A stretch of DNA of 64,000 nt, taken from a virus. How positions within the stretch are numbered: position 1 is the first letter of the stretch; the number at the start of each line of letters is the position of its first letter. Below the pieces are notes generated by a model. It was given only the letters and a program-made list of their open reading frames with translations. It was not told where the DNA came from and searched no databases. Of this stretch, positions 1-64,000 are shown piece by piece. The stretch is taken from positions 14,419 through 78,418 of the IMG/VR virus record IMGVR_UViG_3300045988_111115, one strand, 5' to 3'. Position numbers and translations under genes: made by a program.

Positions 1-52
1 TACAGACAATAATATAATTGCTTATACAGAGGATATAACCTCTACTCAAAAG

Positions 53-436
53 ATGTTATGTAAGTCTACTAAGATATGTTCAGAATATCCTAATAAGTTG
101 GATAAACCACTGTTTGATTATGTACTGCTCAATGCACAAAAAGTACTAAGAGAAATAACAGACCTTGACAACTTATCAGGTGGTGAAGCTAAGTTAGCTT
201 TAAAGACTTTTCCTCAATGCGGGCAAGACAGTTATTTCAAAGTGCAAGATGAGGGAGTACATTTTATGTGCTATGTAATTATGGAAGAGAACTACTTTCA
301 TAATGAGTATAAGACACAAGAGGGTTATACTAAGATGAGCATTTATGACCTTGATAAAGATACTCTTGACCCTGTATCTAAAGTGTTTTTAAAGCACTTT
401 ACACACGTACAGAAAGGGGGAAGTGCAAATGTCTGA
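53..436 (+). CDS. hypothetical protein
   Basis: Long + strand ORF in a co-directional gene train. No motif recognised. Confidence 0.35.
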   Translation: MLCKSTKICSEYPNKLDKPLFDYVLLNAQKVLREITDLDNLSGGEAKLALKTFPQCGQDSYFKVQDEGVHFMCYVIMEENYFHNEYKTQEGYTKMSIYDLDKDTLDPVSKVFLKHFTHVQKGGSANV

Positions 437-812
437 TAACTATACTACAACAGGCACGTTTACAAACATTGATATAACACACAAGCCAAAACGTATGCAG
501 GGAGAAAACTTTAAGAATACACCCTTACATATAGGCTTAAAAGATGAAGACCAACCTATTACAGCAAAGGAGAAAGGTACTGTACCTACATACATTACAC
601 TTGAAAGAGCCATAGCATACTTTGAGGAGCAGTCTAACTCTTTAACCCCTGAGGGTAAGTTCTATAGTGCCACTGCTGATTGGTTGAAAGAACTCTTAGA
701 GATAAGAGCCAATAAGGTAGTAAATGTTACAAAAGCACTTGTAGCAACAGCAAAGGATAAATTTATAGAAGACCTTGCTACTACTAATGAAAGTGGGGGA
801 AGTAAAAGATGA
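423..812 (+). CDS. hypothetical protein
   Basis: ORF overlaps its neighbours by a few nt, the usual phage operon packing. No motif recognised. Confidence 0.35.
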   Translation: MQMSDNYTTTGTFTNIDITHKPKRMQGENFKNTPLHIGLKDEDQPITAKEKGTVPTYITLERAIAYFEEQSNSLTPEGKFYSATADWLKELLEIRANKVVNVTKALVATAKDKFIEDLATTNESGGSKR

Positions 813-1396
813 AAGCTGAGATTAAGGTAAATGATAAAGTAATTGAAGTAGAACTAACTACAGAACAAATACAAGAGTTAGGACTATTTGATGAGCCAAA
901 GAAAAAGAAAACGGGTTTTGAGCCTACATCAATAGGCGGAGACTATTATATTATAACAACTCATAATGTTGAAAAGCATATTAATAGAGGGAATGGAAAT
1001 GATATTCAGAATCGGGCTTCAGATAACTATTTCACAAGTTATGACCTTGCTTCTGATTTAAGAAGAGCCTTTCATCTTAATCTCCGAATGTTAAAGTGGC
1101 AAGCAGAAAATGATGAACCTGCATATGCTTATGACATAGAGGGCTTTGCTTTTGGCCGTTATATTATAACTTACTTCTATAATGCTAATACCTATACAGG
1201 AGACTTGTGTCCTAAGTGTGTTAAGCCTGAATACAGTTCACCATTTATGGTGTACTTTAGTTCTGAAGAGAAAGCGTGGAAAGCTATAGAAGAGTTTAGA
1301 AGAGATTTAATATGGTATCACGAAGCATTTAAGTGTAGAAGAGATACTATAACCGAAAGTGATATAAGAGTGAAAAATGGAGGGCAATTATGTTGA
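809..1396 (+). CDS. hypothetical protein
   Basis: ORF translationally coupled to its neighbours. CPKC motif only. Confidence 0.35.
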   Translation: MKAEIKVNDKVIEVELTTEQIQELGLFDEPKKKKTGFEPTSIGGDYYIITTHNVEKHINRGNGNDIQNRASDNYFTSYDLASDLRRAFHLNLRMLKWQAENDEPAYAYDIEGFAFGRYIITYFYNANTYTGDLCPKCVKPEYSSPFMVYFSSEEKAWKAIEEFRRDLIWYHEAFKCRRDTITESDIRVKNGGQLC

Positions 1397-2262
1397 GGAA
1401 GATTATACCCTTAGTCAATAACCTAAGTAAGCTTTATATCCTTAATGAAGAGGGTGTACCTTGTTTTGTACACTCTAAGGAATACCCTAATGTTGCAACA
1501 CAACCAATAGTGCCACGCTTCAATGGTTATACCTGTGTTGAAGACTATATGAAAGATGATATAAAATACATAGTACCTATGACCGCAAAAGAGATTGAAA
1601 GCAAGGAAGAGCAGTTAGAAAAGTTGCAGAGTAAAGACTTCTATGTTGAAGAAAAGTTTGACGGTACAAGAGGTATAATGCACTTTTATACTTGTGACCC
1701 AAAAACACTTAGAGAAAAGTACTACCCGAACTATAAGGAAGATGAAAAGCAGTATCTAAGTGTATGCCTGTTACAAGGAAGCTCGATTGTAGACGGTAAA
1801 CGCAGAATTTATGACTACTTTCTGACACACTCTAAGTCTAAGGATAGAGTAGACTTTTTAAAGCAAGAGTATGGTATAGGAGGGTATACAGGTTATCCCA
1901 TATCTTGTAGCTTTAACAGTAAAGGTTTTACTATAGATATGCCAAGTGACAAAGAGATAAATGGACGTTATAGTAAAAGCATAACTTACACGTGGAAAAC
2001 TATTGCCGAAGAGATACAACACCTGATAGATATAAAGCACTACTATGCACAAAAGGGTTATACAAGAGTGTTCAGTAGACGTGAAAGCAAAAAGACAGGT
2101 TGGCTCACTGAGAATACAGATAGTGTACCACAGCTAAGAGATTTAAACCGACCTGAACTTGCAGGTACTATAATTGATGGTGAGATGTTTATACCTAATC
2201 AACCTTTTAAAGCTGTAGCAAGTACCCTAAACTGTAAGTGGGTAACTAAACTGTTACAATAA
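1390..2262 (+). CDS. ATP-dependent DNA ligase, exon 1 (adenylation domain; interrupted by intron)
   Basis: Motif I KxDGxR is present as EEKFDGTRG, and motif III as IIDGEMF. The ORF then runs into a stop at 2260-2262 and the ligase motifs resume at 4798 onward. The true 3' end of exon 1 is probably a little upstream of 2262. Confidence 0.7.
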   Translation: MLRKIIPLVNNLSKLYILNEEGVPCFVHSKEYPNVATQPIVPRFNGYTCVEDYMKDDIKYIVPMTAKEIESKEEQLEKLQSKDFYVEEKFDGTRGIMHFYTCDPKTLREKYYPNYKEDEKQYLSVCLLQGSSIVDGKRRIYDYFLTHSKSKDRVDFLKQEYGIGGYTGYPISCSFNSKGFTIDMPSDKEINGRYSKSITYTWKTIAEEIQHLIDIKHYYAQKGYTRVFSRRESKKTGWLTENTDSVPQLRDLNRPELAGTIIDGEMFIPNQPFKAVASTLNCKWVTKLLQ

Positions 2263-2843
2263 ATATAAACAAATCTGCACAAATTTGTGCAGTGGTATAG
2301 ATTTTATTAAGCAGAAAGCCCTTTGTATCGAGAAATCGGTGCAAACTCAGTGTTAATTGCTTTTAATCCCTAAAGCCTTACACCTAAACAGTAATCCGAA
2401 AGGATAAACTGAACGGTACGAAAGTAGAAAAAACGTAAGGATGGCATATGGTGAAATAAAAGTACCTCAGTGTTAATGATAGGACAGATAATTTCTGACG
2501 TGACACATTAAAAACGGGTATCCTAAGTGCTTAAGCAATGGGTGTTTAGCAGCGAAAGCCCTAAGTCTTTTTATAAGATATGGGACACGTTCAACGACTA
2601 TCTCCTTGAGGGAGAGTAAAACCACAAGCTAATGGTGGAAGAAAAATACTGCCCCACACTACTATGTGGGTGAAGATATAGTCTACGCTTATGTGAAAGC
2701 ATAAGAGGTCTGTCGGTAACGATAAGACTGCTATAAGGTTGCGACTTATAGTGAATGAGATAAATATATACATATTTAATTTATTTATATAAATCTATTG
2801 ACAACAATATAAAATTATGATACCATAGATATATAAAAATAAT
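2263..2843 (+). ncRNA. group I intron ribozyme core (5' part of IStron)
   Basis: R-like element GTTCAACGACTATC at 2589-2602 and S-like element AAGATATAGTC at 2673-2683 give a P7 pairing of GACTA with TAGTC. Candidate P and Q elements sit at ~2356-2370 and ~2393-2410. The ~480 nt stretch is GC-enriched, non-coding and structured. Confidence 0.6.
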
Positions 2844-2858
2844 ATGGTGGTGAATTTT

Positions 2859-3479
2859 ATGGAATTGTTAAGCATAGGTAAATTTGCTAAAACTGTAGGA
2901 GTAACTACGACAACATTAAGAAGAATGCATCAAAGTGGCGAGTTAATTCCTGCACATATTTCAAATGGTGGAACAAGGTATTATTCTACGGAACAATTAA
3001 AATTATTCCAATCAAGTAATAATGAAAGAATAGTTATTGGTTATTGTAGAGTAAGTACTCCATCACAAAAAGACGATTTAGAAACACAAGTACAAAATGT
3101 TAAATCATATATGTATGCTAAGGGATATAAATTTGACATTATAAAAGACATTGGTTCGGGTATAAATTATAAAAAGAAAGGTTTAAAAGAACTCATTAAT
3201 AGGATAGAAAATAATGAAGTTTCTAAAGTTGTAATTTTATATAAAGATAGGTTGATTCGATTTGGATTTGAATTAATTGAATATTTGTGTGAAATTAATA
3301 ACGTAGAAATAGAAGTTATAGACAATTCGGAATGTAGTAAAGAGAAAGAATTAACAGATGATTTAATTCAAATTATTACAGTTTTTGCGAATAGATTGTA
3401 TGGACAACGTTCAAAGAAAACAAAACGACTTATTAATGAGGTGAGAAACAATGCTGATAACAAAGAAAATCAGACTTAA
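2859..3479 (+). CDS. tnpA: IS607-family transposase TnpA (serine recombinase with N-terminal MerR-like HTH)
   Basis: HTH FAKTVGVTTTTLRRM and resolvase catalytic region YCRVSTPSQ. The ORF track starts at 2844, but the in-frame ATG at 2859 has the better RBS. Overlaps tnpB as in IS607. Confidence 0.8.
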   Translation: MELLSIGKFAKTVGVTTTTLRRMHQSGELIPAHISNGGTRYYSTEQLKLFQSSNNERIVIGYCRVSTPSQKDDLETQVQNVKSYMYAKGYKFDIIKDIGSGINYKKKGLKELINRIENNEVSKVVILYKDRLIRFGFELIEYLCEINNVEIEVIDNSECSKEKELTDDLIQIITVFANRLYGQRSKKTKRLINEVRNNADNKENQT

Positions 3480-4629
3480 ACCGACAACTGAACAAGAAAT
3501 ATTATTTCGTAAAAGTGCTGGTGTATCGAGATGGGCATATAATTTCTTTTTAGGTGAGAATGAACGAATATACAGAGAGTATATTGACAATGGAAAAGTT
3601 GGTAAGAAAAGCATTAGCGAAGGTGATGTTAGGAAATACATAAATAATATATTAAAACCAACTACTCATTCTTGGCTCAAAGAAGTTGGAAGTAATGTAA
3701 TGAAACAAGGTGTTAAAGATGCCAGTCTTGCATTGCAAAGATATTTTAAAGGCTTGTCTGGAAAGCCCAAATTTAAGTCCAAACATAAAGACAGACCGAG
3801 TTTTTATGTCAATTATGAAAGTCTTTCAAGAAAACAAGGTGGTTTTCAAGGAGAAAAAATAGGCTTTGTAAAAACATCGGAGGCACTTCCTAAACTAAAT
3901 AAAAATGAAAAATATTCAAATCCAAGAATAACGTTTGACGGAAAATATTGGTATCTATCTGTTGGCTATGAAGTGCAAGAAAGCACAGTGGAATTAACAG
4001 ACGAAAGTTTAGGAATAGATTTAGGAGTTAAAGATTTAGCAATTTGTTCAAACGGAAAGGTTTATAAAAATATAAACAAAACTCAAAGAGTTAAAAAGTT
4101 AGAGAAGAAACTAAAACGTGAACAGCGAAAATTATCAAGGAAGATTGAAAATAATATTCAATCATATAAATCAAATAGAAACCCTATATACAAAAGACCT
4201 TTGAAAGAATGTCAAAACATTCAAAAACAAAATCGTCTAATACGAAATATACATAGAAAACTTGCAAATATTCGTCAAAACCATTTACATCAAACAACGA
4301 CAGAGATAGTGAAAACCAAACCATCTCGAATAGTTATGGAAAGTTTAAATGTAAGTGGAATGATGAAAAATAAACATTTATCAAAAGCAATACAACAACA
4401 AAAATTTTATGAATTCAAAAGACAAATTGAATATAAGTCAAAACTAAATGGGATTGAATTCATTCAAGTTGATAAGTTTTATCCAAGTAGTAAAACTTGT
4501 AGTTGTTGTGGAAATATCAAGAAAGATTTAAAACTTTCGGACAGAATGTATAAATGTGATGTTTGTGGTCTGGTTATTGACCGAGATTACAATGCAAGTA
4601 TAAATTTAGCAAATTATGAAGTTATATAA
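3451..4629 (+). CDS. tnpB: TnpB (OrfB) RuvC-like RNA-guided nuclease of an IS605/IS607-family element
   Basis: N-terminal IRLKPTxEQ motif, RuvC-I IDLGVKD, and C-terminal zinc finger CSCCGN...CDVCG followed by DRDYNASINL (RuvC-III). Confidence 0.8.
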   Translation: MLITKKIRLKPTTEQEILFRKSAGVSRWAYNFFLGENERIYREYIDNGKVGKKSISEGDVRKYINNILKPTTHSWLKEVGSNVMKQGVKDASLALQRYFKGLSGKPKFKSKHKDRPSFYVNYESLSRKQGGFQGEKIGFVKTSEALPKLNKNEKYSNPRITFDGKYWYLSVGYEVQESTVELTDESLGIDLGVKDLAICSNGKVYKNINKTQRVKKLEKKLKREQRKLSRKIENNIQSYKSNRNPIYKRPLKECQNIQKQNRLIRNIHRKLANIRQNHLHQTTTEIVKTKPSRIVMESLNVSGMMKNKHLSKAIQQQKFYEFKRQIEYKSKLNGIEFIQVDKFYPSSKTCSCCGNIKKDLKLSDRMYKCDVCGLVIDRDYNASINLANYEVI

Positions 4630-4797
4630 ATTCACTTAAAAGAATTATATAACTATGTACCTATCGCTATTAGGGAATTTACGTCTATGGAGTGTCATAA
4701 CAAATGAAAGTAGCTACGGCAAAATCAGACACGTTGAAGTAGAAAGTCTTAATCGTGAGATAAGGCACAGTATAGATTTATATAAATTAGTTGTAAT

Positions 4798-5814
4798 TTG
4801 TATATGTTTATCATAGCGGATAAAGCTATAACAAGACAGCTTGAATTAGGTGGTGTAGTATTCCACGCTTTTGATATACTTTTCTTTAAAGGTATTGACT
4901 TACGTAAAATGCCTTTGGAAAGACGTAAAGTGTATCTGCATATAGTATGTGATACTTTAAATTCACCTTTTGTGAAAGAGGTAAAGTACTATGATGAAGA
5001 CGGAATAGTAGTACCCCTTTTAAGTATGTCTGATAGGGATAGAATATTGAATAACCCTGAACTATATCCGAATTTAGCTGAGGATATAAAGCACTATATG
5101 TCAAATGCACTGTATTATGAGGAAGATGAGAGTAATGACGGTGAGCCTTTACCTTTTAGAATTTCCAAAGCTTCTTACTATGAGTATATAGTCTTTACAG
5201 GAGGAGAGGGAGTAGTAGTAAAGCCTAAGACAGGTAAGTACTATCACAAAAGAGGTAGAGAGTATGAGAAGATAAAGAAGTTCCTAACAAGAGAATGTAT
5301 TATCTGTGGTTTTACCCCACCTACACAAGCGTATAAGGGTAAGTTCCCTGATGATAGTTGGTCCTATTGGATAGACAATGAGACAGGAGAAAAGCAAGAC
5401 CCTGAAGAGTGTGCTAATATGTCAGCTAAGAAGTTACAAAAGACTTGCACACCTGTTACAAAGTACTACTTTGAAAATTGGGTAGGTAATGTAGAGTATG
5501 GAGTGCTAATCTCCGAAGATGAGATTAAGAAGTTACCTAAGAACAAAAATCACGATATTAGGACAGTCGAAGTATTGACAGACTATAATGACAGAAAGTA
5601 TCTAAAAGTACTTGTTGTAGGTGAATGTAGTGGTTTTGATGATGATGAGAGAGCGTGGTTTACTGAACATAAAGATGAAGTAATCGGTCAAGTAATCGAA
5701 GTCAAAGCTAATGAGATATTCAGAGATACAGGTAAACTTAGACACCCTCGCTATTTGAGACTAAGACCTGATAAGTCGGCTGAACAGTGTACCTTTAAAG
5801 AGCATATACTTTAA
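4798..5814 (+). CDS. ATP-dependent DNA ligase, exon 2 (motifs IIIa-VI)
   Basis: FHAFDILFF (motif IIIa), PLERRK, EGVVVKP (motif IV) and EKIKK (motif V). The real 5' exon boundary is probably 10-30 nt downstream of 4798. Confidence 0.7.
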   Translation: MYMFIIADKAITRQLELGGVVFHAFDILFFKGIDLRKMPLERRKVYLHIVCDTLNSPFVKEVKYYDEDGIVVPLLSMSDRDRILNNPELYPNLAEDIKHYMSNALYYEEDESNDGEPLPFRISKASYYEYIVFTGGEGVVVKPKTGKYYHKRGREYEKIKKFLTRECIICGFTPPTQAYKGKFPDDSWSYWIDNETGEKQDPEECANMSAKKLQKTCTPVTKYYFENWVGNVEYGVLISEDEIKKLPKNKNHDIRTVEVLTDYNDRKYLKVLVVGECSGFDDDERAWFTEHKDEVIGQVIEVKANEIFRDTGKLRHPRYLRLRPDKSAEQCTFKEHIL

Positions 5815-5823
5815 ATTTTAAGC

Positions 5824-5839
5824 AAAGCTATTTACAAAT
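5824..5839 (+). promoter_or_regulatory. 16-mer AAAGCTATTTACAAAT, identical copy at 17268-17283; candidate late-gene promoter/activator site
   Basis: Exact 16/16 repeat upstream of the terminase and tape-measure genes. It includes a TACAAAT -10-like hexamer. Confidence 0.4.
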
Positions 5840-5859
5840 TCGGTAAATATGTATATAAT

Positions 5860-5895
5860 AGTCCTGTAATAAATTCATTGCAGGACTATTTTTTA
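5860..5895 (+). terminator. hairpin AGTCCTG-N14-CAGGACT followed by a T-run, in the terminase leader
   Basis: 7-bp perfect stem followed by ATTTTTT. It lies between the ligase stop and the terminase RBS. Confidence 0.5.
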
Positions 5896-5919
5896 TGCAG
5901 TATTTAAGGAGGAGTAACA

Positions 5920-7623
5920 TTGCGTAGACTAAAGATTGAATTTATATTTTTATTTATTTACATTTTAATTTTTGTAGATAGCCATTTGCAGAGGTTATCT
6001 AATTCTATATTTACACTAAAAGCAAATGCAGGTAGAGTAACTACAGCAGAGTTAGTAAACAGAATATATAGTTTTTGTGAAGTACTTACAGGTAAAGTGC
6101 TTTACCCTTATCAAGAGCAGTTCTCAAAGCGTGTTATACGTTCCATTTTAGAGAATGACGGTGAAGAAATAACATCATTATTCGCCCGACAGTCAGGTAA
6201 GTCTGAAACAATATCAGATACAGTATCAGGACTTATGGTTATACTTCCGATACTTGCTAATATGCCAATGTTCGCAGATGATAAACGACTTATGATGTTT
6301 AAAGAGGGTTTTACAGTAGGTATATTCGCACCTGGACAGCACCAAGCACAAATCACATACAACCGTATCCGTTCAAGGTTGACAGGTAAGACTGCACAGA
6401 AAGTACTGCACGACCCCGAAATTATGCTTAACTTCACTACTTCAAACGGTACTACTTGCTCATTAAGTAATGGCTCATTCGTTACAGCTATTTCAGCTTC
6501 CGACCAATCAAACATTGAGGGTGAAAGTTTTATGCTAATCATATGTGAAGAGTGTCAGGATATAAGTAACTTTAAGATAACTAAGTCTATTCACCCTATG
6601 GGTGCGGCTTACAATGCTACTATTGTTAAGATAGGTACTGCTACAACCTTTAAAGGAAACTTCTACTTTGCTATACAGAGAAATAAAAAGAACGACGCTT
6701 TAAAATCTTCACATATCCGCAATCACTTTGAGTATGATTGGAAGATAGCCGCCAAGTACAACCCTAAGTATGCAAGGTATGTAGAGAAAGAGAAGTTGCG
6801 TTTAGGAGAAAACTCAGATGAGTTCAGAATGTCATATTGTCTTGAATGGATTATAGAAAGAGGTATGTTTATAGATATAGATATATTTGAACAGAATAAT
6901 GGTGAGCCATTACTTGATAGAGTAATGTATGATAAAAAAGCCGTACATTGTGCAGGTATAGATATAGGTGGAGCAAATGATGATACCATTATAACTGAAT
7001 GTGAAGTAGATTGGAGTACACCTGTTATCAGTGAAACACGTACTGACCCTGAAACAGGAGAAGATATGATGTATGAGTGTTACAACAGCTACTTAAAAGA
7101 TTGGTTTTGTATCCATAATGTACCAAACCACGAGGAGCAATATCCTATGATTATAGACTACCTGAGCCACTTTAATAATGCAAGGGTGGTATGTGACGCT
7201 ACAAGAGAGCGAAGTGTGTCAGATAGACTACAGGCAAACTTAAAGTGTGAAGTAATACCTTTTGTATTCACCCCAAAGAGTAAGTCGGAATTATACAAGA
7301 CTTTAGAGCGTGAAATAAGTTCAGGTAGAGCGAGAGTTTGTATGTCCGAGAAAGCTAAGCAGTCAAAAGAGTATCAAGACTTTATACATCAGTTAGGAGA
7401 CCTACAAAAAGGTTGGAGAGGTAGTAACCTTGTAGTAGCACACCCTGATGAAAAGGACGCACACGACGATTACCCTGATAGTTGGGCTTTAGCAGTATGG
7501 GGCTGTACTACTAAAGGGTCTACTACAGTACCTGAAACTTTTGGTAACAGCTTTACACAGAAGACACAAAATCAAATAAAATCAAAAAGAAGTGCTAATA
7601 GACTTATGGCACGTAGAAGATAG
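5920..7623 (+). CDS. terminase large subunit
   Basis: Walker A-like ARQSGKSE, the acidic ICEECQD segment, and the nuclease-like C-terminal half. It sits immediately upstream of the portal. TTG start after AAGGAGG. Confidence 0.75.
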   Translation: MRRLKIEFIFLFIYILIFVDSHLQRLSNSIFTLKANAGRVTTAELVNRIYSFCEVLTGKVLYPYQEQFSKRVIRSILENDGEEITSLFARQSGKSETISDTVSGLMVILPILANMPMFADDKRLMMFKEGFTVGIFAPGQHQAQITYNRIRSRLTGKTAQKVLHDPEIMLNFTTSNGTTCSLSNGSFVTAISASDQSNIEGESFMLIICEECQDISNFKITKSIHPMGAAYNATIVKIGTATTFKGNFYFAIQRNKKNDALKSSHIRNHFEYDWKIAAKYNPKYARYVEKEKLRLGENSDEFRMSYCLEWIIERGMFIDIDIFEQNNGEPLLDRVMYDKKAVHCAGIDIGGANDDTIITECEVDWSTPVISETRTDPETGEDMMYECYNSYLKDWFCIHNVPNHEEQYPMIIDYLSHFNNARVVCDATRERSVSDRLQANLKCEVIPFVFTPKSKSELYKTLEREISSGRARVCMSEKAKQSKEYQDFIHQLGDLQKGWRGSNLVVAHPDEKDAHDDYPDSWALAVWGCTTKGSTTVPETFGNSFTQKTQNQIKSKRSANRLMARRR

Positions 7624-7637
7624 AGAGGAGAAGTAGT

Positions 7638-9164
7638 ATGTTAGGTTTTGAAAGAACAAGAAGTTTTAATGACCTGTCAAATGCTAATTTAGTAGGTTTA
7701 CAAGGAGAGTTAGACGCTAAGCAATCGGAGCGTTTGTCCAGAATAAGACGTTATTGGAACTTCTATGAGGGTTATCATTGGGAAGAACTTGCCGAGCAAG
7801 AGGGAACAGAAATGACAGTGAATTACTGTAGAGCCTTTGTAAACAAGTATGTGTCCTTTGAGTTAGGAGATAGCTTTACTTATGGTGTACATAAGAACGC
7901 AGAAAACGCAATAGTAACACCCGACGGTAAAACACTATTTGAGTATATAGAGAGTGTTTGGGTTGATAATAAACAGTACAACTTTTCTACAGAGTTCGGT
8001 CAAATGAAGTCTGTTACAGGCGAGAGTTGGGTACAAGTAAAATATGTAGCACAAGGTGAAGAGCCTGACCCATTTAACAAGTACCCTAACGGTAGAATAA
8101 GATTGATATTACTACCTACTCATACGGTATTCCCTGAATATGCCGAACACGACAGAGACAGACTTGTCAAGGTGACTATAATGTATATGTATGAAGCTAC
8201 TGAACAACCGACCTTTTTAAGAGGTAAAGCAAGTAAGAAGCAAGTAATATATAAGCAAGTATGGACAGATAAAGAGTGTGTTATTTACGACGGAGATAAA
8301 GAGCCACAGCATTTTGTAAACCGCTATGGATTTATACCTTTTGTTAAGACTAATAACCTTGATATAGCAGGTAAGTCAGAGGGAGTAAGCGACCTTGAAG
8401 ACCTTATCCCTTTGAACACTGCATACAACTTAAAAGAAAGTAATATGTCAGAGATACTTGACTATCACGCAGCCCCTGTAACCTTGGTATTCGGTGCTAA
8501 GATAGGTAATCTTGAAAAAGGTGCTAATAAACTATGGGGAGGTATGCCTAAAGACGCTAAAGTACAAAACCTTGAACTAAATGGTGACTTAGGTGCAAGT
8601 AGACTATTTGCAGAAAACTTAAAGCTTGCTATGTGTGAGATAGGTGGTATGCCTGAAAGTACCTTAGGTGGCTCACAGGCTATCAGTAATACAAGTGGTG
8701 TTGCACTACAGTATATGAATTTGCCACTTATTGACCGTACAAAGATTAAGAAGAACAATACAGAAGACGGAATAGAGAGAATTAATGAGATGATGTTACT
8801 TGTATCACTATATGAGGGACTAATCTTTAAGCCTGAAAATCTGCCACTAAGAGAACTACTGTACACTGAGGTAGCTATCCCTGATACACTACCTAAGGAC
8901 ACTCTTCTTGAACTACAACAGATACAGATTGAAATGCAACTTGGTCTTGAAAACCGTAAAGGTGCTATGAGAAGATTAGGTAAAGAGAATATAGAAACAT
9001 ATATGATAGAGATAGACAGAGAAAGAGAGGAACACCCTGAATTTTATGGTAGTGAAAGTCCACAACTAAACAGTGGTATGACTAACGGAGAAACACCAAA
9101 AGAGATGTACAATAAAGAAGTAAATGGTGAAAATAGAGGTCAAGCAAGAGAGACCGAATTATAA
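7638..9164 (+). CDS. portal protein
   Basis: 508 aa ORF directly after TerL with an acidic C-terminus, the usual portal position. Confidence 0.65.
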   Translation: MLGFERTRSFNDLSNANLVGLQGELDAKQSERLSRIRRYWNFYEGYHWEELAEQEGTEMTVNYCRAFVNKYVSFELGDSFTYGVHKNAENAIVTPDGKTLFEYIESVWVDNKQYNFSTEFGQMKSVTGESWVQVKYVAQGEEPDPFNKYPNGRIRLILLPTHTVFPEYAEHDRDRLVKVTIMYMYEATEQPTFLRGKASKKQVIYKQVWTDKECVIYDGDKEPQHFVNRYGFIPFVKTNNLDIAGKSEGVSDLEDLIPLNTAYNLKESNMSEILDYHAAPVTLVFGAKIGNLEKGANKLWGGMPKDAKVQNLELNGDLGASRLFAENLKLAMCEIGGMPESTLGGSQAISNTSGVALQYMNLPLIDRTKIKKNNTEDGIERINEMMLLVSLYEGLIFKPENLPLRELLYTEVAIPDTLPKDTLLELQQIQIEMQLGLENRKGAMRRLGKENIETYMIEIDREREEHPEFYGSESPQLNSGMTNGETPKEMYNKEVNGENRGQARETEL

Positions 9165-9182
9165 AAGTTTGTACCAAACCTC

Positions 9183-9211
9183 TTGACACAGTAATTTTAC
9201 TATGCTAAGAT
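9183..9211 (+). promoter_or_regulatory. sigma-70-like promoter TTGACA-17-TAAGAT
   Basis: Consensus -35 with a 17 nt spacer, upstream of the scaffold gene. Confidence 0.4.
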
Positions 9212-9242
9212 AAGTTTGTAAAAAATTTAAGGAGGAATTACA

Positions 9243-10043
9243 ATGAACACTAAAGGTAATTTTAAAGCAGAAGCAAAGGGAGCAATTAGACGTGTAATGT
9301 CAATGGTAGCACTAAGTGTATTTGCAGATGAGGGAGACCCTCAACCACCAACTAATACAGGTGCTACAAGTACTCAGCAAATCAACTATGAAGAGTTGAT
9401 TAAACAGGCAAGACAAGAAGAGAAAGATAAACTCTACGGTCAAATCAATACCCTAAAGGAACGAAACAAAGTATTAGTCGAAAGCAATAACGAAACACTT
9501 ATTAAGTGTGCAGAGTTAAAGGCTCAACTTGAAGCAGAAATCGCAAAGCAGAACAATGGGGAAAAGACAGAAGAAGTACTAAAACTTGAAAAGCGTATCA
9601 GTGAGTTGGAAGATGAGAATAAGACTTTAAAGGAAAGTACACCTGATGAAGCTACTCTAAGACAACAAATTGAAGCCGAGTTTACGGTGAAAAATCACCT
9701 AAGCACAGTTAAGGAAAAGAACAAAGACAAAGTACTTGATGTCTTTATGGACGAGATTACAGGTAACACTGTAGAAGAAATTGATAACTCTTTGGCTAAA
9801 GCTATTGAGAAGTCAGACAGTGTACGTAAGCAAGTAATCGGTGATAAGCCTGACGGTAATAAGAAACCACAGATTGGAGAAGACCCTAAAGACCCTAAGC
9901 AGAGTAAACCTGCAACACCACCTGTAGCAAACCCTAACGGCGGTAGTACAATGCCTAAAGGTTTTGACCCTGAGTATGTACGTGGCTTGCAACCTGGTAC
10001 ACCTGAGTATGAAGAGTTCAGAAAGTCATTAGGTCTACACTAA
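9243..10043 (+). CDS. scaffolding protein
   Basis: Coiled-coil protein rich in E, K and Q, located between portal and capsid. Confidence 0.6.
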   Translation: MNTKGNFKAEAKGAIRRVMSMVALSVFADEGDPQPPTNTGATSTQQINYEELIKQARQEEKDKLYGQINTLKERNKVLVESNNETLIKCAELKAQLEAEIAKQNNGEKTEEVLKLEKRISELEDENKTLKESTPDEATLRQQIEAEFTVKNHLSTVKEKNKDKVLDVFMDEITGNTVEEIDNSLAKAIEKSDSVRKQVIGDKPDGNKKPQIGEDPKDPKQSKPATPPVANPNGGSTMPKGFDPEYVRGLQPGTPEYEEFRKSLGLH

Positions 10044-10079
10044 AGACCTAACACAAATTGAAAGGAGTTTAACAAAACT

Positions 10080-11111
10080 ATGAAAAGAAACCTATTAAAG
10101 ATGATTATTACATTTATGCAGGGTCTGTTCTCAATGTTCAGTACACCTGTATTTGCTGACAGTGCTATGACAACAGCAGTTGTTGACGGTAGCGGTAATG
10201 TAAAGTTTACAGACGCTGTCCGTATGGTTTACTCAAAAGAAATTGAGTACAAGGCACTACCTGTTATGAGATTTATGCAATTCGCTCAAGTCCGTACTGA
10301 GTTGGGTGTAACACCTGGTCTGACGATAACAATGCTCACCTATAATAACCTTAAACTCGGTGGTGCATTGACAGAAATGACGAAAATGCAGACACAAGCT
10401 ATGAGTGGCTCAACAAAGCAGATTACCGTACACGAATATGGTAATGCTATCGGCTTCTCAGAACTTCTTGTACGTTCGTCATTTGATGATATTATGGCAA
10501 GTGCTACCACACTTCTTGGTCGTGACTATGCACAAGTCCTTGATTGTGAACTAAGAGACGTTGCCCTTGAGGGTACTAACATAGTTTACTCAAAGGGTAC
10601 TTCAAGAGCAGAAATTACGGCGGCAGATGTACTTCAAGTTAAGCAAATCAAGGACGCTATCGAAATTCTTGCTACAAACAACGCACCAAAAGTTGCAGGT
10701 GCTAATTGGATATGCTTTGTTCACCCACACCAAAGCCGTACTCTAAGAGACGACAGTGCTTGGATAAACGCTTCAAATTATGGTGCACCTGAACAGCTAT
10801 TTACAGGAGAAATCGGCAGAATTGATGATACACGTTTTATTGAAACAACCCTTATGTGTAATGGTGCTGTTGCTGAGGACGACCCTGCATATGTTGCAGA
10901 ACTTAAAAAGGGTGAGGGCGGAAACCTAACACCTATTTACCAAGCAGTTATTTTCGGAGAAGCTTATTATGGCATTGCTTTCTCACTTCCTGTTGAGTTG
11001 AGAGACAACGGTGTTGATGATTTCGGAAGAGAAAGAGCGTTGGCTTGGTACTCAATCTTTGGTGTAGGTAAGCTACACGACGAGTACGGTGTAGTTATTG
11101 AAACTGCCTAA
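10080..11111 (+). CDS. major capsid protein
   Basis: 343 aa ORF after the scaffold gene with a strong RBS, the HK97-like head gene position. Confidence 0.6.
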   Translation: MKRNLLKMIITFMQGLFSMFSTPVFADSAMTTAVVDGSGNVKFTDAVRMVYSKEIEYKALPVMRFMQFAQVRTELGVTPGLTITMLTYNNLKLGGALTEMTKMQTQAMSGSTKQITVHEYGNAIGFSELLVRSSFDDIMASATTLLGRDYAQVLDCELRDVALEGTNIVYSKGTSRAEITAADVLQVKQIKDAIEILATNNAPKVAGANWICFVHPHQSRTLRDDSAWINASNYGAPEQLFTGEIGRIDDTRFIETTLMCNGAVAEDDPAYVAELKKGEGGNLTPIYQAVIFGEAYYGIAFSLPVELRDNGVDDFGRERALAWYSIFGVGKLHDEYGVVIETA

Positions 11112-11135
11112 GAATTTAATAGGAGGTAAAGAGTA

Positions 11136-11447
11136 ATGGCAAAGATACCAAGTAGTAGAGGTAAGTCCTCTACAAAAGTTAGTGAAGACACTAACAATGT
11201 AACAATGGACGTTGCAGAGGAAGAGACACCCGTACAAGATACAGGTGTTACTATAGAGGGTTTAGAAGAGCAAGAGAAAAAGACTGTTGCACCTATTCCC
11301 CCTAAAAGCGTTAAGATAAAAATGGCTATGAGCCATAGATGTAACATTGGTGGCACAGTATATAACCTTGAAAAAGGTAAGACATATGTTGTACCTGAAA
11401 ATGTTAAGCACATTCTAAGTAAGTCGGGTCTACTTTTACCTCTGTAA
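11136..11447 (+). CDS. hypothetical head-associated protein
   Basis: ORF with an RBS after the capsid gene. Confidence 0.4.
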   Translation: MAKIPSSRGKSSTKVSEDTNNVTMDVAEEETPVQDTGVTIEGLEEQEKKTVAPIPPKSVKIKMAMSHRCNIGGTVYNLEKGKTYVVPENVKHILSKSGLLLPL

Positions 11448-11473
11448 TGTGACAGTTAAAGGAGGTTGTCAAT

Positions 11474-12253
11474 GTGACTAAAGAGAAGCTGATAAAGTTT
11501 TTAAAAAGTTCTATTCACATTCAAGACCCCGACATTGGAAACGATAGCAAGTACTTGTCAATGACTGATGAGGACTTAGAGTTATATTTAACAGTCGCAT
11601 TATCAAGGGACTTCTCTAAAGTAAGGTCTCTTGACGTTCTACCCGAAGCGTATGTGTACCCCTTAATTCTATTGGCGAAGAAAGAACTCTACTATACATT
11701 AGCAGTTATTGAAGCACCTCTTTATGATATGGGTGCTGATAACAATAACTACTTGAAACGTGAGCAGAGATTTAAACACTATATGGCATTAATAGAACAG
11801 GTGGATAAAGAATACAATCAGTATCAAGCTGATAACGAGACAGGCACTAATGGAACTCTAATCACTTATGATGTACTATTAGGTGATAGGTACTTTACTA
11901 AGAGATACCGAAACAAGGGTGTGGTGCCTGTCGTTTCTTTATATGCAGATGAAGTAGCTACAGACTATGTAAAGTTGTCTTGGGAGCGTGTTATCATAAA
12001 CTTTGCAGAGTTCAGAATTTATCTATCAGAGAAACCAATTTACAATCCATACGATTTGACAAACCCAATAGATAAGGACGCTGTTCTTATGTTCAAAGTA
12101 ATGGAAGATACACACAAAATGTGTCAAATAAACGACTTAAAACCTGATACTGAATACTACATCTGTATAGAATACATTGATAAGAGCGGTCTAAAAGGCT
12201 ACAGTCAAATAGTCATAGATACTACCCCCGAAGAGATAACAGGAGGTGAGTAG
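11474..12253 (+). CDS. head-tail connector/adaptor-like protein with C-terminal FN3/Ig-like domain
   Basis: FN3-like pattern VKLSWERV...KPDTEYYICIEY, in the position expected for a connector. Confidence 0.4.
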   Translation: MTKEKLIKFLKSSIHIQDPDIGNDSKYLSMTDEDLELYLTVALSRDFSKVRSLDVLPEAYVYPLILLAKKELYYTLAVIEAPLYDMGADNNNYLKREQRFKHYMALIEQVDKEYNQYQADNETGTNGTLITYDVLLGDRYFTKRYRNKGVVPVVSLYADEVATDYVKLSWERVIINFAEFRIYLSEKPIYNPYDLTNPIDKDAVLMFKVMEDTHKMCQINDLKPDTEYYICIEYIDKSGLKGYSQIVIDTTPEEITGGE

Positions 12254-12255
12254 CT

Positions 12256-12696
12256 ATGGCTCACGACTATTCAGAGATACAAAACGCTTTCTTAGATGGT
12301 ACACTTGAAATCTTTACTGAACTATTCACAGATAAAGTACAGCTTTATTTGTTAGATACAGAAAAGACTGTTGTTGACCCCTTGTATGAGGAGACATCTA
12401 AGAAGTGTTATAAAGAGCCTATAGACGTGGTAGCACAAGTAATTCTTTCAAGACAGCAAGGTGATAAAACACCCGAAGCAATACTTACCAATGCCGCGGT
12501 TAAGTTACCTGCAAAAGTACTTATAGATTTGAATATCCCCTTTGAGAGTAAAGAGGACCTAAAAGTACTTGAACAAAGTCGTATAAAGTACAAAGGTACT
12601 ACCCTACAAGTGAATGTTGCAGAGCCAAGCACTCTTGTAGGTGACACTTTTATCTTTGTTACTTTATCGTGTACTATGGTAAAGCAGAGGGGGTAA
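12256..12696 (+). CDS. head-tail joining protein (hypothetical)
   Basis: Position in the morphogenesis operon. Confidence 0.35.
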   Translation: MAHDYSEIQNAFLDGTLEIFTELFTDKVQLYLLDTEKTVVDPLYEETSKKCYKEPIDVVAQVILSRQQGDKTPEAILTNAAVKLPAKVLIDLNIPFESKEDLKVLEQSRIKYKGTTLQVNVAEPSTLVGDTFIFVTLSCTMVKQRG

Positions 12697-13181
12697 ATAC
12701 TATGGGTCAGTACTACTTGAAAATGACAGGTCAATGGAAAGAAGCTAACAATGCTTTAAAAAAACTTGCTACCGAACTTAGACCCACCCTTGTTGCCGAA
12801 GTTACAAGTGAGGGAGAGTTAGTACTTGATAAGTTACGAGGACATATCTACTCAGGAGACTTAGATTGGTCTCCCCTTTCACCTGATACAATCCGTATTA
12901 AGAATGGCGATAGCACTATCCTTGTAGAGACAGGCACTTTAGCTAACTCTTTCACAGTACAAAAGTTTGACTTTGGTACAGGTGTTAATGTATTTGTAGG
13001 TATTCCTACAGGTACTTCTCACCCAAGTGGTGTAAGTGCTGATACATTGATGATGTGGATAGAACAAGGTACAAGTCGTATGCCTGCAAGACCTCTTATT
13101 GCACCAACACTTGATGAGGTTGCACAAGAGTTGCCAAGTAAGTGGACAGAAGTGATGAGCAAGTTTATGGGAGGACTGTAG
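12669..13181 (+). CDS. head/tail completion protein (hypothetical)
   Basis: Position in the morphogenesis operon. Confidence 0.35.
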   Translation: MYYGKAEGVNTMGQYYLKMTGQWKEANNALKKLATELRPTLVAEVTSEGELVLDKLRGHIYSGDLDWSPLSPDTIRIKNGDSTILVETGTLANSFTVQKFDFGTGVNVFVGIPTGTSHPSGVSADTLMMWIEQGTSRMPARPLIAPTLDEVAQELPSKWTEVMSKFMGGL

Positions 13182-13182
13182 T

Positions 13183-13806
13183 ATGAGTGAAAGTATTTGG
13201 AGTAGAGAGATTGAAGAGGGACTAAAGAACTTCTTTAATAGCTTTCTAAAGTATATTGATGAAGAGGGAGAAGAGCAACCTATTTCAGTAAAAATCAGAA
13301 AGCCTGAGGGAGATTTTGACGAAGAAACCTACCCTGTAATTTATCTACAGAGTGAACAACAAAAACTTAGTACTGTAAGGTACGACCCTACAAAGACTAT
13401 CATAAGCAGGAATGAAGAGAATAACACAGTTATAGTAGAGGACGCACCTCTACCTTTTGAATGTGTATATCAAATTGACTTCTACTCACTGTATCAATCA
13501 GAACTTAACGAAATGCTACAGAAATTCTTAGCTTACACTCACGGTGGACGTTACTTTAACTTACCTGTTAAAGACCAGTCGGGGCATAATTGGAACTTAC
13601 TTGTTATGAGACGTGGGGGTACAATGACACATAGAGACTATATAGGTAAAGACACAGTGTCTTTTCAGGGTTATACTCAAGGAGACGCTCGACTTTTTCA
13701 CGGACTGTTTTATATAACTGTACATACACAGCTAAATGAAAATATCCGAGAGGAAAAGTACTATGTTACCAACAAAGAAGTAGTCAATACAGGAAATAAT
13801 GATTAA
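13183..13806 (+). CDS. tail completion protein (hypothetical)
   Basis: Position in the morphogenesis operon. Confidence 0.35.
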   Translation: MSESIWSREIEEGLKNFFNSFLKYIDEEGEEQPISVKIRKPEGDFDEETYPVIYLQSEQQKLSTVRYDPTKTIISRNEENNTVIVEDAPLPFECVYQIDFYSLYQSELNEMLQKFLAYTHGGRYFNLPVKDQSGHNWNLLVMRRGGTMTHRDYIGKDTVSFQGYTQGDARLFHGLFYITVHTQLNENIREEKYYVTNKEVVNTGNND

Positions 13807-13818
13807 GGAGGGTTTAAA

Positions 13819-14088
13819 TTGTTTGTAAAGAATAAACTAAACAGTGGTATTACTGTTGCACTTGCAGATAAAAGTATGTGTTTACTTCCTGCAAGTACTT
13901 CTAAGATAATTAAAGATGAACTCATTACAGATGAGTTTTACAGCCTTGAAAGATTAGGGTTTATATCTTTAATACCAGAAGTTAAGAAAGAGCCTATGGT
14001 TGCTGTAGAGAGTGCTACAGAGCCTGAGAAAGAGGTTACTTCTGAAACTACAAATACAAAGAAGACTAATAAAGGAGGAAAGAGATAA
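13819..14088 (+). CDS. hypothetical protein
   Basis: Small ORF directly before the sheath gene. Confidence 0.35.
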   Translation: MFVKNKLNSGITVALADKSMCLLPASTSKIIKDELITDEFYSLERLGFISLIPEVKKEPMVAVESATEPEKEVTSETTNTKKTNKGGKR

Positions 14089-15563
14089 TGGCAGAGTATA
14101 ATGCACCAGGTGTATATATGGAAAGTGTAAAGAATACTTCAAAGAGTATCACAGGTAATTCAAGTGATACTTTTGGCTTTGTAGGTGTTACACCAAGAGG
14201 AAGTATTGACGGACCTATCTATGTTACATCTTGGAATAATTTTATTGAAAAATGTGCAGGAGGTATTTCAAGTCCATTTATGGCAGACCACGACCTATCT
14301 TATGCGTTGTATGGCTTCTTCCAAAACGGAGGTACTAAAGCGTACATTTCAAGAGTTGTGAATAAGACTACTGCTAAGAAAGCAAAGGCAACAAATGAGG
14401 GCGAAACACTTTCATTTGAAGCTAAAGATGAGGGAGAATGGGGTAATCAGCTTACAGTCTCAATACGTGCTAATACCCTTGAAGCAGACCAATTTGATTT
14501 GGTTGTAAATCTTGGCAAGAATAATACGGTAGAAGTACTTACAGGTCTTTCAAATGACAGTACTAAGTATAACTATGCTTTTGATGTTATTAACGGTCAG
14601 AGTAGCTATGTAACACTACCTGATGAAGCTAAGAGTACACTTGCAGTTACAGACACACCACTTGAACTTACGGGTGGTAAGTCAGGTGTGGATAACCTTA
14701 CAGACCTTGATTATGGTGAGGGTATTACACGCTTGAAGCAAGTTGATGAACTTGGTTTTATCTGTGTACCAGGCATTAACACTGATACTACTATCGCTAA
14801 TCTTAAAGCATTTGTTGAGGGTAAAAATCAATATACATTCGCTCTTATTGATATGCCTAAGAGTGTTATGACTAAAGAGGCGGCTATAGAGTTTAGAAAG
14901 AAAGTACAGTCAGATAGTATGGCTGTTGTTGAGCCTTATGGTTATGTTACAGACCCACTTTCAGCAAGTGGACGTTTGAGACTTGTACCACCAACAGGAC
15001 ATTGGTGTGGTTATGAAGCTAAGAATATTCAGACAAACGGTATTCAGAAAGCCCCTGCCGGAACAGAAGCTACAATTTCAGGTTTTGTAAGTCTTGCAGT
15101 AAATTATACTGCTGACGACCTTGAACAGCTAAACCCTGCGGGTATTATTACACTTATTAACAAGAAGAACTATGGTATCGTTATTTGGGGTTGCCGTTCC
15201 TGCTCTTCTGACCCTGACTATAAGTACGTTACAGATAAACTTGTAGATAACTATATTGACGGTTCTATCTATGACGGTACACAATGGGCGGTATTTGAAG
15301 AGAATGACGAAGACCTTTGGGATAACCTTACTACTACAGTTACAGAGTTCCTTGAAACTTGTCGTCAAAGAGGTATTATCAAAGGTAATACATCTGCTAC
15401 TTCATACTATGTAAACTGTAATGAAGACATCAATACGGAAGCTATGCAAAAAGCAGGTAAAGTTATTTGTGAATACGGTTATGCTAAGAAGAAGCCTGCG
15501 GAATTTGTTATCCACAGAGTAGACCACCAAATGTCTTCTGGTGATACTTCGACAGAAGCCTAA
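14088..15563 (+). CDS. contractile tail sheath protein
   Basis: 491 aa ORF directly upstream of the tube gene, the order typical of myovirus sheath-tube pairs. Confidence 0.7.
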   Translation: MAEYNAPGVYMESVKNTSKSITGNSSDTFGFVGVTPRGSIDGPIYVTSWNNFIEKCAGGISSPFMADHDLSYALYGFFQNGGTKAYISRVVNKTTAKKAKATNEGETLSFEAKDEGEWGNQLTVSIRANTLEADQFDLVVNLGKNNTVEVLTGLSNDSTKYNYAFDVINGQSSYVTLPDEAKSTLAVTDTPLELTGGKSGVDNLTDLDYGEGITRLKQVDELGFICVPGINTDTTIANLKAFVEGKNQYTFALIDMPKSVMTKEAAIEFRKKVQSDSMAVVEPYGYVTDPLSASGRLRLVPPTGHWCGYEAKNIQTNGIQKAPAGTEATISGFVSLAVNYTADDLEQLNPAGIITLINKKNYGIVIWGCRSCSSDPDYKYVTDKLVDNYIDGSIYDGTQWAVFEENDEDLWDNLTTTVTEFLETCRQRGIIKGNTSATSYYVNCNEDINTEAMQKAGKVICEYGYAKKKPAEFVIHRVDHQMSSGDTSTEA

Positions 15564-15581
15564 AGAAAGGAGATTAAGTAA

Positions 15582-16076
15582 ATGAGCAAGAATACTATGA
15601 TTAAAAACCTTTTAAGTAAGGTTGCTACACCTGTATCTGCTTCTCGTTCGGTTAAGAGAGACCCTCTACAGAAGTTTATGTTTGAGGTCTCTATACCAGG
15701 TATGCCAACAATGGGTTTTCAAAAAGTTGACGGTCTTGAAAGAGAAATCGCAGTAGTTGAATACTTTGAGGGTATGGCACAACACGCTTACAAACTTACA
15801 GGACGTGAGAGTGTCGGTGAAGTTACTCTTGAAAGAGGGGTTTATGGTGATAACGTAGACGACGCTATGTTGGACTACTTCAAAAAGACACTTACTAACC
15901 CTGCTTGTAGGTCTACAGTAACTATCCGTTTGAAAGACCGTTTCGGTGCTACTCGTAAGACTTATAAACTTGCTGAATGTTGGGCAAGTAAATGGGAGGG
16001 TACAGACGCTGACGCTTCAAGTGATGATGTTGCTATTGAAACCCTTACCCTACAATTTGAGTACTTCCTTGACTAA
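15582..16076 (+). CDS. tail tube protein
   Basis: 164 aa ORF after the sheath gene. Confidence 0.65.
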   Translation: MSKNTMIKNLLSKVATPVSASRSVKRDPLQKFMFEVSIPGMPTMGFQKVDGLEREIAVVEYFEGMAQHAYKLTGRESVGEVTLERGVYGDNVDDAMLDYFKKTLTNPACRSTVTIRLKDRFGATRKTYKLAECWASKWEGTDADASSDDVAIETLTLQFEYFLD

Positions 16077-16174
16077 TAAAAGTTAAATAGTGTAATAAAA
16101 CCTCGGAGAAACTATTGATTTTTTCGGGGTTTTATTATATAATGTGGGTATATTAATAATAAGGAGGGTCTTAA

Positions 16175-17050
16175 ATGCCTAAATTAAAGAGAAATAGCAA
16201 TTCAACCGAAACTATAACTAAGGGAGATTTTGCTAAAGAAGTAGAAGCACTTGAAGAGGAAAAACTTGAACTTCCGAGATGTGATGTCAAAGTCAATGAA
16301 AAGGGTGAGAGTGAAGAGTTTAAACTTCTTGCAGGTTACATTGATGAAGACGGTACAATGCACGACACCTTTGTTATCCGAGAAATGAACGGTAAAGACG
16401 AAGAAATTATCAATCAAGGTAATACTAAGTTAGTCAATGGTGCTAAAGTAATCAATACTTTGCTTGCACGTTGTGTTGTGCGTATTGGCAGTCTCTATAA
16501 GAAAGACTTTGCGTCTCAGAAAGATTGGGAAAACATCATCAAGAAGTTGTATATTGGAGACCAAGACTATATCCTGCTAAAGATAAGGGAGTTGTCTTTA
16601 GGTAAGGAAATTGAGTGTAGTCACCAATGTCCTTATTGTAAGTCACAGATAACAACTTACGTAGACACGGACGAATTTGAGATTATACCATTCAGTGGTG
16701 AACGAACAATTTACTTTGAGTTACCAAGAGGTTATACTGACACTAAAGGCAAAGTGTACTCATCAGGTACACTAAGACTTGCTAATGGTGTTGACCGAGA
16801 AGTTCTTACACCTAAAGCTAAGAAGAATATCGGTGTAGCAAATACCTTAATGCTTGCACGACTTGTCACCTTTGATAACGGTATGCCTACAACAGAAGAC
16901 GTTATACGTAATCTAACAGTTAGAGACAGGGAGTATTTGTTTAAACTAATGAACGAAAACGCATTTGGACCAAAAACGGTTGTTGAAGTTGAGTGTCCTG
17001 AATGTGGCGAAGAATTTTCGGGTAATCTGAACGCAGTTAATTTTATATAA
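16175..17050 (+). CDS. tail assembly chaperone (gpG-like); candidate -1 frameshift extension to 17235
   Basis: It lies between the tube and tape measure genes. The downstream -1 frame stays open for 64 codons (17041-17235), entered from T_TTT_ATA at the ORF end. Confidence 0.5.
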   Translation: MPKLKRNSNSTETITKGDFAKEVEALEEEKLELPRCDVKVNEKGESEEFKLLAGYIDEDGTMHDTFVIREMNGKDEEIINQGNTKLVNGAKVINTLLARCVVRIGSLYKKDFASQKDWENIIKKLYIGDQDYILLKIRELSLGKEIECSHQCPYCKSQITTYVDTDEFEIIPFSGERTIYFELPRGYTDTKGKVYSSGTLRLANGVDREVLTPKAKKNIGVANTLMLARLVTFDNGMPTTEDVIRNLTVRDREYLFKLMNENAFGPKTVVEVECPECGEEFSGNLNAVNFI

Positions 17051-17309
17051 GCACGTTTTATGAGGACGATATACTCCCTGCTATTTCATATGAAGTAGCA
17101 CAGTATGAAATGCACGTATTGGCATACTTCTATCATTGGACAAGAGAAGATGTAAGAAGTGTGCCGAGACGTGAACGTAGAACGTGGGTAAATCAGATAC
17201 GTCGTCAATTAAAGGCAGAAAATAAAGCTAAATAAATGAGAATTAAATTACTTCCTTTCTTTTACTAAAGCTATTTACAAATACTTAGTAGAGGGGAGGT
17301 TTTTTATTA

Positions 17310-20300
17310 GTGTCACAAGTATTTGGACTTGGTTTAGTACTTAACTTCACTGATAATGCTACCGCAGGTATTAGTGCTACTGCACAAGCATTTACAGGAC
17401 TTACTGAAAGTTTAAGTGCGAAGACCACAACACAAGCTATTACAGGAATAGCAAACACAGCAGAGAGTGTCGGCTCAAGTCTAACTAAGAGTATAACTGC
17501 CCCTTTAGGTGGTATGGTTACTATGTTAGCTAAAGCAGGTTTTAGTAGAGCAACTTTTGTACAACAGGCTCAATTCGCTTTCCAATCACTTATGGGTGGT
17601 GCAAAAGAAGCGTCAAGCTATATGCAAGAGTTAATGGACTTTGCTAAAAAGACACCTTTCAGATATGAAACAATTACAAATGGTGCACAGAGCCTTATTT
17701 CTTATGGTGTTGAAGCTAAGAAAGTAATACCTGTAATGACCGCCGTAGGAGACGCTATGGGTGGTATGGGTAAGACCCAAAATGATATGGCAGGTGTTAT
17801 AGATGTACTATCAAGAATTAATGCAGAGGGGTCAGTATCTGCATTACGTTTAAGACAACTTGCTATGAAAGGTATTCAAGCTGATAAGATTATAGGTAAT
17901 ATGCACGGTATTCAAACAATGGAAAAAGCACAAGAGTATGTAAAGAAGATGGACGCTTCACAGTTTCTTGACGACCTAACTAAGGGTCTTGAAGAGGGTA
18001 CTAATGGTGTTTTAGGTATGACCGCCGCTTTTCAAGGTATGATGTCTAATATGAAAAATACTTGGGCGGGTGCAGTAGATACCTTTAAATCTTCTATTAC
18101 TAATGCAGGTCTTGAACTTATGGGTATGTATCAAGATGAGAATGGATTAACACAGTATACAAACCTTGATAAAATGACCCGTTCACTAAACAATATAGGT
18201 ACTGCCGCTAAAGCAATAGCTCCATTATTTAAGCCTATGGTAGATACCATATTTTCAGGTATGGAGAAAGCTTCTGAAAAAATACGTGACTTTGCACAAT
18301 CATTACAAGGAATTTATAACACCGCAGTCGCTTGGAAACAGCTTAAAGAGGGTACTATTACCGCTGAACAGTTTGCCAATGCAACTTGGGGAGCTTCTAA
18401 CGTTGTGCATAGTATGATAGAGAAGTTTAAAACCTTAAATGAGGAGTTTAATGGTGTACCTGCTAAGATTGCAGAAATGATACCTAACATCTTAGGTATT
18501 GCTACTGCTTTAGGCCCTGTACTACTCATTGTTGGTAAGTTAGGAGGTATACCTCTTATAGCTAACCTTATTGGCTCAGCATTTGATGTACTTACAGGTA
18601 AAGTACTATTTGACTTAGTACCTGCTGTAAAAGACTTTGGTACTACTTTAGTACAAGCAAAAGGTGATTTTGCCAAATCTATTCAAGGTTTTAAACAAGC
18701 CGCACAAGGTTTTATGGAAATAGGTAGTGTAGCAGGTAGTGGAATGAAGTTAGTAGGTAGTGCAGTATCTTCTTTAAGTAGTAGTACACTAAAACCTGCT
18801 TTGAGTGCCACAGTACAGTTTGGTAAGAATGTAGGTAAAGCTTTAAAGACCACTTTTACAAGTGTAATACCTGAGTTAGCAAGTGGTGCTTGGAATAATG
18901 TACTTAATATCTTTGATACAATCGCACCTAAAGTGTCAAATAAGCTAAGTGCCTTAGGTACTGTTATTAAGACAGGTATGTCAAACGCATTTAAGGGTCT
19001 AAGGCAGAAGTCAGCAGGCTTTAATGCTATGATAGATTTCTTTAGCGAAACGAAAACAGCCGTACCTGTTATATTTGACGCTCTCAAGACCATAATAAGT
19101 TATAAAATGCAAAGTATAGGCGAAGCTATATCCAATGTCGTCAATGGAATAAAATCAAAGATTTCGCCTATTTTTAGTACTATAGGAAGCACAGTATCAA
19201 AAGCCTTTAGTACTGTAGTAAATATAATGTCTACAGTAGGAGATAAGATAGGAAGTGCTGTTGGTAATATAGTACCTAAAATATCAAATACCACTTCTAA
19301 GATAGGAGAAGTATTTAGAGTTCTTGGGTCTGCGGTAGCTAATAGTTCTTTCGTAACCTCTGCAAAGGGTGTATTCGCTAAGATAGGAGAGACTATCTCC
19401 TCAGGTGCTTCAAAGATAGGTAGTGCAGTAAGTACTGTAAAAGAAGCTACTACTACTCAGTTTGACGGTTTTGGTGGAGAGATAAAGTCTAAGTTTGCAA
19501 GTGCCTTTAGTGGTGTTACTTCGGGTGTTGCAGAAAGGTTATCACCTATAAAAGATAAAGTAGGAACTGCACTTAGTGGTATGGTTAGTAGGGTATCAAG
19601 TAATATGTCCGTATTTAATAGTGTACTTTCTTCTAAGTTTAATCAAGCTAAAGAGCCACCTTATGAATGGGCTGAGGGAGTATCAGAGTACGTACAAAAA
19701 TCTTTTGATTTAACCAAAGGTACAGATATAGCTACGGCAGTAGAGAGAGGTTGGTTAAAGTTAAAGGATACTACGTCTGAGACTACAGAAGATATGTCAA
19801 GCAAGTTTACAGGTGCTTCTGGTAAAATTATGAGTGCCTTATTGAAAGCAGGTAGTGGAGGAGCAAAAGCACTTTCAGGTTTAGCTAAGGGTGCAGTATT
19901 CGCTACTAAAGGTTTGGCTACAGTAGCTAAGGGTGTAGGTAAACTTACTGTTGCCACTGCGAAAGTCGGTGCTAAAATGGCAGTAGGCTCACTTGCAATA
20001 GCAGGCTTCTTTGGGGCAGTAGCTATGGGTAGAAAAGATGTCGGAGAAATGACTAACGATATATCAAATAAAATGACTGCTTTCACTAATGGTATTACTA
20101 ATGTAATGCCACAGCTAACCTCTATGATAACGAGTTTAACAACTCAATTTGCTTCACAGGCACCTCAAATGATTGCAGGAATTAGTACTGCTGTTTCACA
20201 GTTATGCAGTGCTTTACCACAGGTATTTAACCAATTAGTTAGCTTGATACCTACAATACTACCACAGATAACACAAGTAGCTGTACAGTTAGTACAGGGA

Positions 20301-22301
20301 CTTGCAGATTGCTTTGTAAATAATGCACCTATGATTATAACAGGTATTGCCACTGCTTTTACTGCGGTAACACAAAGTATTGATACTTTATTGCCTACTC
20401 TGATGTCAGCAGGTGCTCAAATTATCGCCGCTTTGGTAAATGGCTTAGCACAAAACTCATCTGCATTAATATCAGGAGCAGTACAAGTAATTCAAGCATT
20501 GATACAAGGACTTTCTACTTCCGCACCTATACTTTTAAGTGCAGGACTAAATCTTATCTTGCAACTTGGTAATGGTATTATGAGCAATCTACCGTTATTG
20601 TTAAATATGGCTATGCAGTTAGTATTGATGTTTGTAGAGGGTATTATGTCGGCACTACCTCAACTACTTGCAGTAGGTTTAAGTCTACTAATGCAATTAG
20701 TACAAGGTATTGTATCTGCTTTACCTCAACTAATTACAACCGCTATGCAGTTGATACCTGTAATTATAAACGGAATACTACAAGTACTTCCGCAGTTAAT
20801 TATGGCAGGTGTACAGATAATTATGTACTTAATTATGGGTATAGTACAATGCCTACCTCAAATTATGGCACAAGCTATGGCTCTTATACCTATCATAGTG
20901 AACTCTATTATTTCTATGCTTCCACAGCTTGTTGATGCAGGTATTCAGATACTTCTTATGTTAATAAAGGGTATTATTGAAATGTTACCTATTATGTATC
21001 GAACCACAGGTGAGATGTTTAAAGGTCTCTTTAATGCCATACGACATATTAATTGGTTAAAGTTAGGCATAAATATCATAAAGAATATCATAAATGGTAT
21101 TCTAAGTATGGGTAAAGGTTTAGTAGATATAATCAAAGGTCTTATCACAGGTAAAGGTATAGATTTTTCTTCTGAGGGTCAACAAGCAGGTAATTCTTAT
21201 ACCTCGGGTATTGAGAGTAGTGTATTTAACTTTGAAATGCCACAAATGGACGCACCTGGTTTAGACACAACAGGAGCAAAGAATACCTTAGCAAGTTTCA
21301 CTACTGATGTAGAAAGTACTGCACAATACGCAAATGAGACTTTAGGTGGAATACAAGTACCTAATTTTGAGACAGACGTAGAAGTAAACGGTACTGATAA
21401 TGCTTCTGGGGTTATGGATAATATAGAACAGAAAGCAGGTACACTAAATGGTGTACAATGCAACCTTGAATTTAAAGCGGTAGACAGTGCTACACCTGTT
21501 ATGGATAATGTAACGGCTACTGCAAATGCTGTTTCAGGTACTTCTACAAATGTAAATGTAAATGCCAATGACAACGCTTCGGGAGTTGTAACAGGAGTAC
21601 AAAGTGCAGTATCAGGAGTTCCTGCTGAGCATACTACAGACCTAAAAGCCACAGATAATGCAAGCGGAGCGTGCAGTAATGTTACAGCTAAGGTAAATGC
21701 CATACCGAGAACACATACTACTATTTTAAGGGCTACAGATAGGGCTTCAACCTCTATTAATAAAGTTAAGTCGTTACTTAACAACTTACCAAAAACTAAG
21801 ACTATTACTTTAAATGTACAACAGAATGGTACAATTCCTCATAATGCTACAGGTACTAACAACTTTGTCGGAGGTATGACTTGGGTAAATGAACAAGGTG
21901 GTGAGTTGATTGACCTACCTAAAGGTACTACAATCATTCCGCACGACAAGAGTATCACTGAAGCAATGAACAGAGGTATGCAAATGGGGGCAGACGCACT
22001 TAAAGGATATATTGCTAATGACAATAACACAGAGCCTATAGTTCCTGCCACTATTGCAGTTAATCAATCACAGGATATAAGACAACTTGCAAGAGCAATG
22101 GCTTCTGATAACAGTAATGCAAACGCAAGTCAAGGCAGTCCATCAAATACATATGATTACAGTGTTACTTTTGCACAAGGTAGCATAGTAATTCAAGCAC
22201 CACAAGGTGGTAATGTAGCTGACTACAAAGAGATTGCGGAATACATTATGAAGTATGCAGAGCGTACACAGCAGAAGAAAGCTATGGCAATGAGAAGCTA
22301 A
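17310..22301 (+). CDS. tail tape measure protein
   Basis: 1663 aa protein rich in Ala and Gly, with repetitive hydrophobic helical segments. GTG start after GAGGGGAGG. Confidence 0.85.
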   Translation: MSQVFGLGLVLNFTDNATAGISATAQAFTGLTESLSAKTTTQAITGIANTAESVGSSLTKSITAPLGGMVTMLAKAGFSRATFVQQAQFAFQSLMGGAKEASSYMQELMDFAKKTPFRYETITNGAQSLISYGVEAKKVIPVMTAVGDAMGGMGKTQNDMAGVIDVLSRINAEGSVSALRLRQLAMKGIQADKIIGNMHGIQTMEKAQEYVKKMDASQFLDDLTKGLEEGTNGVLGMTAAFQGMMSNMKNTWAGAVDTFKSSITNAGLELMGMYQDENGLTQYTNLDKMTRSLNNIGTAAKAIAPLFKPMVDTIFSGMEKASEKIRDFAQSLQGIYNTAVAWKQLKEGTITAEQFANATWGASNVVHSMIEKFKTLNEEFNGVPAKIAEMIPNILGIATALGPVLLIVGKLGGIPLIANLIGSAFDVLTGKVLFDLVPAVKDFGTTLVQAKGDFAKSIQGFKQAAQGFMEIGSVAGSGMKLVGSAVSSLSSSTLKPALSATVQFGKNVGKALKTTFTSVIPELASGAWNNVLNIFDTIAPKVSNKLSALGTVIKTGMSNAFKGLRQKSAGFNAMIDFFSETKTAVPVIFDALKTIISYKMQSIGEAISNVVNGIKSKISPIFSTIGSTVSKAFSTVVNIMSTVGDKIGSAVGNIVPKISNTTSKIGEVFRVLGSAVANSSFVTSAKGVFAKIGETISSGASKIGSAVSTVKEATTTQFDGFGGEIKSKFASAFSGVTSGVAERLSPIKDKVGTALSGMVSRVSSNMSVFNSVLSSKFNQAKEPPYEWAEGVSEYVQKSFDLTKGTDIATAVERGWLKLKDTTSETTEDMSSKFTGASGKIMSALLKAGSGGAKALSGLAKGAVFATKGLATVAKGVGKLTVATAKVGAKMAVGSLAIAGFFGAVAMGRKDVGEMTNDISNKMTAFTNGITNVMPQLTSMITSLTTQFASQAPQMIAGISTAVSQLCSALPQVFNQLVSLIPTILPQITQVAVQLVQGLADCFVNNAPMIITGIATAFTAVTQSIDTLLPTLMSAGAQIIAALVNGLAQNSSALISGAVQVIQALIQGLSTSAPILLSAGLNLILQLGNGIMSNLPLLLNMAMQLVLMFVEGIMSALPQLLAVGLSLLMQLVQGIVSALPQLITTAMQLIPVIINGILQVLPQLIMAGVQIIMYLIMGIVQCLPQIMAQAMALIPIIVNSIISMLPQLVDAGIQILLMLIKGIIEMLPIMYRTTGEMFKGLFNAIRHINWLKLGINIIKNIINGILSMGKGLVDIIKGLITGKGIDFSSEGQQAGNSYTSGIESSVFNFEMPQMDAPGLDTTGAKNTLASFTTDVESTAQYANETLGGIQVPNFETDVEVNGTDNASGVMDNIEQKAGTLNGVQCNLEFKAVDSATPVMDNVTATANAVSGTSTNVNVNANDNASGVVTGVQSAVSGVPAEHTTDLKATDNASGACSNVTAKVNAIPRTHTTILRATDRASTSINKVKSLLNNLPKTKTITLNVQQNGTIPHNATGTNNFVGGMTWVNEQGGELIDLPKGTTIIPHDKSITEAMNRGMQMGADALKGYIANDNNTEPIVPATIAVNQSQDIRQLARAMASDNSNANASQGSPSNTYDYSVTFAQGSIVIQAPQGGNVADYKEIAEYIMKYAERTQQKKAMAMRS

Positions 22302-22321
22302 TCTAAGAAAGGAGAGATACT

Positions 22322-23023
22322 ATGGCTGAGATACCTTATTTACAACGTAGTGATGTTTGGACCTTTCGTAGTGATATTCCTGATAGCATTTGGAACAAAA
22401 TGCAAGAGTTACGCAATCAAGTGGGTTTAGACCCTCTTGAAGTAGGTGTAGGTGGTTGTGTTATTGTAGATAAACCCTCTACTGTTTCTTGGAACTCGGA
22501 AGTATGGGAAAATGCCTATGCTAATCAGGAGACTAACTATAATAACTTTTGGAACGAAGCACGTAAAACAGACCCTTTACAGTTCAGTAAAGCACAGTAT
22601 CACGGTTTTATTAAAAACCTTAATACACAAGAGATACGCAGATTTCAATTTAACCCCGAAAAACTTGAATATTCAAGAGGGGTTACTTACTCTGACAGTA
22701 TATCACCTGGTATGGCTTACCCTGAAACACAGTTTAGTCACGGCAATATCCGAGAGTTTGAAACTGAGTTATTTATGTATGACCCTTATTGTACAGGTCT
22801 TATTAAAGAGTATATGTGCTTCTTAGGTACTTTGCTTACACCTGAAACCAATGTTCCGAACTATTCAAGACCCCCTGAACTACTGTTCTACTTTGGTTAC
22901 TTTATAAGAAGATGTGTACTTACTAAGCTAAACATCTCTAATGAGTGGTTAGACGAGCAAGGTACACCTCTTATGACCCGTTTTCAGTTGACACTCAGAC
23001 AAGTAGGAGTTGATGAATTATGA
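22322..23023 (+). CDS. tail/baseplate protein (hypothetical)
   Basis: Immediately after the tape measure gene. Confidence 0.4.
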   Translation: MAEIPYLQRSDVWTFRSDIPDSIWNKMQELRNQVGLDPLEVGVGGCVIVDKPSTVSWNSEVWENAYANQETNYNNFWNEARKTDPLQFSKAQYHGFIKNLNTQEIRRFQFNPEKLEYSRGVTYSDSISPGMAYPETQFSHGNIREFETELFMYDPYCTGLIKEYMCFLGTLLTPETNVPNYSRPPELLFYFGYFIRRCVLTKLNISNEWLDEQGTPLMTRFQLTLRQVGVDEL

Positions 23024-23313
23024 GTATATATAAACACAGTAGGTACACAGAGACCTCCGCTTTTTATAGCGGAGGTACTGTACTTACTTTCAACAGAAGA
23101 AAGAGACTTAACTTTAGTAATGCTAAAGGAGTATATTATACTTGGGGAGAGTATGATACTACAGATACTATTGCGTACAATAACTATGGCAGTTCCAAGC
23201 TATGGTGGGTTATCTTAGACGCTAACCCTCAGTACCAAACAGAACTTGATATAAAAGTCGGGGATACGGTATTTATCCCTGACAGAATGGAGGTATCAAA
23301 CGTCTATGGCTGA
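23020..23313 (+). CDS. tail protein X-like (LysM-like domain)
   Basis: LysM-like segment YTWGEYDTTDTIAYNNYG...IKVGDTVFIP. Confidence 0.45.
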   Translation: MSIYKHSRYTETSAFYSGGTVLTFNRRKRLNFSNAKGVYYTWGEYDTTDTIAYNNYGSSKLWWVILDANPQYQTELDIKVGDTVFIPDRMEVSNVYG

Positions 23314-24715
23314 GGAATTTGACAATAGAGAAACCTTTAATGCTTGGATAGCCTTTAGTATAAACGGTCAAGATGTAGGTTTTGAACGTAAGAAAGCCAT
23401 AAAGAGCATAGAAATAGATGAAGTTGTAGACGGTTTTGATACTTGTACTATTAACATTGAAGACCCCGATATGCTTTATATTTCCGACGACTTGTACTTA
23501 GAAGACGTGCCAATGGGAATTGACTTAGGTTTTCATAACGGAACACCTTATAAAGTCAATTTCTATGGTTATATCTCTTCTATAGACATAGAGTTTGGGG
23601 AGGACGGTATACCTAAGATTGAGTTGTACTGTATAGATAAGTCACACTTGATGAATAGAGTTAAAAACTCTCGTTCTTGGGAGAATAAGACCTCTAAGCA
23701 GTTAGTGGAGTACTTTGCTAATGAATATGGCTTTAAGTGCATAGTAGAGGAAGATTACCCTTTTAATGTTAAAGAGACACTAAGCCAAAGTAACCAAACT
23801 GATATTGAATTTTTACAGAACTTGGCGAAAGACGAAGTACAACCCTTTGTATGTAAGCTAATCGGAGACACTCTGTATTACGTCAAAAAAGGACTTTTGT
23901 CTACCCCTGTACGTTCTTTAAGCTACAAGCAATATCCTTATGAGATACGGAGTTTTAAACCTCAAATAAACAAAGAGACAAAAGAGTTAGAGACTAAGTA
24001 TGCAAATTTAACCTCTAACAAGACTATAGACATAGGACTTGCAGATAACATAAACACTTCAAGAGATGTGCAGGGTTATCCTGTTAGTACTTCTGATGTA
24101 CCTTTTGGAGCAGTTGCCTACAATGAAGACAGAAGAAACCCAAAGTCTAAGGATAAGAACTCAGATAGTCAACAGCAAGCGGATAAACAAATGATTGAAC
24201 TTGAACTTACTACCCTTACAGGTGAAGTACAGTTAAGAGCCTTTCCGAACTTACTACAACTTAAACCCTTTCAGACTGTGATTATCAATGGTATAGGAAA
24301 GTACCTATCAGGACTATACTTTATAACCAATGTAAAGCGTTCTTTAAACAGTGAGGGTTTTAGTGAAAGCATAAGTGTACTAAAGAATGGTTTTGGAGAT
24401 AGCTTGAAGTTAGCAGATAGCCAACTAAAATTACAATCTCCCGAAGATGAGCCACTACAGGTTTCAGCTTCACAACCTATTCAATTAGGTACTACAGTTC
24501 GTGTTTGTGACCTAACTGCAAAATGGGGAGGAGATGAAGACGGAGTTATAGTTCCTGCTTGGGTAAAGACAGAGACTATGACTGTACAAGAGATGAACGG
24601 TGACTTGTGTTTGTTAATGCCAATAGATAAATGGATACACATAAGTTATCTTGTTTATGAGCCTGACAGTCCTTATAAAGTTTTAGACGAATGGACTGAA
24701 ACATCATCAAATTAG
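23306..24715 (+). CDS. baseplate hub / late control gene D-like protein
   Basis: Size and position match the P2-like order X-D-V-W-J-I. Confidence 0.5.
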   Translation: MAEEFDNRETFNAWIAFSINGQDVGFERKKAIKSIEIDEVVDGFDTCTINIEDPDMLYISDDLYLEDVPMGIDLGFHNGTPYKVNFYGYISSIDIEFGEDGIPKIELYCIDKSHLMNRVKNSRSWENKTSKQLVEYFANEYGFKCIVEEDYPFNVKETLSQSNQTDIEFLQNLAKDEVQPFVCKLIGDTLYYVKKGLLSTPVRSLSYKQYPYEIRSFKPQINKETKELETKYANLTSNKTIDIGLADNINTSRDVQGYPVSTSDVPFGAVAYNEDRRNPKSKDKNSDSQQQADKQMIELELTTLTGEVQLRAFPNLLQLKPFQTVIINGIGKYLSGLYFITNVKRSLNSEGFSESISVLKNGFGDSLKLADSQLKLQSPEDEPLQVSASQPIQLGTTVRVCDLTAKWGGDEDGVIVPAWVKTETMTVQEMNGDLCLLMPIDKWIHISYLVYEPDSPYKVLDEWTETSSN

Positions 24716-24725
24716 GAGGTAAAGA

Positions 24726-25184
24726 ATGAAGAATACAGATTTAATGGGTAAGTTTCGTGCTAAGGTAGTAAATATAAATGACCCAAATAGACAAGGCAGA
24801 ATTAAAGTGTCTTGTCCTCGTGTTTTATTTGAAGCTACAAGTGCTTGGTGCTTACCTTGTATTCCTTGTGCTACTGACGGTGTAGGAGATTACTTTCTCC
24901 CGAAAGTCGGAGATAGTGTATGGATTGAATTTGAAGAGGGGGACATCTCTAAGCCTATTTGGAGTGGAGGTTGGTACTCTGAAAATCAAATTCCTATTTC
25001 AGCACAAGAAAGGGTTGACCTGAAAAGAGTAATAACGTATAATGGAAGTACCATAGAACTATCAGAGGGAGCAGTGAGTATTAGTAGTACTTCTACTGTC
25101 AATCTAAAAGTAGGTAGTAGTACTCTTTCTTTAGATAGTGGTAGACTATCCAAACTTAAACGCTTGATAGATAGAGCTGATTAG
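24726..25184 (+). CDS. baseplate spike, gpV/gp5 OB-fold-like
   Basis: 152 aa ORF carrying GRIKVSCPRV. Confidence 0.45.
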   Translation: MKNTDLMGKFRAKVVNINDPNRQGRIKVSCPRVLFEATSAWCLPCIPCATDGVGDYFLPKVGDSVWIEFEEGDISKPIWSGGWYSENQIPISAQERVDLKRVITYNGSTIELSEGAVSISSTSTVNLKVGSSTLSLDSGRLSKLKRLIDRAD

Positions 25185-25186
25185 AG

Positions 25187-25597
25187 GTGATTTATATGCA
25201 AGCTACATCTTCTCTAATGGGAATTAGCTTTCCCTTTAGAATATCCAACTCAGGTGGTGTTGCAACGTCTACTGTAAGTACTGTAGATATTTCGCACATC
25301 ATAGAGAAAATTAAAATAGTCCTTACTACATATGTAGGAGACAGAACTATGGAACAAGGTTACTGTTCACAAGTAGATACACTTGTATTTAAGGACAATG
25401 AAACTGCAACGCATACTTTACTTGAATACCACGTTGAAAATGCTTTAAGGCAGTTACAGGACGTTATATCTGTATCTTCTGTAAGGGCACACGGAGAGGG
25501 AGAGTATATGTATGTTGACATCAAATTTAAACTCTTAGAATACGACAGAGTTTATTCTCTAAGTAATGTAAAGGTAGGTGAAATAACGAATGAGTAA
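25187..25597 (+). CDS. baseplate wedge protein gpW/gp25-like
   Basis: 136 aa ORF with a GISFPFRI N-terminus, located before the J-like gene. Confidence 0.45.
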   Translation: MIYMQATSSLMGISFPFRISNSGGVATSTVSTVDISHIIEKIKIVLTTYVGDRTMEQGYCSQVDTLVFKDNETATHTLLEYHVENALRQLQDVISVSSVRAHGEGEYMYVDIKFKLLEYDRVYSLSNVKVGEITNE

Positions 25598-27290
25598 ACC
25601 TGTAATTGATTATACTAATGTAGACTATGACGGATTTAAAAAAATGATGATAGAGGGTCTTAAGGACACAATGCCTGAGTATACAGACACCTCTGAAACC
25701 GACCCTGGCATTATTATCATTGAATTACTTGCAAGAGGTCTTGATATTATTAATCATTATCAAAATGTACAAGCTAATGAGTGTTACTTATCCACCGCCG
25801 AAAGAAGAGAAAACGTAAATACTTGGTGTGATATGCTTGGCTATATCCCTAAAGTTCCGACCCCTGCAATACATACAGAGGTCATTGCTATTTCCGACTT
25901 AAACACACAGATTGAAAAGTTTACATCTGTACAAACCAAAGCGGCAGATAGCATAACACAACCTATTTACTTTTCTACTTTGGACGACCTAATTCAAAAG
26001 AACAGTGAGGGTAAGTACACTAACCTTTTAGGATATGAACTTTCTGATGGCAGTATTGTAGATACCCTAAAAGACTTACCAGAGGACGACACTCGAACAG
26101 TTAAGAACTACTTGTTTTTAGTGCCCGTAGTAGAGGGAAGCAGAATAAATGATGAGCAGTTAGGGTTAAGTGACGGTACTGAAAATCAAGAATTTGTTTT
26201 GAATAACTCACCTGCTTACATTGATGAGTATGACGATAACTTAAATAGTATCGGAGGTAACTTACTTGAAGTATCAGTCTCAAATAGTGATGGTAGTGCC
26301 GAATATTGGTTTAGAGTAGACAACTTTATGAACAGTGGTAGTGATGATAAACACTATATAGCAAGAGTACTTGAAAATAACAGTGTTCAAATTATATTCG
26401 GTGATAATAAGTTTGGTAAGATACCACCTGCAAACAGTGTTATAAGAGCGTCTTACATCAATGGTGGAGGTACTAAAGGTAATGTAGGTAAGTTTACTAT
26501 TACTGAAATGACTTCGGCAGTAAGTACTGTATCTTATCTGTACAACCTTGAACAAGGTTCTGAACATAGCTTTTATAAGGGCAGAAGTACTAAGTATGCC
26601 GATAGATTAGGTACTAATACCGAGACTATACAAAGCATACGCAGAAATGCACCAACACACTTTAGAACTTTGTGGGGTTGTATCTCTGTAGAGGACTATT
26701 CAGCAAAGCTATTAGAGTTATTTACTCAGGTAGAATTTGCAGATAGTATAAAAACACCTTTAACAGATACAGAAGATGATAACCCTATTGACGGAGTTGA
26801 CGTTTACTTTGTGGTAAGAAACACCGAGACACAACTACTTGAAGAGGGTCTTACTGCTTTATCTGCTACTGCACTTCAACAGGTAAGAAGTATGTATGAA
26901 GAGCGACAGCTTGTAGGTACTCACGTAAACCTTAAGAAGACTACTTTCTTACCTCTTAACATCACCGCCGAAATGTATACCTTTGAGGGAATGGCAGATA
27001 CAGAGGAAGACAAAGCAATATTCCAACAAACCGTCACAGAGGTTAAAGAATACCTGAACTACTACTTTAACAAAGCAGGTAAGTTTGATTATACAACCAC
27101 AGCTTCAATTATTGATATAGAAGCGGACGTAGTAAAGAATATTGATAACGTAAGGTCTTTCCGTATAAGGTCTGTAACACTGCCAAATGACCTTAAAGCA
27201 CTACAAACGTGGGAGACTGATGATGTAATCATACCTTGTAAACACGGACAGATTATAAGCCTAAGTGATGTTTCAGTATCGAGGAGGTAA
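25590..27290 (+). CDS. baseplate J-like protein
   Basis: 566 aa ORF in the J position. Confidence 0.5.
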   Translation: MSKPVIDYTNVDYDGFKKMMIEGLKDTMPEYTDTSETDPGIIIIELLARGLDIINHYQNVQANECYLSTAERRENVNTWCDMLGYIPKVPTPAIHTEVIAISDLNTQIEKFTSVQTKAADSITQPIYFSTLDDLIQKNSEGKYTNLLGYELSDGSIVDTLKDLPEDDTRTVKNYLFLVPVVEGSRINDEQLGLSDGTENQEFVLNNSPAYIDEYDDNLNSIGGNLLEVSVSNSDGSAEYWFRVDNFMNSGSDDKHYIARVLENNSVQIIFGDNKFGKIPPANSVIRASYINGGGTKGNVGKFTITEMTSAVSTVSYLYNLEQGSEHSFYKGRSTKYADRLGTNTETIQSIRRNAPTHFRTLWGCISVEDYSAKLLELFTQVEFADSIKTPLTDTEDDNPIDGVDVYFVVRNTETQLLEEGLTALSATALQQVRSMYEERQLVGTHVNLKKTTFLPLNITAEMYTFEGMADTEEDKAIFQQTVTEVKEYLNYYFNKAGKFDYTTTASIIDIEADVVKNIDNVRSFRIRSVTLPNDLKALQTWETDDVIIPCKHGQIISLSDVSVSRR

Positions 27291-27296
27291 TGAGTA

Positions 27297-28025
27297 ATGA
27301 TAACTGCTAAACAGTTTATAGATTATTTGTATTACAAGTGCTTACCTACTGAATGGACGTCACAAGATATGAATATCTACCCTGTAGCACCTTTCTATAG
27401 GTACTTACAGGCTCTTGTTGGTTATAGCTACAAAGACCCTTACACTGATGAAGAGGGTAATCTTATAACTCAACACATAGGAGGTTTTGAGCAAGTAATC
27501 AATAAGGCAAATGAATTTAATAGCTTGATAGACCCTGATACTTGCCCTTATGAATTTTTTCCTTACCTTTATCAAAGTTTTGGATTGAACTATGATAAAG
27601 TCATAGAGACAAAGACAACAGACGATGGAGAGACAATACCTATCTACTATCACCGAAAGTTCTTAAAGAACATAGGTGAATTGATGAAACGTAGAGGTAC
27701 TATGTCAGGACTGAGATACCTTGTAAGAGTACTTACAGGGTTAGACTTTGTTTATACCTATGAACGTAAAGAAAACGGAAGATTTCTACATATAAACCTA
27801 CAGTTAAAGTCCATACAAGATAAAGCACTTAGTGAAGAGTACCTAAAGGTACTTGAACACTTTTTAACTTTGGTACTTCCGCACTATATACACTTTGAAA
27901 TAGGGTCAAGTATCGCTTACAGTGGTATCTTTATTAACAAGCTATTAAGACCAACAACAACTTACACAGTAGAATATAACTTAAAGTCTGTAGATATGGA
28001 CGCAGACATAGAAAAGGAGGAATAA
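27297..28025 (+). CDS. tail protein I-like (baseplate)
   Basis: 242 aa ORF after the J-like gene. Confidence 0.4.
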   Translation: MITAKQFIDYLYYKCLPTEWTSQDMNIYPVAPFYRYLQALVGYSYKDPYTDEEGNLITQHIGGFEQVINKANEFNSLIDPDTCPYEFFPYLYQSFGLNYDKVIETKTTDDGETIPIYYHRKFLKNIGELMKRRGTMSGLRYLVRVLTGLDFVYTYERKENGRFLHINLQLKSIQDKALSEEYLKVLEHFLTLVLPHYIHFEIGSSIAYSGIFINKLLRPTTTYTVEYNLKSVDMDADIEKEE

Positions 28026-28027
28026 CT

Positions 28028-31000
28028 TTGGCTACTTGGGAGAACAGATACATAACATTACAAGGACAAGAAATAATCAATAAAGTTGCTACAGGTAAAG
28101 GTAAGATTAAGATTACTCGTGTAACAACAAGTAGTGAGTGGTTTCCGTCAGGTACTGACCTTATCACTGTCACCAAACTTAAACACGAAATGCAAGACTT
28201 TGGTGGTATCGGAGGTGTTAGTTGGAAGAAAGCACCTGTCAACGAAGACAACCCTAACAATACCGCTTATGTTATTGAAGCACAACTTGACAACACAGTC
28301 CCACTTAAAGAGACCAACAGCAAAGGTAATGTTTTAGACAATACGGAGGGTTATAGTCTAAGACAAATCGGTGTGTTCTGTAAGTACATCAATGACGAAA
28401 ATGTAGAGGGTGATGAAGTACTTATGTTATTTGTTGAGCCTTTGCATACAGACGCTAATACTGACTATGTACCACCGGATAGCTACCCAATACTTATGAC
28501 CTATTCTTTGCAGTTTAACCTGTTCCAAGAGTTAGGTGATGGTGACGTATTTGTCCAAATGGAAAACTCAGGTGTAGTTACAAAGACCGAAAGAGACAAA
28601 GACCTTGCTAACCTAAAGACGAATAACAAGAATAGCTATTCCGAAGCTATTAATGAAGTTCACAAGGAAAGAGACGACTTAGAAGAAAAGACTAATGGTC
28701 TTATAGGAACTATAAACAAAGCGTTTAAGTGGAGAGGTAACTGTACAAGCACAGATGATTTAAACACATTTATAACATCTGAACACATAGGTTTTTGGGG
28801 TGTACCAAGTAAAAATACTGCCCCTCAAAACTTGCCTGATATTACAGAGGGTACAAACCTTAACTTAACACTTCTAATTTGGGGCAATTCTGATGATGAA
28901 AGTAGCAACATTGTACAAGAGGTGTACTCTACAAATACAAGTGCTGTATATCGTAGGTATTATAAACGTACCTCAAGTACATTTACGTCTTGGAATAGAC
29001 ATAAAGGATTGTTACTCGACCAATTTGCTTTATGGGCTGATAAGGCTACTGCTCTTTCAGAAGACCATATTCCGACTTTTACACCTGACGGTGAATTAAG
29101 AAGTACAGATATAGAGTTCTCCTCTTTAACTTCAAGATTTAGAGGAGTATGGAACAGCAACAGAAAACTCGAAGAAGCTACCATAGCAGACTTAGGTACT
29201 TGGATAATAAGTGATGAAAGTGGTCCTACTGATATGCCTTTGAGTAAACATAACACAGAAGATTGCATACTTATCATACGAGGTGACACCACAAGTAAAA
29301 ATGGTATGATACAAGAGGTGTTTAACACTTATGATGAGCATAGGTGTTATAGAACTTATGATAGAAACAACGGTTGGAGTTTTTGGAGATATGCTATTAC
29401 TTCTTATGTAACAGACGAAGAAACAAGTGGTATACTAAAAGGCTATACCCTTACTCATACGGGAGATACTGCGGACGTAGAATGGCAAGCCCCACCTTTT
29501 GCAGTATGTACTACTGAGGGTAATGTTGCAGAAAAAACAGTCTCTGTTCCAGGCTTTAAATTAGTTGACGGAGCAAGAATAGTAGTCCGATTTAGGTATA
29601 AACACCTAATAAATTCAAGAGCCTACTTAAATGTATCAAATACGGGAAGTAAATCTATATTTCTTTCAAGCACTTGGAGTACTGCTTACGCTGTAGACAG
29701 TACAAATACTTGGGACGAGGGAGAAATGGTAGAGTTAGTATTTTATGATGGCTTTTGGTATGCAGTTGCTTCAAGTTTAAGCTTTACCCTAAATAATACA
29801 CTACCTAAAATTACCCCTACAACTACCCTTGCTACTATATCTCAGGGAGAAGGACATCACACTATGTTAGGTAAAATACAAAAGGCTATAAGTAGCCTTA
29901 TATCCCACCTAAGAGACACAACTAATCCCCATAGTGTTACAAAAGAACAAGTGGGATTGAGGTATGTACCAAATGTAGCAACAAACGACCAACAACCAAC
30001 ATTTACAGAGGAAAGCACACGAACCAATATAGTAAGCGGAGAAAAGCTGAGTGTATTGTTCGGAAAGATTAAAAAGTGGTTTTCTGATTTAAAGACGGTA
30101 GCATTTACAGGTTCATATACTGACTTATCAAACAAACCAACGTCAATGCAAAATCCTTATTCTTTAACACTAACAATGAATAGTTCAGGAGCAACTTATA
30201 ATGGTGGGTCTTCTGCAAGTTTTGCGTGGTATGCACCAACGAGTGGGGGAACAGCAGGGTATAATTTGATTAGTAATGGTAGTGGTGCTCCTGTATGGCA
30301 ACAACCACCTTATGCGGTATGTAGCACATCATCAGGAACAGGTGCAAAAACTGTTTCTATAACAAATTTTAAATTAGTTACAGGCACAAGAGTTTCTGTG
30401 AAATTTTCAAATAAAACAAGTACAACACCTACACTCAACGTAAGCAGTACAGGAGCAAAAGAAATAAAATTAGTACAAACGAATGGTACATATGTAAGTG
30501 TTAATAGCTATAATTCGTGGTCGGCAGGAGAAATTGTAGAGCTTATTTATGACGGTACTTACTGGGTGGCAGTTTCATCAAATATGCGTTTTGTTTCAGG
30601 TGCTCAATCTGCAACAGTAATTGTAGGTACAACTTATTCTTCGGGATATTGTGATTATAGATGTGACGGTTCTAATGATGTATCGATAATAAACACTGCT
30701 ATACAGGACGCATATAGTCGTTTGTACAAAAATGACAGCGATTATACAGGTGTAGCGTATCCTAATCTTGGTGTAAAGGTATTTTTTAAAGCCGGAGTAT
30801 ATAAGGTGAATGGTAATATATACACAGGTAATACCGCTTGGGTTTCAAATAATAATTATATAACGTTGGAAGGTGAAAGTGAAAATGCAGTAACTTTTGT
30901 AAAGACAACAGATAATAGTCATAGCCTTATAGATGCGACTGATATAAGTTTTGTATTTAAAAATATTAACTTTCATTTTGCTCAAGTAGCATCAACTGAA

Positions 31001-31774
31001 ATTAAATGTTCAGGAGTTTCTTTTTATGATTGCAACATAACTCTTAGAACGGCAGGTTATTCGGGCGCTAGTTTCACATTTATAGTAGCTCACAATTCAG
31101 ACAATGGTGTCGTAAGAATGAATGGTGGTTCGTTTACTTTCATAACAGTATCCGGTTGGACGCCATGTATAACAGGTATCGATTGCTATGGGGTTGATAT
31201 ACACAACTGTAATATACAACTTAAGAACGGGGCAAATTCAAACAATGTACCAAGTGGTGACAGTTTGGAATTGAATTTTATATATCAAACACAATCAAAT
31301 GCTATAAGGGGTACATATCCTAATATAATGAGCCATTGCACTTTTAAATGTTCGGGAAATACATCAATTATTGCGAGTACGGAAATAAGTATAACCGAAA
31401 GTGAAATTACGTTGGCGGACAAGAGTAGTAAAATCTCTCATTACGCCACAAGCAGTTCGCAGACGTTAAGAAATATATTCGCAAATAACAGAGTTCATTC
31501 AACCGGTTCATATGTGTATATGCGATTTGGAGTGATAACATGTAATTCATTCGGCAGGGCAGATACTTACGGTTTTGTTAGCTCGTCTTACTCTTATTAT
31601 TTATACAATGAAGTTTGTTGCTCTATTACTGGTAATTTCTTTGTTGGTAGTTGGAGTTTATATTTAGGTTCAAGAAATGCTACTGTAACAGGTAATATGT
31701 ACAAGGGTTCACTGTCAAAGTCAAGTACATCAACAGGTACGGTTACTATGGCTAATAATGTTGCGGCAAATTAG
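28028..31774 (+). CDS. tail fibre protein with C-terminal right-handed beta-helix domain
   Basis: 1248 aa protein with a tandem-duplicated ~95 aa module (PPFAVCTTEG... / PPYAVCSTSSG..., both ending Y.DG.W.AV.SS) and a C-terminal beta-helix region rich in N, G and S repeats. Confidence 0.7.
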   Translation: MATWENRYITLQGQEIINKVATGKGKIKITRVTTSSEWFPSGTDLITVTKLKHEMQDFGGIGGVSWKKAPVNEDNPNNTAYVIEAQLDNTVPLKETNSKGNVLDNTEGYSLRQIGVFCKYINDENVEGDEVLMLFVEPLHTDANTDYVPPDSYPILMTYSLQFNLFQELGDGDVFVQMENSGVVTKTERDKDLANLKTNNKNSYSEAINEVHKERDDLEEKTNGLIGTINKAFKWRGNCTSTDDLNTFITSEHIGFWGVPSKNTAPQNLPDITEGTNLNLTLLIWGNSDDESSNIVQEVYSTNTSAVYRRYYKRTSSTFTSWNRHKGLLLDQFALWADKATALSEDHIPTFTPDGELRSTDIEFSSLTSRFRGVWNSNRKLEEATIADLGTWIISDESGPTDMPLSKHNTEDCILIIRGDTTSKNGMIQEVFNTYDEHRCYRTYDRNNGWSFWRYAITSYVTDEETSGILKGYTLTHTGDTADVEWQAPPFAVCTTEGNVAEKTVSVPGFKLVDGARIVVRFRYKHLINSRAYLNVSNTGSKSIFLSSTWSTAYAVDSTNTWDEGEMVELVFYDGFWYAVASSLSFTLNNTLPKITPTTTLATISQGEGHHTMLGKIQKAISSLISHLRDTTNPHSVTKEQVGLRYVPNVATNDQQPTFTEESTRTNIVSGEKLSVLFGKIKKWFSDLKTVAFTGSYTDLSNKPTSMQNPYSLTLTMNSSGATYNGGSSASFAWYAPTSGGTAGYNLISNGSGAPVWQQPPYAVCSTSSGTGAKTVSITNFKLVTGTRVSVKFSNKTSTTPTLNVSSTGAKEIKLVQTNGTYVSVNSYNSWSAGEIVELIYDGTYWVAVSSNMRFVSGAQSATVIVGTTYSSGYCDYRCDGSNDVSIINTAIQDAYSRLYKNDSDYTGVAYPNLGVKVFFKAGVYKVNGNIYTGNTAWVSNNNYITLEGESENAVTFVKTTDNSHSLIDATDISFVFKNINFHFAQVASTEIKCSGVSFYDCNITLRTAGYSGASFTFIVAHNSDNGVVRMNGGSFTFITVSGWTPCITGIDCYGVDIHNCNIQLKNGANSNNVPSGDSLELNFIYQTQSNAIRGTYPNIMSHCTFKCSGNTSIIASTEISITESEITLADKSSKISHYATSSSQTLRNIFANNRVHSTGSYVYMRFGVITCNSFGRADTYGFVSSSYSYYLYNEVCCSITGNFFVGSWSLYLGSRNATVTGNMYKGSLSKSSTSTGTVTMANNVAAN

Positions 31775-31786
31775 GGGGTGATTTGA

Positions 31787-32179
31787 ATGTTTGATATTAA
31801 TAATTTCTATGATTTAGACGGTGTATTACATCTAAACAAGTATAAAATTGTAGTGAGATACTACGATAGTGTAGAAAAACAGACATATGAAGATGTAACG
31901 ATGTTTTTGAATGATGAAGGCTTGAAAGATATGAAAGAACAACATATTGCTAAACATCAACTATTAGAGTTAATCTCGGAGGAAGTTATAGATACATCCG
32001 ACTATGAGTGGATGGAAGGATTGCCACTTCAAAGCGATAATCCGATTAAAGAGATTGAGGAGATTTATAACTATGGCAGTAAAGAGGCTTATGAAGCGTC
32101 TTTGCCTGAATATGCGGACGAGTTTATGCTTGACGTAGATGTAAGGGTAGCAATGTTAGAAATGGGAATAACAGAATAG
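31787..32179 (+). CDS. hypothetical protein
   Basis: Acidic protein after the tail fibre gene. Confidence 0.35.
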   Translation: MFDINNFYDLDGVLHLNKYKIVVRYYDSVEKQTYEDVTMFLNDEGLKDMKEQHIAKHQLLELISEEVIDTSDYEWMEGLPLQSDNPIKEIEEIYNYGSKEAYEASLPEYADEFMLDVDVRVAMLEMGITE

Positions 32180-32191
32180 GAGGTGATGATT

Positions 32192-32350
32192 GTGAAACAC
32201 GGGCGCTCTTATGGGTTGTGTAAGAAGATTGTAGCTGTTGGAAAAATGGGCAAAGAACAAATGCTTGAAAAATTTGATGTGCTTGTCTTGTCTGGTGGAT
32301 TAACAGAAGATGATTACACAGAGTTGGTTGCAGAAATCAATAAAAATTAG
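32192..32350 (+). CDS. XkdX-like small phage protein
   Basis: 52 aa ORF with a GTG start after TAGGAGGTGA, absent from the ORF track. The GLTEDDYTELV segment and its position before xhlA/holin resemble XkdX. Confidence 0.35.
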   Translation: MKHGRSYGLCKKIVAVGKMGKEQMLEKFDVLVLSGGLTEDDYTELVAEINKN

Positions 32351-32362
32351 GAGGACATTATA

Positions 32363-32647
32363 GTGGAAACAGAAAATGAAAAAGAGTTATGGGAGAGACT
32401 GACTGCGGTAGAACAGTCCACAAAGTCGGCGCACCACCGCTTAGACAGCTTGGACAAACTAACCGAGAGCGTCCACATCATAGCTACAGAAACTAAAGCA
32501 ATGCGTGGGGACGTAAATGATATAACCGAACGTGTGGACGAAATCGAAAAACGTCCTACAAAGCGGTACGAAACAGTAGTTACCGCCATTATTACTGCAA
32601 TAGTAGGCGGATTGATAGGTTATTTTATTAAAATGTTGGGTTTTTAG
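32363..32647 (+). CDS. XhlA-like haemolysin/lysis accessory protein
   Basis: N-terminal coiled coil plus a single C-terminal TM helix (VVTAIITAIVGGLIGYFI). Confidence 0.6.
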   Translation: METENEKELWERLTAVEQSTKSAHHRLDSLDKLTESVHIIATETKAMRGDVNDITERVDEIEKRPTKRYETVVTAIITAIVGGLIGYFIKMLGF

Positions 32648-32674
32648 CATTTTAAAATTAGGAGGTATGTAAAA

Positions 32675-32896
32675 ATGAAAGATTGGTTTAAAGCGGCAGG
32701 AATAAGAGCAATCAAGACGATTGCACAGACAGCGATAGCAACAGTAGGTACTGCTGTTGCTATGGGAGACGTAAATTGGGTATTAGTAGGTAGTGCCTCT
32801 GCACTTGCAGGAATACTTTCCCTACTAACATCTATTGCAGGTCTTCCTGAACTTGATAGCCCCAAAGAAGAAAACAAAGAAGAAAACAAAGAATGA
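32675..32896 (+). CDS. holin
   Basis: 73 aa ORF with two TM segments and a charged C-terminal tail ([10 protein letters not shown]), directly upstream of the endolysin. Confidence 0.65.
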
Positions 32897-32907
32897 GGTG
32901 TTTAGTA

Positions 32908-33746
32908 TGACTGCAATAGAAAAAGTAATACGAGTTGCAGAGAATGAGGTGGGTTATTTAGAGAAAGCGAGTAACTCACAGCTTGACAGCAAAACCGCTA
33001 ATGCAGGTACAGCTAACTACACTAAGTATTGGAGAGACATCAAGCCTGACTATCAAGGTCAGCCTTGGTGTGCGTGTTTTGTCACTTGGTGTTTTGTAAA
33101 TGCCTTTGGTGTTAGCAATGCACTTAAGCTATTAAAGCACTATCCATATGTTTACTGCCCGACTATGGCTTCTCTTTTTACCCTTAATTCCAACCCAAAA
33201 GTTGGAGACATAGTAATCTTTAAGCATAACGGTGAATTTACTCATACGGGTATTGTAACCGTAGTAGATGGAGACTACTTTGAAACAGTAGAGGGTAATA
33301 CAAGTGGCGGTAGTACTATTATAGCTAATGGTGGTGGAGTATGTAAAAAGAGCTACTACAACAGTAACTTACCTGGAACTAAGTTTTGCACTCCTGAATG
33401 GAGTATTGTATCTAATGAAAGTGAGGGACTAACAGTGACACAGTATGAAGAGTTAAAAGACCTTATAACAAAACAAGGTACTATTATTGCACAGCTTAAA
33501 GCTGAAAATGCAGTACTTAAAGAGGAAAACGTCAAGATAATGAATGTATTGGAGAGTACTTTTGTCTTTGACTATGTAGACGAAAATATGCCTGATTGGG
33601 CAAAACCTGCTGTTCTTGCCGCAGTAAAGAGCGGTGCTATTCAAGGTAAAGATGAGAGTGGCAGACTTGGTTTGAGTTATAAGGACCTAAGACAAATTGT
33701 AAGAGAGTACAGACAAGGTATTTATGACAAACCGTCAGTACATTAA
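32908..33746 (+). CDS. endolysin with N-terminal CHAP domain
   Basis: CHAP Cys in QPWCACFVTWCF and His in FTHTGIV, plus a C-terminal coiled coil. The ORF track starts at 32835 inside the holin, and the ATG at 32908 is the likelier start. Confidence 0.7.
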
Positions 33747-33789
33747 TTATCAAAAATTCTAAAAGTAAAATGTATATCTATATCTCAAT

Positions 33790-33834
33790 ACCCCTAATAA
33801 GTCCAAAAAATGACCTTAGGGGTATTTTATTTTG
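33790..33834 (+). terminator. rho-independent terminator after the lysis cassette
   Basis: Stem ACCCCTAA...TTAGGGGT followed by TATTTTATTTT. Confidence 0.6.
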
Positions 33835-34087
33835 CTTCCCTTTAATTTATACCCCTAAAGAGGAATTTGTGTTTTAGAACTGATTTTGAGTGTTTAAAGT
33901 CAATTTATTAAATTTTGCTGATTTTAATAAATTAGCCAAGAGAAATGACGGTGTTTAGAAGTTTTGAACAGTTTTAGTGAAAGTGCGGTGACGAACGAAG
34001 TGAGGAGTTCGCACTACAAGAGTATATACCTTTAGGTATATACGATTGAATATTATATAATATAATAAATATATATATATAATTAAT

Positions 34088-34140
34088 ATTAAATGTGTAA
34101 TTCAAGATTACGCACACACGAGTATTAAGAAAGGAGAGTT
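34088..34140 (+). promoter_or_regulatory. ~40 bp operator/promoter element (GTGTAAT-TCAAG-ATTACGCAC ... GAGTATTAAGAAAGGAG), near-identical copy at 62574-62617
   Basis: Two near-identical copies, each in front of the first gene of a rightward block. Each contains an imperfect inverted repeat. Confidence 0.5.
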
Positions 34141-34198
34141 TTGACAGAACTTTTGACGTATGATATACTTACATAGTATTTTAAAGTGTGAAAGGAGA

Positions 34199-35767
34199 AT
34201 GCTTATGAAGTTGAGTAGGCACATAAACCGTAATGTAACACTTACAGGTGTACAGACTTTGAATAACCCTACTCGTGAGGAAAGAGCAAAAATCAAAGAA
34301 GCATTGACTTTTGATAACCCTGCATATGCAAAAGCTAAAAGGTATAGTGCTTACGTGAGCAGAATTAGTCCTTATTTGCATTATTTTGAGGAAGACAAGA
34401 AAAGTATCACTGTACCTCTTGGCTTTGATTTAAGACCCTTTTTAGAGACGAGAGACCTAACCTCTTATGACAAGAGGGTAGTTAAAAATGTTGTATACCC
34501 TCCGTTTCTGTTGAAGCTGAGAGAGACGCAAGAGGAAGCCTTTCATTCATATTATGCAACAGCAGGGTATAAAAATGCTCCGAGAAACATTATACAGTTA
34601 CCTACAGGAAAGGGGAAGACTATTTTAGGACTACAAATAGCTTATGCACTTAGTCAAAGAACTTTGATTATAGTACACAAAGTAGACCTTTTGAATGGTT
34701 GGAAGAAAGATATACAGAAAGCCTTTGGGGGTAAAGTACAACCTCACATATTACAAGGAACTAAAAATGTAAGTTATGGAGAACATATAACTATTACTAC
34801 TATACAGACACTGAACAGACTATCGGAAAAAGACCTTGAAATGCTATCTACTAAGTTTGGGTTGATAATACAAGATGAAATGCACCATTGCCCCGCAAGT
34901 AGTTATTCAATTTCTTTGGCATTCCAAGCAAAGTACCGTTTAGGACTTACTGCAACACCCGAAAGAAGTGATGGTTTAGGTCACGTAATGACACTATACT
35001 ATGGAGATTTTGCTTATAAGTACAAGAACAAGGTCAACGACAAAGATATATTACCTGTTAAGGTTATATCTGTAACTGCACCTGTTTATTTTGACCCTAT
35101 CTGTACTCAACAGACCAATGGTAAGTGGTTAATAGCAACAGATGAAGATTTAAAAGCAGGTGAAAGTACAGTACTAAAGAAAAATCAATCAAGAATATCA
35201 AATATTAACCCAAATTATAAACCTGACTTGGCATACGCTAATATAGATAATGCAGTAATACAGAATGAGGACTTACAGAGAGACGTTGTAAAGAGAATTA
35301 CAGAGGAACATAAGCAGGGACATAGTGTTGTTGTATTCTTTTCTCAAAAGGCACACGTTAAGCTATTTTATGACCTTTTAAAGCCTGTACTAAAAGATAA
35401 AGTGTTCACTTACTATGGTGATAATTCCGAAAAAGAAAACGAAAGAGTACTTGAAACAGCCGAAAAGATAAGAGACACAGTAACTCTAACCACCTATGCA
35501 AAAGCTACAGAGGGAACTAATGTAAAACAGTGGGAAGTAGAGTTTTTAGTATCGTCCATAAACAATGGCAAGAATGTAGAACAAGCTATAGGACGTATAA
35601 GACGTGTAGCAGATAATAAAATAAGTCCTGTAAGAGTTTATGACTATCAGTACTTATATTGTTATATACTTAGAGGTCATACTTACAGCCGAAAAGAACG
35701 CTATAGAAAAATGAACTGTTTAGGTGAACAAAGTACAGTATCTAAGTCGATATTTAAGAGGGGATAA
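34199..35767 (+). CDS. SF2 DEAD/DEAH-box DNA helicase
   Basis: Motif I LPTGKGKT, II IIQDEMHH, III LTATPERS and VI QAIGRIRR. The ORF track starts at 34160, but ATG 34199 follows GAAAGGAG. Confidence 0.75.
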   Translation: MLMKLSRHINRNVTLTGVQTLNNPTREERAKIKEALTFDNPAYAKAKRYSAYVSRISPYLHYFEEDKKSITVPLGFDLRPFLETRDLTSYDKRVVKNVVYPPFLLKLRETQEEAFHSYYATAGYKNAPRNIIQLPTGKGKTILGLQIAYALSQRTLIIVHKVDLLNGWKKDIQKAFGGKVQPHILQGTKNVSYGEHITITTIQTLNRLSEKDLEMLSTKFGLIIQDEMHHCPASSYSISLAFQAKYRLGLTATPERSDGLGHVMTLYYGDFAYKYKNKVNDKDILPVKVISVTAPVYFDPICTQQTNGKWLIATDEDLKAGESTVLKKNQSRISNINPNYKPDLAYANIDNAVIQNEDLQRDVVKRITEEHKQGHSVVVFFSQKAHVKLFYDLLKPVLKDKVFTYYGDNSEKENERVLETAEKIRDTVTLTTYAKATEGTNVKQWEVEFLVSSINNGKNVEQAIGRIRRVADNKISPVRVYDYQYLYCYILRGHTYSRKERYRKMNCLGEQSTVSKSIFKRG

Positions 35768-35772
35768 AGAAT

Positions 35773-35801
35773 TTGACATTGTAAGTATTATATGCTATAA
35801 T
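35773..35801 (+). promoter_or_regulatory. sigma-70 consensus promoter TTGACA-17-TATAAT
   Basis: Perfect hexamers with a 17 nt spacer. Confidence 0.55.
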
Positions 35802-35832
35802 TACTGCATAACTAAATGAGAGGAGAAAAGAT

Positions 35833-36324
35833 ATGCCAATATCACAAGTAAAAACTATTGAGCAAAAGGTTAAGGAGTATGACAATCTTCGTAAGAAGAA
35901 AAAACAACTTGAAGACCAAATGAAATTGCTTTCACAGGAGATTAAAGATTATTCTTCTATCTATGGTACTAAAGATGATAAGGGTAGTTGCTACGTTGAT
36001 AGCCCTACATACACTTTTGGTACACAGTGTAAGAAGTCAATCAAGTTGAATGGCGAGAAAGCATTGGACTTCTTTAAGACACATAACCTTGAAAAGTACA
36101 TTAAGACACAGGAGTATGTTGATGAAACTACTGTTGAAGCTTTAAGTCAAGACGGTACTATTTCATATGACGACCTTGAAAGTATGTGTAATATAAAAAC
36201 TACATACTCTGTACTTGTAACCAAAAAAGAAGAAGTAACGGCAGAAGTAGAAGAACACGAAGTGGCTTCTATGCCTATTGCGGCTTCTAAAAAACCTAAG
36301 CTAAAGCTATCAAGGAAGAAGTGA
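35833..36324 (+). CDS. hypothetical protein
   Basis: ORF with an RBS. Coiled-coil N-terminus. Confidence 0.4.
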   Translation: MPISQVKTIEQKVKEYDNLRKKKKQLEDQMKLLSQEIKDYSSIYGTKDDKGSCYVDSPTYTFGTQCKKSIKLNGEKALDFFKTHNLEKYIKTQEYVDETTVEALSQDGTISYDDLESMCNIKTTYSVLVTKKEEVTAEVEEHEVASMPIAASKKPKLKLSRKK

Positions 36325-36331
36325 TTTAGCT

Positions 36332-36688
36332 ATGCCAAAGGTAAAGACCTCAGTAAAGCTACCTACAGGAGAAGTACTTGAATTATACTATGTAAAGACT
36401 TTTGCTGACATTATAGGTAGAAGTACACAGACTATCAAGAAGTGGCATAGAGAAAACATTATACCTGATACATTTTTTCACGACAAAGACGGTAGTAAAC
36501 TTTATTCACGAGAGATGATGAATGTGGTAAAAAAAGCTATGGGAATATCCAAAGCTACAAGAGGAAGACGTTTAGACCTATCTCCGTTTAGTCCTACAGT
36601 CTACAGAGAGTGGGAGAAGTTAAAGCTAAAATACACAGGTAAGTACAATCCACAAGTACCTAAGAATTTTCAGAAAAGGAGAAGTTAA
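36332..36688 (+). CDS. HTH DNA-binding protein (MerR/excisionase-like)
   Basis: HTH segment FADIIGRSTQTIKKWHREN. Confidence 0.45.
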   Translation: MPKVKTSVKLPTGEVLELYYVKTFADIIGRSTQTIKKWHRENIIPDTFFHDKDGSKLYSREMMNVVKKAMGISKATRGRRLDLSPFSPTVYREWEKLKLKYTGKYNPQVPKNFQKRRS

Positions 36689-36690
36689 AA

Positions 36691-37029
36691 ATGCCAAAGT
36701 TGAAGAAAAAGAAGACAGAAGAAGTTACAGAGGAAGTTGTACAAGAAGAAACAACTACACCTGCTGAACAAGAGGAACAAAAGCAAGAGAACATAAACGA
36801 GGAAGAAGCACTTGCTCTTGCTAAGCAAGTTGAAGAGGACGAAAATAACACAGTACACACTGATAAGCTGAATAAAGCACTTAAAGTAGTACACGATAAG
36901 TTCGGTTTGGACGGATACAGTGTTATGTCTTTTAAAGACGGTGGCTCTAAAGTTGAGGTATCTGTAACAAACGGTGACTTTGACCTTAAAATCACTATAA
37001 GGGATTGTGAGAATGAGGGAATATATTAA
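36691..37029 (+). CDS. highly acidic protein (hypothetical)
   Basis: Run rich in E, D and Q at residues 10-50. Confidence 0.4.
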   Translation: MPKLKKKKTEEVTEEVVQEETTTPAEQEEQKQENINEEEALALAKQVEEDENNTVHTDKLNKALKVVHDKFGLDGYSVMSFKDGGSKVEVSVTNGDFDLKITIRDCENEGIY

Positions 37030-37042
37030 GGAGTGATATTGA

Positions 37043-37363
37043 ATGAAAAAGCTGAAAGCTAAGGCAGTAGAAAACGCAACAGTAACCAAAGGTAATAATA
37101 GAAAAGGTTTTGAAACTCTCAAAGAGGGAGTACCTTTAGACCACAGTGTAAAAAGTGAAGTAAATGCAGGACAGAAATTTGGCTTGTCAAAAGGTATCAC
37201 CAAGAATATGGGTGACTACGAAAGTCTAAGAGTTGAGTGTTGGTTGTGTGATGAAGTACAACCGAATGAGACACCAAAAGAAGCCTTTAAGAGAGTTGAT
37301 GAAACACTTAATGAGGTAATCGAAGAAATAGTATTCACCACTGTAGAGGACTACACAGAATAA
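37043..37363 (+). CDS. hypothetical protein
   Basis: ORF with an RBS, followed by a terminator. Confidence 0.4.
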   Translation: MKKLKAKAVENATVTKGNNRKGFETLKEGVPLDHSVKSEVNAGQKFGLSKGITKNMGDYESLRVECWLCDEVQPNETPKEAFKRVDETLNEVIEEIVFTTVEDYTE

Positions 37364-37390
37364 GGAGAGCGGTAATGCTCTCTTTTATTT
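37364..37390 (+). terminator. rho-independent terminator
   Basis: GAGAGC-GGTAAT-GCTCTC followed by TTTTATTTT. Confidence 0.65.
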
Positions 37391-37418
37391 TGACTAAAAT
37401 TTTAGTATGTGCTATAAT
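37390..37418 (+). promoter_or_regulatory. promoter TTGACT-17-TATAAT
   Basis: Near-consensus hexamers with a 17 nt spacer. Confidence 0.5.
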
Positions 37419-37448
37419 TTATGAAAAGCATAAAAGAGGTGAGATACT

Positions 37449-37985
37449 ATGAAACGTAATATAGCTAAAACACAAGACCTATTAAAAGGTTTTCGTAATT
37501 TGAGAAATCAAGTAGTAGAGCCTGAGGGTAAGAAATCAAAGAAAAAGCAGGGTAGAAGAAGTAATAAGCTGACTGCATATGAAAAATTTTTAAAGAAATA
37601 TGTAGATTTAGAAAATACAATAGATACCTTTAGACCGATTGACTTGCTATTCTTCTTTCGTGAAAAAGCAGGTGAAGCAGATGTAAGGTATGTAATAAGC
37701 AATCAAGCAAGAGACTGCGGAGTATTTAAGCTACTATTAGACAGATATGACCCTGAGGAAATCTGTTTAATGATTGAGTTTTTATTCCTGAGTGAGCAAG
37801 ACTACTTAGACAAGTCAAGACTACAACCCACAGTACTTGCAAGCAGGTGGTGTAATACTATTTATCAAGACAGTCTTTTGTGGGTTGATGATAAGTATGT
37901 AAACCGAAAGAAAGGTTATAGCAAACCTGAAAGAGAATTTAATGCAAACAATAAAGATACAACACAGTTAGGGGGTTGGAATTAG
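37449..37985 (+). CDS. replication-associated protein (hypothetical)
   Basis: Lies upstream of the DnaC-like loader and has a basic N-terminus. Confidence 0.35.
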   Translation: MKRNIAKTQDLLKGFRNLRNQVVEPEGKKSKKKQGRRSNKLTAYEKFLKKYVDLENTIDTFRPIDLLFFFREKAGEADVRYVISNQARDCGVFKLLLDRYDPEEICLMIEFLFLSEQDYLDKSRLQPTVLASRWCNTIYQDSLLWVDDKYVNRKKGYSKPEREFNANNKDTTQLGGWN

Positions 37986-38626
37986 TGAGACCACTAAGAA
38001 CACACATTAACTATACAAGTCTTGATATTATAGGTATTCCTAAGAAGTTTCAGTCTATGACTTTAGAGGACTTCAATACCTATGATACAGAAGAGTTAGA
38101 AGAAGTAAAAGACTATATGCAAGAGTACATCAATAAGTTTGATACCCATAAACTATATGAGATAAACGGAATACTCTTTTATGGCTCAAATGGTGTAGGA
38201 AAGACTATGCTTGCAAGTTTAATACTAAAGCAAGCATATATACACAGATATTCTTGTAAGCGTATGACTTTTGTGGACTATATCAGTATGTATACAAAAG
38301 CGTGGGGGTCAAAGTCTCCACAAGAGAGAGAAGACTTAACTTATGACTTGTTTGTTCAAGCAAAGGGCATTGAGTTTCTTGTGCTTGAAGAAGTCGGAAA
38401 AGAGATAGATAGTAAAGTAGCTATACCTATTTTGGAAGACTTGCTTAGATACAGAGAAGATAAAGGGTTAGTTACTATAATGTGCACTAATGTCCGACCA
38501 TCTGTACTTGAAGAGAAGTACGGAGCAAGTATAATGTCTTTAATGAAAGGTAATATGTTCCCTATAACTATTGTAGGTAAAGACAGAAGAGTAGCTAATA
38601 CAGGAGGTAGAGATGAAATTAGTTAA
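37976..38626 (+). CDS. DnaC/IstB-like AAA+ helicase loader
   Basis: Walker A GSNGVGKTMLAS and Walker B FLVLEEVG. Confidence 0.6.
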   Translation: MELVRPLRTHINYTSLDIIGIPKKFQSMTLEDFNTYDTEELEEVKDYMQEYINKFDTHKLYEINGILFYGSNGVGKTMLASLILKQAYIHRYSCKRMTFVDYISMYTKAWGSKSPQEREDLTYDLFVQAKGIEFLVLEEVGKEIDSKVAIPILEDLLRYREDKGLVTIMCTNVRPSVLEEKYGASIMSLMKGNMFPITIVGKDRRVANTGGRDEIS

Positions 38627-38970
38627 AAGTGGCTTTAAGCTGAATAAAATTTATAATGAGGATTGCTTTAGAACAACCAAAAAGTTAAAAGTATACGTAA
38701 GGATAATCCTAATCAAAAGTATTATGAGAATATTTTTAATTTCATTGAAGCCAAGAATAATGACGGTAGCTGTCCTTATAAGGCGACGTATTCTACAGAA
38801 TTATGTACCAAATTACTTGATATTTATGCACCTATCGGGTCAGTTGTTTATGACCCATTTATAGGTACAGGTCTACTGCTGTATCTTGTATGAGGGAGGG
38901 TCTTGACTTTATAGGTAGTGAGTTATCTAAAAATCAGTGTGAATGGTCTGAAAACGACTTAAAGATATAA
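38613..38970 (+). pseudogene. decayed beta-class N6A/N4C DNA methyltransferase (internal deletion plus frameshift)
   Basis: N-terminal KIYNEDCF, then PYKATYSTELCTKLLDIYAPIGSVVYDPFIGTG (motif I) in a second frame, then AVSCMREGLDFIGSELS in a third frame. The DPPY catalytic region is missing. Confidence 0.6.
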
Positions 38971-38985
38971 GAATGAGGTGATAAA

Positions 38986-39423
38986 ATGTTACACGGAGAT
39001 ATATCAAATATTATAGGTGCTACTATAGCTTTTAGATGTGAAGACAGCTTGTTTAAACCCAAAGAGGGTAAGTTAGTTGACTTCCTACAAAAAATCGCCC
39101 CAAGTACCAAGCAACGTTTTCTAATGGATAGTCTTAGTGAAGAGTACCTAAAAGCTATGGAGTACATCTATAGAAATACTGAATATACAGTAGATTTGGT
39201 AATCAATGAAGATAATTATACACCGCACGTCGCAAGTGTACTTGAAGACCTGCCTTTTAACCGTATTATCAAAGTTAGAAATGAGGGTAATATCAGTGCA
39301 CGTTTGTTAATAGGTGATATAACTATTTATGTAGATGAGAGTACACAGCGTAGAGGTTATGTAAATAGTAAATATGCAGTACCTCTGAAAGAACTAAGTA
39401 ACTTAATAAAAAGGAGAGCCTAA
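38986..39423 (+). CDS. hypothetical protein
   Basis: ORF with an RBS. Confidence 0.4.
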   Translation: MLHGDISNIIGATIAFRCEDSLFKPKEGKLVDFLQKIAPSTKQRFLMDSLSEEYLKAMEYIYRNTEYTVDLVINEDNYTPHVASVLEDLPFNRIIKVRNEGNISARLLIGDITIYVDESTQRRGYVNSKYAVPLKELSNLIKRRA

Positions 39424-39429
39424 AGAACT

Positions 39430-40752
39430 ATGAGTGAGAATTATGATATAGACAGAGGGTTTATATCTAAGTTGATAGAGACTAAGGATATTAAATTAGT
39501 CAAAGAACAACAGATTAGACCCTCTTTCTTTACAGGAGACAGCAAGCGAGTTTTTGAGTACATAGAGCGAGTGTTCCGAGAGACAGGAAGTATTCCTACT
39601 GAAAGGGTTATAGCACATCAATTTCCAAAGTTTAAGTTAGACCACTTAGACAATAAAGTCGGTAATGAAGAAGACTTAATATTTTGGTGTAATGAACTTC
39701 GTACACGTACCCGACATAACCATTTAGTTGATACAGTACAGAGTATGGCTGATGAGTTAGACAACGGTGATAGTGAAGAAGCATACAAAGTGATGAAGAA
39801 GTCTATAGCCTTTATAGAAAATGAAGTAGTAGGAAGTACTGCCGTAGATATTACACAAGATACCAAAGAGCGTAAACAAGTATATTTAGAGCGTAAGAAG
39901 AATAAAGGTATAGTTGGTATTCCAACAGGCTTAGACCACCTTGACTATGTAGTTAAAGGTCTTAAAGGTGGTACTCTAACTACTATACTTGCTAACACGG
40001 GTGTTGGTAAGACGTGGCTTGAAGTAATTATTGGTGTAAACTGTATGCTTAATAACTATACTGTATTACAGTTCGTAACAGAAATGAGTACTGAATTAAT
40101 GAGGGACAGATATGAAGCCCTGCTCTATGCTAAGTGTTATGGAGAGATAAGTTATAATCAGTTTAAGAGTGGTGCTTTAACTGCCGAAGTAGAAAAGCAG
40201 TACTTTCAATTCTTAGATGAGGACTTGCCAAACTTAGAGCCTTTGTATGTTGAGACCGCTACAAGTGTTTCAGCTATGGAAGCTACCATAGAGAAGTTAA
40301 AACCTGATGTAGTACTTGTTGATGGTGTTTACTTAATGGAAGACGACCAACAAGCGAAAGATGATTGGCTTAGAGTAACACACATCACAAGAGACACAAA
40401 GAAGTTAGCTAAGAGGTTAGACAAGCCGATTATTATAAATACACAAGCTGATAAGACTACAAGTAAAAAAGGACCAAAACTTGATAGCATTATGTATACA
40501 CAGGCTATTGGACAAGATAGTGATGATGTTTGGGGATTGTTTAGAGATGAAGTAATGATAAATGAAAAGGAAATGAGACTTGACGTACTAAAGCAACGTG
40601 AGGGTGTATTAGCTAAAATAATGATGAATTGGAATTTTGATGTAATGGACTTTACAGAGATTTATTCCGAGAACTCAAAAGCACCAGACAACACACAAGA
40701 CGTTGAAAGTAATGTCATAGGTATCGACAATTTAGAAGATGAGGAGGAATAG
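39430..40752 (+). CDS. DnaB-like replicative helicase
   Basis: Walker A ANTGVGKTW, Walker B VLVDGVYLM, and a RecA-fold C-terminal domain. Confidence 0.7.
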   Translation: MSENYDIDRGFISKLIETKDIKLVKEQQIRPSFFTGDSKRVFEYIERVFRETGSIPTERVIAHQFPKFKLDHLDNKVGNEEDLIFWCNELRTRTRHNHLVDTVQSMADELDNGDSEEAYKVMKKSIAFIENEVVGSTAVDITQDTKERKQVYLERKKNKGIVGIPTGLDHLDYVVKGLKGGTLTTILANTGVGKTWLEVIIGVNCMLNNYTVLQFVTEMSTELMRDRYEALLYAKCYGEISYNQFKSGALTAEVEKQYFQFLDEDLPNLEPLYVETATSVSAMEATIEKLKPDVVLVDGVYLMEDDQQAKDDWLRVTHITRDTKKLAKRLDKPIIINTQADKTTSKKGPKLDSIMYTQAIGQDSDDVWGLFRDEVMINEKEMRLDVLKQREGVLAKIMMNWNFDVMDFTEIYSENSKAPDNTQDVESNVIGIDNLEDEEE

Positions 40753-40754
40753 CA

Positions 40755-40949
40755 GTGAATATAAGTAGACCTTGTAAATGTGGTTTTGAGCCACATACTA
40801 CAGAAAGTTGTTATCAAACTGACTGCAAAGGTTATAAAGAAAGAGAGTTAAGGTGCGCTATACTTGAATTTAATAATGAATTTAGCAAACTACAGCATAA
40901 GTATGATGAAAGGGTACGCAAGCTACTTAATTTGAACAAGAGAGGTTAA
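40755..40949 (+). CDS. small Cys-rich protein
   Basis: 64 aa ORF carrying CKCG...CYQTDC. Confidence 0.35.
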   Translation: MNISRPCKCGFEPHTTESCYQTDCKGYKERELRCAILEFNNEFSKLQHKYDERVRKLLNLNKRG

Positions 40950-40955
40950 AAGAAA

Positions 40956-41966
40956 ATGGGTAATCTATTTACTAAAGACCAAGTAGAAGACTTATTGAAC
41001 TATATAGGTGTAGACAAGATACAACAGTGGAAAGGTGATAAGATAAACTTCTGTTGTCCTATTCACGGAGAGACACACCCGTCTTGTGGTATCAATATTG
41101 ATTACACTAATGAAGATAGAGATATTAGTCACGGGCAAGTGTTTAACTGTTTTGCTTGTAATAAGAGTGGTAATTTAGCGTGGTTTACTTTTCTGTCTAT
41201 GCCCGATAAGTTTAAAAACTATTCTGAAGCAGTAAAGTTCTTAGAGCAGAGATATGGTGTAAACGTAGACCAAGTACCTAAACATAAAGGTAAAATACAC
41301 TTGTTAAAGCGTTATGGTGAACTTACAGAGAGTACTGCAAGAAAAGCACTACCTTACTATAAGTTAGCACCTTTCAGAAGTGGTAAAGAAACTTATGAAT
41401 ACTTTTATAGTAGAGGGTTTAGTAAAGCTGAACTCATAGAGTATGAAATAGGCAGAGATATTGAGAAAGAGACAGTAACTATACCTGTATTTTGGGAAGA
41501 CCATACTCTTGCAGGCATAATAGGCAGATATATTGACCCGAACAGACCTAAAAATTACAGGTACGAAATTTACAATGAATTTAGTAAGAGCAGTGTATTA
41601 TTTCCTTTAGATAAGGTAGAGCCTGAGAATAATACAGTAATTCTTGTAGAGGGTCAGTTTGACTGTATGATGATGAGAAAGTGGGGTTATAAGAATACTG
41701 TATCGTCTTTAGGCAATAAGCTGTCTTATGCTCAAAAAGAACAGCTTAAAAGCATATGCAGTACAGTTATAGTATTGTATGATAATGACGAAAGAGGAAT
41801 AGCCGCTATAGACAGAGCAAGGAAAATGCTCAAAGACAGTTTTAAGGTAAAAGTATGTGATTATACAGGTGTTGTAGGTAAAGACCCTATAGAGTGGGGA
41901 GAAGAACAGACTAAGCACATACTAAGTACAGCGACATTAATTAAGGCAAAACTGTATAAGATTTGA
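40956..41966 (+). CDS. DNA primase (zinc-binding + TOPRIM)
   Basis: Zinc ribbon CCPIHGETHPSC...CFAC and TOPRIM segments LVEGQFD and LYDNDERG. Confidence 0.65.
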   Translation: MGNLFTKDQVEDLLNYIGVDKIQQWKGDKINFCCPIHGETHPSCGINIDYTNEDRDISHGQVFNCFACNKSGNLAWFTFLSMPDKFKNYSEAVKFLEQRYGVNVDQVPKHKGKIHLLKRYGELTESTARKALPYYKLAPFRSGKETYEYFYSRGFSKAELIEYEIGRDIEKETVTIPVFWEDHTLAGIIGRYIDPNRPKNYRYEIYNEFSKSSVLFPLDKVEPENNTVILVEGQFDCMMMRKWGYKNTVSSLGNKLSYAQKEQLKSICSTVIVLYDNDERGIAAIDRARKMLKDSFKVKVCDYTGVVGKDPIEWGEEQTKHILSTATLIKAKLYKI

Positions 41967-41991
41967 CAGTATGCCTATTTAATGATATAAT
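41963..41991 (+). promoter_or_regulatory. promoter TTGACA-17-TATAAT
   Basis: Perfect hexamers with a 17 nt spacer. Confidence 0.55.
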
Positions 41992-42049
41992 ATAAGCAAC
42001 CCATTCTTGAAATAGTAAGGTTAATAAGATTAATAAGGAGGTAATAACA

Positions 42050-42811
42050 ATGGGTTTATTTAAGTCAGGCTATAAAGCCGTAGAAGATGAAAAGAAGAGA
42101 CAAGAGAACAGAAGAAGTTTATACCGCTTCTTTGTAACAGGTGACGGAGCAGAAGCAGACATTCGCTTCTTGACAGACATACCTATTACTTTCTCGGAAC
42201 ACAGCATTAAGACAGTGAGAAATGGCAAAGAGTATTATGATAATGCTATTTGTACGGCAGACGAAAGTCCTTGTCCTCATTGTGCTAACGGTGAGAGACC
42301 GTCATTCAAAGGTGCTTATCTAATTTGGGATAACAGAGAATTTGAAGCTAAAGACACGAATGGTAAGAAGAAGAAAGTACACGGCTCTCTTAAGTTGTAC
42401 GTAGCAGGTACTAAAATACTGTCGCAGATACAGCGTTTATACTCAAAGTATGGACTACTTGACAGAGAGTACACAGTAGTCCGTTTAGGAGAGGGAACAA
42501 GTACTACATATACTTTTGAAAGAGGAGATAAGTTAGAGCCTTTAAGCACTAAGGAAATAACAGAAATGCTCCCTGAAAATCTAAGAAAGATATATGACGG
42601 TACAGAGGACAGTCTTTTAAAAGTTGTTGAAAAAGTCCTTGAAAGTGAAATATCAAACAATGCCAACAATAATTCACCTGACAAAGATAGAGACGAAGAA
42701 GAGGACGAGAGAACTTATAATAAAAATCTTGTAAGTGCAGATGAAGACGAAGAAGAGGAAGAGAGACCTAAGAGAACGTCTGCAAAGAGCATTTTAAAGA
42801 GAAGAAAGTAA
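42050..42811 (+). CDS. T4 gp32-like ssDNA-binding protein
   Basis: IRFLTDIP resembles the gp32 segment IRFLPSK. It also has a Zn-site CPHC and an acidic DEDEEEEE C-terminal tail. Confidence 0.5.
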   Translation: MGLFKSGYKAVEDEKKRQENRRSLYRFFVTGDGAEADIRFLTDIPITFSEHSIKTVRNGKEYYDNAICTADESPCPHCANGERPSFKGAYLIWDNREFEAKDTNGKKKKVHGSLKLYVAGTKILSQIQRLYSKYGLLDREYTVVRLGEGTSTTYTFERGDKLEPLSTKEITEMLPENLRKIYDGTEDSLLKVVEKVLESEISNNANNNSPDKDRDEEEDERTYNKNLVSADEDEEEEERPKRTSAKSILKRRK

Positions 42812-42889
42812 TTTGATAAAATAAGGCATATGTGTTATTATAATGATAGCACATATGCTTTTATTAATTATGAGAGAAAGGAGATAAAG

Positions 42890-45016
42890 CATTTGAGTTT
42901 TTATTATAAACCTGTAATGACTTCCTCTATGATAGTAGATGAGTTATGGAAGTTGAAGTCTTTAGCCAAAAAGATGAACTCTATAGAGGAGTTTGCATTT
43001 GATACAGAAACAAATACTAAAGATTGGGTAGTAGCAGATAATGATGTGTTTAGAATAGTAGGCATATCTATTTCGTGGGGTTTTAACAACAACTACTACA
43101 TTCCTTTAGGTCATAGACGTGATGAAGATTACTATAATCAACTCGAAGAAGAGGTAGTAGTGAAGTACTTAAAGCCTTGCTTTGAGAGAACAGATGTAAG
43201 AGTAATTGGACACAATTTAAAGTTTGATATGCACGTTATGAGCCGTATTGGTATTCACATTCAGACAGCCGATTTATTTGATACAATGATAGCAGAATGG
43301 CTTTGTGATGAGAATACACCAAACGGACTTAAAGGCTGTTCTATGAGACGATTAGAGATAGCACAGACACACTTTGCAGAGGTTACGAATACAGTACCTA
43401 ATGAAGTTAAAAAGCAGTTCGGACTAAAAGCAAGTAATAAAGCTACTATGGACTTAACCCTGATTGAAGATTGTGCACCTTATGCTTTAGCCGATAGTTT
43501 TTATACGTGGTGTTTGTATGTAGGCTATCTTGATGAACTGCACAAAGAGAAAATGGATAAAATCTATAGTAAAGTGTACAGAAAGTTTATAAGAGTACTG
43601 TACACTATGGAGGAACAAGGTGCTAATGTAGCTGTAGACCGACTTGAAGAAATGGACGTTGAGATAACTAAAGACCTTGAAGAAATGCTCGCAAAGATGT
43701 TTGATTTAGTAGGTATGGAATTTAACCCGAATAGTAATAAGCAGTTACAAGAGTTACTGTTTGGGTATGTTAAAGACGGAGGTACACCTACTAAGTTAAG
43801 TGATGTTTCTTTCGGTTTCAGACAAATAAGTGCTACTAAAAGTGGTGCACCTCAATGTAACTCAGATACCATTTGGACACTCTCTAACTTAGAGTTTAAG
43901 AATAAGCGAAAAAAGCAAGGTGTAGAATTTTGCAAGCTACTTAATGACTATAAGAGGTTAGGAAAGTTAGCAAGTGCCTTTGTGAGAGGTTTGAAGAAAC
44001 AGTTATATAGTGACGGTAAAGCACACCCTACCTTTAATATCATAGGTACTGATAGTGGTAGAATTTCTTGTTCACGTCCTAATCTACAACAGTTACCAAA
44101 AGCAGGTGATGATGATAAGTACCAAATTCGTAGCTTGTTTATCGGAAGTGACTATGTATCAGATAGTGAGGGAAATTGGGTAAGTGATGATGTCGAAGAA
44201 GCATATAACCATAGGAATTTAGAGATAAAGCGTAAGAAGATAGTAGCACTTGACTTTGCTAACCTTGAAATGCGAATACTAACCCACTTTAGTCAGGACC
44301 AAAACCTACTTGATATGTTTAATAACGGTGATGATACTCACGGTAGTACTGCTGTCAATATGTTTGAGTTAGATTGTAACCCTGATGAGGTAAAGAAGAA
44401 GTACCCACATTTGAGACAAGCCGCAAAGGTAATTAACTTCTTGTTAATGTATGGAGGCTCTGCTCCGACTTTGTATAATAACTTAAAGGGAGACCATTAT
44501 AACCCGATAGATTTAGGAGATAAGAAGTATTTAGAGATGTACCACGTAAAGAATGGTAAAGATGTCGCACAAATCTATATTGATAAGTACTTTACCTCTT
44601 ATGCAGGTGTAAGCACCTTTATTAAAAACCAAAGACGATATGCACACCGCCACGAGTATGTATATACCCTTTTAAAGAGGAAAAGAAGACTGCCGAATAT
44701 AAATTCATACAGTCCAAAGGACGTGTCCTATTGTGAGCGTTTAGCCGTTAATGCGTGTATTCAAGGTAGTGCCGCAGATTTAACAATGTCTGCTCAAAAT
44801 CGAGTTTTTGCAGACCATTGGTACGAAGAACACGGAGTACATATGATACTTCAAGTACACGACGAATTGGTGTTTGACTGTCCTGAAAAGTATGTAGATG
44901 AGTGCATAGAGAGGACTAAGCACTATATGGAACACGCTTTTGGAGATAACGTAAGTCTTAATCTACCTATGAGGGCAGACGCAGACTTTGGAGACAGTTA
45001 TCAAGAAGCAAAGTAA
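42890..45016 (+). CDS. polA: family A DNA polymerase with 3'-5' exonuclease domain
   Basis: Exo I FDTETN, motif A region RISCSRPNLQQLP, motif C HDELVFD. The ORF is open from 42830, and the start is uncertain (TTG at 42890 after GAAAGGAG). Confidence 0.8.
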   Translation, partial: HLSFYYKPVMTSSMIVDELWKLKSLAKKMNSIEEFAFDTETNTKDWVVADNDVFRIVGISISWGFNNNYYIPLGHRRDEDYYNQLEEEVVVKYLKPCFERTDVRVIGHNLKFDMHVMSRIGIHIQTADLFDTMIAEWLCDENTPNGLKGCSMRRLEIAQTHFAEVTNTVPNEVKKQFGLKASNKATMDLTLIEDCAPYALADSFYTWCLYVGYLDELHKEKMDKIYSKVYRKFIRVLYTMEEQGANVAVDRLEEMDVEITKDLEEMLAKMFDLVGMEFNPNSNKQLQELLFGYVKDGGTPTKLSDVSFGFRQISATKSGAPQCNSDTIWTLSNLEFKNKRKKQGVEFCKLLNDYKRLGKLASAFVRGLKKQLYSDGKAHPTFNIIGTDSGRISCSRPNLQQLPKAGDDDKYQIRSLFIGSDYVSDSEGNWVSDDVEEAYNHRNLEIKRKKIVALDFANLEMRILTHFSQDQNLLDMFNNGDDTHGSTAVNMFELDCNPDEVKKKYPHLRQAAKVINFLLMYGGSAPTLYNNLKGDHYNPIDLGDKKYLEMYHVKNGKDVAQIYIDKYFTSYAGVSTFIKNQRRYAHRHEYVYTLLKRKRRLPNINSYSPKDVSYCERLAVNACIQGSAADLTMSAQNRVFADHWYEEHGVHMILQVHDELVFDCPEKYVDECIERTKHYMEHAFGDNVSLNLPMRADADFGDSYQEAK

Positions 45017-45027
45017 GAGGTGATACT

Positions 45028-45180
45028 ATGAAGAAGTTATTGAAGAAGATAGGTAAACTATTTTGCGTACACGAATTTGTTACAAGAAGATATGCACCAA
45101 AGACAGCAGGGTATACAATGACCGAAGTAAGAAAGTGTGCAAAGTGCGGTAAAGTACTTTGGAAAGCATATTATTAATAC
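45028..45180 (+). CDS. small zinc-ribbon protein
   Basis: 50 aa ORF with CVHEF...CAKCG, an RBS and a terminator, absent from the ORF track. Confidence 0.35.
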
Positions 45181-45182
45181 TT

Positions 45183-45211
45183 AGGGTAGCTAATGCTACC
45201 CTTTTTATTTT
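45183..45211 (+). terminator. rho-independent terminator
   Basis: AGGGTAGC-TAAT-GCTACCCT followed by TTTTTATTTT. Confidence 0.7.
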
Positions 45212-45216
45212 GCAAT

Positions 45217-45245
45217 TTGACAGATATATTAAAGTGTGTTATGAT
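45217..45245 (+). promoter_or_regulatory. promoter TTGACA-17-TATGAT with TGn extension
   Basis: Consensus -35 and an extended -10 (TGTTATGAT). Confidence 0.5.
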
Positions 45246-45294
45246 AATCATACAATTTGAAAAGATATGATTGTAGAAAGGAGTTGAAAGCCAA

Positions 45295-45513
45295 GTGAAA
45301 ACGGCAAGAACGACTATTGAGACCAGTGTTACACTTATGGAAGAAGTCAAGAAGAAAGCTAATTCTAATAGTGAAAACATTGGAGACTTTATCACAAGAG
45401 CCTTGCTTAATCAACTTGAAGCTGAGGGTGATTTTGAAATTAGAGAAGAAGTGGAGGAAGAACTAAATGGCAGTTGTGAAAAGAAAATCAGTAACCAAAA
45501 AAGCAGAGCCTAA
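45295..45513 (+). CDS. ribbon-helix-helix-like DNA-binding protein
   Basis: RHH beta-strand TTIETSVTLMEEV at the N-terminus. The ORF overlaps the next gene. Confidence 0.35.
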   Translation: MKTARTTIETSVTLMEEVKKKANSNSENIGDFITRALLNQLEAEGDFEIREEVEEELNGSCEKKISNQKSRA

Positions 45514-46576
45514 AAAGGCTACTACACCAAAGAAGAGCAATCCTGATTTGAATAAGATTGTGGAGGGACTGAATAAGAAGTTCGGAGACAATGTAGTAGC
45601 AGTAGGTTTTAGCAAGACCTATGCACAAAGTAACAAAGTACAAAGAATACCTACAGGTAGCTTTACACTTGATATTGCTTTAGGTGGGGGACTTCCTTTA
45701 GGTAGGTACATTGAAATATCTGGTGCTTATTCTTCTACAAAAACCTCACAAGTACTTGATATTATAAGAGAAGCACAAAAAGCAGGACTTATATGTGCTC
45801 TACTTGATGTAGAGGGCACTACTGATGAGGTGTATTTGAAGCGTAAAGGGGTAGATGTAGATAACTTACTTTATTCAAGACCCGCAGGAATGGAGGAAGC
45901 CTGTGACTTGATGTTAGAGTTACAGAAGAGCGGAGAAGTACATTTAGGTGTAATAGATAGTATCGCCGCTATGTCTCCAAATAAGGAACAAGAGACCGCA
46001 ATAGCCGATAGTGTTCGTATGGGTATCCCTCAACAAATACTCGGAGAGTTTTTCCGTAAGTTTCAAGCAAACAATAATAAACTTGATAGAGAGGGAAAGA
46101 CACCTTTTACACTTATTGGACTTAATCAGCTAAGAGAAAAGATTGGTGCTTATGGTGACCCTGAATATACACCGGGGGGTAGAGCAAAAGGTTTTACCTG
46201 TAGTGTAGATATTCGTCTCCGTAGAGGAGATTGGATAGTACAAGGTACAGGTGTTGACAAAGAAATGGTGGGTCAAGTAGTGAAGTTCAAGATTGAAAAG
46301 AACAAGACCTATAAGCGTATGCAGTCAGGAGAGTTTGATTTTTATTTCAGTGAAAACAATGCAGGAGTACCTGTTTCATACAATGATACAGAAAAAGAAG
46401 TTGTTGTATGTGCCGTTGAGTATGGTGTTATTGAAAGAGCAGGTGCTTGGTTTAAGTATGAAGACAAGAAGTTTCAAGGACTTGCTAATCTTGTTGATGA
46501 ACTTAAAACCAATCCTGAACTACTTGCGGAACTGAAAGAAAAAGTAATGTACTTGAGTACAAGGGAGAACACATAA
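45467..46576 (+). CDS. RecA/UvsX-like recombinase
   Basis: RecA-fold segment IPTGSFTLDIALGGGLPLGRYIEISG followed by a non-canonical P-loop (AYSSTKTS). Confidence 0.65.
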   Translation: MAVVKRKSVTKKAEPKKATTPKKSNPDLNKIVEGLNKKFGDNVVAVGFSKTYAQSNKVQRIPTGSFTLDIALGGGLPLGRYIEISGAYSSTKTSQVLDIIREAQKAGLICALLDVEGTTDEVYLKRKGVDVDNLLYSRPAGMEEACDLMLELQKSGEVHLGVIDSIAAMSPNKEQETAIADSVRMGIPQQILGEFFRKFQANNNKLDREGKTPFTLIGLNQLREKIGAYGDPEYTPGGRAKGFTCSVDIRLRRGDWIVQGTGVDKEMVGQVVKFKIEKNKTYKRMQSGEFDFYFSENNAGVPVSYNDTEKEVVVCAVEYGVIERAGAWFKYEDKKFQGLANLVDELKTNPELLAELKEKVMYLSTRENT

Positions 46577-46577
46577 A

Positions 46578-46850
46578 ATGTCATTCGGAAGAGGTTATGC
46601 AGAGTTAAATACTCGCTTAGAAAAACGGTCAAGATTTACTATGTCGTGTTATAATTGTGACTATTTTTATCAGACCGCAGAAGATGAAGAAGAGGTGTGC
46701 CAAAACCCCAATGTATTACAGTATGATATGGTTGTATCAGAGAATAATATATACTGTAACCTTTGGACTAACTGCAAGGATAAGCAAGACCAAAAGTTAC
46801 GCAGGGAGAAAGCAGTACCTACTGTAAAATCAATATTTAAGAAGAGGTGA
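46578..46850 (+). CDS. Cys-rich small protein
   Basis: CYNCDY...CQNP...CNLWTNC. Confidence 0.35.
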   Translation: MSFGRGYAELNTRLEKRSRFTMSCYNCDYFYQTAEDEEEVCQNPNVLQYDMVVSENNIYCNLWTNCKDKQDQKLRREKAVPTVKSIFKKR

Positions 46851-46889
46851 GTACTTTGAATATAACTTAGACCACAAGGAGGTTAGCAG

Positions 46890-47366
46890 ATGAGTACTGT
46901 TAAGAAGATTTCCCAAAAGCAAGAAGCAAAGGTAGCTAAAGACCTTAATGCTAAGACAGTAGTAGCAAGTGGTGCTTTATGGGGAGCAAAAGGTGATGTC
47001 AGAAGTGATAAGTACCTTGTAGAGTGTAAAACCACAAGCAAGTCCTTTTATTCCCTTACATCAAATGTATGGGGTAAAATAAAACGCGAAGCTATTAAAG
47101 ACGGATTGAGAGTACCTGCTATGTGTATTGAAGTAAAAGGGCAGTCTGTAGCTATAGTTGAGCAAGGGTTAGTTCAGGACTATTTGACAGAACATTGTAT
47201 AAAGATATATAGTGTAGATGTGCTTGCAAAGTCCTTTAGAGTTAGGGCAGATTATGATAAGCCTGTAGCTTATACCTGTATAGATAAGAGTTGGGGCAAA
47301 CACCCTGAAAAACTTGTACAGATGGGTTGGGAAAACTTTGTAGCAATCGCAGATGATTTAATATAA
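46890..47366 (+). CDS. PD-(D/E)xK nuclease, Hjc/Holliday-junction-resolvase-like
   Basis: GDV...VECK motif. Paralogous to 53179-53625. Confidence 0.45.
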   Translation: MSTVKKISQKQEAKVAKDLNAKTVVASGALWGAKGDVRSDKYLVECKTTSKSFYSLTSNVWGKIKREAIKDGLRVPAMCIEVKGQSVAIVEQGLVQDYLTEHCIKIYSVDVLAKSFRVRADYDKPVAYTCIDKSWGKHPEKLVQMGWENFVAIADDLI

Positions 47367-47387
47367 AGAATATGAGGTGAGTACATA

Positions 47388-48284
47388 ATGGCTTTAAAAT
47401 CAGTGTTTAGTAGTATGAAGAGAGAGGGTTATGTGATAAAGCCTTTGGACTACTACTTACTAACACTTAACAAAGAAGACAATGACAGGGCGATTAATGT
47501 AAATGCTCCGTCACAGATAGGTAGCTGTTTACGTTCACGCTACTATGCACGAATAGGAGCAGAAGCAGACCCTAATACTGTTGACGGAAGACAGAGAAGA
47601 ATATTTGATAATGGTACAGGAGTTCACGAGAGACTTCAAGCATACTTGAAGAAGCAAGGTATGTTACTTGCTGATGAAATACCTGTTATTAATACAGAGT
47701 ACAGCATTCAGGGTCATACTGACGGACTTCTAAAGTTATCAAGTGCTGAAATAGGAGTACTTGAAATTAAGTCCATAAACAGTAAGGGTTTCAGTAGCTT
47801 AAAAGGTGCAAAAGAAAATCATAAGTTACAAGGAATATCTTATATCTACTGCTTAGAGGAACGCAGAAAAGCACTTCACGAAAAGTATAAAAATATGCAA
47901 GCGTTCCTATTGGATAAGAAAGCGAGATATAAGTACTATGAACAGTTTTATCAACATTTAAAAGGCGGTACTAAGCATAGCCGAGATGAGAAAATTAAGT
48001 TTCAGTGTGACCTGCATAATCAGTCGGATAAAATACTTATGCAAACGAACATTCCTATAACTAAGGCAGTATTTCTTTATGAGAACAAAGATACACAAGA
48101 ACTTAAAGAGTACCTTATAACTACCAAGTCTGAAGAGGGGGCAAGCTATTTGGACAGTATCTTAAATGAGTGTGCTCTTTTAAATAACTATGTGGATAAG
48201 AAGAAAGCACCACCAAGAGAGGGTACTAACCGTTCCTGTACACAGTGCCGTTGGTGTAACTATAAAATTGAATGTTGGAATTGA
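47388..48284 (+). CDS. Cas4/RecB-like PD-(D/E)xK exonuclease with C-terminal 4-Cys cluster
   Basis: GHTDGLL...LEIKS (D...ExK), N-terminal C47 and C-terminal CTQCRWC...C. Confidence 0.55.
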   Translation: MALKSVFSSMKREGYVIKPLDYYLLTLNKEDNDRAINVNAPSQIGSCLRSRYYARIGAEADPNTVDGRQRRIFDNGTGVHERLQAYLKKQGMLLADEIPVINTEYSIQGHTDGLLKLSSAEIGVLEIKSINSKGFSSLKGAKENHKLQGISYIYCLEERRKALHEKYKNMQAFLLDKKARYKYYEQFYQHLKGGTKHSRDEKIKFQCDLHNQSDKILMQTNIPITKAVFLYENKDTQELKEYLITTKSEEGASYLDSILNECALLNNYVDKKKAPPREGTNRSCTQCRWCNYKIECWN

Positions 48285-48295
48285 GGTGCAAACTA

Positions 48296-48834
48296 TGCCA
48301 AACAAACTACCTAAAAAGCAGAAAATCAACCCACGTAAGATACAAGAGGACTATGCTTCACGCATAGAAAACTCATTACAGAAAGACGGAGTAGCCTTAT
48401 TTGATGAGAAGTACTTAGATATAAATGAGGAGTATTTAAGACTACCAAGAGGGATTACAGAAGTAACATCTAAAGAGTTGGGAGAGTACCTAAATGCTTT
48501 CACGCAACAAAAGATGTACCTAAGAACAGTTGCAGGACGTGTCCTATTGTATATCGAAGAGTGCAGACGTAAATACTATGAGGTAAGTGCTGAGAAGTAC
48601 AGACGTTTGTCAACGGATAAGATGTCAGAGACTGCAAAAGAGAGAATTATTTTAAGTTCCCCTGAGGTAAGACCCACTTACGAAGAGTATATGGACTTTA
48701 AGAATAAAGGAAAGATACTTGAAAATACAATCGCAAACATAGAAGATACAATCTTTTTGTTAAGTCGTGAAATATCACGAAGAACAGGAGATTTCGCAGA
48801 AGACAGACGAGAATATAATGTGTCAAGGAGGTAA
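48296..48834 (+). CDS. hypothetical protein
   Basis: The ORF track starts at 48190, overlapping the nuclease gene. ATG 48296 follows GAGGTG. Confidence 0.4.
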
Positions 48835-48840
48835 AATTAA

Positions 48841-50211
48841 ATGCCAATCTTTAATAGGGGTGCTAAAGGAGTAACACCTAAAATAGACACATCACCTATC
48901 ACTTTAGATGATGTTCAAAAAGAAGCAGTTGAAACAACTTTTCACAAAGTACTTGTAGTAGCAGGTGCAGGTTCAGGCAAAACAAGAGTACTTACTGAAC
49001 GTGTTAAGTACTTACTAAGCCAGGGTGTAAATCCTTGTAACATAATTGCTATCACTTTTACAAATATGGCGGCAGAGGAAATGAAAGAGCGTTTAAAGAC
49101 AGTAGAGGGTATAGGAGACACTTTCATAGGAACTATACATAGTTTTGCTAATAAAGTTATGAGTTTGTCAGGAGAGACCTATACTATATTTAATGACAGT
49201 GTAGACCTTGACTTTCATAAGGAACTCATTGAGAAGTACTGTAAATTCTTAACGCTAAAGAAGTACTTGAAGTACAGAGACTTAAGAGAAGCAGTAGAAC
49301 GAGGAGAACAAAGAGAAAGTACTTTAAACAACTTTTTAACACCAAGTGAAGTGGCAGAACTGCACTATATCGAAAGACCTGATGTAGATAGGTGTGCAGA
49401 CCCTAATATAATCAAGAACTACCCTGAAACAATAAAGACACTTTGTCTTGACAGAGGAGTGATTGACTTTAATCAGCTGTTAAAAAAGGCTACTGAGTAC
49501 TTTAACTCAATTAAGGCTTTTCCTGAACACGTACTTGTAGATGAGTTTCAGGATATAGATAGCCTTGAAGCAAAGTTTCTAAAGTCGCTAAAAGCACAGA
49601 ACTACTTTTATGTCGGAGACGATTATCAAGCTATCTATGGTTTTAAAGGTGGTAATGTATCTCTATTCCGTAATTTATATAAGTGCGCAGATTGGAAGAC
49701 GTACCACTTAAACTATAACTACCGTAACCCTCAATGTATTGTTGACTTAGGTTTTAAAGTAATGTCACAAGTAAAAGAGCGTATTCCGCACAACACAAGA
49801 GTAATGTCTAAAGAAGTGGGAAGTGTGAATATTATGTCACGTTACACAGGTAAGCCATTCCTTGCTGAAAGTCTTTTAAACCTAAGTGCAGAAGAGCGTA
49901 AAAGCACCTTTGTACTAACGAGAAGTAACAAGGAACTGTTTGAGCTAAAGAACTACCTTGATAATGTTGGAATACCTTGCAGTACTTTTAAGCGTGAGGG
50001 AATGTCCTTAGCTGATATAAATTATATTATGAGCCTGTCGACAGTAAAACTTATTACAGTGCATACATCAAAAGGGTTAGAAGCAGACAATGTACATTTG
50101 TGGGGTAACTTCCCTATCTCTGTACCATACTACTTGCTTGATGAGGAAGAACGCAGAGTAATGTATGTAGGAGTAACAAGAGCCAAGAAGAACTTAACAA
50201 TATATAATTAA
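48841..50211 (+). CDS. UvrD/PcrA-like SF1 helicase
   Basis: Walker [16 protein letters not shown], motif II LVDEFQD, motif VI VGVTRAK. Confidence 0.7.
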
Positions 50212-50224
50212 AAGGAGAATACAT

Positions 50225-50518
50225 ATGTTAGATAAAGAGACACCACAAATTGGAGAAGTATATAAACACTTTAAACGTGACCCTGAATTGCCTTGTACGG
50301 ATAATAGCTATTTATACATAGTAAAAGACCTTGCACAGCATACAGAGACCCACGAAGTACTTGTTATCTATCAGGCACTGTATTCACCATTTACAACCTA
50401 TGCAAGACCCTTAGAAATGTTTATGTCTATAGTTGATGAAGAAAAGTACCCTGAGCATAAGGGTGAAAGAAGATTTACACTATTAGGAGGAAACGTATAT
50501 GTGCCAAGAATTGAGTAA
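50225..50518 (+). CDS. DUF1653-like protein
   Basis: YKHFKRDP...[15 protein letters not shown] pattern. Confidence 0.4.
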
Positions 50519-51440
50519 AGAAATAAAAGACAGTGGAGACAGAACAGAGTTTGCTACAGGAGCAGTAAGAGACTTACACGAGGGTAAAGGTCGTTTTGAC
50601 CTTATCCCTCTTGATATAGTAAGTAGGATATTTAATAAAGAGTTTGAAAAGTACAACCCTGTAGCACTTGAAAAGGACTTAAAGCCTGATTATGTTTACA
50701 GGGCAGTAGACAACTTTAAGACTTCGGGTAATGTAACTACTCTTTATGTACTTGCTTACTGCTTTATAAAAAAACTTACAAGCGAGAATACTACACAAGG
50801 AAGTGCTATGTATAAAAGTACTTGGGAGTTTATGCTTGACCTTGCTATCCACTATGAAAACGGTGCTAAGAAGTATGGAGAGAATAATTGGCAGAAAGGA
50901 ATACCTGTACACTGTTGTATAGATAGTGCTTTAAGACACTATACAAAGTACAGAGCAGGTATGACTGATGAGCCACATCACGTTGCTTTTATATGGAACA
51001 TCATAACTGCCATATATGCTATGGAACAGAACAGAGAAGAACTTGACGATTATACTGTGGGCACTTCTAATACAGATGAAAGCTATACACAAGTATGGTC
51101 CAAGACTGCACCTGAAAGACTTATTCATTTAAGCTCAGCAGACGATTGGTATGATTATGCAAAGAATAGTGATGTACACGACTTTGAGAGGTTTATTGAC
51201 TATCTTAGACTATACACAGGTACATTAGACAACGCACTATACCTATACAAAAATGGAAAGCTAAGTGACCTGAAAAAAGATAACCCTCTCGATTACAAGT
51301 GGTTTGTTGATGATTGGTGTACAGGTTATGTAAGAGTTTTAATTGGTCTTATGTGTGCACAAGACTTTTTACAGTTGTCTACAGAAAGCATAAATGAGAG
51401 AGCCGAAAGAGGACTGAATGATAAAGCAAATCTATTTTAG
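50499..51440 (+). CDS. dATP/dGTP pyrophosphohydrolase-like protein
   Basis: FATGAVRD...GKGRFDLIP and [13 protein letters not shown] segments typical of the N-terminal domain of that family. Confidence 0.4.
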
Positions 51441-51457
51441 CCATAAGAGGTGGTAAT

Positions 51458-51997
51458 ATGAAGAAAGAGAAGTTCAGCATCATATCAAAAGAGTACTACT
51501 CTAACTGTCTTATAGAAGCGGTAAAAGCTAAGCTAAAAGACAGGAAAGTAAGTATAACCTTTGTATCACCTTTTGATAATGAGGAGTTCTGCCCTCATTT
51601 TCTTTGGTCTGACGGTGAGTATGATTATGACTTTGGTTGGGAGCATAGAAGAGTACCTTTATTCTTTGCTTGGACACTACATAGAGGTCATATTCGTAGA
51701 AGAGCTTTAGGTTATAATGAAAGATATAAAAACACTTGTAAGAGGTGGAAAAACAGGCACAAGAAGTTTGCTATGACCTATGAAGAGTTTGAAAAGTGGT
51801 ATAAAGATAGAATTACTGACGGTCACTTAGACTTGGTAACTTCAATCTACTGTTTGTTTATTACAGAGACTTTTGATAAAATACCTGAGAACGAACGAGA
51901 GAAAGTATGGCAAGAAGACTACCGTAGAAAAGTAGTACAAGGTATAGTACTTCCTCTTGATAATAGAGTACAAGCACTAACAGGTCGAAGAACATAG
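51458..51997 (+). CDS. hypothetical protein
   Basis: ORF with an RBS. Confidence 0.4.
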   Translation: MKKEKFSIISKEYYSNCLIEAVKAKLKDRKVSITFVSPFDNEEFCPHFLWSDGEYDYDFGWEHRRVPLFFAWTLHRGHIRRRALGYNERYKNTCKRWKNRHKKFAMTYEEFEKWYKDRITDGHLDLVTSIYCLFITETFDKIPENEREKVWQEDYRRKVVQGIVLPLDNRVQALTGRRT

Positions 51998-52072
51998 GTA
52001 TGGAGGTGATTAAGATGTGATACTATAAACTACTTGAAACACTATAGAATTTATTAAAAGGAGAAGAAAGCA

Positions 52073-53041
52073 ATGCAACTAATTTTAGAGCCAAAAGTAA
52101 AAGAGATTGAGTATGAGGGTCTTACCCCTCTAAGCCTTATTGAACGTGTAGGCAGAACTTGTTATAAGTCAACATCTGAGTATACAGAAGAGACCGCAAG
52201 AAAGTTTTTTAATATGCTTGCAAGTAAAGGTCATTATTCTATGTTTGAACACGCAAACCTTGTTTTTCAGCTTGATACAAGCTATTGGTTTGAAGATGTT
52301 ATAAACTGTACCGCATATGATACTGAACTTATTAATGCTTTGAGGTACTTTAATGTCACTCAATTCGGAGACAGAATACTTATCAGCGGAAGTATAAGAG
52401 CCTTTAATGAGTGTACTATTTACCCTATTCGTAATCTTCTTTGGAAATGCGAAAATGACGGTGAAGAGATATACCATTATGATACCACAGAGCACTTGAC
52501 AAGCCCTTGTCCCTACACAGGTAATTTGAGCGGTGTTAGATACATTAAAGACCTGAACACTCTATCAAAATTGACCTTAGATGAGGTTTTAGCACATACA
52601 TATATGACCCTTGATATTGAGTGTGACAGAGGTATTACTCACGAACTTGTAAGACACCGTAATTGTGCTTTTGCTCAGGAAAGTACAAGATACTGCAACT
52701 ATACAGCTGATAAGTTCGGAGATGATATTTACTTTATGCGACCACCTGAGATAGCTTTGAAAGACCTTAAAAAGTATGAAAAGATGAAGCAGGCATATGC
52801 AGACAGTGAAAAACTGTACAAAGAACTTGTTACAGGAGGACTTGCACCTGAATTTGCAAGAGGTATTTTACCTACCGCTTTGAAGTCGGAGATAGTCATT
52901 ACAGCTAATCTTAAAGAGTGGAAACACATCATTGATTTACGCTATAAGGAGACTACAGGAAAAGTACACCCTCACATTAAGCAAGTTGCTAAGAAAGCAA
53001 AGGAATTTTACGACAAAAAGCTACTTTCAGTAATTGGCTAA
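52073..53041 (+). CDS. thyX: flavin-dependent thymidylate synthase ThyX
   Basis: ThyX signature RHRx7S is present as ITHELVRHRNCAFAQES. Confidence 0.8.
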   Translation: MQLILEPKVKEIEYEGLTPLSLIERVGRTCYKSTSEYTEETARKFFNMLASKGHYSMFEHANLVFQLDTSYWFEDVINCTAYDTELINALRYFNVTQFGDRILISGSIRAFNECTIYPIRNLLWKCENDGEEIYHYDTTEHLTSPCPYTGNLSGVRYIKDLNTLSKLTLDEVLAHTYMTLDIECDRGITHELVRHRNCAFAQESTRYCNYTADKFGDDIYFMRPPEIALKDLKKYEKMKQAYADSEKLYKELVTGGLAPEFARGILPTALKSEIVITANLKEWKHIIDLRYKETTGKVHPHIKQVAKKAKEFYDKKLLSVIG

Positions 53042-53096
53042 TTTAAACACTAAAGAGGGTACAGTTATAAAACACTGTACCCTCTTAAATTACTAC

Positions 53097-53125
53097 TTGC
53101 AATTTAATACAATACGTGGTATAAT
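53097..53125 (+). promoter_or_regulatory. promoter TTGCAA-17-TATAAT with TGn extension, preceded by a hairpin at 53054-53083
   Basis: Consensus-like hexamers and an extended -10 TGGTATAAT. Confidence 0.5.
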
Positions 53126-53178
53126 GCACTTAAAATAAAGCCTTGTGTAAAGGTATAATATTGAAAGGAGTAGTAAAC

Positions 53179-53625
53179 GTGAAGTTTAAAGTAACACAAA
53201 AGGGTTTAGCTAATGCAGAGCAAGTACACGAGAGCAATGTTAAGAAAGGCAGAAGAAGTAAAGTCAAAGGTAGCAACTTTGAGAGAGACGTAGCCAAGAA
53301 GTTTAAATCGGTCTACAAAGAAGACTTAACACGTACACCACAAAGTGGTGGTTTCTCTAAGAAGTCTGAAAAGGCTGATGATTTCAGGGGTGATATTGTA
53401 TGTCTTAATCCTGATGTCGATATGCAGGTACACGTTGAGTGTAAAAATGCAAAGACTTGGAGCTTACCTAAGTGGCTTGAACAAGCTGAAAATGATTGTC
53501 CTAAAGGGAAAGTTCCTGTAGTAGTGTTCCATAAACACGGTACATCTAAAGACTACATAGCTTTATCCTTAGAGGACTTTTTTAGTTTAGTGCCTAAGGA
53601 AGCAATCTTCAAGGAGGTAAAGTAG
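53179..53625 (+). CDS. PD-(D/E)xK nuclease, Hjc-like (paralog of 46890-47366)
   Basis: GSNFERDV...GDIVCL...VECKN. GTG start after GAAAGGAG. Confidence 0.45.
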   Translation: MKFKVTQKGLANAEQVHESNVKKGRRSKVKGSNFERDVAKKFKSVYKEDLTRTPQSGGFSKKSEKADDFRGDIVCLNPDVDMQVHVECKNAKTWSLPKWLEQAENDCPKGKVPVVVFHKHGTSKDYIALSLEDFFSLVPKEAIFKEVK

Positions 53626-53626
53626 T

Positions 53627-53992
53627 ATGCACAGTGTATTGTTGTATAGCTTGATAATTGTTATTATTGTACTTATAATACTTTGTATAGTGTATCAGGT
53701 ACTTAGACCCATAGTGGTTTGCGGTGATAGTATGTTCCCAACTCTAAAAGAGAATGACATATTCTTTGCAGTAAGGGTAACTAAGCATACAGAGTTTAGA
53801 GTAGGAGAGATATACATATACCGTCCACCATATTCAAATGGTAGAAAGCACTATGTTATTAAGAGACTGACACGCATTGAACCCTACAGTAAAAAACTGT
53901 ACTTTGAGGGAGATAACAAAGATGTAAGCTTTGACAGTAGAGCATATGGCTATATATCTCGTGAGGACGTTAAGTTTCGTGTATTAGTTTAG
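53627..53992 (+). CDS. type I signal peptidase (S26 family)
   Basis: N-terminal TM helix, catalytic Ser box GDSMFPTL, Lys box VIKRL, and box E GDNKDVSFDSRAYG. Confidence 0.7.
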   Translation: MHSVLLYSLIIVIIVLIILCIVYQVLRPIVVCGDSMFPTLKENDIFFAVRVTKHTEFRVGEIYIYRPPYSNGRKHYVIKRLTRIEPYSKKLYFEGDNKDVSFDSRAYGYISREDVKFRVLV

Positions 53993-54009
53993 AAAGGAGT
54001 AGTAATTCA

Positions 54010-54294
54010 GTGAAAGAATTAAAGCAGATTAAAGTATCAGGTAGCACTTCGGTACATCAACTTGCAAGCAGTATTGTAAAGTTCATCAATGAGGGTTATG
54101 ATATTGAAGTAAGAGCCTTAGGTGCAAGTGCTGTAAACCAAATGTACAAAGGTGTAACCATTGCACGAGGTACTGTAGCACAGAAAGGTAAAGACCTTTT
54201 AATTAAACCAGGTTTTGCTGATGTTACCGAAACAGACAAAGACGGTAATGATAAGTCTAAGACAGTAATGGTTGCACATCTTGTCATTGGCTAA
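54010..54294 (+). CDS. spoVS: SpoVS-family protein (stage V sporulation protein S homolog)
   Basis: Recalled similarity to the SpoVS consensus along the full length: LKVS..S...LA..I...I.E....E..A.GA.A.NQ..K...IARG. Confidence 0.65.
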   Translation: MKELKQIKVSGSTSVHQLASSIVKFINEGYDIEVRALGASAVNQMYKGVTIARGTVAQKGKDLLIKPGFADVTETDKDGNDKSKTVMVAHLVIG

Positions 54295-54307
54295 GGAGGA
54301 CAGCAGA

Positions 54308-54697
54308 ATGAAGAACATCACAGTAACAAAGAGATTTACTTTTGAAGCAAGTCATAACCTTATTAAGTATGAGGGTAAGTGCTCTAACTTACACGGTCAT
54401 TCCTATAAGTTAGAGGTATCTTTTACAAGTGAGTCGAGATTGAATAGCCAAGGTATGGTGTTAGACTTTAATCTCATTGATGAGATAGTAAAACCTATAG
54501 TAGATAGGTACGACCACCACTATTTAAACGACTTCTTCTCTAACCCGACCGCAGAAGTTATGGCAGGAAGCATTTTTAATGAGATACAGTACATCTTAAG
54601 TGATAGGAATAACATTCCGAACTTTGAGGGTATTTACATTTCAGAAGTTAAGCTGTGGGAGACTGAGAAATGCTTTGTGTCCGTAAAGGGGGATTGA
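54308..54697 (+). CDS. queD: 6-carboxytetrahydropterin synthase QueD
   Basis: CxxxHGH motif (CSNLHGHSYKLEV). ATG 54308 follows GGAGGA. Confidence 0.75.
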   Translation: MKNITVTKRFTFEASHNLIKYEGKCSNLHGHSYKLEVSFTSESRLNSQGMVLDFNLIDEIVKPIVDRYDHHYLNDFFSNPTAEVMAGSIFNEIQYILSDRNNIPNFEGIYISEVKLWETEKCFVSVKGD

Positions 54698-54699
54698 AA

Positions 54700-54837
54700 A
54701 TGCAAGGACTAAGATACCACAAACAAGCTAAATGTAAGTACTGCAAAAAGCCGATTATGCTAAGCAGAGCATTAAACCTAAGTGAGCAGAAAAACTATGT
54801 CTGTCCTGACTGTCGTAGAGAGGGGGTACGTAGTTAA
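54700..54837 (+). CDS. 45-aa zinc-ribbon protein
   Basis: CKYC...CPDC, RBS AAGGGGGA, and an end abutting the queE start. Absent from the ORF track. Confidence 0.4.
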   Translation: MQGLRYHKQAKCKYCKKPIMLSRALNLSEQKNYVCPDCRREGVRS

Positions 54838-55488
54838 ATGCTATACTATGATGAGGTGTTCCAAAGTATTCAAGGTGAGAGTACTTCCGCAGGTCTACCT
54901 TGTGTATTTGTAAGACTGTTTGGTTGTAATGTAGGTTGTTCCTATTGCGACCAACCACAAAAGAAAGAGCAGAAAAAGCGTATAAGCGTTGACAAACTCA
55001 TAAATAAAATACTAAGCTACCATATACCAAGGGTATGTATTACAGGAGGAGAGCCTTTATTGCAACAGGAAATATATCCTGTAGTATATGACCTTGTTAA
55101 AAGGGGTTATGATGTATCTATTGAGACAAGCGGTTGTGTTCCGATTGATAACGACGGTTATGTCAGAAAACATAAATACATTATGGACGTTAAGTGCCCA
55201 AGTAGCAAAGTATCACATAAGAATATTTTTGATAACCTTGCTAAACTGCATTTAATAGATGAGGTTAAGTACGTTATTAAGGATAGAGCTGACTATGATT
55301 TTGCAAGGGACATTATGAGAAAGTACCCTACAAATGCAAAGGTACTTTTCAGTCCTGTAATGGAACTTGATGAAAATGGTACTTGGAAATGTGCCGTTTC
55401 TAAAGACCTTGTTAAGTGGGTATTAGAAGACGGGCTAACCAATGTACGTATTCAAGTACAACTACATAAATTTTTGGAGGTGCAGTAA
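54838..55488 (+). CDS. queE: 7-carboxy-7-deazaguanine synthase QueE (radical SAM)
   Basis: CNVGCSYCD cluster and GGEPLL. Confidence 0.75.
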   Translation: MLYYDEVFQSIQGESTSAGLPCVFVRLFGCNVGCSYCDQPQKKEQKKRISVDKLINKILSYHIPRVCITGGEPLLQQEIYPVVYDLVKRGYDVSIETSGCVPIDNDGYVRKHKYIMDVKCPSSKVSHKNIFDNLAKLHLIDEVKYVIKDRADYDFARDIMRKYPTNAKVLFSPVMELDENGTWKCAVSKDLVKWVLEDGLTNVRIQVQLHKFLEVQ

Positions 55489-55919
55489 TGTTAGACAGAG
55501 AGCCTATAAAAGACTTTAGAGATGAACAGGAACTAAATAGCTGTTTAGAAGAGTGGCAGAGAATACTCTACCTTGATGATTGGGTTATTCAAGCACGTCT
55601 CATAGACCGCCCCTCTTTGGAAGAGATGAGTGGTGAAAATCTACAAGGAAGAAATGAATTTAACATCATAAATAAGTCCTCTGTAATTTATGTAATAAAA
55701 GCAGATGATTATGCTAACTCTACTGTGCGGAAATACTGTGCAGAGAAAGTACTTGTACACGAACTATTGCACTGTAAGTATAATTGGCTAAGTCCTCCCA
55801 ATACCTTAGAGGGTAGGTACTTTGATACCCTTGAACATCAGCTTTTAGAAGATATGGCAAAGTCTTTAATACTTGCCCGATACAATATAACTAAAGATTG
55901 GTTTAGGAATATTGGGTAG
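55488..55919 (+). CDS. hypothetical protein with HExxH motif
   Basis: VLVHELLHC. Confidence 0.35.
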   Translation: MLDREPIKDFRDEQELNSCLEEWQRILYLDDWVIQARLIDRPSLEEMSGENLQGRNEFNIINKSSVIYVIKADDYANSTVRKYCAEKVLVHELLHCKYNWLSPPNTLEGRYFDTLEHQLLEDMAKSLILARYNITKDWFRNIG

Positions 55920-56190
55920 ACAAGTCTATCACTGCGGAGAATTTAAAATCTACAGAGCAGGTAAAGGGTACATAGTACATAATACAAACAAGCCTTTTAA
56001 GAGAGGTCATACTCATATAAATGACTTCTCTACAGCAAAGTATATAATACATCTTAGCAGACATAAGTTGATACCTAAGCACTTATCTATTTACCTTTGG
56101 GTGAGCCTTGAAAGAATAAGTGTTAATAAGGAATACTGCAAGAAGCTAAGATGTATCATAGAAGATAAAACTATAAATAACCAATTTTAA
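55912..56190 (+). CDS. hypothetical protein
   Basis: ORF within the modification cluster. Confidence 0.35.
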   Translation: MGRQVYHCGEFKIYRAGKGYIVHNTNKPFKRGHTHINDFSTAKYIIHLSRHKLIPKHLSIYLWVSLERISVNKEYCKKLRCIIEDKTINNQF

Positions 56191-56203
56191 GGAGGAAAAC
56201 AAA

Positions 56204-56482
56204 ATGGCAAACAAAAACGAACTAATTGAACGTGTATCAAAAGAAATGGGTGTTTCACTTACTCAAGCAAAGACAGCAGTAAACGCAGTACTTCAAGGTA
56301 TTGGTGATACAGTTATTGAAAATGGCAGACTTCAACTTGTTGGTTTCGGCACTTTTGAGGTAAGAGACAGAGCTGAAAGAAAGGGTAAAAACCCTCAGAC
56401 AGGTAAAGAAATGACTATCCCTGCAACAAAGGTATTTGCTTTTAAAGCAGGTAAGACATTGAAAGATAAGCTAAACGCTTAA
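56204..56482 (+). CDS. hup: HU-family histone-like DNA-binding protein
   Basis: Full-length HU signature (NKNELIERVS...GFGTFEVRDRAERKGKNPQTGKEM...FKAGK). Confidence 0.85.
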   Translation: MANKNELIERVSKEMGVSLTQAKTAVNAVLQGIGDTVIENGRLQLVGFGTFEVRDRAERKGKNPQTGKEMTIPATKVFAFKAGKTLKDKLNA

Positions 56483-56502
56483 GCCGAATAAAGCAGAGAA
56501 AA

Positions 56503-56533
56503 CAGGGTTAGTATTTAATGCTGACCCTTTTTC
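56503..56533 (+). terminator. weak rho-independent terminator after hup
   Basis: AGGGT...ACCCT 5-bp stem followed by TTTTTC. Confidence 0.35.
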
Positions 56534-56556
56534 TATACACTGAAAGGAGAATATAA

Positions 56557-58251
56557 ATGGATAATGATAAAGTAGTAGCATTATGTAGTGGAGGTTTTGA
56601 TAGTATAGTACTACTCCACGACTTACGACATAACAACCCTGACTTAGAAATACATACACTGTTCTTTGATTACGGTCAGAGAAATAAGGTAGCAGAGCAA
56701 AGGTGTGCCGAAAAGGCTTCAAGAAAGCTAAAGTGTACACTACACATAGTAAAGATACCACCAATATCTTGGACTAACAGTAACTTCTATGGTGAAGACT
56801 TTAAAGACGCACCTACACAGTACTTAGAGTATCGCAATTTAATCTTTTTCTCTTATGCCCTGTCATTAGCACAGAGTTATGGAGCAACAGGAATTTATGC
56901 CGCCATACTGAAATCACATTGGGGATATGCTGATACCTCTAAAGAGTTTATAAGTGCTTTAAATACACTGTCTGAGCTACAAGGTATTTCAATATTTACA
57001 CCTTATGCAGATGTAGATAAGAATGCACTCGGTCCTTTAGCATTTGAGTATGGTGTATATGTAGGCGATTGGTTTTCTTGCGACACACCAAAGGTAGATG
57101 AACAAGGCTTACTTGTACCTTGTGGTGAGTGCCCTGATTGTGTAACTCTAAAGAGGTTTGAATATCAGTTGAGTAAATCGCCTGTACGTGAAGCCTTTGT
57201 AAATGGGAAAGTAGACACAACTACACAGAAGTTTCAGGAGAGCTTAAGAGAGTACCCTATAAGAGAATTAAGGGTACTGACTAATAACTCTTGTCAACTT
57301 AAATGCCCCCATTGCTTCTATGGCTTTGATAAGATGAAAGGAGACCCTTTAACATATGATGAGATGTATTGGGTAATAAAGCAAGCTATTAATGACATAG
57401 GTGTTAAGAGTTTGCACTATGCAGGTAAAGAGCCTTTGTTCAATAGAGATATTTGGAGATACATAGAGAGGGTACGACAGGAATACCCTAACATAGAACA
57501 GAGTATTGTTACTAATGGTATAAACGTCACAAGAGACCTTGACTTGATTGTTAAGAACAAGGTAGAACTCTTTCTAAGTATAGATAGTAGCATTTTAAAA
57601 TCTACTGAGGAGCATATCAGAGATATAGTAGTAACACAAGACCTATTGAATGTCCTAAGAAATAAGGGAGTACCTGTAACAGTCTTTATAGACTTACACG
57701 AGGGTACTTATGATAAGGTATATGAACTAATAGACACTCTGAGAAAGAATTGCGGAGTAAGTAATTTTCATATACGTACTCTAAGACCCATAGGAAATGC
57801 TAAAAAGAATAACATAATGCTAAGTGAGGATAAAGTGATGTACGCTTTAGTACAGGCTTATACCTACTGCAAGTGCTATCCTAATGAGGACTTTAAGATA
57901 ACTGTAGATGTAGGCTTAGACTACTCAACAAAGTTGCTACAGGTAGATAATGAGATTACTCGACTAAGCAAAGAGAATTTTGTAAAAGGTTATTTGAATA
58001 TAGCTAAAAACTTCTCTATCTCTTGGGAGTTATTCTGTAATAAATATGTACATACACTTACTGTATCTCCTGACGGATATATTTTTGGTTGTGGTATGGA
58101 ACTTGCTAATGCAGATTATGATAAAATTTCTGTAGGAAATGCTCGTGAGTACACCTTAAAGACACTGCTTGCTATAGGTAAAGAGAAGAGCGTTAGTATC
58201 AATAAGGACATCTGTAAGGGTGATTGTATCACTTGCAAATTTAATAAGTAA
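56557..58251 (+). CDS. queC: QueC (7-cyano-7-deazaguanine synthase) fused to a radical-SAM/SPASM-like domain
   Basis: PP-loop LCSGGFDS and QueC zinc site SCDTP...CGECPDC in aa 1-210. Then CQLKCPHCFY (CxxxCxxC), AGKEPLF, and a C-terminal Cys cluster CG...CKGDCITC. Confidence 0.7.
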   Translation: MDNDKVVALCSGGFDSIVLLHDLRHNNPDLEIHTLFFDYGQRNKVAEQRCAEKASRKLKCTLHIVKIPPISWTNSNFYGEDFKDAPTQYLEYRNLIFFSYALSLAQSYGATGIYAAILKSHWGYADTSKEFISALNTLSELQGISIFTPYADVDKNALGPLAFEYGVYVGDWFSCDTPKVDEQGLLVPCGECPDCVTLKRFEYQLSKSPVREAFVNGKVDTTTQKFQESLREYPIRELRVLTNNSCQLKCPHCFYGFDKMKGDPLTYDEMYWVIKQAINDIGVKSLHYAGKEPLFNRDIWRYIERVRQEYPNIEQSIVTNGINVTRDLDLIVKNKVELFLSIDSSILKSTEEHIRDIVVTQDLLNVLRNKGVPVTVFIDLHEGTYDKVYELIDTLRKNCGVSNFHIRTLRPIGNAKKNNIMLSEDKVMYALVQAYTYCKCYPNEDFKITVDVGLDYSTKLLQVDNEITRLSKENFVKGYLNIAKNFSISWELFCNKYVHTLTVSPDGYIFGCGMELANADYDKISVGNAREYTLKTLLAIGKEKSVSINKDICKGDCITCKFNK

Positions 58252-58264
58252 CCCTCTTGACAAG

Positions 58265-58293
58265 TATTCAAAGGTATGGTAGTATTTAGACAT
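58265..58293 (+). promoter_or_regulatory. promoter TTGACA-17-TAGTAT with TGn extension
   Basis: Consensus -35 and an extended -10. It is followed by a ~95 nt leader. Confidence 0.45.
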
Positions 58294-58385
58294 AGACATA
58301 AGTAGGTGCTGAGGTTTCATATTTCCCTCACACTGTGTATAAGTCCTTATGCCTTAAAATATGTTGTGAAAGGAGGGTGTTTATT

Positions 58386-58568
58386 ATGCTATTCTTGAAA
58401 GTATATGCAGAAAGTGGCGACAGTAACGGCAACGGAAACCGTAGAGGCTTTGACAGAGACGACGGTGGTGTAGGTGGTCTTCAACCTACTACACGTGCAG
58501 GTGCAAGAGCTGTAGGCAATCGTATTACTCGCGGTGGCGGTGGTAGAACTGGCAGAACTGGCAGATAA
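58386..58568 (+). CDS. 60-aa Gly/Arg-rich micro-protein
   Basis: Strong RBS GAAAGGAGGGTG, its own promoter and terminator, a local GC island, and the sequence ...GGGGRTGRTGR. Confidence 0.5.
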   Translation: MLFLKVYAESGDSNGNGNRRGFDRDDGGVGGLQPTTRAGARAVGNRITRGGGGRTGRTGR

Positions 58569-58589
58569 GTAGGATAATACCCTGCGTGA

Positions 58590-58627
58590 CCCCAAAGGGA
58601 GTTTATTCCTTTTGGGGTTTTATTTTT
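58590..58627 (+). terminator. rho-independent terminator
   Basis: CCCCAAAGGG...CCTTTTGGGG followed by TTTTATTTTT. Confidence 0.65.
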
Positions 58628-58644
58628 AGAAAGGAGAATTTAAT

Positions 58645-58872
58645 ATGAGTAAGAAAATCACAACACCTGCAACAGTAGGCAAATTTAACCCAAATGGTAT
58701 TGAAGTAGACCCACAGTCTACACCTGTAGATGCTTATACAGCTACTGCTAAACCTTTTTCAGGGGATAACAAAGCTACAGTAGGCAAACTTCCACAGAAG
58801 TATTCTAAAGGTCTTTTGAACATTGACCCTCAGGTTACTATGCCTTGTTGCTACACAAAGACAGTAAATTAA
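58645..58872 (+). CDS. small protein with repeated ATVGK motif and C-terminal CC
   Basis: Strong RBS, and PATVGKFNP plus KATVGKLPQKY plus MPCCYTK. Confidence 0.45.
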   Translation: MSKKITTPATVGKFNPNGIEVDPQSTPVDAYTATAKPFSGDNKATVGKLPQKYSKGLLNIDPQVTMPCCYTKTVN

Positions 58873-58882
58873 GGAGGATAAA

Positions 58883-59102
58883 TATGAAGATAGAAGATTA
58901 TGATTGGAGAACAATAGAAGATGGTAATACACTTGTAAGGGCGGCAGAGATACAAGGTGACCCTGAACGTCTTGCAATGGCACAAGCATACCTAAATGCA
59001 CAGCAGTCGGCTACAAGAGTAGCTTTAGGTAAGAAGCCTACGGGTTCCGCACCGTCACGCAGAAATAAAGCTACTATCGGTAGTCTACCACAAAACTTTT
59101 AA
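58883..59102 (+). CDS. small protein ending KATIGSLPQNF
   Basis: RBS AAGGAGGA, and a C-terminal motif shared with the preceding gene. Confidence 0.45.
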
Positions 59103-59111
59103 TTACAAGGG

Positions 59112-59672
59112 GTGCAAGAGATGATTAATAATAAAGTTGAAGAGATAAAGAAACACGTTGAAGCTATTGCGGATATACTCGGTATTGAGAAAACAGAGAG
59201 TAACGAAAATACCCCATTAAGAGTGGCTAAGATGTACTGTAATGAACTATTTGTCAACAGGAATAATGATAATATTGAGGAATTAAATTCTCGTATGAAA
59301 GTATTTTCTGCTGACGGTAATTCATCACCTGTTAAGATGGACAATATACCTTTTAACTCTGTTTGTGAACATCATTGGCTACCATTCTTCGGAACAGTGT
59401 CAGTACACTATGAGCCACAAGATAAGATAATAGGTCTTTCTAAAATTCCGAGAGTGGTTAAGTACTTTTCAAAGAAGCCACAGCTACAAGAGAGGTTGAC
59501 ACAAGAGATAGGGGAATATCTTGTATCGGTATTAAAACCTAAGTCTCTGACCGTAACAATAACTGCTACACATACTTGTGTTATGTGCAGAGGTATTGAA
59601 AGTCCTTGTGATACCACTACGGAGTTTAAATACAATGCTTCGAGAGGGGAGATTAATAGTGAAACTACCTAA
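59112..59672 (+). CDS. folE: GTP cyclohydrolase I FolE
   Basis: CEHH zinc motif, SKIPR, and an overall FolE layout. Confidence 0.75.
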   Translation: MQEMINNKVEEIKKHVEAIADILGIEKTESNENTPLRVAKMYCNELFVNRNNDNIEELNSRMKVFSADGNSSPVKMDNIPFNSVCEHHWLPFFGTVSVHYEPQDKIIGLSKIPRVVKYFSKKPQLQERLTQEIGEYLVSVLKPKSLTVTITATHTCVMCRGIESPCDTTTEFKYNASRGEINSETT

Positions 59673-61689
59673 AAAGGTTACACCCATCTTCAAAAAAGCA
59701 GAGGTAGTAGAGAAACCTAAGTATACCGACCTAAGACAAGTAATGGACTATACACGTCCTCTTAATATTTTCTTTTCGGGTGTTGAGTATGAAAGTTACC
59801 TTGAAATACTTTATAACTTGGGTATTCGTAATTTTCTTATGTCTTATGAGTATTTAAGAGGTAAAGGTATTTCTCAGCTTAAAAAGTACCCTGATATGCA
59901 CTTGTTCATAGATAGTGGTGCTTTTACGTACATCAATGACCCAAAGTATGAGGAGTACACTGTTGAGCAGTGGGAAAACCAAATAGAGAAGTACTTGAAT
60001 TGGGCTGAAAAACACAAAGACCAAATATTTGCTATTGCAGACCTTGACCTACAGTATGTAGTAGGGTGTGAGCAAGTTTATGAGTGGAGAAAGAAGTACT
60101 TTGAGCCGTTTATGCTAAGAACAGGAATACCTGTTTGCTTTATGTATCACGACGAGGGTATGTCTCAATGGGAGTATATGTGTAAGCGTTATCCTTATGT
60201 CGGACTTTCTCTTGTAGTTGATAATGGAAATGATGTTAAAGAGATGTTCCGTATAGCTGAAAAGCATAATACACTTATACAAGGTATGGCTTCTACTAAT
60301 ACTCAGATGTTGGTTAATTACCCTTTCTACACAGTAGATAGTACTACTTGGAATGTTGGATTGAAATATGGTGAAATATCTGTTTGGAATGGCTCTAAAA
60401 TGTCTCGTATCAAGAAGCAAGACTTTCAGTCTAAAGGTTTTCCCATTATACAAAGGTACGACAGAGACTTTGATTTTGACCTTATCTTAGAAGAGGATAA
60501 GACAGAAATGATAAAGGTAAATGCCTATGCGTTTGTTATGGCAGAGAAGTACATAAGGGAGCGTTTAAAGTCAAAAATGTATTGGTTTAAAGCTAAGGCA
60601 CAGAAAGTTGACTTGAATAATCTACCTGAGGACTTCTACCCTACCCAAGAGATGATTAATGACAGGACACTTACACTACCTCAGGCTCAAGAGTATGCTA
60701 AGAAGATGAACATTAACCCTGAATATGAGGGAGTACTGAACTTAGTATGTGATTTGACTACTTTTATGAATTGGGATAACCCCGATTATGCAGAACTTGT
60801 AGAGTGGTACAAAGACCCTGAGCAAGAAAAACTTATACAGGAACTTCACGACATCTATGTAAACCGTATAGTAGAAAGTAAAGAGGATATGTATTCCGAC
60901 CTTACTAAATTCTTTACTGAATGTGTTTCAGGTGAGAATGACAAGTTACTACAGTTAGGTACTAACTTTGACCGAATAGTCAAGGAGAGAGAACACTACA
61001 TAGAAGAGGAAGAGACCGAAGTAGTGGAACTTACAGAAGCACAAGTAAGAGATAGAATTTCTTACTTGCTACCTACCCCTGCTGATGAGGTAGACGAAGT
61101 AGCACTTGCTAAAGTAGACAAGGAGATATACAGCCACCTTGACATAAAACCACAGTTTGATGAGAAAGGTAAATTTCTTAAAGGACAGACTATCGCACGA
61201 AAGCCTAAAAAGGTGTATTCAGATAAGTACCCTAAATTGGCTTGTGATACTTGTTTAAATGCGGCGAAGTGTCCTGAGTACAAAGCAGGTTATGTATGTG
61301 CTTTTAACAAGATGTTTAAGCGTTTTGATACCCGAAATATGACAGATATAATGGAGGGTATGCAGAGTATAGTTGGTTACAATATGGAACGTATGCAAAG
61401 GGCAATGATAAATGAAACACTTAATGGTGTTATTGACCCGACCACTACTTCTTTAATGGACCAAAATATACGTTATATGAATATGCTAAAGCAGATGTAC
61501 GAGAACAGCAGTGCTGAGGTACTAAGACAGTCAAGAGTAATTCGCAATGATGGTACACTTGAAGAGACCACACAAGTAGTTAATCCTCAAAGTGGTGGTA
61601 TACTTGAAAAGATATTTGGTGGAATGAATGAGCCACCTAAGAAAAAGACTGAGGAAGAGAAGATTATCATTGAAGAGAATAAAGAATAA
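59635..61689 (+). CDS. dpdA: DpdA-like 7-deazaguanine DNA transglycosylase (TGT fold) with long C-terminal extension
   Basis: FIDSGAFTY resembles the TGT catalytic DSGGFQ motif. It also has a C-terminal Cys cluster CDTC...C...C and sits among folE and queCDE. The start is either ATG 59635 or GTG 59659. Confidence 0.5.
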   Translation: MLREGRLIVKLPKKVTPIFKKAEVVEKPKYTDLRQVMDYTRPLNIFFSGVEYESYLEILYNLGIRNFLMSYEYLRGKGISQLKKYPDMHLFIDSGAFTYINDPKYEEYTVEQWENQIEKYLNWAEKHKDQIFAIADLDLQYVVGCEQVYEWRKKYFEPFMLRTGIPVCFMYHDEGMSQWEYMCKRYPYVGLSLVVDNGNDVKEMFRIAEKHNTLIQGMASTNTQMLVNYPFYTVDSTTWNVGLKYGEISVWNGSKMSRIKKQDFQSKGFPIIQRYDRDFDFDLILEEDKTEMIKVNAYAFVMAEKYIRERLKSKMYWFKAKAQKVDLNNLPEDFYPTQEMINDRTLTLPQAQEYAKKMNINPEYEGVLNLVCDLTTFMNWDNPDYAELVEWYKDPEQEKLIQELHDIYVNRIVESKEDMYSDLTKFFTECVSGENDKLLQLGTNFDRIVKEREHYIEEEETEVVELTEAQVRDRISYLLPTPADEVDEVALAKVDKEIYSHLDIKPQFDEKGKFLKGQTIARKPKKVYSDKYPKLACDTCLNAAKCPEYKAGYVCAFNKMFKRFDTRNMTDIMEGMQSIVGYNMERMQRAMINETLNGVIDPTTTSLMDQNIRYMNMLKQMYENSSAEVLRQSRVIRNDGTLEETTQVVNPQSGGILEKIFGGMNEPPKKKTEEEKIIIEENKE

Positions 61690-61694
61690 AATGA

Positions 61695-61730
61695 AGTCCT
61701 ATGGAGTGTTTCTGTAGGACTTTTACTTTT
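61695..61730 (+). terminator. rho-independent terminator
   Basis: AGTCCTA-N13-TAGGACT followed by TTTTACTTTT. Confidence 0.6.
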
Positions 61731-61764
61731 GTCTGTTTATATGCTATAATGTAGTCAAATATAA

Positions 61765-62442
61765 ATGAAAGGAGTACTTAAAATGCAAGTACTAAATAAA
61801 TATCAATTAAATAAGCACCTCAGACGAGCAGAATTAGCCCTAAAACAAGGGTTAAGTGTTTTGTCAAGTAAATTGTCATATGGCACACTAAAAGTCCTTA
61901 AAAGCCTAAATTTGCTCCAAATAGAAGATAAGAGGTATACTAACATACTACAACGTAAGTTCTGTAACTTGGGTGTATACAGACTTACACCAAGGGGTAA
62001 ATTCAATGTAAGCTACGTAGTAGAGCCTATACAGCAGACTGACTTTCAAAGATATAAACTATTTGGAGTATTTAAGTGGGAGAGTATGCCACAGTATACT
62101 TACAGTAACAAAATAAGAGTAAGAGCAGAACTTATAGAGTTTCACTATGTGGACGACGTCTCTAAGGAAGTATCTATTGTATCTACTGCACATAATCGAG
62201 TTACCAGATGTAGTATGTCAATAGTAAAAGACAAAGGGTCAGATATACCTATGTACACCCTACAGTATGGCAAAGTTACTACTTGTAACTTTAGTAAGTG
62301 CCGTTATGGTCTTAATTTTATTATCCCCGAAAGAGAAGACACTAATGGTACTGCACTAAGTGTAATTGACAGAGTAATAATTAAAAGGCTAAGTTCAGAA
62401 ATGCCAACAGATGTAGAGATACAGGAGCAACTCATATCTTAG
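61765..62442 (+). CDS. hypothetical protein
   Basis: ORF with RBS AAAGGAG. Confidence 0.4.
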   Translation: MKGVLKMQVLNKYQLNKHLRRAELALKQGLSVLSSKLSYGTLKVLKSLNLLQIEDKRYTNILQRKFCNLGVYRLTPRGKFNVSYVVEPIQQTDFQRYKLFGVFKWESMPQYTYSNKIRVRAELIEFHYVDDVSKEVSIVSTAHNRVTRCSMSIVKDKGSDIPMYTLQYGKVTTCNFSKCRYGLNFIIPEREDTNGTALSVIDRVIIKRLSSEMPTDVEIQEQLIS

Positions 62443-62573
62443 GGGAAATTTGAACTAATTTAATAACTGTAGTATAATAAGTTTAAGTGCAGAGTTTGAA
62501 GTCAAGGTCACCTTGACTAATAAACCTTTAGGTTTATTTTAATACATAACTCTTATATAATATATTTAATATA

Positions 62574-62617
62574 GCTTGCATAATTCAAGATTACGCACGA
62601 GTATTAAGAAAGGAGTG
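62574..62617 (+). promoter_or_regulatory. second copy of the operator/promoter element (see 34088-34140)
   Basis: GCATAATTCAAGATTACGCAC-GAGTATTAAGAAAGGAG. Confidence 0.5.
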
Positions 62618-62636
62618 GTTAAAATGCAATGGATAC

Positions 62637-62963
62637 TTGCAGAAAAAAAAGTTACCTGAAAATAAGAGACCAGTACTTACAACAGTTGTATTCCCTGATG
62701 GTTATAGCTATGTAGGTGTCTCCTACTACGATAAAGATTTGGAATGTTGGAGAGACTATGTGACCGACTTTAATGAACCGAATAGAGTAGTAGCTTGGCA
62801 AGAGTTACCTAAACCCTATGCAGTAAGTACTAAAAAGGCAGTAGCTGAACTTGAAAATCAAGTACAGGAACAGCAGTCAAAGCGTTTAGCAGAGGACAGC
62901 AAGGTAATTCAAATGCTGACAGAGATTAGCGACAAATTAACAGCAATGGAGGAAGAGAAATGA
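62637..62963 (+). CDS. hypothetical protein; start compromised by A8 tract (ATG 62624 is out of frame)
   Basis: The RBS-proximal ATG at 62624 reads only 11 codons. The long ORF lies in the other frame and would be restored by loss of one A from the A8 run at 62643-62650. Confidence 0.4.
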   Translation: MQKKKLPENKRPVLTTVVFPDGYSYVGVSYYDKDLECWRDYVTDFNEPNRVVAWQELPKPYAVSTKKAVAELENQVQEQQSKRLAEDSKVIQMLTEISDKLTAMEEEK

Positions 62964-63028
62964 AGATACAAAGGTAGAAGTGGTTATAGCTGAGTAAGAG
63001 AATAAAGCTTAAGGAGTTGAAGTAAAGT

Positions 63029-63505
63029 ATGTTAGTTCCTGCAATCTTACATAAAGAGCAGATTATAAGGGAGTTTCAAAAGCAGTTTTATACAGAAGAT
63101 ATGTTCCTTGAAACAGGAAATTTCTATCAATGGTGTCCCAAAATATCCGAAAACCCTGATGAGGGACAGTTTGAGTATGCTATAGTAAAAGACTATAGAG
63201 TAGTTGGTTATATATCTTACAGTGTAGACTATTACTGTTCAAAGGTGTACAACTTTGGACTTGTGTCTTTTGATAAAGGTAATTACACAGTTGGTAAAGA
63301 CGTATTTAATAAGATAGAAGAACTTGTTGGAATGTACCACAGAGTTGAGTGGAGAATGATTAGAGGTAATCCTGCTGAAAGAAGCTATGATAAATTCTGC
63401 AAAAAGCATAATGGTAAGAAACATATCTTAAAAGACGCAGTAAGAGATAAATATGGTAATTATCGTGATGATGTTATTTATGAGATAGTACAGAGTACTG
63501 TATAA
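63029..63505 (+). CDS. GNAT-like acetyltransferase (tentative)
   Basis: 158 aa ORF with an RVEWRMIRGNPAERSYDKF segment. Confidence 0.3.
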   Translation: MLVPAILHKEQIIREFQKQFYTEDMFLETGNFYQWCPKISENPDEGQFEYAIVKDYRVVGYISYSVDYYCSKVYNFGLVSFDKGNYTVGKDVFNKIEELVGMYHRVEWRMIRGNPAERSYDKFCKKHNGKKHILKDAVRDKYGNYRDDVIYEIVQSTV

Positions 63506-63946
63506 AATCGGGAGTATAAAAATTGAGGTAATAGGTTGACAAGATATAACACATAAGTTATAATACATAATGTAAGGGTACAGTCCTTATAGTAATTAAG
63601 TGAATAGGTAAGTAGTAATACAAGTAAGTTATTTGTTTTATCCGTTTTGAAAGAGGTATCAACACTACTTAAGCACTTAAATACTGTATAGGTACTGTAC
63701 CCTTATTTTATATTTTTGCATAAAATTTAAAGAAATTGCGGAGAATTATATATTTTATAGCCTTTAAGAAAAAGGCAGAAAATATAGTGCATATATAAGA
63801 AGCAAAATTTCGGGAAAGTGCGGAGAAAGTATAAAAAAGTTTAAAAAGAATAATAAGGGTGTAGTATAAAGAAGTATATAAAGTAATAGCATAATAGAAT
63901 ATAAATATAACACTTGTAAACACCTTATGTCTATCTCTCTATGCCT

Positions 63947-64000
63947 CTTTACTCTTCCCTACTCCCTACTCCCTACTCCCTACTCCCTACTCCCTACTCC
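63947..64000. repeat. tandem heptamer (CTACTCC)n of at least 7 copies, running off the window edge
   Basis: Direct read. On the minus strand it is (GGGAGTA)n. Confidence 0.9.

Follow-up and report, generated by a model that had tools for sequence, protein, structure and literature searches.

An uncultured gut phage with a group B IStron in its DNA ligase gene

An ATP-dependent DNA ligase gene read in two separate open reading frames (ORFs; 1390-2262 and 4798-5814) raises the questions of what lies between them, how it came there and whether a functional ligase could still be made. A sequence-only reading of the locus had proposed an IStron-like chimera of a group I intron and IS607 tnpA/tnpB that splits the gene; every feature that it listed was found, each with independent evidence. 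Here, we show that 2243-4819 is an intact autonomous group B IStron carrying a 5' group I ribozyme, tnpA, tnpB and a RAGATH-18 guide RNA, on the sense strand of the ligase gene and directly 3' of TGGG. All group B landmarks are present in comparison with published members (PMC4227781): the TGGG target, U as first base, GAAUGA after P9.2, an AU-rich inverted-repeat stem and the terminal CGG. Membership of group A was also considered and rejected, as its features failed and those of group B fit. Our overall reading, to which we assign a probability of about 0.88, is that an autonomous group B IStron recently transposed into the phage ligase gene.

The interrupted ligase and its empty allele

Pfam DNA_ligase_A_M matches occur in both ORFs, and the translations place motifs I (KFDGTRG) and III (IIDGEMF) upstream of the IStron and motifs IIIa (FHAFDIL), IV (EGVVVK) and V (YEKIKK) downstream, as described earlier. 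The insert had correctly been located within the ligase, but the exon limits given for it, 2262 and 4798, are ORF ends. The junctions lie between 2242 and 2243 and between 4819 and 4820, although a GG common to both ends makes 2241-4817 or 2242-4818 equally valid. A syntenic phage contig (L027; flanks 99.8% and 99.5% identical to the window) does not carry the IStron; its empty site is AAGTGGG/ATAAAGC, and its uninterrupted ligase allele is identical to the product of IStron removal. Joining exon 1 to 4820-5814 gives a single ORF of 615 aa that is 100% identical to an uninterrupted ligase (P0001), so precise removal regenerates an intact ligase, as had been predicted. Exon 1 ends in G and not in the canonical U, an oddity already known for group B.

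Bacterial contigs of the same sample type carry identical IStron copies, and repeats can give chimeric joins, which could mean that the IStron was misjoined into the ligase during assembly via a repeat shared with the host genome. We consider such an artefact very improbable, because both junctions follow the insertion grammar exactly (TGGG at the left, CGG at the right), the flanks are contiguous to the base in the empty allele, and records of split-ligase products come from three sources or contigs.

Table 1 Features of the interrupted ligase locus. Coordinates are positions in the window, the whole stretch of 64,000 nt that was analysed; all features are on the + strand.
Feature	Position	Basis or remark
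DNA ligase exon 1 (284 codons plus 1 nt; motifs I, III)	1390-2242	Pfam DNA_ligase_A_M; joined-ORF test
TGGG, insertion target and TnpB TAM; GGG also candidate 5'-exon strand of P1	2239-2242	adjoins left end at 10/10 distinct insertion sites examined
Complete group B (IS607-type) IStron	2243-4819	2577 nt, without target-site duplication
Group I ribozyme (IA2-like), 516 nt	2243-2758	covariation, custom covariance model
Candidate internal guide CCC	2319-2321	candidate P1 partner of GGG
P2	2322-2345	ribozyme fold
P3	2348-2354/2645-2651	ribozyme fold
P4-P6 domain	2358-2590	ribozyme fold
R element GTTCAACGACTATC	2589-2602	core sequence
P7 GACTA/TAGTC	2596-2600/2679-2683	ribozyme fold
P7.1	2601-2615	ribozyme fold
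P7.2	2622-2638	ribozyme fold
P8	2653-2658/2665-2670	ribozyme fold
S element AAGATATAGTC	2673-2683	core sequence
P9	2688-2705	ribozyme fold
P9.1	2707-2729	ribozyme fold
P9.2	2730-2752	ribozyme fold
GAAUGA	2753-2758	after P9.2
5' arm of long AU-rich inverted-repeat stem closing the intron's ORF-containing loop	2759-2798	inverted repeat, conserved helix
Promoter-like site (TTGACA, 17 nt, TG-TACCAT) upstream of tnpA	2798-2826	10/12 consensus matches, extended TG
tnpA, IS607-type serine recombinase; MerR HTH and Resolvase domains; catalytic Ser71 in RVS	2844-3479	Pfam
tnpB, RNA-guided nuclease; HTH_OrfB_IS605, OrfB_IS605, Cas12f1-like TNB domains	3451-4629	Pfam
omega/reRNA scaffold (5' edge approximate): 5' flank, RAGATH-18 core, 3' flank ending CGG	4643-4819	Rfam RF03064
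3' arm of inverted-repeat stem; alternative: local hairpin 4772-4788/4795-4811, guide-RNA terminal stem-loop	4772-4812	inverted repeat; alternative folds
Terminal CGG: 3' splice site (terminal G at 4819), transposon end, last guide-RNA scaffold bases	4817-4819	relatives and sequence
Predicted 20-nt guide ATAAAGCTATAACAAGACAG, first bases of ligase exon 2	4820-4839	directly 3' of scaffold
DNA ligase exon 2 (motifs IIIa, IV, V; OB domain)	4820-5814	Pfam DNA_ligase_A_M, DNA_ligase_A_C, OB_2
Terminator-like hairpin after ligase stop	5857-5890	sole + strand terminator-like site downstream of ligase start within scanned 1200-6000

Ribozyme, transposition proteins and guide RNA

The R and S elements and the P7 pairing lie exactly where the sequence-only reading had put them, and a core pattern never occurred in 100 shuffled versions of the window. 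Conservation extends over the 600-nt non-coding left end, whose P2-P9.2 group I architecture, P3/P7 pseudoknot included, covaries across 15 homologs. The RNAalifold consensus of these homologs has double changes in 70 of 115 pairs, and a hand-written structure is paired in 95.8% of cells, versus 35-43% when slid, with 70 doubly changed pairs versus 32.7 ± 3.3 in shuffles. Every sequence of the homolog set has its own P8 hairpin, and the window copy can form 114 of the 115 pairs. A custom covariance model, from whose building the window sequence was left out, matches 2590-2761 over its full length (187.5 bits, E about 2e-43). We regard the predicted ribozyme fold as established by this covariation together with the custom model; the candidate P1 (GGG/CCC) is invariant and therefore beyond the reach of a covariation test.

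A covariance-model scan had been proposed as a check on the core, and its outcome was divided: the family-specific model matched, but Rfam 15 gave no group I intron match at the gathering threshold or at E ≤ 10. Taken alone, the latter would favour a plain IS607 insertion lacking a ribozyme, with the ligase a pseudogene and the R/S-like motifs coincidental. However, Rfam 15 likewise misses the published CboIStron and CbISt3, experimentally spliced relatives among those missed, so its negative is uninformative. Together with the covarying left end and the custom model score, this refutes the plain insertion, to which we attach next to no probability.

TnpA matches the IS607-family TnpA structures 6dgc and 6dgb and is 79.9% identical to the CboIStron protein (BKT015925), whose catalytic S67 aligns with Ser71. 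TnpB has RuvC residues D190, E297 and D377 and zinc-finger pairs C350/C353 and C369/C372, aligns end to end with the ISFba1 IS607 TnpB structure 8iaz (E 3e-78), and is 67.5% identical to its BKT015925 counterpart, with the D189 equivalent kept. The two genes overlap by 29 nt, and the Pfam domains confirm the description of an overlapping serine-recombinase tnpA and a tnpB with RuvC and zinc finger; both proteins are intact. A promoter upstream of tnpA is suggestive only: TTGAC is kept in several homologs, but promoter-like sites in the region are in total only as numerous as expected by chance.

The structured right end, claimed to span ~170 nt and to be the region of the omega RNA, comprises 190 nt (4630-4819). 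Within it lies a full-length RAGATH-18 core (RF03064; 4684-4745, 73.5 bits versus a gathering score of 44.9, E 7e-13) that is also present in CboIStron, CbISt3, L003 and L034. The scaffold layout agrees with a described reRNA (PMC11061315), and sequence conservation ends exactly at CGG, which relatives need for splicing, as transposon end and for the guide-RNA scaffold alike (PMC13521648). The guide position follows published systems (PMC11061315; 10.1101/2023.11.20.567912). The predicted guide matches the TGGG-flanked empty site in L027, and the window contains a single perfect match to the first 16 nt of this guide. TGGG agrees with the published CboTnpA target and CboTnpB TAM, and the element should not cut itself because its GCGG and the TGGG TAM do not agree at position -3, which is the discriminating one (10.1101/2023.11.20.567912).

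The longest inverted repeat of the region (2778-2798/4772-4792) and a conserved helix (2759-2772/4799-4812; 97.6% paired, 3 compensatory pairs) make up the AU-rich stem. Strand 4799-4811 is common to this stem and to the local guide-RNA hairpin, for which a covariation test gave nothing significant. The predicted folds thus make 4772-4812 the physical site of conflict between intron and guide RNA.

Recent arrival and predicted splicing

Three sites in total hold identical or near-identical IStron copies, and the same right-end type occurs at further sites. One copy with other flanks (L002), in the lysin gene of another phage, is 98.1% identical, and copies at a third site, in bacterial contigs (L067-L076), are 99.8-100% identical, with 100.000% reached among them. 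Because of this identity to copies elsewhere, and of 98% identity to the lysin-gene copy, we conclude that the IStron jumped into the ligase gene very recently. This recency is what our sequence comparison adds; the split-ligase allele is too young for selection to have acted on its function.

The mechanism we propose follows experimentally studied relatives at 72% nt identity. Ligase transcription would run through the IStron, with which the lack of + strand terminators inside it (scan of 1200-6000) is consistent. The ribozyme would fold, the AU-rich stem (2759-2798/4772-4812) would bring terminal G4819 to the core, and splicing would join exon 1 and exon 2 into ligase mRNA. In the alternative course, the 3' end would fold as guide RNA and be bound by TnpB, which would cleave TGGG followed by ATAAAGCTATAACAAGACAG. 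The target would be either the empty ligase allele or the joint that TnpA excision leaves in the donor, and recombination would re-copy the IStron into the cut site. These fates should be mutually exclusive because splicing cuts between scaffold and guide and the folds share 4799-4811. Such a conflict has already been demonstrated experimentally for relatives, which splice, excise and cut, with splicing efficiencies of about 2% to 80% depending on the 3' exon (10.1101/2023.11.20.567912; PMC13521648).

Splicing in the ligase context is inferred, with support at the family level: at 8 of the 10 distinct insertion sites, taking the IStron out restores an ORF of 143-1103 aa on the sense strand (antisense, 0). 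A real IStron could nevertheless sit in an exon context that splices too poorly, the filled allele then being a fresh ligase knock-out that could be tolerated since a host ligase could substitute, or a transient dead end. Several observations fit this: 100% identity to a donor-type copy means that purifying selection has had no time to act, only 3 contigs on record (which may not be independent) have the filled allele versus about 13 with the empty allele, the commonest IStron site is intergenic, where persistence needs no splicing, and CseIStron-2 splices only about 2%, with a strong 3' exon effect (10.1101/2023.11.20.567912; PMC13521648). We still hold it to be unlikely, given the complete ribozyme fold of the window copy, the sense orientation with exactly restored frame, the sense orientation of the family at 8/8 intragenic sites, and the presence of the filled allele in a long phage contig (longest on record 78 kb), which suggests a replicating genome.

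Relation to known elements

The earlier view that IStrons are known mainly from Clostridioides chromosomes, so that a phage copy is notable, is contradicted by CbISt3 and CbISt4 in Clostridium botulinum phages c-st and D-1873 (Tourasse et al. 2014, PMC4227781). Novelty was therefore overstated: the ligase-splitting IStron is a clear new example of an element kind already described, phages included. CbISt3 (= ISCbt4; about 2.56 kb, PMC4227781), a phage-borne group B IStron with a 5' IA2-type intron, full tnpA and tnpB, TGGG target, CGG end and RAGATH-18 right end, is the nearest relative in the annotated phage collection (73.6% nt identity to 2236-4746). It differs in host gene, phage lineage and right-end subtype (…CGTATCGG versus …CATAGCGG in the window), and c-st is a plasmid-like prophage, whereas the phage studied here, uncultured and from the gut, has a replisome of its own.

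CboIStron (plasmid p1BKT015925, NC_015417.1) shares the architecture, TGGG TAM and terminal CGG and is 72.3% identical in nt over 97% of the element. Its splicing, TnpA excision and integration, TnpB cleavage and intron/guide-RNA antagonism were demonstrated by Zedaveinyte et al. (10.1101/2023.11.20.567912; PMC13521648), whereas the activities of the window IStron are predicted; insertion context and terminal-stem sequence also differ. In ISFba1 (Ren et al. 2024, PMC11061315; 8iaz), as here, the whole guide RNA is located downstream of tnpB and has flanks on the 5' and 3' sides of its RAGATH-18 core. Unlike the window IStron, ISFba1 is a plain IS607 element without an intron, has AGGAG as TAM, and lacks a scaffold 3' end that doubles as the intron 3' splice site. 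The group A IStrons of Clostridioides difficile, CdISt1 among them, likewise combine an IA2 intron with a TnpB-bearing IS and have their ORFs after P9.2, but with an IS200/IS605 tyrosine (HUH) TnpA, TTGAT target, TCAG end and canonical U at the 5' splice site (PMC4227781).

Compared with classical phage introns, the window IStron carries a nuclease that is RNA-guided (TnpB) and would be reprogrammed by whichever exon follows; it is not bound to a single homing site because its serine recombinase also allows it to transpose to new ones. Classical phage group I introns (T4 td, Twort orf142) are self-splicing IA-type introns in phage DNA-metabolism genes, whose homing endonuclease cuts the intron-less allele and so leads to homing. 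The phage DNA may itself be modified with 7-deazaguanine, and such modification, if present, could impair the action of TnpB or TnpA on the G-rich target.

An IStron inserted precisely in the phage ligase gene

Taking positions 2243-4819 (2577 nt) out of the window joins the two partial ligase ORFs (Table) into a single ORF of 615 aa (…STLNCKW-D-KAITRQ…), and only then do motifs I, III, IIIa, IV and V and the OB domain lie in one frame. The DNA between the two ORFs consists of ~600 nt without a long ORF, followed by tnpA, tnpB and 190 nt of non-coding DNA. A search with the ligase protein returned 648 homologs, of which the best 60 are all uninterrupted (532-615 aa), and the uninterrupted ligase P0001 is identical to the IStron-free product at 615 of 615 residues (100%). 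Gene callers take no account of splicing, so this protein must come from an uninterrupted allele. The phage contig encoding P0001 (L027, from ERR3153805) has the same neighbouring genes as the window, matches window 1-2245 at 99.8% and 4818-11813 at 99.5% identity, and at its empty site reads AACTGTAAGTGGG/ATAAAGCTATAAC (the slash marks the insertion point). The IStron is a precise insertion 3' of TGGG without target duplication: filled and empty alleles differ as expected of the IS607 family, with a GG-containing target and no target-site duplication, and the host gene is exactly restored on IStron removal, as expected of group B. As GG is common to both ends, the boundaries 2241-4817 and 2242-4818 are equally valid. 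Between the two alleles we found no informative tract at the site, with zero differences from -1908 to +205.

The sequence-only reading, in which an IStron-like insert splits a ligase gene that splicing should regenerate, is thus borne out in its structure by the domains, the core motifs and the exact junctions. The features lie where it had placed them; its exon junctions are corrected to 2242/2243 and 4819/4820, as fixed by the alignment to an intron-less homolog that it had proposed.

In the ligase itself, residues ~128-284 (window 1390-2242), between motif I (KFDGTRG) and motif III (IIDGEMF), place ~167 residues across only ~38 positions of the Pfam adenylation profile, which implies a ~130-aa insertion. 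Shorter ligase homologs of 437-491 aa cover only ~64% of the query.

By megablast, window 2236-4746 matches Clostridium phage c-st at 73.6% identity, over two genes annotated as transposases. The c-st element is CbISt3/ISCbt4, a 2559-nt group B IStron in a phage, with an IA2 intron and an ORF A and ORF B of IS607 type (Tourasse et al. 2014, PMC4227781). Every group B landmark of that study is present in the window element (Table). Another full-length copy lies on plasmid NC_015417.1 of C. botulinum BKT015925, from which the experimentally studied CboIStron derives; identity to it is 72.3% over 97% of the window element, 79.9% in TnpA and 67.5% in TnpB. Ser71 and Asp190 of the window proteins correspond to S67 and D189 of the plasmid copy, the same residue numbers as in the published mutants. 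The alignment of TnpB with the ISFba1 structure 8iaz runs from end to end, with the RuvC D-E-D triad and the zinc-finger cysteines conserved, and TGGG occurs at all examined insertion sites. The assignment of the window element as a new member of the group B IStrons is well supported.

Table. Features of the ligase locus, the IStron and the preQ0 region (window coordinates)
Feature	Coordinates	Strand	Description
Ligase ORF, upstream part	1390-2262	+	ATP-dependent DNA ligase adenylation-domain match
Ligase ORF, downstream part	4798-5814	+	Adenylation-domain match plus C-terminal OB region match
Group B landmark, target			TGGG/ at left end (scheme allows AGGG, TGGG or GAGG)
Group B landmark, left end			U is first element base; 5' exon ends in G
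Group B landmark, GAAYRA motif	2753-2758		GAAUGA after P9.2
Group B landmark, layout			Intron at 5' end; IS ORFs placed after P9.2 and GAAYRA
Group B landmark, inverted repeat	2778-2798/4772-4792		Long, AU-rich, encloses the ORFs; longest in region
Group B landmark, right end			3' end CGG; reads GCGG/
tnpA	2844-3479	+	211 aa; N-terminal MerR-type HTH and resolvase domain; serine recombinase with catalytic serine
tnpB	3451-4629	+	392 aa, overlaps tnpA; HTH_OrfB_IS605, OrfB_IS605, Cas12f1-like TNB
Predicted spliced ligase junction			…CTGTAAGTGGG^ATAAAGCTATAAC…
Predicted excision circle junction			…CATAGCGG/TAACTAAAC…
preQ0-region genes	50499-51440, 54272-54697, 54838-55488, 56557-58251, 59112-59672		preQ0 set (GTP cyclohydrolase I, PTPS/QueD, QueE-like radical SAM protein, QueC fused to radical SAM domain) and dATP/dGTP diphosphohydrolase domain protein

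Ribozyme fold, likely splicing and the guide RNA

Rfam 15 gave no group I intron (Intron_gpI) in the window, either at the gathering threshold or at E ≤ 10. Taken at face value, this blank speaks formally against the group I core of the sequence-only reading, and the fold was therefore tested directly. The Rfam test proved uninformative, as published IStrons are missed as well: no group I intron was found at E ≤ 1 in CboIStron, CbISt3 or the related loci L003 and L034, and RAGATH-18 was detected in all four. We rejected the blank as evidence of absence; the silence of Rfam is a sensitivity limit of that library, whose group I model is unfit for ruling IStrons in or out.

A pattern invariant in the first five homologs led to 19 genomic loci, which together with viral loci gave 15 distinct full-length left ends. 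From these, RNAalifold without prior recovered P2, P3, the P4-P6 domain with extensions, P7.1, P7.2, P9, P9.1 and P9.2, with double changes in 70 of the 115 consensus pairs. P7 was then added as a pseudoknot and pairs were counted, with partners slid by 1-3 columns and shuffles as controls. Pairing held in 95.8% of cells, versus 35-43% in the slid controls, and the 70 pairs with double changes compare with 32.7 ± 3.3 in shuffles, a value reached by none of 500. P7 does not vary; covariation is seen in P3 (3/7 pairs), its partner in the pseudoknot. For P8, column-wise covariation failed because the register shifts between subfamilies, and was replaced by per-sequence folding, which placed a hairpin of differing sequence at the same place in 15/15 sequences.

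Of 115 scoreable pairs, 114 form in the window copy. Its R and S motifs and its P7 pairing are all where the sequence-only reading had located them, the IA2 peripheral elements P7.1, P7.2, P9.1 and P9.2 are present, GNRA loops cap P9 (GAAA) and P9.1 (GUAA), and the terminal G of the 3' splice site is in place (GCGG end, G at 4819). The canonical U as last base of the 5' exon, which would form the P1 U-G pair, is absent: the last three exon bases are GGG, and the intron begins with U. All group B IStrons are reported to deviate in this way and to splice all the same (PMC4227781). A candidate P1, pairing the exon GGG with CCC at 2319-2321, is invariant, so that no covariation test is possible, and the partner of the first intron base showed no covariation. 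We also built a custom covariance model of P7-P9.2 from 11 relatives, leaving out the window, L034 and the copy on viral contig L002. The full length of this model matched window 2590-2761 (187.5 bits, E about 2e-43; next match E 0.08). The ribozyme is real and intact as a fold.

Three further observations concern intron sequences. An exact 12-nt direct repeat, CTCAGTGTTAAT, lies at 2346-2357 and 2466-2477 and is not conserved in CbISt3; copy 1 contains the P3 5' strand, and copy 2, in the P5 extension, could be an alternative partner for the P3 3' strand. A Lachnospiraceae MAG locus (L040) holds a related group I intron without tnpB (1485-1643 and 3074-3364), interrupted by ~1.4 kb between profile positions ~221 and 250, in the P5 extension, and may carry a different ORF in another loop. 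Finally, L003 has a second region that resembles the intron profile, though far less closely (E about 1e-12): 1959-2359 (= L032 1885-2262, Hominimerdicola aceti). It precedes the IStron of that phage group by ~850 nt and may be a separate, diverged group I intron in a neighbouring gene.

At 8 of 10 distinct family sites, element removal restores a sense-strand ORF (143-1103 aa), and never an antisense one, a pattern that fits selection for, or bias towards, spliceable insertions. All 35 of the 35 large ORFs of the window are on the + strand, and we found no + strand terminator-like site inside the element. Judging from this ORF restoration across the family, the + strand gene order and the lack of an internal terminator, splicing of the ligase transcript is likely. 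Splicing efficiency of relatives ranges from 2% to 80%, as per the published Cbo study.

At the right end, Rfam identified RAGATH-18 at 4684-4745 (73.5 bits; gathering score 44.9), 55 nt after the tnpB stop. Ren et al. 2024 (PMC11061315) identified RAGATH-18 as the core of the IS607 TnpB guide RNA, with ~50 nt on its 5' side, ~60 nt on its 3' side and then a guide of 20 nt. The order here fits that arrangement: tnpB ends at 4629, RAGATH-18 follows, and a 74-nt 3' flank runs to the CGG at 4819, after which exon 2 begins. Among nine aligned right ends, CGG is exactly where conservation ends; the 20 nt beyond it bear no relation from copy to copy. The predicted guide ATAAAGCTATAACAAGACAG is the DNA flanking the right end. 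It follows TGGG in the L027 empty site and GCGG in the filled allele, which differs from the TAM at -3, the most discriminating TAM position in the Cbo study. Nowhere else in the window is there a perfect match to the guide's first 16 nt.

Just after P9.2, 2759-2772 pairs with 4799-4812 (97.6% paired, three compensatory pairs, nine elements), and in the window's subfamily the helix continues as 2778-2798/4772-4792; this long inverted-repeat stem would bring the 3' splice site to the ribozyme core. Alternatively, these 3' bases can fold back locally (4772-4788/4795-4811) into a putative guide-RNA terminal hairpin. The sequences are compatible with it (88.7% paired), but it is not distinguishable from shuffles and shows no significant covariation. 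Because one strand is common to both, stem and hairpin exclude each other. The alternative folds match the mechanism already demonstrated for relatives, so the conflict between splicing and TnpB-guided cleavage that had been proposed from the sequence is not a new idea.

A promoter-like site (TTGACA-17-TG-TACCAT, 2798-2826) is found within the 5' arm of the inverted repeat, shortly before tnpA, and its TTGAC recurs at the same place in several homologs. As a promoter it is only suggestive, because counts of promoter-like sites in the region equal chance. If active, it could give rise to tnpA, tnpB and guide-RNA transcripts that lack the ribozyme and would be biased towards a guide-RNA fate.

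Mobility and allele frequencies

A 98.1% identical copy on L002 follows CATTGGG in an amidase-like lysin gene, where its removal restores a 342-aa frame. The exact TnpB protein is on record for 114 contigs, the longest of 3.04 Mb. Over the full 2577 nt, copies on ten long contigs (L067-L076) are 99.8-100.000% identical to the window element. They occupy a third site, GAACCTTGGG/ARACCAAGTTG, which in these prophage-like regions follows a tape-measure-like gene at a distance of ~385 nt; here, element removal restored no long ORF. The same element thus occurs at different loci, as expected of a mobile IS607 element, and its right-end type has at least six distinct flanks in metagenomes. The uninterrupted ligase is represented by at least eight sequence variants on about 13 contigs, and split products by three. 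Given the identical copies elsewhere and these counts, the ligase insertion is recent and a minority state.

Database look-ups of split-ligase fragments, intended to count independent filled-allele contigs, returned nothing, nor did scans of viral contigs for the filled junction or for the empty one. One genome scan for a host gave only a relative with 80% TnpB identity (L034, an uncultured Clostridium MAG), and the 3-Mb contig with the identical TnpB was not among the contig locations returned.

The third site (locus position about 3292; GAACCTTGGG/A(A/G)ACCAAGTTG) is the commonest site of the identical element. It is an imperfect palindrome (AACCTTGG…CCAAGTT) with Bro-N/ANT, zeta-toxin and a 2920-aa NlpC/P60 protein as neighbours, and the insertion appears to sit inside hairpin-like intergenic sequence. 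Another common site, with flank ATATGCAATACTGCAAGTTTTGCG, is shared by twelve metagenome contigs (L050-L053, L055-L059, L061, L063-L065), with L062 as a variant. The seven examined in full hold only the last 386-513 nt of the element, i.e., the TnpB C-terminus, the RAGATH-18 scaffold and CGG, and lack the intron and the left end; for the remaining contigs, too, the best match covers the 3' end only. The shared copy looks like a remnant truncated at its 5' end, or else a solo guide RNA, that has become fixed in a common gut genome.

Phage background and a possible homing role

Where phage genomes compete, the phage-borne IStron might bring about RNA-guided homing or exclusion, although we consider this unlikely. 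During co-infection, TnpB carrying a ligase-exon guide would cleave the ligase allele that lacks the IStron, an allele known from nature with flanks 99.5-99.8% identical, and the phage's own RecA would then copy the element into the cut allele. The logic is that of T-even homing endonucleases, except that the element would be reprogrammable by each new insertion.

The unusual novelty first ascribed to a phage-borne copy does not hold, since phage-borne CbISt3 is published (PMC4227781), and knowledge of how IStrons work is unchanged by the window element. What it contributes is a clean natural example of a class characterised only recently: its 100% identity to a donor-type copy shows an autonomous IStron very soon after transposition. 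With filled and empty alleles of one phage gene both available, it offers a ready-made test system for asking whether splicing rescues a phage replication gene, whether TnpB drives homing between phage genomes and whether modified phage DNA resists TnpB. The case is experimentally attractive, though the underlying biology has already been described.

The phage is uncultured, with a terminase 49% identical to that of Bacillus phage BCD7, and encodes helicases, primase, Pol A, RecA, UvrD and ThyX. It also encodes a complete preQ0 (7-deazaguanine) pathway, together with a dATP/dGTP diphosphohydrolase domain protein (Table). No DpdA/TGT was identified in the phage; a 703-aa ORF (59578-61689) has no Pfam match. 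From its gene content, the phage DNA is probably G-modified, which could affect the action of TnpA and TnpB at the TGGG target. In the unlikely homing scenario, the probable 7-deazaguanine modification could be a counter-measure at the G-rich TAM.

Follow-up and report, generated by a model that had tools for sequence, protein, structure and literature searches.

The gene pair described here, an S26-family peptidase followed by a SpoVS-family protein, is already annotated in the public entry for Bacillus phage BCD7 (NC_019515 / JN712910), the one cultured phage of its lineage, whose host is B. cereus and in which gp32 is a putative signal peptidase I and gp31 a putative stage V sporulation protein S. 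No experimental study of gp31 or gp32 was found in the literature searched, nor any report there tying S26 or SpoVS to 7-deazaguanine clusters, BCD7 or resolvases. Cellular type I signal peptidases of the P type (S. aureus SpsB, PDB 4wvg-4wvj; B. subtilis SipS; E. coli LepB) have a Ser/Lys dyad and a single N-terminal membrane anchor, and SodX, the maturation protease of nickel superoxide dismutase, consists of a minimal S26 core some 90 residues long.

SpoVS proteins have an Alba fold and are predicted to bind nucleic acid (PMC2732212; PMC11621453). They are widespread outside spore formers (PMC2732212, PMC11621453), and members of the Alba superfamily bind nucleic acids (PMC11621453). In B. 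subtilis, SpoVS occurs in very large amounts and crosslinks to itself; an integrative model in the PDB joins it to the metallophosphoesterase YunD, and YunD in turn pairs with AddB. The B. subtilis spoVS gene presumably lies a few genes downstream of recA. The locus compared with these systems lies in the window, by which we mean the whole 64,000-nucleotide stretch of viral DNA that was analysed, and it is a new, distant member of the BCD7 lineage.

The phage and the block around the gene pair

Annotated genes of the window include a terminase, a portal, a major head protein, a tail sheath, a tape measure, DnaB and PolA, and these bear out the phage context in which the original prediction had set the pair. 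The phage is BCD7-like and tailed, and probably virulent. Identity to BCD7 is 41% for S26, 48% for SpoVS and 58% for the major head protein, without similarity at the nucleotide level, and a nucleotide search against 50,697 phage records returned no match to the window. The window endolysin resembles those of Blautia and Monoglobales phages, and the host is probably a low-GC Gram-positive, gut clostridial bacterium, not a Bacillus; a spore-forming host is plausible. A search for tRNA genes from which the host might be deduced found none. As no phage integrase is present among the genes annotated in part of the window and replication genes are encoded by the phage itself, a proposed comparison of sporulation between lysogens and cured cells may be infeasible.

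Both members of the pair are present in the open reading frame list on the plus strand, S26 at 53627-53992 and SpoVS at 54010-54294, as predicted. They are genes 2 and 3 of a block that runs from a PDDEXK_15 resolvase through S26, SpoVS, QueD and QueE onward to HU, an apparent operon in the DNA-metabolism module whose genes would be co-transcribed. The first gene encodes a PD-(D/E)XK Holliday-junction resolvase (53143..53625, plus strand; PF24608, 85.6 bits; phrog_244, 6.3e-28), translation of which probably begins at codon 13 (53179), judging from homologs of 148-150 aa; it is called as a 148-aa gene in the near-identical contig L007. Downstream of the pair, and likewise on the plus strand, lie QueD (6-carboxytetrahydropterin synthase, 54311..54697; Pfam PTPS, 113.9 bits; TIGR03367, 100.5 with a cut-off of 89.25), a 55-aa ORF with a zinc-ribbon-like CxxC...CxxC pattern (54670..54837), also called as a gene in L007, and a QueE-like radical-SAM enzyme (7-carboxy-7-deazaguanine synthase, 54838..55488; Pfam Radical_SAM), for which the QueE model TIGR04349 ranked first in NCBIfam with 188 bits, under its strict cut-off. 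Two conserved plus-strand ORFs that match no family and are kept in related contigs (55488-55919 and 55912-56190) are followed by an HU-like DNA-binding protein (56204-56482, plus strand; Pfam Bac_DNA_binding, 106 bits).

The edges of the block were examined by pattern scan. A hairpin with a 13-bp stem lies just after ThyX (53053-53086) and is followed by a promoter-like site on the plus strand (53097-53125; TTGCAA, 17 nt, TATAAT, with TG before the second hexamer), and together they form a putative operon start (53053..53125, plus strand). The scan listed the hairpin as minus-strand terminator-like, with its T-run on that strand, and we place little weight on a plus-strand role. By consensus pattern, the promoter count of the region was not above that of shuffled sequence. 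A terminator-like hairpin on the plus strand at 56504-56528 is the putative operon end.

As in BCD7, the gene order is resolvase, S26, SpoVS, QueD, QueE, QueC, FolE and a DpdA-like transglycosylase, and the PDDEXK_15-S26-SpoVS-QueD-QueE portion is syntenic in BCD7 and in metagenomic contigs (31-64% identity). QueC is plain in BCD7 and a QueC-radical-SAM fusion in the window phage; of these two phages, only BCD7 has ribonucleotide reductase genes nearby and a small ORF, the 65-aa gp33, between resolvase and S26. More than 20 distinct contigs carry S26 and SpoVS genes side by side, at a protein identity of 31-64%. With gp33 of BCD7 as the sole interruption, S26 directly follows the resolvase at all of the S26 loci examined, at a distance ranging (BCD7 excepted) from a 4-nt overlap to a gap of 2 nt. 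The block is part of the replication, recombination and DNA-modification module of a BCD7-like phage. Neither S26 nor SpoVS resembles a host-derived AMG or moron, which would be sporadic, host-like and outside core modules, because the position of both genes within a core block of DNA metabolism is constant throughout a deep lineage of phages, no close homolog of S26 turned up in bacteria, and SpoVS is nearer to phage homologs than to B. subtilis SpoVS.

The compact S26 peptidase

The S26 gene has an ATG start, with GGAGG 9 nt upstream, and begins 1 nt past the stop of the upstream gene. It encodes a protein of 121 aa (MHSVLLYSLIIVIIVLIILCIVYQVLRPIVVCGDSMFPT...VIKRLTR...EGDNKDVSFDSRAYG), in which all of the catalytic boxes and the membrane anchor named in the original prediction were found: GDSM with Ser35 (within GDSMFP, box B), KRL with Lys79 (within IKRL, box D) and GDNxxxSxDSR at residues 95-105, which reads GDNKDVSFDSR. 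Ser35 and Lys79 align to the corresponding boxes of SpsB and are invariant in alignments of 12 and of 46 homologs; across the 46 diverse homologs the invariant residues are G33, S35, M36, P38, K79, R80, G95, D96, N97, S101, D103 and G108. Scores passed the cut-offs of both Pfam Peptidase_S26 (PF10502; 48.2 bits, cut-off 22.9, E 1.5e-12) and NCBIfam TIGR02227 for bacterial signal peptidase I (53.2 bits, cut-off 47). The N-terminus is strongly hydrophobic (Kyte-Doolittle 2.86 over 19 aa), and the AlphaFold model (pLDDT 82) has an N-terminal helix at residues 2-25, approximately the extent of the predicted transmembrane helix.

The protein shares with P-type signal peptidases the Ser/Lys dyad, the same boxes, the single N-terminal membrane anchor and the core fold. 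S. aureus SpsB was its best PDB match (E 5.5e-4, TMq 0.61), and SpsB, SipA and human SEC11A all ranked above LexA in the fold search. Unlike the cellular enzymes, it has almost no cytoplasmic N-terminal tail and lacks the large insertion between boxes D and E: only 16 residues lie between Lys79 and Gly95, the beta-sheet insertion or second domain is absent, and the catalytic core is about 95 aa. Its 121 aa compare with a SpsB portion of about 170 aa in 4wvh_A (chain positions ~350-520). The missing insertion makes S26 a size variant and does not affect its catalytic definition. The protein is assigned to the P type (Ser/Lys) and not to the SipW type: against TIGR02228 (ER/archaeal type, SipW/Sec11) it scored 36 bits, under the cut-off of 51.85, and the box D lysine is invariant, so that the Ser/His pair of the ER type is not seen. 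Complementation of a sipW mutant, which had been proposed as a check, is for this reason the wrong test.

An exhaustive profile search returned 1909 representatives of the S26 family at E<=1e-10, a family size of about 1900 being counted here at 50% identity. Nearly all of the best 150 of these 1909 are approximately 105-150 aa long. The N-terminal hydrophobic anchor was present in 143 of 149 representatives, and each catalytic motif was kept in 141-142 of the 149 (approximately 95%; box E motif, 141). Contigs carrying S26 reach at most 60-87 kb, the size of phage genomes, and the compact family was seen only on such phage-sized contigs. No close bacterial homolog was found in a scan of 185,579 species genomes, which gave only ordinary signal peptidases (from spirochaetes and others) at 30% full-length identity or less. 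These distant matches pointed to no bacterial origin and carried no host information.

Flanking charges favoured an N-in, C-out orientation in 190-219 of 257 S26 members, which would place the active site outside the cell; the N-terminal tail, with a mean of 1.4 residues, is nearly absent, so that this topology prediction is weaker than for cellular signal peptidases. An inverted topology, by which the enzyme could reach cytoplasmic proteins, was not favoured by the same charges. A role as a LexA/CI-like self-cleaving regulator was rejected, as the protein has no DNA-binding domain and a fold closer to signal peptidases than to LexA. The motif scan also brought up L019, an HTH-S24 repressor of the ordinary kind with no bearing on S26. 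We consider the protein most likely to be an active Ser/Lys endopeptidase with one N-terminal helix and a catalytic domain on the outer membrane face. Processing of exported proteins by this apparently active, predicted outward-facing enzyme is possible, and it may cut signal-peptide-like segments of such proteins during infection.

Hydropathy and signal-peptide-like scans of all window ORFs yielded no convincing exported phage protein as a substrate. Three candidates were set aside. The N-terminus of the protein at the scaffold position (9243-10043) is weakly signal-like and falls outside the part that its BCD7 and Streptomyces-phage matches cover; it was rejected as chance, as was a 77-aa ORF at 58335 with a similarly weak N-terminus, which looks non-coding; gp33 of BCD7, considered as a small exported substrate, is not hydrophobic. 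The scans showed one other membrane protein, the XhlA-like lysis protein (32363-32647), and the CHAP endolysin (32835-33746) lacks a signal peptide. S26 could also serve the phage at the envelope, where cleavage of a membrane or surface protein of the host might exclude superinfecting phages, remove a receptor or set the time of lysis. A membrane-anchored, predicted outward-facing enzyme would suit such a role, its placement in the DNA-metabolism module suggests early or middle expression, and it is confined to a single lineage of phages, a pattern common among host-specific takeover functions; however, the gene is not beside the lysis genes, and we regard this role as improbable.

The near end-to-end alignment with SodX raises a different explanation, in which S26 would be a dedicated maturation protease and not a general signal peptidase, trimming an N-terminal segment off one phage protein from the same operon and so timing its activity. 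The resolvase, SpoVS or a 7-deazaguanine enzyme would be the candidate targets, and resolvase, S26 and SpoVS would then constitute one functional unit. Residues 31-115 align to positions 3-84 of the 90-position SodX model (TIGR02754, 47.9 bits), thus covering almost all of it, and S26 lacks the large insertion of cellular signal peptidases, as does SodX. The abutting or overlapping of the S26 and resolvase genes at all loci examined but BCD7 fits coupled translation, and in L017, a viral contig unrelated to these, the gene directly after a compact S26 encodes a protein with a clear signal peptide, which suggests a dedicated substrate next door. Nevertheless, the score is under the SodX cut-off of 63.25 whereas the general signal-peptidase model passes, the protein differs from SodX in its strong membrane anchor, and no nickel superoxide dismutase is present among the annotated neighbours. 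The active site is predicted to lie outside the cell, away from cytoplasmic DNA enzymes, and the neighbouring proteins have no signal-like or conserved removable N-terminal segment. Sister phages carry the resolvase family and SpoVS without S26, so neither needs it. Both the dedicated protease and the three-gene functional unit that goes with it appear unlikely to us.

SpoVS and its resolvase neighbours

The full-length SpoVS-family protein expected immediately after S26 is indeed there, separated from it by a 17-nt spacer and preceded by AAAGGAG. The gene has a GTG start, and its 94-aa product (pI 9.26) fits the family length of approximately 86-95 aa. It matched Pfam SpoVS (PF04232) at 64.1 bits (cut-off 24, E 1e-17), phrog_35646 at 2.9e-24 and the Thermus thermophilus SpoVS structure 2eh1 at E 1.4e-9. 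An HMM check had been proposed for the placement of the two proteins, and both families were matched above cut-off, with scores well past anything expected by chance.

The AlphaFold model of SpoVS (pLDDT 91) has the order beta-alpha-beta-alpha-beta-beta (E4-9, H15-27, E31-36, H39-58, E63-75, E81-93), an order shared with Alba, Rpp20 and Pop7, and it has the fold of the solved SpoVS structures. Foldseek returned B. subtilis and T. thermophilus SpoVS first (TM 0.8; 9a7h_B, E 2.7e-9; 2eh1_A, TM 0.82-0.88, rmsd 1.8 A), followed by Alba, Rpp20 and Pop7. Matches within the Alba superfamily had E values of 4e-5 to 1e-3 and TM of 0.57-0.72, those to Alba itself ranging from 5e-5 to 1e-3 with TM of at most 0.72; sequence identity to archaeal Alba (Sso10b) and the RNase P subunits Rpp20/Pop7 is 11-21%, and the likeness is one of predicted fold. 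The protein resembles cellular SpoVS (B. subtilis P45693; T. thermophilus 2eh1, 2ek0) in Pfam family, length, fold and basic character, and like them it probably forms dimers. The median pI across 80 viral loci is 8.5, and net charge is only slightly positive. The window protein differs from cellular SpoVS in having a resolvase neighbour in a phage replication module and in sequence: other phage SpoVS proteins match it at 40-64% identity, that of B. subtilis at only 33%, and structure-based alignments with cellular SpoVS give 27-33%.

Relatives of this SpoVS were found in at least 560 viral stretches, on contigs spanning GC 0.33-0.61 and in phages whose hosts make no endospores (Stenotrophomonas phage TS-12, Streptomyces phages BRock and LuckySocke). 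We examined the 80 viral loci most similar to the window SpoVS, which collapse to about 14 clusters at 70% identity and thus amount to few independent observations. A Holliday-junction resolvase was directly upstream of SpoVS in 76 of the 80. It was a RuvC-like enzyme (phrog_159) in 52 loci, PDDEXK_15 together with S26 in 13, and a phrog_244-type resolvase directly adjoining SpoVS, without S26, in 11; four loci, and also phage TS-12, had no adjacent resolvase. Pfam recognised RuvC in only 1 of 7 ORFs upstream of SpoVS, and the rest required PHROGs; the order RuvC then SpoVS is annotated in phages BRock and LuckySocke. PolA, RecA and a Cas4-like exonuclease lie within 6 kb at most of the 80 loci.

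Both types of resolvase adjoin SpoVS proteins of a single 70%-identity cluster, which indicates that the resolvase was swapped while the position was kept. Sister phages have the phrog_244-type resolvase family directly beside SpoVS and no S26, and in one sub-clade a 724-aa NrdD gene sits between S26 and SpoVS. The adjacency of S26 and SpoVS is due to insertion of S26 into an older resolvase-SpoVS pair, and this occurred only in the BCD7-like lineage. Gene order shared by related phages can be inherited without a functional link.

The original prediction had classed SpoVS as a gene of host physiology and sporulation and had suggested that the pair jointly manipulates sporulation or exoprotein processing. 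In such a takeover of the host, phage SpoVS would mimic or compete with host SpoVS, delaying or promoting sporulation, and S26 would alter the processing of exoproteins. BCD7 does infect a spore former, and the two SpoVS paralogs of the B. cereus group influence septation, the efficiency of sporulation and the release of spores (PMC8510167). Endolysins similar to that of the window come from phages that infect gut Clostridia, a group with some spore formers; S26 is predicted to lie on the side of the membrane where host pre-proteins are processed; and in virome papers spoVS is counted among the auxiliary genes related to sporulation (PMC8940887). Against this, SpoVS keeps its position beside the resolvase in phages of non-endospore hosts and on contigs of up to 61% GC, it is nearer in sequence to its phage relatives than to B. 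subtilis SpoVS, and its gene lies in a DNA-metabolism operon and not in a moron or lysogeny region. The absence of an integrase among the genes annotated in part of the window also leaves no evident lysogenic state that would reward control of sporulation, and S26 and SpoVS are separable. Neither claim was upheld, and we consider this explanation to have a low probability.

The fixed place of SpoVS next to a resolvase in 76 of 80 loci argues for a nucleic-acid-binding partner and not for a sporulation gene taken from the host. Phage SpoVS is probably a small basic nucleic-acid-binding partner of recombination or replication, linked to the resolvase. It belongs to the ancestral gene set of the module in a very broad group of phages, and we infer that it is a nucleic-acid binder acting together with the resolvase whose gene is just upstream. 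It may recognise, coat or present branched replication or recombination intermediates prior to packaging, and the sporulation programme of the host would not be its target. S26, wedged between the resolvase and SpoVS genes in the BCD7-like lineage, would be co-expressed with both.

Implications for viral SpoVS and S26 proteins

The explanation that we favour, with a rough probability of 0.55, is that the locus combines a resolvase-linked, nucleic-acid-binding SpoVS with a lineage-specific, outward-facing and active S26 in the DNA module of a BCD7-like phage. The near-constant place of viral SpoVS after a resolvase argues for a role in DNA handling, as opposed to the sporulation AMG label used for viromes (PMC8940887), and the link holds for two resolvase families unrelated to each other and for phages whose hosts differ widely. 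A role in DNA handling is a concrete and testable hypothesis for this protein family. The compact S26 proteins form a large family, found only on phage-sized contigs and with a conserved active site, and are candidates for a phage-specific envelope function.

A broader proposal, which we offer as speculation, is that SpoVS proteins are generally Alba-like partners of recombination nucleases, that phage SpoVS is paired with whichever resolvase is present, and that S26 was wedged in between. If this were true, phage SpoVS and a RuvC-like or PD-(D/E)XK resolvase would be a two-gene unit in which SpoVS aids the recognition or resolution of branched DNA before packaging, and the sporulation phenotype of cellular spoVS mutants would be a secondary effect of a chromosome-handling role. 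The many spoVS genes called as viral sporulation AMGs in viromes would then be misassignments, and the minimal S26 of BCD7-like phages, translated with the resolvase, would represent a membrane-linked step without known precedent.

A compact signal-peptidase homolog of phages

The gene for the S26 peptidase (53627-53992, + strand, 121 aa) is preceded by GGAGG and starts 1 base past the stop of the gene upstream. The original prediction, read from sequence alone, described a signal peptidase with all catalytic boxes and a membrane anchor, followed immediately by a full-length SpoVS protein. Both family assignments held in profile searches. The peptidase contains GDSM (Ser35), IKRL (Lys79) and GDNKDVSFDSR (95-105), all preceded by a very hydrophobic N-terminus, and passed the thresholds of Pfam S26 (48.2 vs 22.9 bits) and of TIGR02227 (53.2 vs 47), a curated model in NCBIfam of bacterial signal peptidase I. 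It fell below the cut-offs of the SodX model (47.9 vs 63.25) and of the archaeal/ER-type model, to which SipW-like enzymes belong (36 vs 51.85), and SipW is therefore not the appropriate comparator that it had been proposed to be. The AlphaFold model (mean pLDDT 82) consists of a helix at residues 2-25 and a small beta core, and its best matches in the PDB were S. aureus SpsB (E 5.5e-4, TMq 0.61), S. pyogenes SipA and human SEC11A, with LexA ranking lower.

The family is large, with 1909 representatives recovered at E<=1e-10 by exhaustive profile search. Nearly all of the best 150 of these are about 105-150 aa long; the N-terminal anchor was present in 143 of 149 representatives and each catalytic motif in 141-142. 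Ser35, Lys79 and the GDN/S-D residues were invariant in an alignment of 46 sequences with a mean column identity of 34%. Among 257 members, flanking charges favoured the usual N-in, C-out orientation in 190-219; their N-terminal tails are almost nil (mean 1.4 residues). The family appears confined to phages: contigs bearing it reach phage-genome size at most, no close homolog was found in a scan of bacteria and archaea with one genome per species, and the only two close viral structures in BFVD belong to Bacillus phage BCD7 and one gut myovirus. Each of four members at 31-36% identity lay within the gene block described below. Most likely the protein is an active P-type enzyme resembling signal peptidases, faces outward and is specific to the BCD7-like phage lineage.

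No substrate was found: hydropathy and signal-peptide-like scans of the window ORFs gave no convincing exported protein, and the CHAP endolysin lacks a signal peptide. Between portal and major head protein, the product in the scaffold position (9243-10043) has a signal-peptide-like N-terminus, RRVMSMVALSVFA followed by DEG, but this is probably due to chance since it lies outside the regions that match BCD7 and Streptomyces phages. On an unrelated viral contig (L017, 4766-5902), a compact 136-aa S26 gene is directly followed by a gene whose 235-aa product carries a clear signal peptide (...SWPSFSLA, then TSG) and, at its C-terminus, a membrane segment. These two are likely a dedicated enzyme-substrate pair, and such pairs would thus exist outside the window lineage.

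The pair and its genomic setting

Among cultured phages, protein searches detected the peptidase only in BCD7 (41% identity), where it is annotated as 'putative signal peptidase I' and followed by a 'putative stage V sporulation protein S' with 48% identity to the window SpoVS. The pair thus already exists as a public annotation; our literature search found no paper on it, and the finding as first flagged is an additional instance of a known, unstudied pair. BCD7 shares the gene order of the window, with one small ORF added between resolvase and S26: resolvase, the ORF, S26, SpoVS, QueD, QueE, QueC, FolE and transglycosylase. Metagenomic contigs of 60-87 kb carry this block too, with 31-64% protein identity; one relative (L123, 5692-5940) has a Sequestin-family gene (PF21825) between SpoVS and QueD.

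The window belongs to a tailed phage whose genes all lie on one strand and include terminase, portal, major head protein, sheath, tape measure, DnaB, PolA and a DpdA-like transglycosylase. Directly upstream of the peptidase lies a PD-(D/E)XK Holliday-junction resolvase (53143-53625; Pfam PDDEXK_15, phrog_244), and further upstream are PolA, a RecA-like protein, a second resolvase-like protein, a Cas4-like exonuclease, UvrD helicase, a PF18909 protein and ThyX. SpoVS is followed in order by QueD, a small zinc-ribbon-like ORF, QueE, two unknown ORFs, an HU-like protein, a QueC-radical-SAM fusion, GTP cyclohydrolase I and the transglycosylase. Pattern matches to a hairpin and promoter-like site before the resolvase gene and to a terminator-like hairpin after HU weakly suggest that resolvase to HU form one transcription unit. 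Given these neighbours, the pair lies in a replication, recombination and DNA-modification module, outside any lysogeny or moron region.

The QueC-radical-SAM fusion (56557-58251, 564 aa) comprises QueC at residues 5-197 and a radical-SAM domain that spans residues 243-393, continues past them and contains the cluster motif CQLKCPHC; only generic MoaA/SPASM-type models matched the latter half, far below their cut-offs. It also occurs in five relatives (L015, L016, L018, L122 and L125), while BCD7, L004 and L123 have plain QueC. Term searches of the main phage 7-deazaguanine papers did not return such a fusion, which may be a sign of an undescribed 7-deazaguanine derivative. The transglycosylase (59578-61689, 703 aa) matched phrog_887 (1.1e-65) and no NCBIfam model, and far exceeds the usual length of tRNA-guanine transglycosylases. 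The 7-deazaguanine genes are closely preceded by those for a protein with a dATP/dGTP diphosphohydrolase N-terminal domain (PF18909; 50499-51440) and for ThyX (52073-53041). The DpdA-type pathway is described as acting after replication, and a dGTP-depleting enzyme beside it is a noteworthy combination.

Within the SpoVS loci, the peptidase is limited to the BCD7-like subset, always just after the PDDEXK_15 gene. These neighbours overlap by up to 4 nt or are separated by up to 2 nt, save in BCD7 with its intervening small ORF. In one sub-clade a 724-aa anaerobic ribonucleotide reductase (NrdD-like) gene separates the peptidase from SpoVS, overlapping the end of the S26 gene (6356-8530 in L011; also L012, L027-L030 and L078), and the two genes are therefore separable. 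Their adjacency does not indicate the joint host-physiology function that had been proposed; the peptidase is a lineage-specific, membrane-anchored S26 protein inserted next to SpoVS.

Host and lifestyle

The lysis region (32363-33746) encodes an XhlA-like membrane protein (phrog_937/689) and the CHAP endolysin. Among phages, the endolysin is most closely related to those of Monoglobales phage CHVD 5762 (59.5% identity over 90% of the query) and of Blautia phage Montmirail (68.8% over 58%), the sole host clue obtained. Relatives of the phage came from human faecal and other anaerobic samples, and NrdD in one sub-clade of them indicates anaerobic hosts. The host is likely a gut clostridial bacterium and possibly a spore former.

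No integrase was found among the annotated genes, which cover part of the window. Their sole recombinase belongs to an IS607-like TnpA/TnpB element (2844-4629) that lies within the phage genome ahead of its ligase and terminase genes. In this element the gene for a serine-recombinase transposase (phrog_6620, 1.7e-81) precedes that for a TnpB-like protein (phrog_506, 1.4e-117). The phage encodes a full replication set and is probably virulent, which makes a comparison of lysogens with cured cells doubtful.

SpoVS and Holliday-junction resolvases

The SpoVS gene (54010-54294, + strand) is tightly spaced after the peptidase gene and encodes 94 aa that passed the Pfam SpoVS threshold (64.1 vs 24 bits) and matched the solved Thermus structure by sequence (E 1.4e-9). 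Its model (pLDDT 91; beta-alpha-beta-alpha-beta-beta) resembled SpoVS of B. subtilis and T. thermophilus (TM ~0.8), and next Alba chromatin proteins and the Rpp20/Pop7 subunits of RNase P. This agrees with two papers, which assign SpoVS to the Alba superfamily, predict that it binds nucleic acid and record it widely beyond spore formers (PMC2732212, PMC11621453).

An IMG/VR scan returned at least 560 viral stretches with a SpoVS relative, and neighbourhoods were counted for the 80 closest loci (GC 0.33 to 0.61). Resolvases of two unrelated families lay directly upstream of SpoVS in 76 of these: a RuvC-like enzyme (phrog_159; seven examples checked by PHROGs) in 52, PDDEXK_15 plus S26 in 13, and a short phrog_244-type enzyme, directly adjacent and without S26, in 11 (examples of resolvase-SpoVS loci are L033 5363-6270, L038 5351-6252 and L052 5581-6264). 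Another gene was upstream in the remaining 4. The annotated Streptomyces phages BRock and LuckySocke again showed RuvC then SpoVS, and most of the 80 loci had PolA, RecA-like and Cas4-like genes within 6 kb. Clustering at 70% SpoVS identity reduced the 80 loci to about 14 clusters, so independent observations of this order are few. A single such cluster holds neighbours of both RuvC-type and phrog_244-type resolvases, indicating that the resolvase was swapped and the arrangement kept.

The protein is basic (pI 9.26; median 8.5 across the 80 loci) and shares 40-64% identity with other phage SpoVS vs 33% with that of B. subtilis. B. subtilis SpoVS is very abundant and self-crosslinks (K9-K44) (PMC10090944). 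In PDB 9a7h, an integrative model, it is combined with the metallophosphoesterase YunD, and that crosslinking study (PMC10090944) also pairs YunD with AddB, a recombination nuclease subunit; this connection is a lead only. Taken together, these results favour a role in nucleic-acid handling that is tied to the resolvase.

In virome papers spoVS is listed among auxiliary genes for sporulation (PMC8940887), and the original prediction likewise proposed a sporulation or biofilm role. We disfavour this reading, given the upstream resolvases, the DNA-metabolism module and the greater similarity to phage than to B. subtilis SpoVS; the family calls were right and the functional story mostly unsupported. 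The best explanation of phage SpoVS is that of a putative Alba-like protein partnering the resolvase within a deep phage module, and the resolvase-SpoVS association is the part of the finding worth following up.

Follow-up and report, generated by a model that had tools for sequence, protein, structure and literature searches.

A QueC-radical SAM fusion protein in phage 7-deazaguanine cassettes, a candidate tailoring enzyme for DNA bases

Described QueC fusions and radical SAM partners compared with the locus

Modification of DNA with 7-deazaguanines is a major means by which phages evade restriction. Eight such bases are known in DNA (dPreQ0, dADG, dG+, dPreQ1, mdPreQ1, fdPreQ1, dDG, and dCDG), and the known enzyme set of QueC, Gat-QueC, QueF, ArcS, and DpdL/M/N accounts for them. 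The nearest described arrangement to the one reported here is Gat-QueC of phage 9g and archaea, where QueC is likewise joined to a second catalytic domain in a phage FolE/QueD/QueE/DpdA cassette and the partner domain decides which base ends up in DNA, dG+ rather than dPreQ0 (PMC6884629, PMC10516641), a change seen when Gat-QueC takes the place of QueC (PMC6884629). We analyzed a 64,000-nucleotide stretch of viral DNA from IMG/VR record IMGVR_UViG_3300045988_111115 (the window) that encodes QueC fused to a C-terminal radical SAM/twitch domain, whereas the Gat-QueC partner is an N-terminal class II GATase; Pfam, NCBIfam, and PHROGs showed no GATase domain in the window protein. An initial annotation of this DNA had stated that the QueC fusions known in phages join it to glutamine amidotransferase, which agrees with the literature, and had not recognized any fusion of QueC to radical SAM. 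We too found no published description of one, and a 2026 survey covering the entire QueC family contains none.

Two other described systems bear on the comparison. In the archaeosine pathway of Euryarchaeota, the radical SAM enzyme RaSEA is physically coupled to an enzyme that processes 7-deazaguanines and works at a step after preQ0 (PMC11298593). Its partner is the TGT paralogue ArcS and its substrate is preQ0-Lys in tRNA, whereas the radical SAM domain described here is joined to QueC in a setting of DNA modification, and the annotated window genes and the gene families of related loci gave neither an ArcS-like gene nor another candidate for lysine transfer. Cap9 and QatC are QueC-family ligases of host defense (type IV CBASS and Qat, respectively) that deazaguanylate the N terminus of a partner protein, whereas the window domain lies in a phage preQ0 and DpdA cassette and its sequence matches QueC better (E = 2e-22) than it matches Cap9 (E = 9e-13).

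The fusion gene had been placed in a phage 7-deazaguanine cluster, and the neighboring genes bear this out: the cassette consists of QueD, QueE, QueC-radical SAM, FolE, and a DpdA-like transglycosylase (Table 1). QueD and QueE lie 1 to 2 kb upstream of the fusion, a linkage kept in 34/36 related loci, and the DpdA-like gene was likewise found in 34 of the 36. The DpdA-like open reading frame (ORF) is listed from a GTG codon, but its true start is probably ATG 59635 or 59743, and the C-terminal region of its product resembles a terminase small subunit. A local profile search of positions 44001 to 64000 found no second QueC, and the annotated window genes include no QueF, Gat, or methyltransferase.

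Table 1. Features of the 7-deazaguanine cassette and of the fusion gene (positions are those of the window)
Feature	Coordinates	Strand	Evidence or detail
QueD (CPH4 synthase)	54272..54697	+	PF01242 E = 8e-33; phrog_2389
QueE (CDG synthase; separate radical SAM enzyme)	54838..55488	+	phrog_2076 QueE-like E = 3e-37; PF04055
Terminator-like hairpin with T-run	56504..56538	+	After HU gene, upstream of fusion RBS; consensus match only
RBS-like aaaggag	56543-56549	+	5' of fusion gene
QueC-radical SAM fusion gene	56557..58251	+	564 aa plus stop, ATG start; ORF listing, Pfam
QueC domain, residues 5-197	56569..57147	+	PP-loop SGGFDS 56587-56604; Zn site C175/C189/C192/C195 57079-57141
Interdomain linker, residues 198-232, two helices	57148..57252	+	AF2 secondary structure, pLDDT 72-93
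Radical SAM core, residues about 233-493	57253..58035	+	CX3CX2C C246/C250/C253 57292-57315; G290-K-E-P, T319-N-G, S341-x-D343
Twitch/half-SPASM auxiliary-cluster region, residues 494-564	58036..58248	+	C494-x12-G507-x4-C512; tail Cys C553/C557/C560
FolE (GTP cyclohydrolase I)	59112..59672	+	PF01227 E = 8e-47
DpdA-like guanine transglycosylase	59578..61689	+	phrog_887 E = 1e-65, phrog_6902 E = 1e-7

Among cultured phages, Bacillus phage BCD7 encodes both the closest QueC (gp025, standalone, 37% identical) and the closest DpdA-like protein (gp021, 40% identical, annotated as "queuine tRNA-ribosyltransferase"). The two loci share the gene order S26 peptidase, SpoVS, QueD, QueE, QueC, small basic ORFs, FolE, and DpdA, so that the standalone QueC of BCD7 occupies the slot of the fusion gene. 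The BCD7 QueC, however, has 215 aa and no radical SAM domain, and BCD7 also lacks the free radical SAM protein, rSAM2, that is described below. We found no literature report on DNA modification or deazaguanine in BCD7. When the whole protein and the radical SAM half were searched by tblastn against 50,697 phage records, there was no full-length match and only weak generic radical SAM matches, and a megablast search with the cluster gave no match. A MoaA/NifB/PqqE-family radical SAM protein of Vibrio phage phi-pp2 was considered as an analogue near QueC and set aside, since it lies outside the QueC/QueF/FolE region.

The two domains of the fusion protein

The fusion protein is encoded by a single ORF without interruption. 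Its AlphaFold (AF2) model has a pLDDT of 91.4 and a pTM of 0.85, and the linker residue F226 is kept in at least 90% of family members in the homologue alignment. Both halves are under purifying selection, with omega values of 0.10 to 0.15 for the radical SAM half and 0.17 to 0.21 for the QueC half. Pfam places QueC at residues 5 to 197 and Radical_SAM at residues 243 to 393 of this one ORF, as expected of the genuine fusion that had been proposed, and all of the motifs cited for it (SGGFDS, the Zn cysteines, CQLKCPHC, AGKEPLF, and the C-terminal cysteines) are present, with a conservation across 83 to 119 homologues that far exceeds chance.

By its sequence, the N-terminal domain is predicted to be a PP-loop ATP pyrophosphatase of the QueC type, and both its ATP loop and its Zn site are intact. 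The match to PF06508 (E = 3.6e-27, 95.7 bits) is well above the gathering cutoff of 22, in line with the annotation. Within the PP-loop (residues 11 to 16), S11, G12, G13, D15, and S16 are invariant among 83 homologues, and at least 90% of these keep F14. The Zn motif reads C175-x13-C189-xx-C192-xx-C195, with all four cysteines invariant or nearly so across 83 to 119 homologues; the first spacer varies across the family, and the reference motif is C(x)8CxxCxxC. The QueC half misses the TIGR00364 NCBIfam equivalog cutoff (79.1 bits versus 150.3), and divergence of the phage proteins may be the cause.

A refined catalytic signature of QueC comprises YxQxHxxE, VPxRN, YPDC, and K165, and Y35, R99, Y131, and Y189 are essential in Escherichia coli (PMC13329287). 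The fusion keeps Y39, Q41, R93, N94, Y124, D126, and K155 of this signature but deviates in having N43 for H, LE for VP, and YADT for YPDC. The equivalent of E. coli Y189 is D176, so that this essential tyrosine is absent. The standalone QueCs of BCD7 and of a related locus (L010) show identical deviations, which argues that they are a trait of the lineage. Taken with the score below the equivalog cutoff, the missing Y189 equivalent means that the QueC product could be ADG or another compound rather than preQ0.

The C-terminal half is a predicted SPASM/twitch-class radical SAM enzyme with intact SAM motifs and one predicted auxiliary Fe-S site. PF04055 matches with E = 4.6e-14 and 53.4 bits, above the Pfam gathering cutoff of 29.5, and the domain has the partial TIM-barrel fold of the superfamily; the Pfam match and the fold comparison thus rule out the possibility, raised initially, that this half is not radical SAM. 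The cluster motif C246-QLK-C250-PH-C253 has its three cysteines invariant or nearly so in 83 to 119 homologues, and CX3CX2C is retained in 118/121 proteins. In the GGE-type SAM-binding motif, the homologue alignment shows G290, E292, and P293 to be invariant and K291 at least 90% conserved, and the TNG and SxD motifs align with those of MoaA.

Downstream of the core, C494, G507, G511, and C512 vary little or not at all, and the C494/C512 hairpin aligns to the C261...C278 hairpin of MoaA. C560 is found in 89% of members and C557 in 63%; the number of tail cysteines varies from 1 to 6 across the family, in variable patterns, and all true fusions have the C494/C512 pair plus at least one tail cysteine. 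The region therefore has the beta-hairpin cysteine pair and the downstream cysteine of an abridged SPASM (twitch) domain. Only the first half of the full seven-Cys SPASM motif (CX9-15GX4C ... CX2CX5CX3C ... C) was found, the second half not being conserved, and PF13186 (SPASM) matches residues 494 to 545 weakly (15 bits versus a cutoff of 21.5), although it is a precomputed match in several relatives. The "SPASM-like" label of the initial annotation claims too much for this motif and should be narrowed to twitch, or half-SPASM.

Structure comparison gave generic SPASM/twitch enzymes as the nearest folds (SuiB, anSME, SkfB, MoaA, viperin, and BlsE). Several of the top matches are peptide maturases, but the fusion lacks the RRE of such enzymes, which sets it apart from these and from PqqE. 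NCBIfam scores of the radical SAM half are far under every family cutoff; for MoaA the fusion scores 40 to 43 bits against cutoffs of 231 to 325, and of the CX2CX13C auxiliary motif and the GTP-binding arginines of MoaA, C264 and R266/R268 are not conserved. With a median pI of 5.2 the radical SAM domain is acidic, it has no recognizable DNA-binding module, and neither the fusion nor the free rSAM2 has an RRE or leader-binding domain. An acidic domain without an RRE points to a small-molecule substrate.

Recurrence, fission, and loss of the radical SAM module

Recurrence in other phages had been proposed as a check, and more than 110 protein clusters, 30 to 57% identical, carry the QueC-radical SAM architecture. 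The fusion is also seen in IMG/VR loci, on metagenome-assembled genome (MAG) contigs, and in UniProt (A0A8S5QS09). More than 100 phage lineages have it, none of them cultured, and most were sampled from the gut or other anaerobic environments. One Mogibacterium MAG contig has two QueC-like matches in ORFs too fragmentary to be informative. QueC variants of 445 aa (L045-L048) were considered as carriers of a degenerate radical SAM domain and rejected, since hhalign found no radical SAM homology in their C-terminal 245 aa.

Related phages encode the free rSAM2 (~290 aa), which matches the fused domain at 24% identity (E = 2e-13), has exactly the three cysteines C242/C260/C296, and carries no extra domain. 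Its gene lies between FolE and DpdA, directly upstream of DpdA, and sometimes overlaps one or the other. A search with an rSAM2 profile ranked the free forms first and the QueC fusions next, and at one locus (L071) QueC is fused to an rSAM2-type domain. Every context of these proteins that we examined is inside a FolE/QueD/QueE/QueC/DpdA cluster. On these sequence relationships, the fused and free proteins form one small clade with both fusion and fission, in which the radical SAM module has been repeatedly gained, split off, inactivated, or lost.

Three proteins (P0107, P0115, and P0120) have lost CX3CX2C while retaining the appended domain. At L006 the dead fused domain is accompanied by a free rSAM2, but the idea that a dead domain is always compensated in this way fails for L025, in which DpdA comes right after FolE and the usual slot holds no free radical SAM gene; the contig of L024 stops too soon to show this slot. 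Because sister phages lack the module, as L036-L044 do, or carry an inactivated form, we regard it as accessory. An FMN_red/iron-sulfur-flavoprotein-like gene, as at L005 and L014, occurs in 8/21 loci with an active radical SAM versus 0/15 others and sits in the slot between FolE and DpdA. Comparison of the DpdA proteins was low in power and gave no convincing substitution that tracks radical SAM presence, only conservative, imperfect L/V, M/I, and R/K differences, and phages with and without radical SAM interleave by DpdA similarity.

Readings of the function

We favor the reading, at a probability of about 0.6, in which the fusion is truly bifunctional, acting as the QueC of a phage pathway to DNA 7-deazaguanines and carrying out accessory radical tailoring of the QueC product. 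The QueC domain would convert CDG to ADG and then to preQ0, using ATP and ammonia, and the radical SAM domain would then bind the resulting 7-deazaguanine. Reductive cleavage of SAM, with host flavodoxin or, for some relatives, the phage iron-sulfur flavoprotein as the electron donor, would yield a 5'-deoxyadenosyl radical that tailors the base at the C7 substituent or at C8. The DpdA-like transglycosylase would then exchange guanine in phage DNA for this product, and the modified DNA would be guarded from host nucleases or glycosylases. The fusion itself may channel the QueC product to the radical step.

This reading is supported by the intact motifs, the recurrence of the fusion, its place as the sole QueC found in the cassette, and the synteny with BCD7. 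Support also comes from the confinement of the clade to such cassettes, the purifying selection, the flavoprotein-like gene that occurs only with active radical SAM loci, the acidic RRE-less domain, and the Gat-QueC precedent (PMC6884629). It is weakened by the generic SPASM/twitch character of the nearest folds, several of the top ones being peptide maturases, and by the viability of lineages such as L025 with a dead domain and no free radical SAM in the usual slot. Canonical hydrogen abstraction on the free base is not obvious because preQ0 has no sp3 C-H, and the missing Y189 equivalent allows a QueC product other than preQ0. DpdA, in which no substitution follows radical SAM presence, offers no hint of a different inserted base, an argument that is tempered by the promiscuity of DpdA2 enzymes. 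On balance, the genomic context speaks for accessory tailoring within deazaguanine synthesis, and the fusion probably brings about either an undescribed 7-deazaguanine base in DNA or an undescribed route to such a base; we think a base beyond the eight described more probable than one of them.

A narrower proposition is that the clade, fused or DpdA adjacent, makes a DNA 7-deazaguanine outside the eight known and that this product occurs widely among uncultured myoviruses of Clostridia and of other anaerobes; we hold it tentatively, at somewhat less than even odds. One such product would be preQ0 modified at C8 or on its side chain through radical addition. A new base would make natural DNA chemistry wider than known, add a radical SAM reaction on a deazapurine, provide a new handle for restriction- or glycosylase-resistant DNA, and make this the first radical SAM tailoring enzyme for DNA 7-deazaguanine; a known base made by a new route would be a further nonhomologous replacement in the pathway. 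The radical SAM enzyme, tied to QueC by a Rosetta stone fusion, would represent a ninth type of tailoring module. Its repeated gain, splitting, inactivation, and loss supply natural controls, and the two-plasmid E. coli assay already applied to Gat-QueC, DpdM, and ArcS suits the question directly.

The order of the last two steps could also be reversed, with QueC making preQ0, DpdA inserting it, and the radical SAM domain modifying dPreQ0 in DNA, for example by hydrogen abstraction from deoxyribose or addition to the base, as ArcS/RaSEA act in tRNA and DpdC acts on dPreQ0 in bacterial DNA. DNA offers the sp3 C-H bonds that the free preQ0 base lacks, the free rSAM2 gene is immediately upstream of DpdA, and the DpdA pocket is without substitutions that follow radical SAM in the interleaved phages, although the low power of that comparison limits its weight. 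For Gat-QueC, too, conversion may either precede or follow insertion (PMC6884629). We nevertheless consider modification in DNA unlikely, since the domain is acidic without a recognizable DNA-binding module and its fusion to a small-molecule enzyme suggests consecutive small-molecule steps.

A radical route to the archaeosine base G+ would make the fusion a functional analogue of Gat-QueC and leave the DNA with the known dG+; in RaSEA-like fashion, the radical SAM domain would fragment an amine adduct of preQ0 or of the adenylated QueC intermediate to leave the formamidine. Several nonhomologous solutions to G+ exist, one of them a QueC fusion, and the ligation of CDG to amines by Cap9 and QatC makes an amine adduct chemically conceivable. 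RaSEA itself is a radical SAM enzyme that turns preQ0-Lys into G+ and forms a complex with an enzyme that modifies preQ0 (PMC11298593). The lack of an ArcS-like or lysine-transfer partner in the gene sets searched makes this route improbable here, and no RaSEA model is among the best 25 of 34 NCBIfam matches for the radical SAM half. RaSEA also belongs to a different radical SAM subgroup, and our analysis found no evidence specific to RaSEA-type chemistry.

In peptide or protein modification, the QueC-like domain would ligate deazaguanine or activate a carboxylate, as in Cap9/QatC deazaguanylation and the RiPP nitrile synthetases, and the SPASM/twitch domain would be a RiPP-type maturase of that substrate, which might be a small protein encoded just downstream. 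RiPP maturases differ from the fusion, however, which has QueC at its N terminus and downstream small ORFs that occur with or without radical SAM. We rejected these ORFs as radical SAM-specific substrates because the small basic family is also found in BCD7, which has no radical SAM, and the other families are patchy. With no RRE or leader-binding domain, a free rSAM2 of only ~290 aa, an N-terminal half nearer to QueC than to Cap9, and the fusion filling the QueC slot of a complete preQ0 and DpdA cassette where no other QueC was found, we think this function quite improbable.

It is very improbable that the radical SAM domain is noncatalytic, as a scaffold (e.g., one that docks to DpdA) or a remnant in decay on a plain QueC: although three proteins keep the domain without CX3CX2C, L025 lives with a dead one, and sister phages manage without any, the cluster and SAM-binding motifs are intact in the window protein and in 118/121 proteins, omega in this half is equal to or below that of the QueC half, and the flavoprotein gene co-occurs with active forms only. 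Finally, a frameshift or other sequencing or assembly artifact joining two neighboring genes, which the initial annotation had named as a risk, has practically no standing, since 99% identical 564-aa proteins are present on two other contigs, more than 110 diverged homologues (545 to 580 aa) have the identical architecture, the linker is conserved and structured, the pTM is high, and omega is low in both halves.

The QueC-radical SAM fusion protein

The fusion gene is a single open reading frame. All motifs quoted in the initial annotation, which proposed a QueC fused to a radical SAM domain, were found in it, and separate Pfam searches matched residues 5 to 197 to QueC (PF06508, E = 3.6e-27) and residues 243 to 393 to Radical_SAM (PF04055, E = 4.6e-14). 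PHROGs returned phrog_1550 ("QueC-like," E = 2e-31) and phrog_1802 ("radical SAM domain-containing protein," E = 7e-13). The NCBIfam QueC score fell under the equivalog cutoff (79 versus 150), and no NCBIfam radical SAM family came near its cutoff, the top ones being MoaA, tungsten-cofactor maturase, and NirJ2. The proposed SPASM-like C-terminal cluster held up in part: the half motif C494-x12-G-x4-C512 is present, with a tail of 1 to 6 Cys that varies across the family, but full SPASM (PF13186, residues 494 to 545) was subthreshold at 15 bits versus 21.5. The motif is thus that of a twitch or half-SPASM region rather than a full SPASM.

A search of 5.8 billion proteins gave 122 matches, more than 110 of which had 545 to 580 residues, both Pfam domains, 30 to 57% identity, and at least 93% query coverage, so the fusion recurs in other phages, a point the initial annotation had raised. 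One homologue, on two other contigs, was 99% identical. Alignments of 83 to 119 members showed invariant or nearly invariant positions in the QueC half (PP-loop, four Zn cysteines), the radical SAM half (C246/C250/C253, G290/E292/P293, T319-N320-G321, and S341/D343), and the auxiliary motif (C494/G507/G511/C512). An AlphaFold2 model built from the homologue alignment had a pLDDT of 91.4, a pTM of 0.85, and a structured linker, and dN/dS, estimated from unsaturated pairs only, was 0.17 to 0.21 for the QueC half and 0.10 to 0.15 for the radical SAM half. The homologues, conserved motifs, confident model, and low dN/dS rule out a frameshift or merger of two genes.

The fusion protein is already in public data but unremarked: UniProt A0A8S5QS09 ("Myoviridae sp. 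ctgXL3") is labelled merely "7-cyano-7-deazaguanine synthase," and other copies lie on metagenome-assembled contigs that binning assigned to Clostridia, Eubacteriales, and Thermosipho; none comes from a cultured phage. The 2019 and 2023 phage-deazaguanine surveys and the QueC family-wide survey of July 2026 make no mention of a radical SAM fusion, and a wider full-text literature search found no description. The nearest precedent is Gat-QueC, in which the domain joined to QueC alters the base in DNA; the partner here is of another kind.

The QueC domain aligned end to end with Bacillus subtilis QueC. Judged by the refined canonical signature (PMC13329287), it keeps SGGxDS, Y39, Q41, R93, N94, Y124, D126, K155, and the four Zn Cys, with H changed to N, VP to LE, and YPDC to YADT, and has Asp at the position of the essential Escherichia coli Y189. 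Because the standalone QueCs of Bacillus phage BCD7 and a related locus (L010) share these four changes, the changes characterize the lineage and did not result from the fusion. The product of this lineage's QueC is possibly either ADG or preQ0.

An accessory module of the 7-deazaguanine cassette

Upstream of the fusion gene lie genes for a MazZ-like dATP/dGTP diphosphohydrolase domain, ThyX, a PDDEXK nuclease, an S26 peptidase, SpoVS, and QueD, followed by a small Zn-ribbon ORF, QueE, two ORFs without assigned function, and HU. Downstream come three small ORFs, then FolE, and then a DpdA-like transglycosylase (∼650 to 700 residues; phrog_887, E = 1e-65). A local QueC-profile search of positions 44001 to 64000 found no second QueC, and none of the genes that could be annotated encodes QueF, Gat, ArcS, a methyltransferase, or a formyltransferase. 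This gene order is kept in loci whose fusion homologues are just 31 to 42% identical and in the cultured phage BCD7, which has the nearest phage QueC (37%) and DpdA-like protein (40%); its QueC, however, is a plain 215-residue protein. The radical SAM domain is therefore an addition to the standard FolE/QueD/QueE/QueC/DpdA cassette, the minimal set that leads to dPreQ0 (PMC6884629).

In L006, a relative with a QueC domain 66% identical to the window's, the appended domain lacks the Cys triad, and a separate 301-residue radical SAM gene (rSAM2) lies between FolE and DpdA. Its product matches the window's C-terminal half (24% identity, E = 2e-13), and both have CX3CX2C, GKEPL, TNG, the twitch Cys pair, and a terminal Cys. 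An exhaustive rSAM2 profile search of 1.84 billion representatives, with matches checked by Pfam, ranked ∼27 free forms first, then QueC fusions, and generic radical SAM proteins last. Free rSAM2 sits between FolE and DpdA in all four independent contexts found (L006, L009, L010, and L070); L009 has both forms, and L071 encodes QueC fused to an rSAM2-type domain. The module is its own clade, tied exclusively to such cassettes in the contexts examined, whether fused or split.

We surveyed 36 related loci sharing the core cassette. The fusion was active in ∼19 and dead in 3 (L006, L024, and L025), 9 had standalone QueC with no radical SAM gene within 10 kb, and in 4 QueC was fused to an unrelated, unannotated ∼245-residue domain in which hhalign detected no radical SAM homology. 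Since these sister phages carry a different domain there, fusions at the C terminus of QueC have arisen more than once in this lineage. L025, which turned up in six samples, lacks a free radical SAM gene in the usual slot. The states interleave by DpdA similarity, in a comparison of low power. This pattern implies that the module was repeatedly gained, split off, inactivated, and lost, and it is thus accessory.

One gene family, an FMN_red protein (PF03358, 178 to 193 residues), tracked active radical SAM across the 36 loci. It occupied the slot between FolE and DpdA in 8 of 21 radical SAM-active loci and in none of the remaining 15 (naive Fisher p = 0.011, over about six independent lineages and ignoring phylogenetic nonindependence). 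All eight loci carry an active fusion, and the slot is that of free rSAM2 in other phages; the gene is absent from the window. Its N-terminal CxxCxxCx(4-7)C motif suggests an iron-sulfur-flavoprotein-like protein; a functional radical SAM enzyme would require a dedicated source of electrons.

Coordinates of the fusion gene, its relatives, and neighboring genes
Feature	Sequence	Position	Remarks
QueC-radical SAM fusion	window	56557-58251 (+)	Unbroken, 564 aa; ATG preceded by aaaggag
MazZ-like protein	window	50499-51440	313 aa; N-terminal PF18909, E = 2.7e-15; adjoins ThyX
S26 peptidase-like/SpoVS pair	window	53627-54294	Directly 5' of QueD
55-aa ORF	window	54670-54837	Between QueD and QueE, overlapping QueD end; CKYCKK...CPDCRR
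DpdA-like gene	window	59578-61689	Residues ∼552-631 match phrog_6902 (terminase small subunit), E = 1.3e-7
Basic Gly/Arg-rich family	window	58257-58619	ORF 58386-58568
Basic Gly/Arg-rich family	L008 (BCD7)	5220-5697	gp023/gp024
Basic Gly/Arg-rich family	L001	11816-12082	
Basic Gly/Arg-rich family	L010	7840-7992; 9102-9434	
Pseudo-enzyme P0107	L006	10001-11410	CX3CX2C lost, domain kept
Pseudo-enzyme P0120	L024	10001-11551	CX3CX2C lost, domain kept
Pseudo-enzyme P0115	L025	10001-11614	CX3CX2C and GxEP lost, domain kept
QueC + other C-terminal domain	L045	4021-5361	
QueC + other C-terminal domain	L046	9995-11332	
QueC + other C-terminal domain	L047; L048; BFVD A0A8S5LXK5		
FMN_red	L005	13276-13821	
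FMN_red	L012	6160-6711	
FMN_red	L013	12952-13485	
FMN_red	L014	12720-13283	
FMN_red	L028	13016-13594	
FMN_red	L032	13308-13862	
FMN_red	L034	12489-13022	
FMN_red	L035	12482-13015	

Proposed reaction and alternatives

The best solved sequence relative of the radical SAM domain was MoaA (E = 2.6e-16), followed by SkfB, CteB, BlsE, Tes, PqqE, and viperins. The auxiliary motif aligns with the MoaA hairpin C261...DGKFYGC278, and the conserved R239 aligns with MoaA R17, but MoaA C264 and the GTP-binding R266/R268 are not conserved in the fusion family. With a median pI of 5.2 the domain is acidic, and it lacks a leader-binding RRE domain. None of these features assigns a reaction.

We favor, with a probability of about 0.6, a bifunctional protein. 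Its QueC domain would convert CDG to a 7-deazaguanine (preQ0 or possibly ADG), the fused twitch-type domain would tailor this base in an accessory step, and the DpdA-like enzyme would put it into phage DNA; we infer the substrate, site of attack, and product of the radical step. A serious though less probable rival is a radical step on dPreQ0 already in DNA. The absence of an sp3 C-H in free preQ0 and the lack of DpdA covariation with the module, in a low-power comparison, favor it; against it, the domain is acidic and without a recognizable DNA-binding module, and it is fused to an enzyme that acts on small molecules. Archaeosine (G+) formation by a RaSEA-like route is unlikely; archaeal RaSEA works with ArcS, and no ArcS-like gene turned up among the annotatable genes of the window. 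Peptide or protein modification, against which the missing RRE speaks, is quite improbable. A noncatalytic appendage, the state suggested by the pseudo-enzymes, is very improbable for this protein; CX3CX2C is retained in 118 of 121 proteins. An artefact is practically out of the question.

Other genes near the cassette

The MazZ-like protein also occurs in L006 and L010; a dGTP-hydrolyzing enzyme in a guanine-replacing phage could bear on the extent of G replacement or on the existence of a prereplicative step. The DpdA-like protein is unusually long in the window and in BCD7 (757 residues), and its C-terminal part may be a DNA-binding module. The S26 peptidase/SpoVS pair holds the same position in BCD7 and in 33 to 34 of the 36 loci and is as well conserved as the deazaguanine genes. 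At the position of the 55-residue ORF, with its two CxxC pairs, L006 has a 47-residue ORF with a faint zinc-ribbon match.

Directly 3' of QueC, with or without the radical SAM domain, there is always a member of a family of short, strongly basic Gly/Arg-rich proteins with the common N terminus MLFLxVYA(E/Q/T). This leader resembles a capsid-targeting sequence or a propeptide cleaved after Glu, so the family may consist of internal virion proteins that bind DNA and are packaged with it. The window's ORF comes with a strong promoter-like site of its own (TTGACA-17-TAGTAT with TG) and with a terminator.
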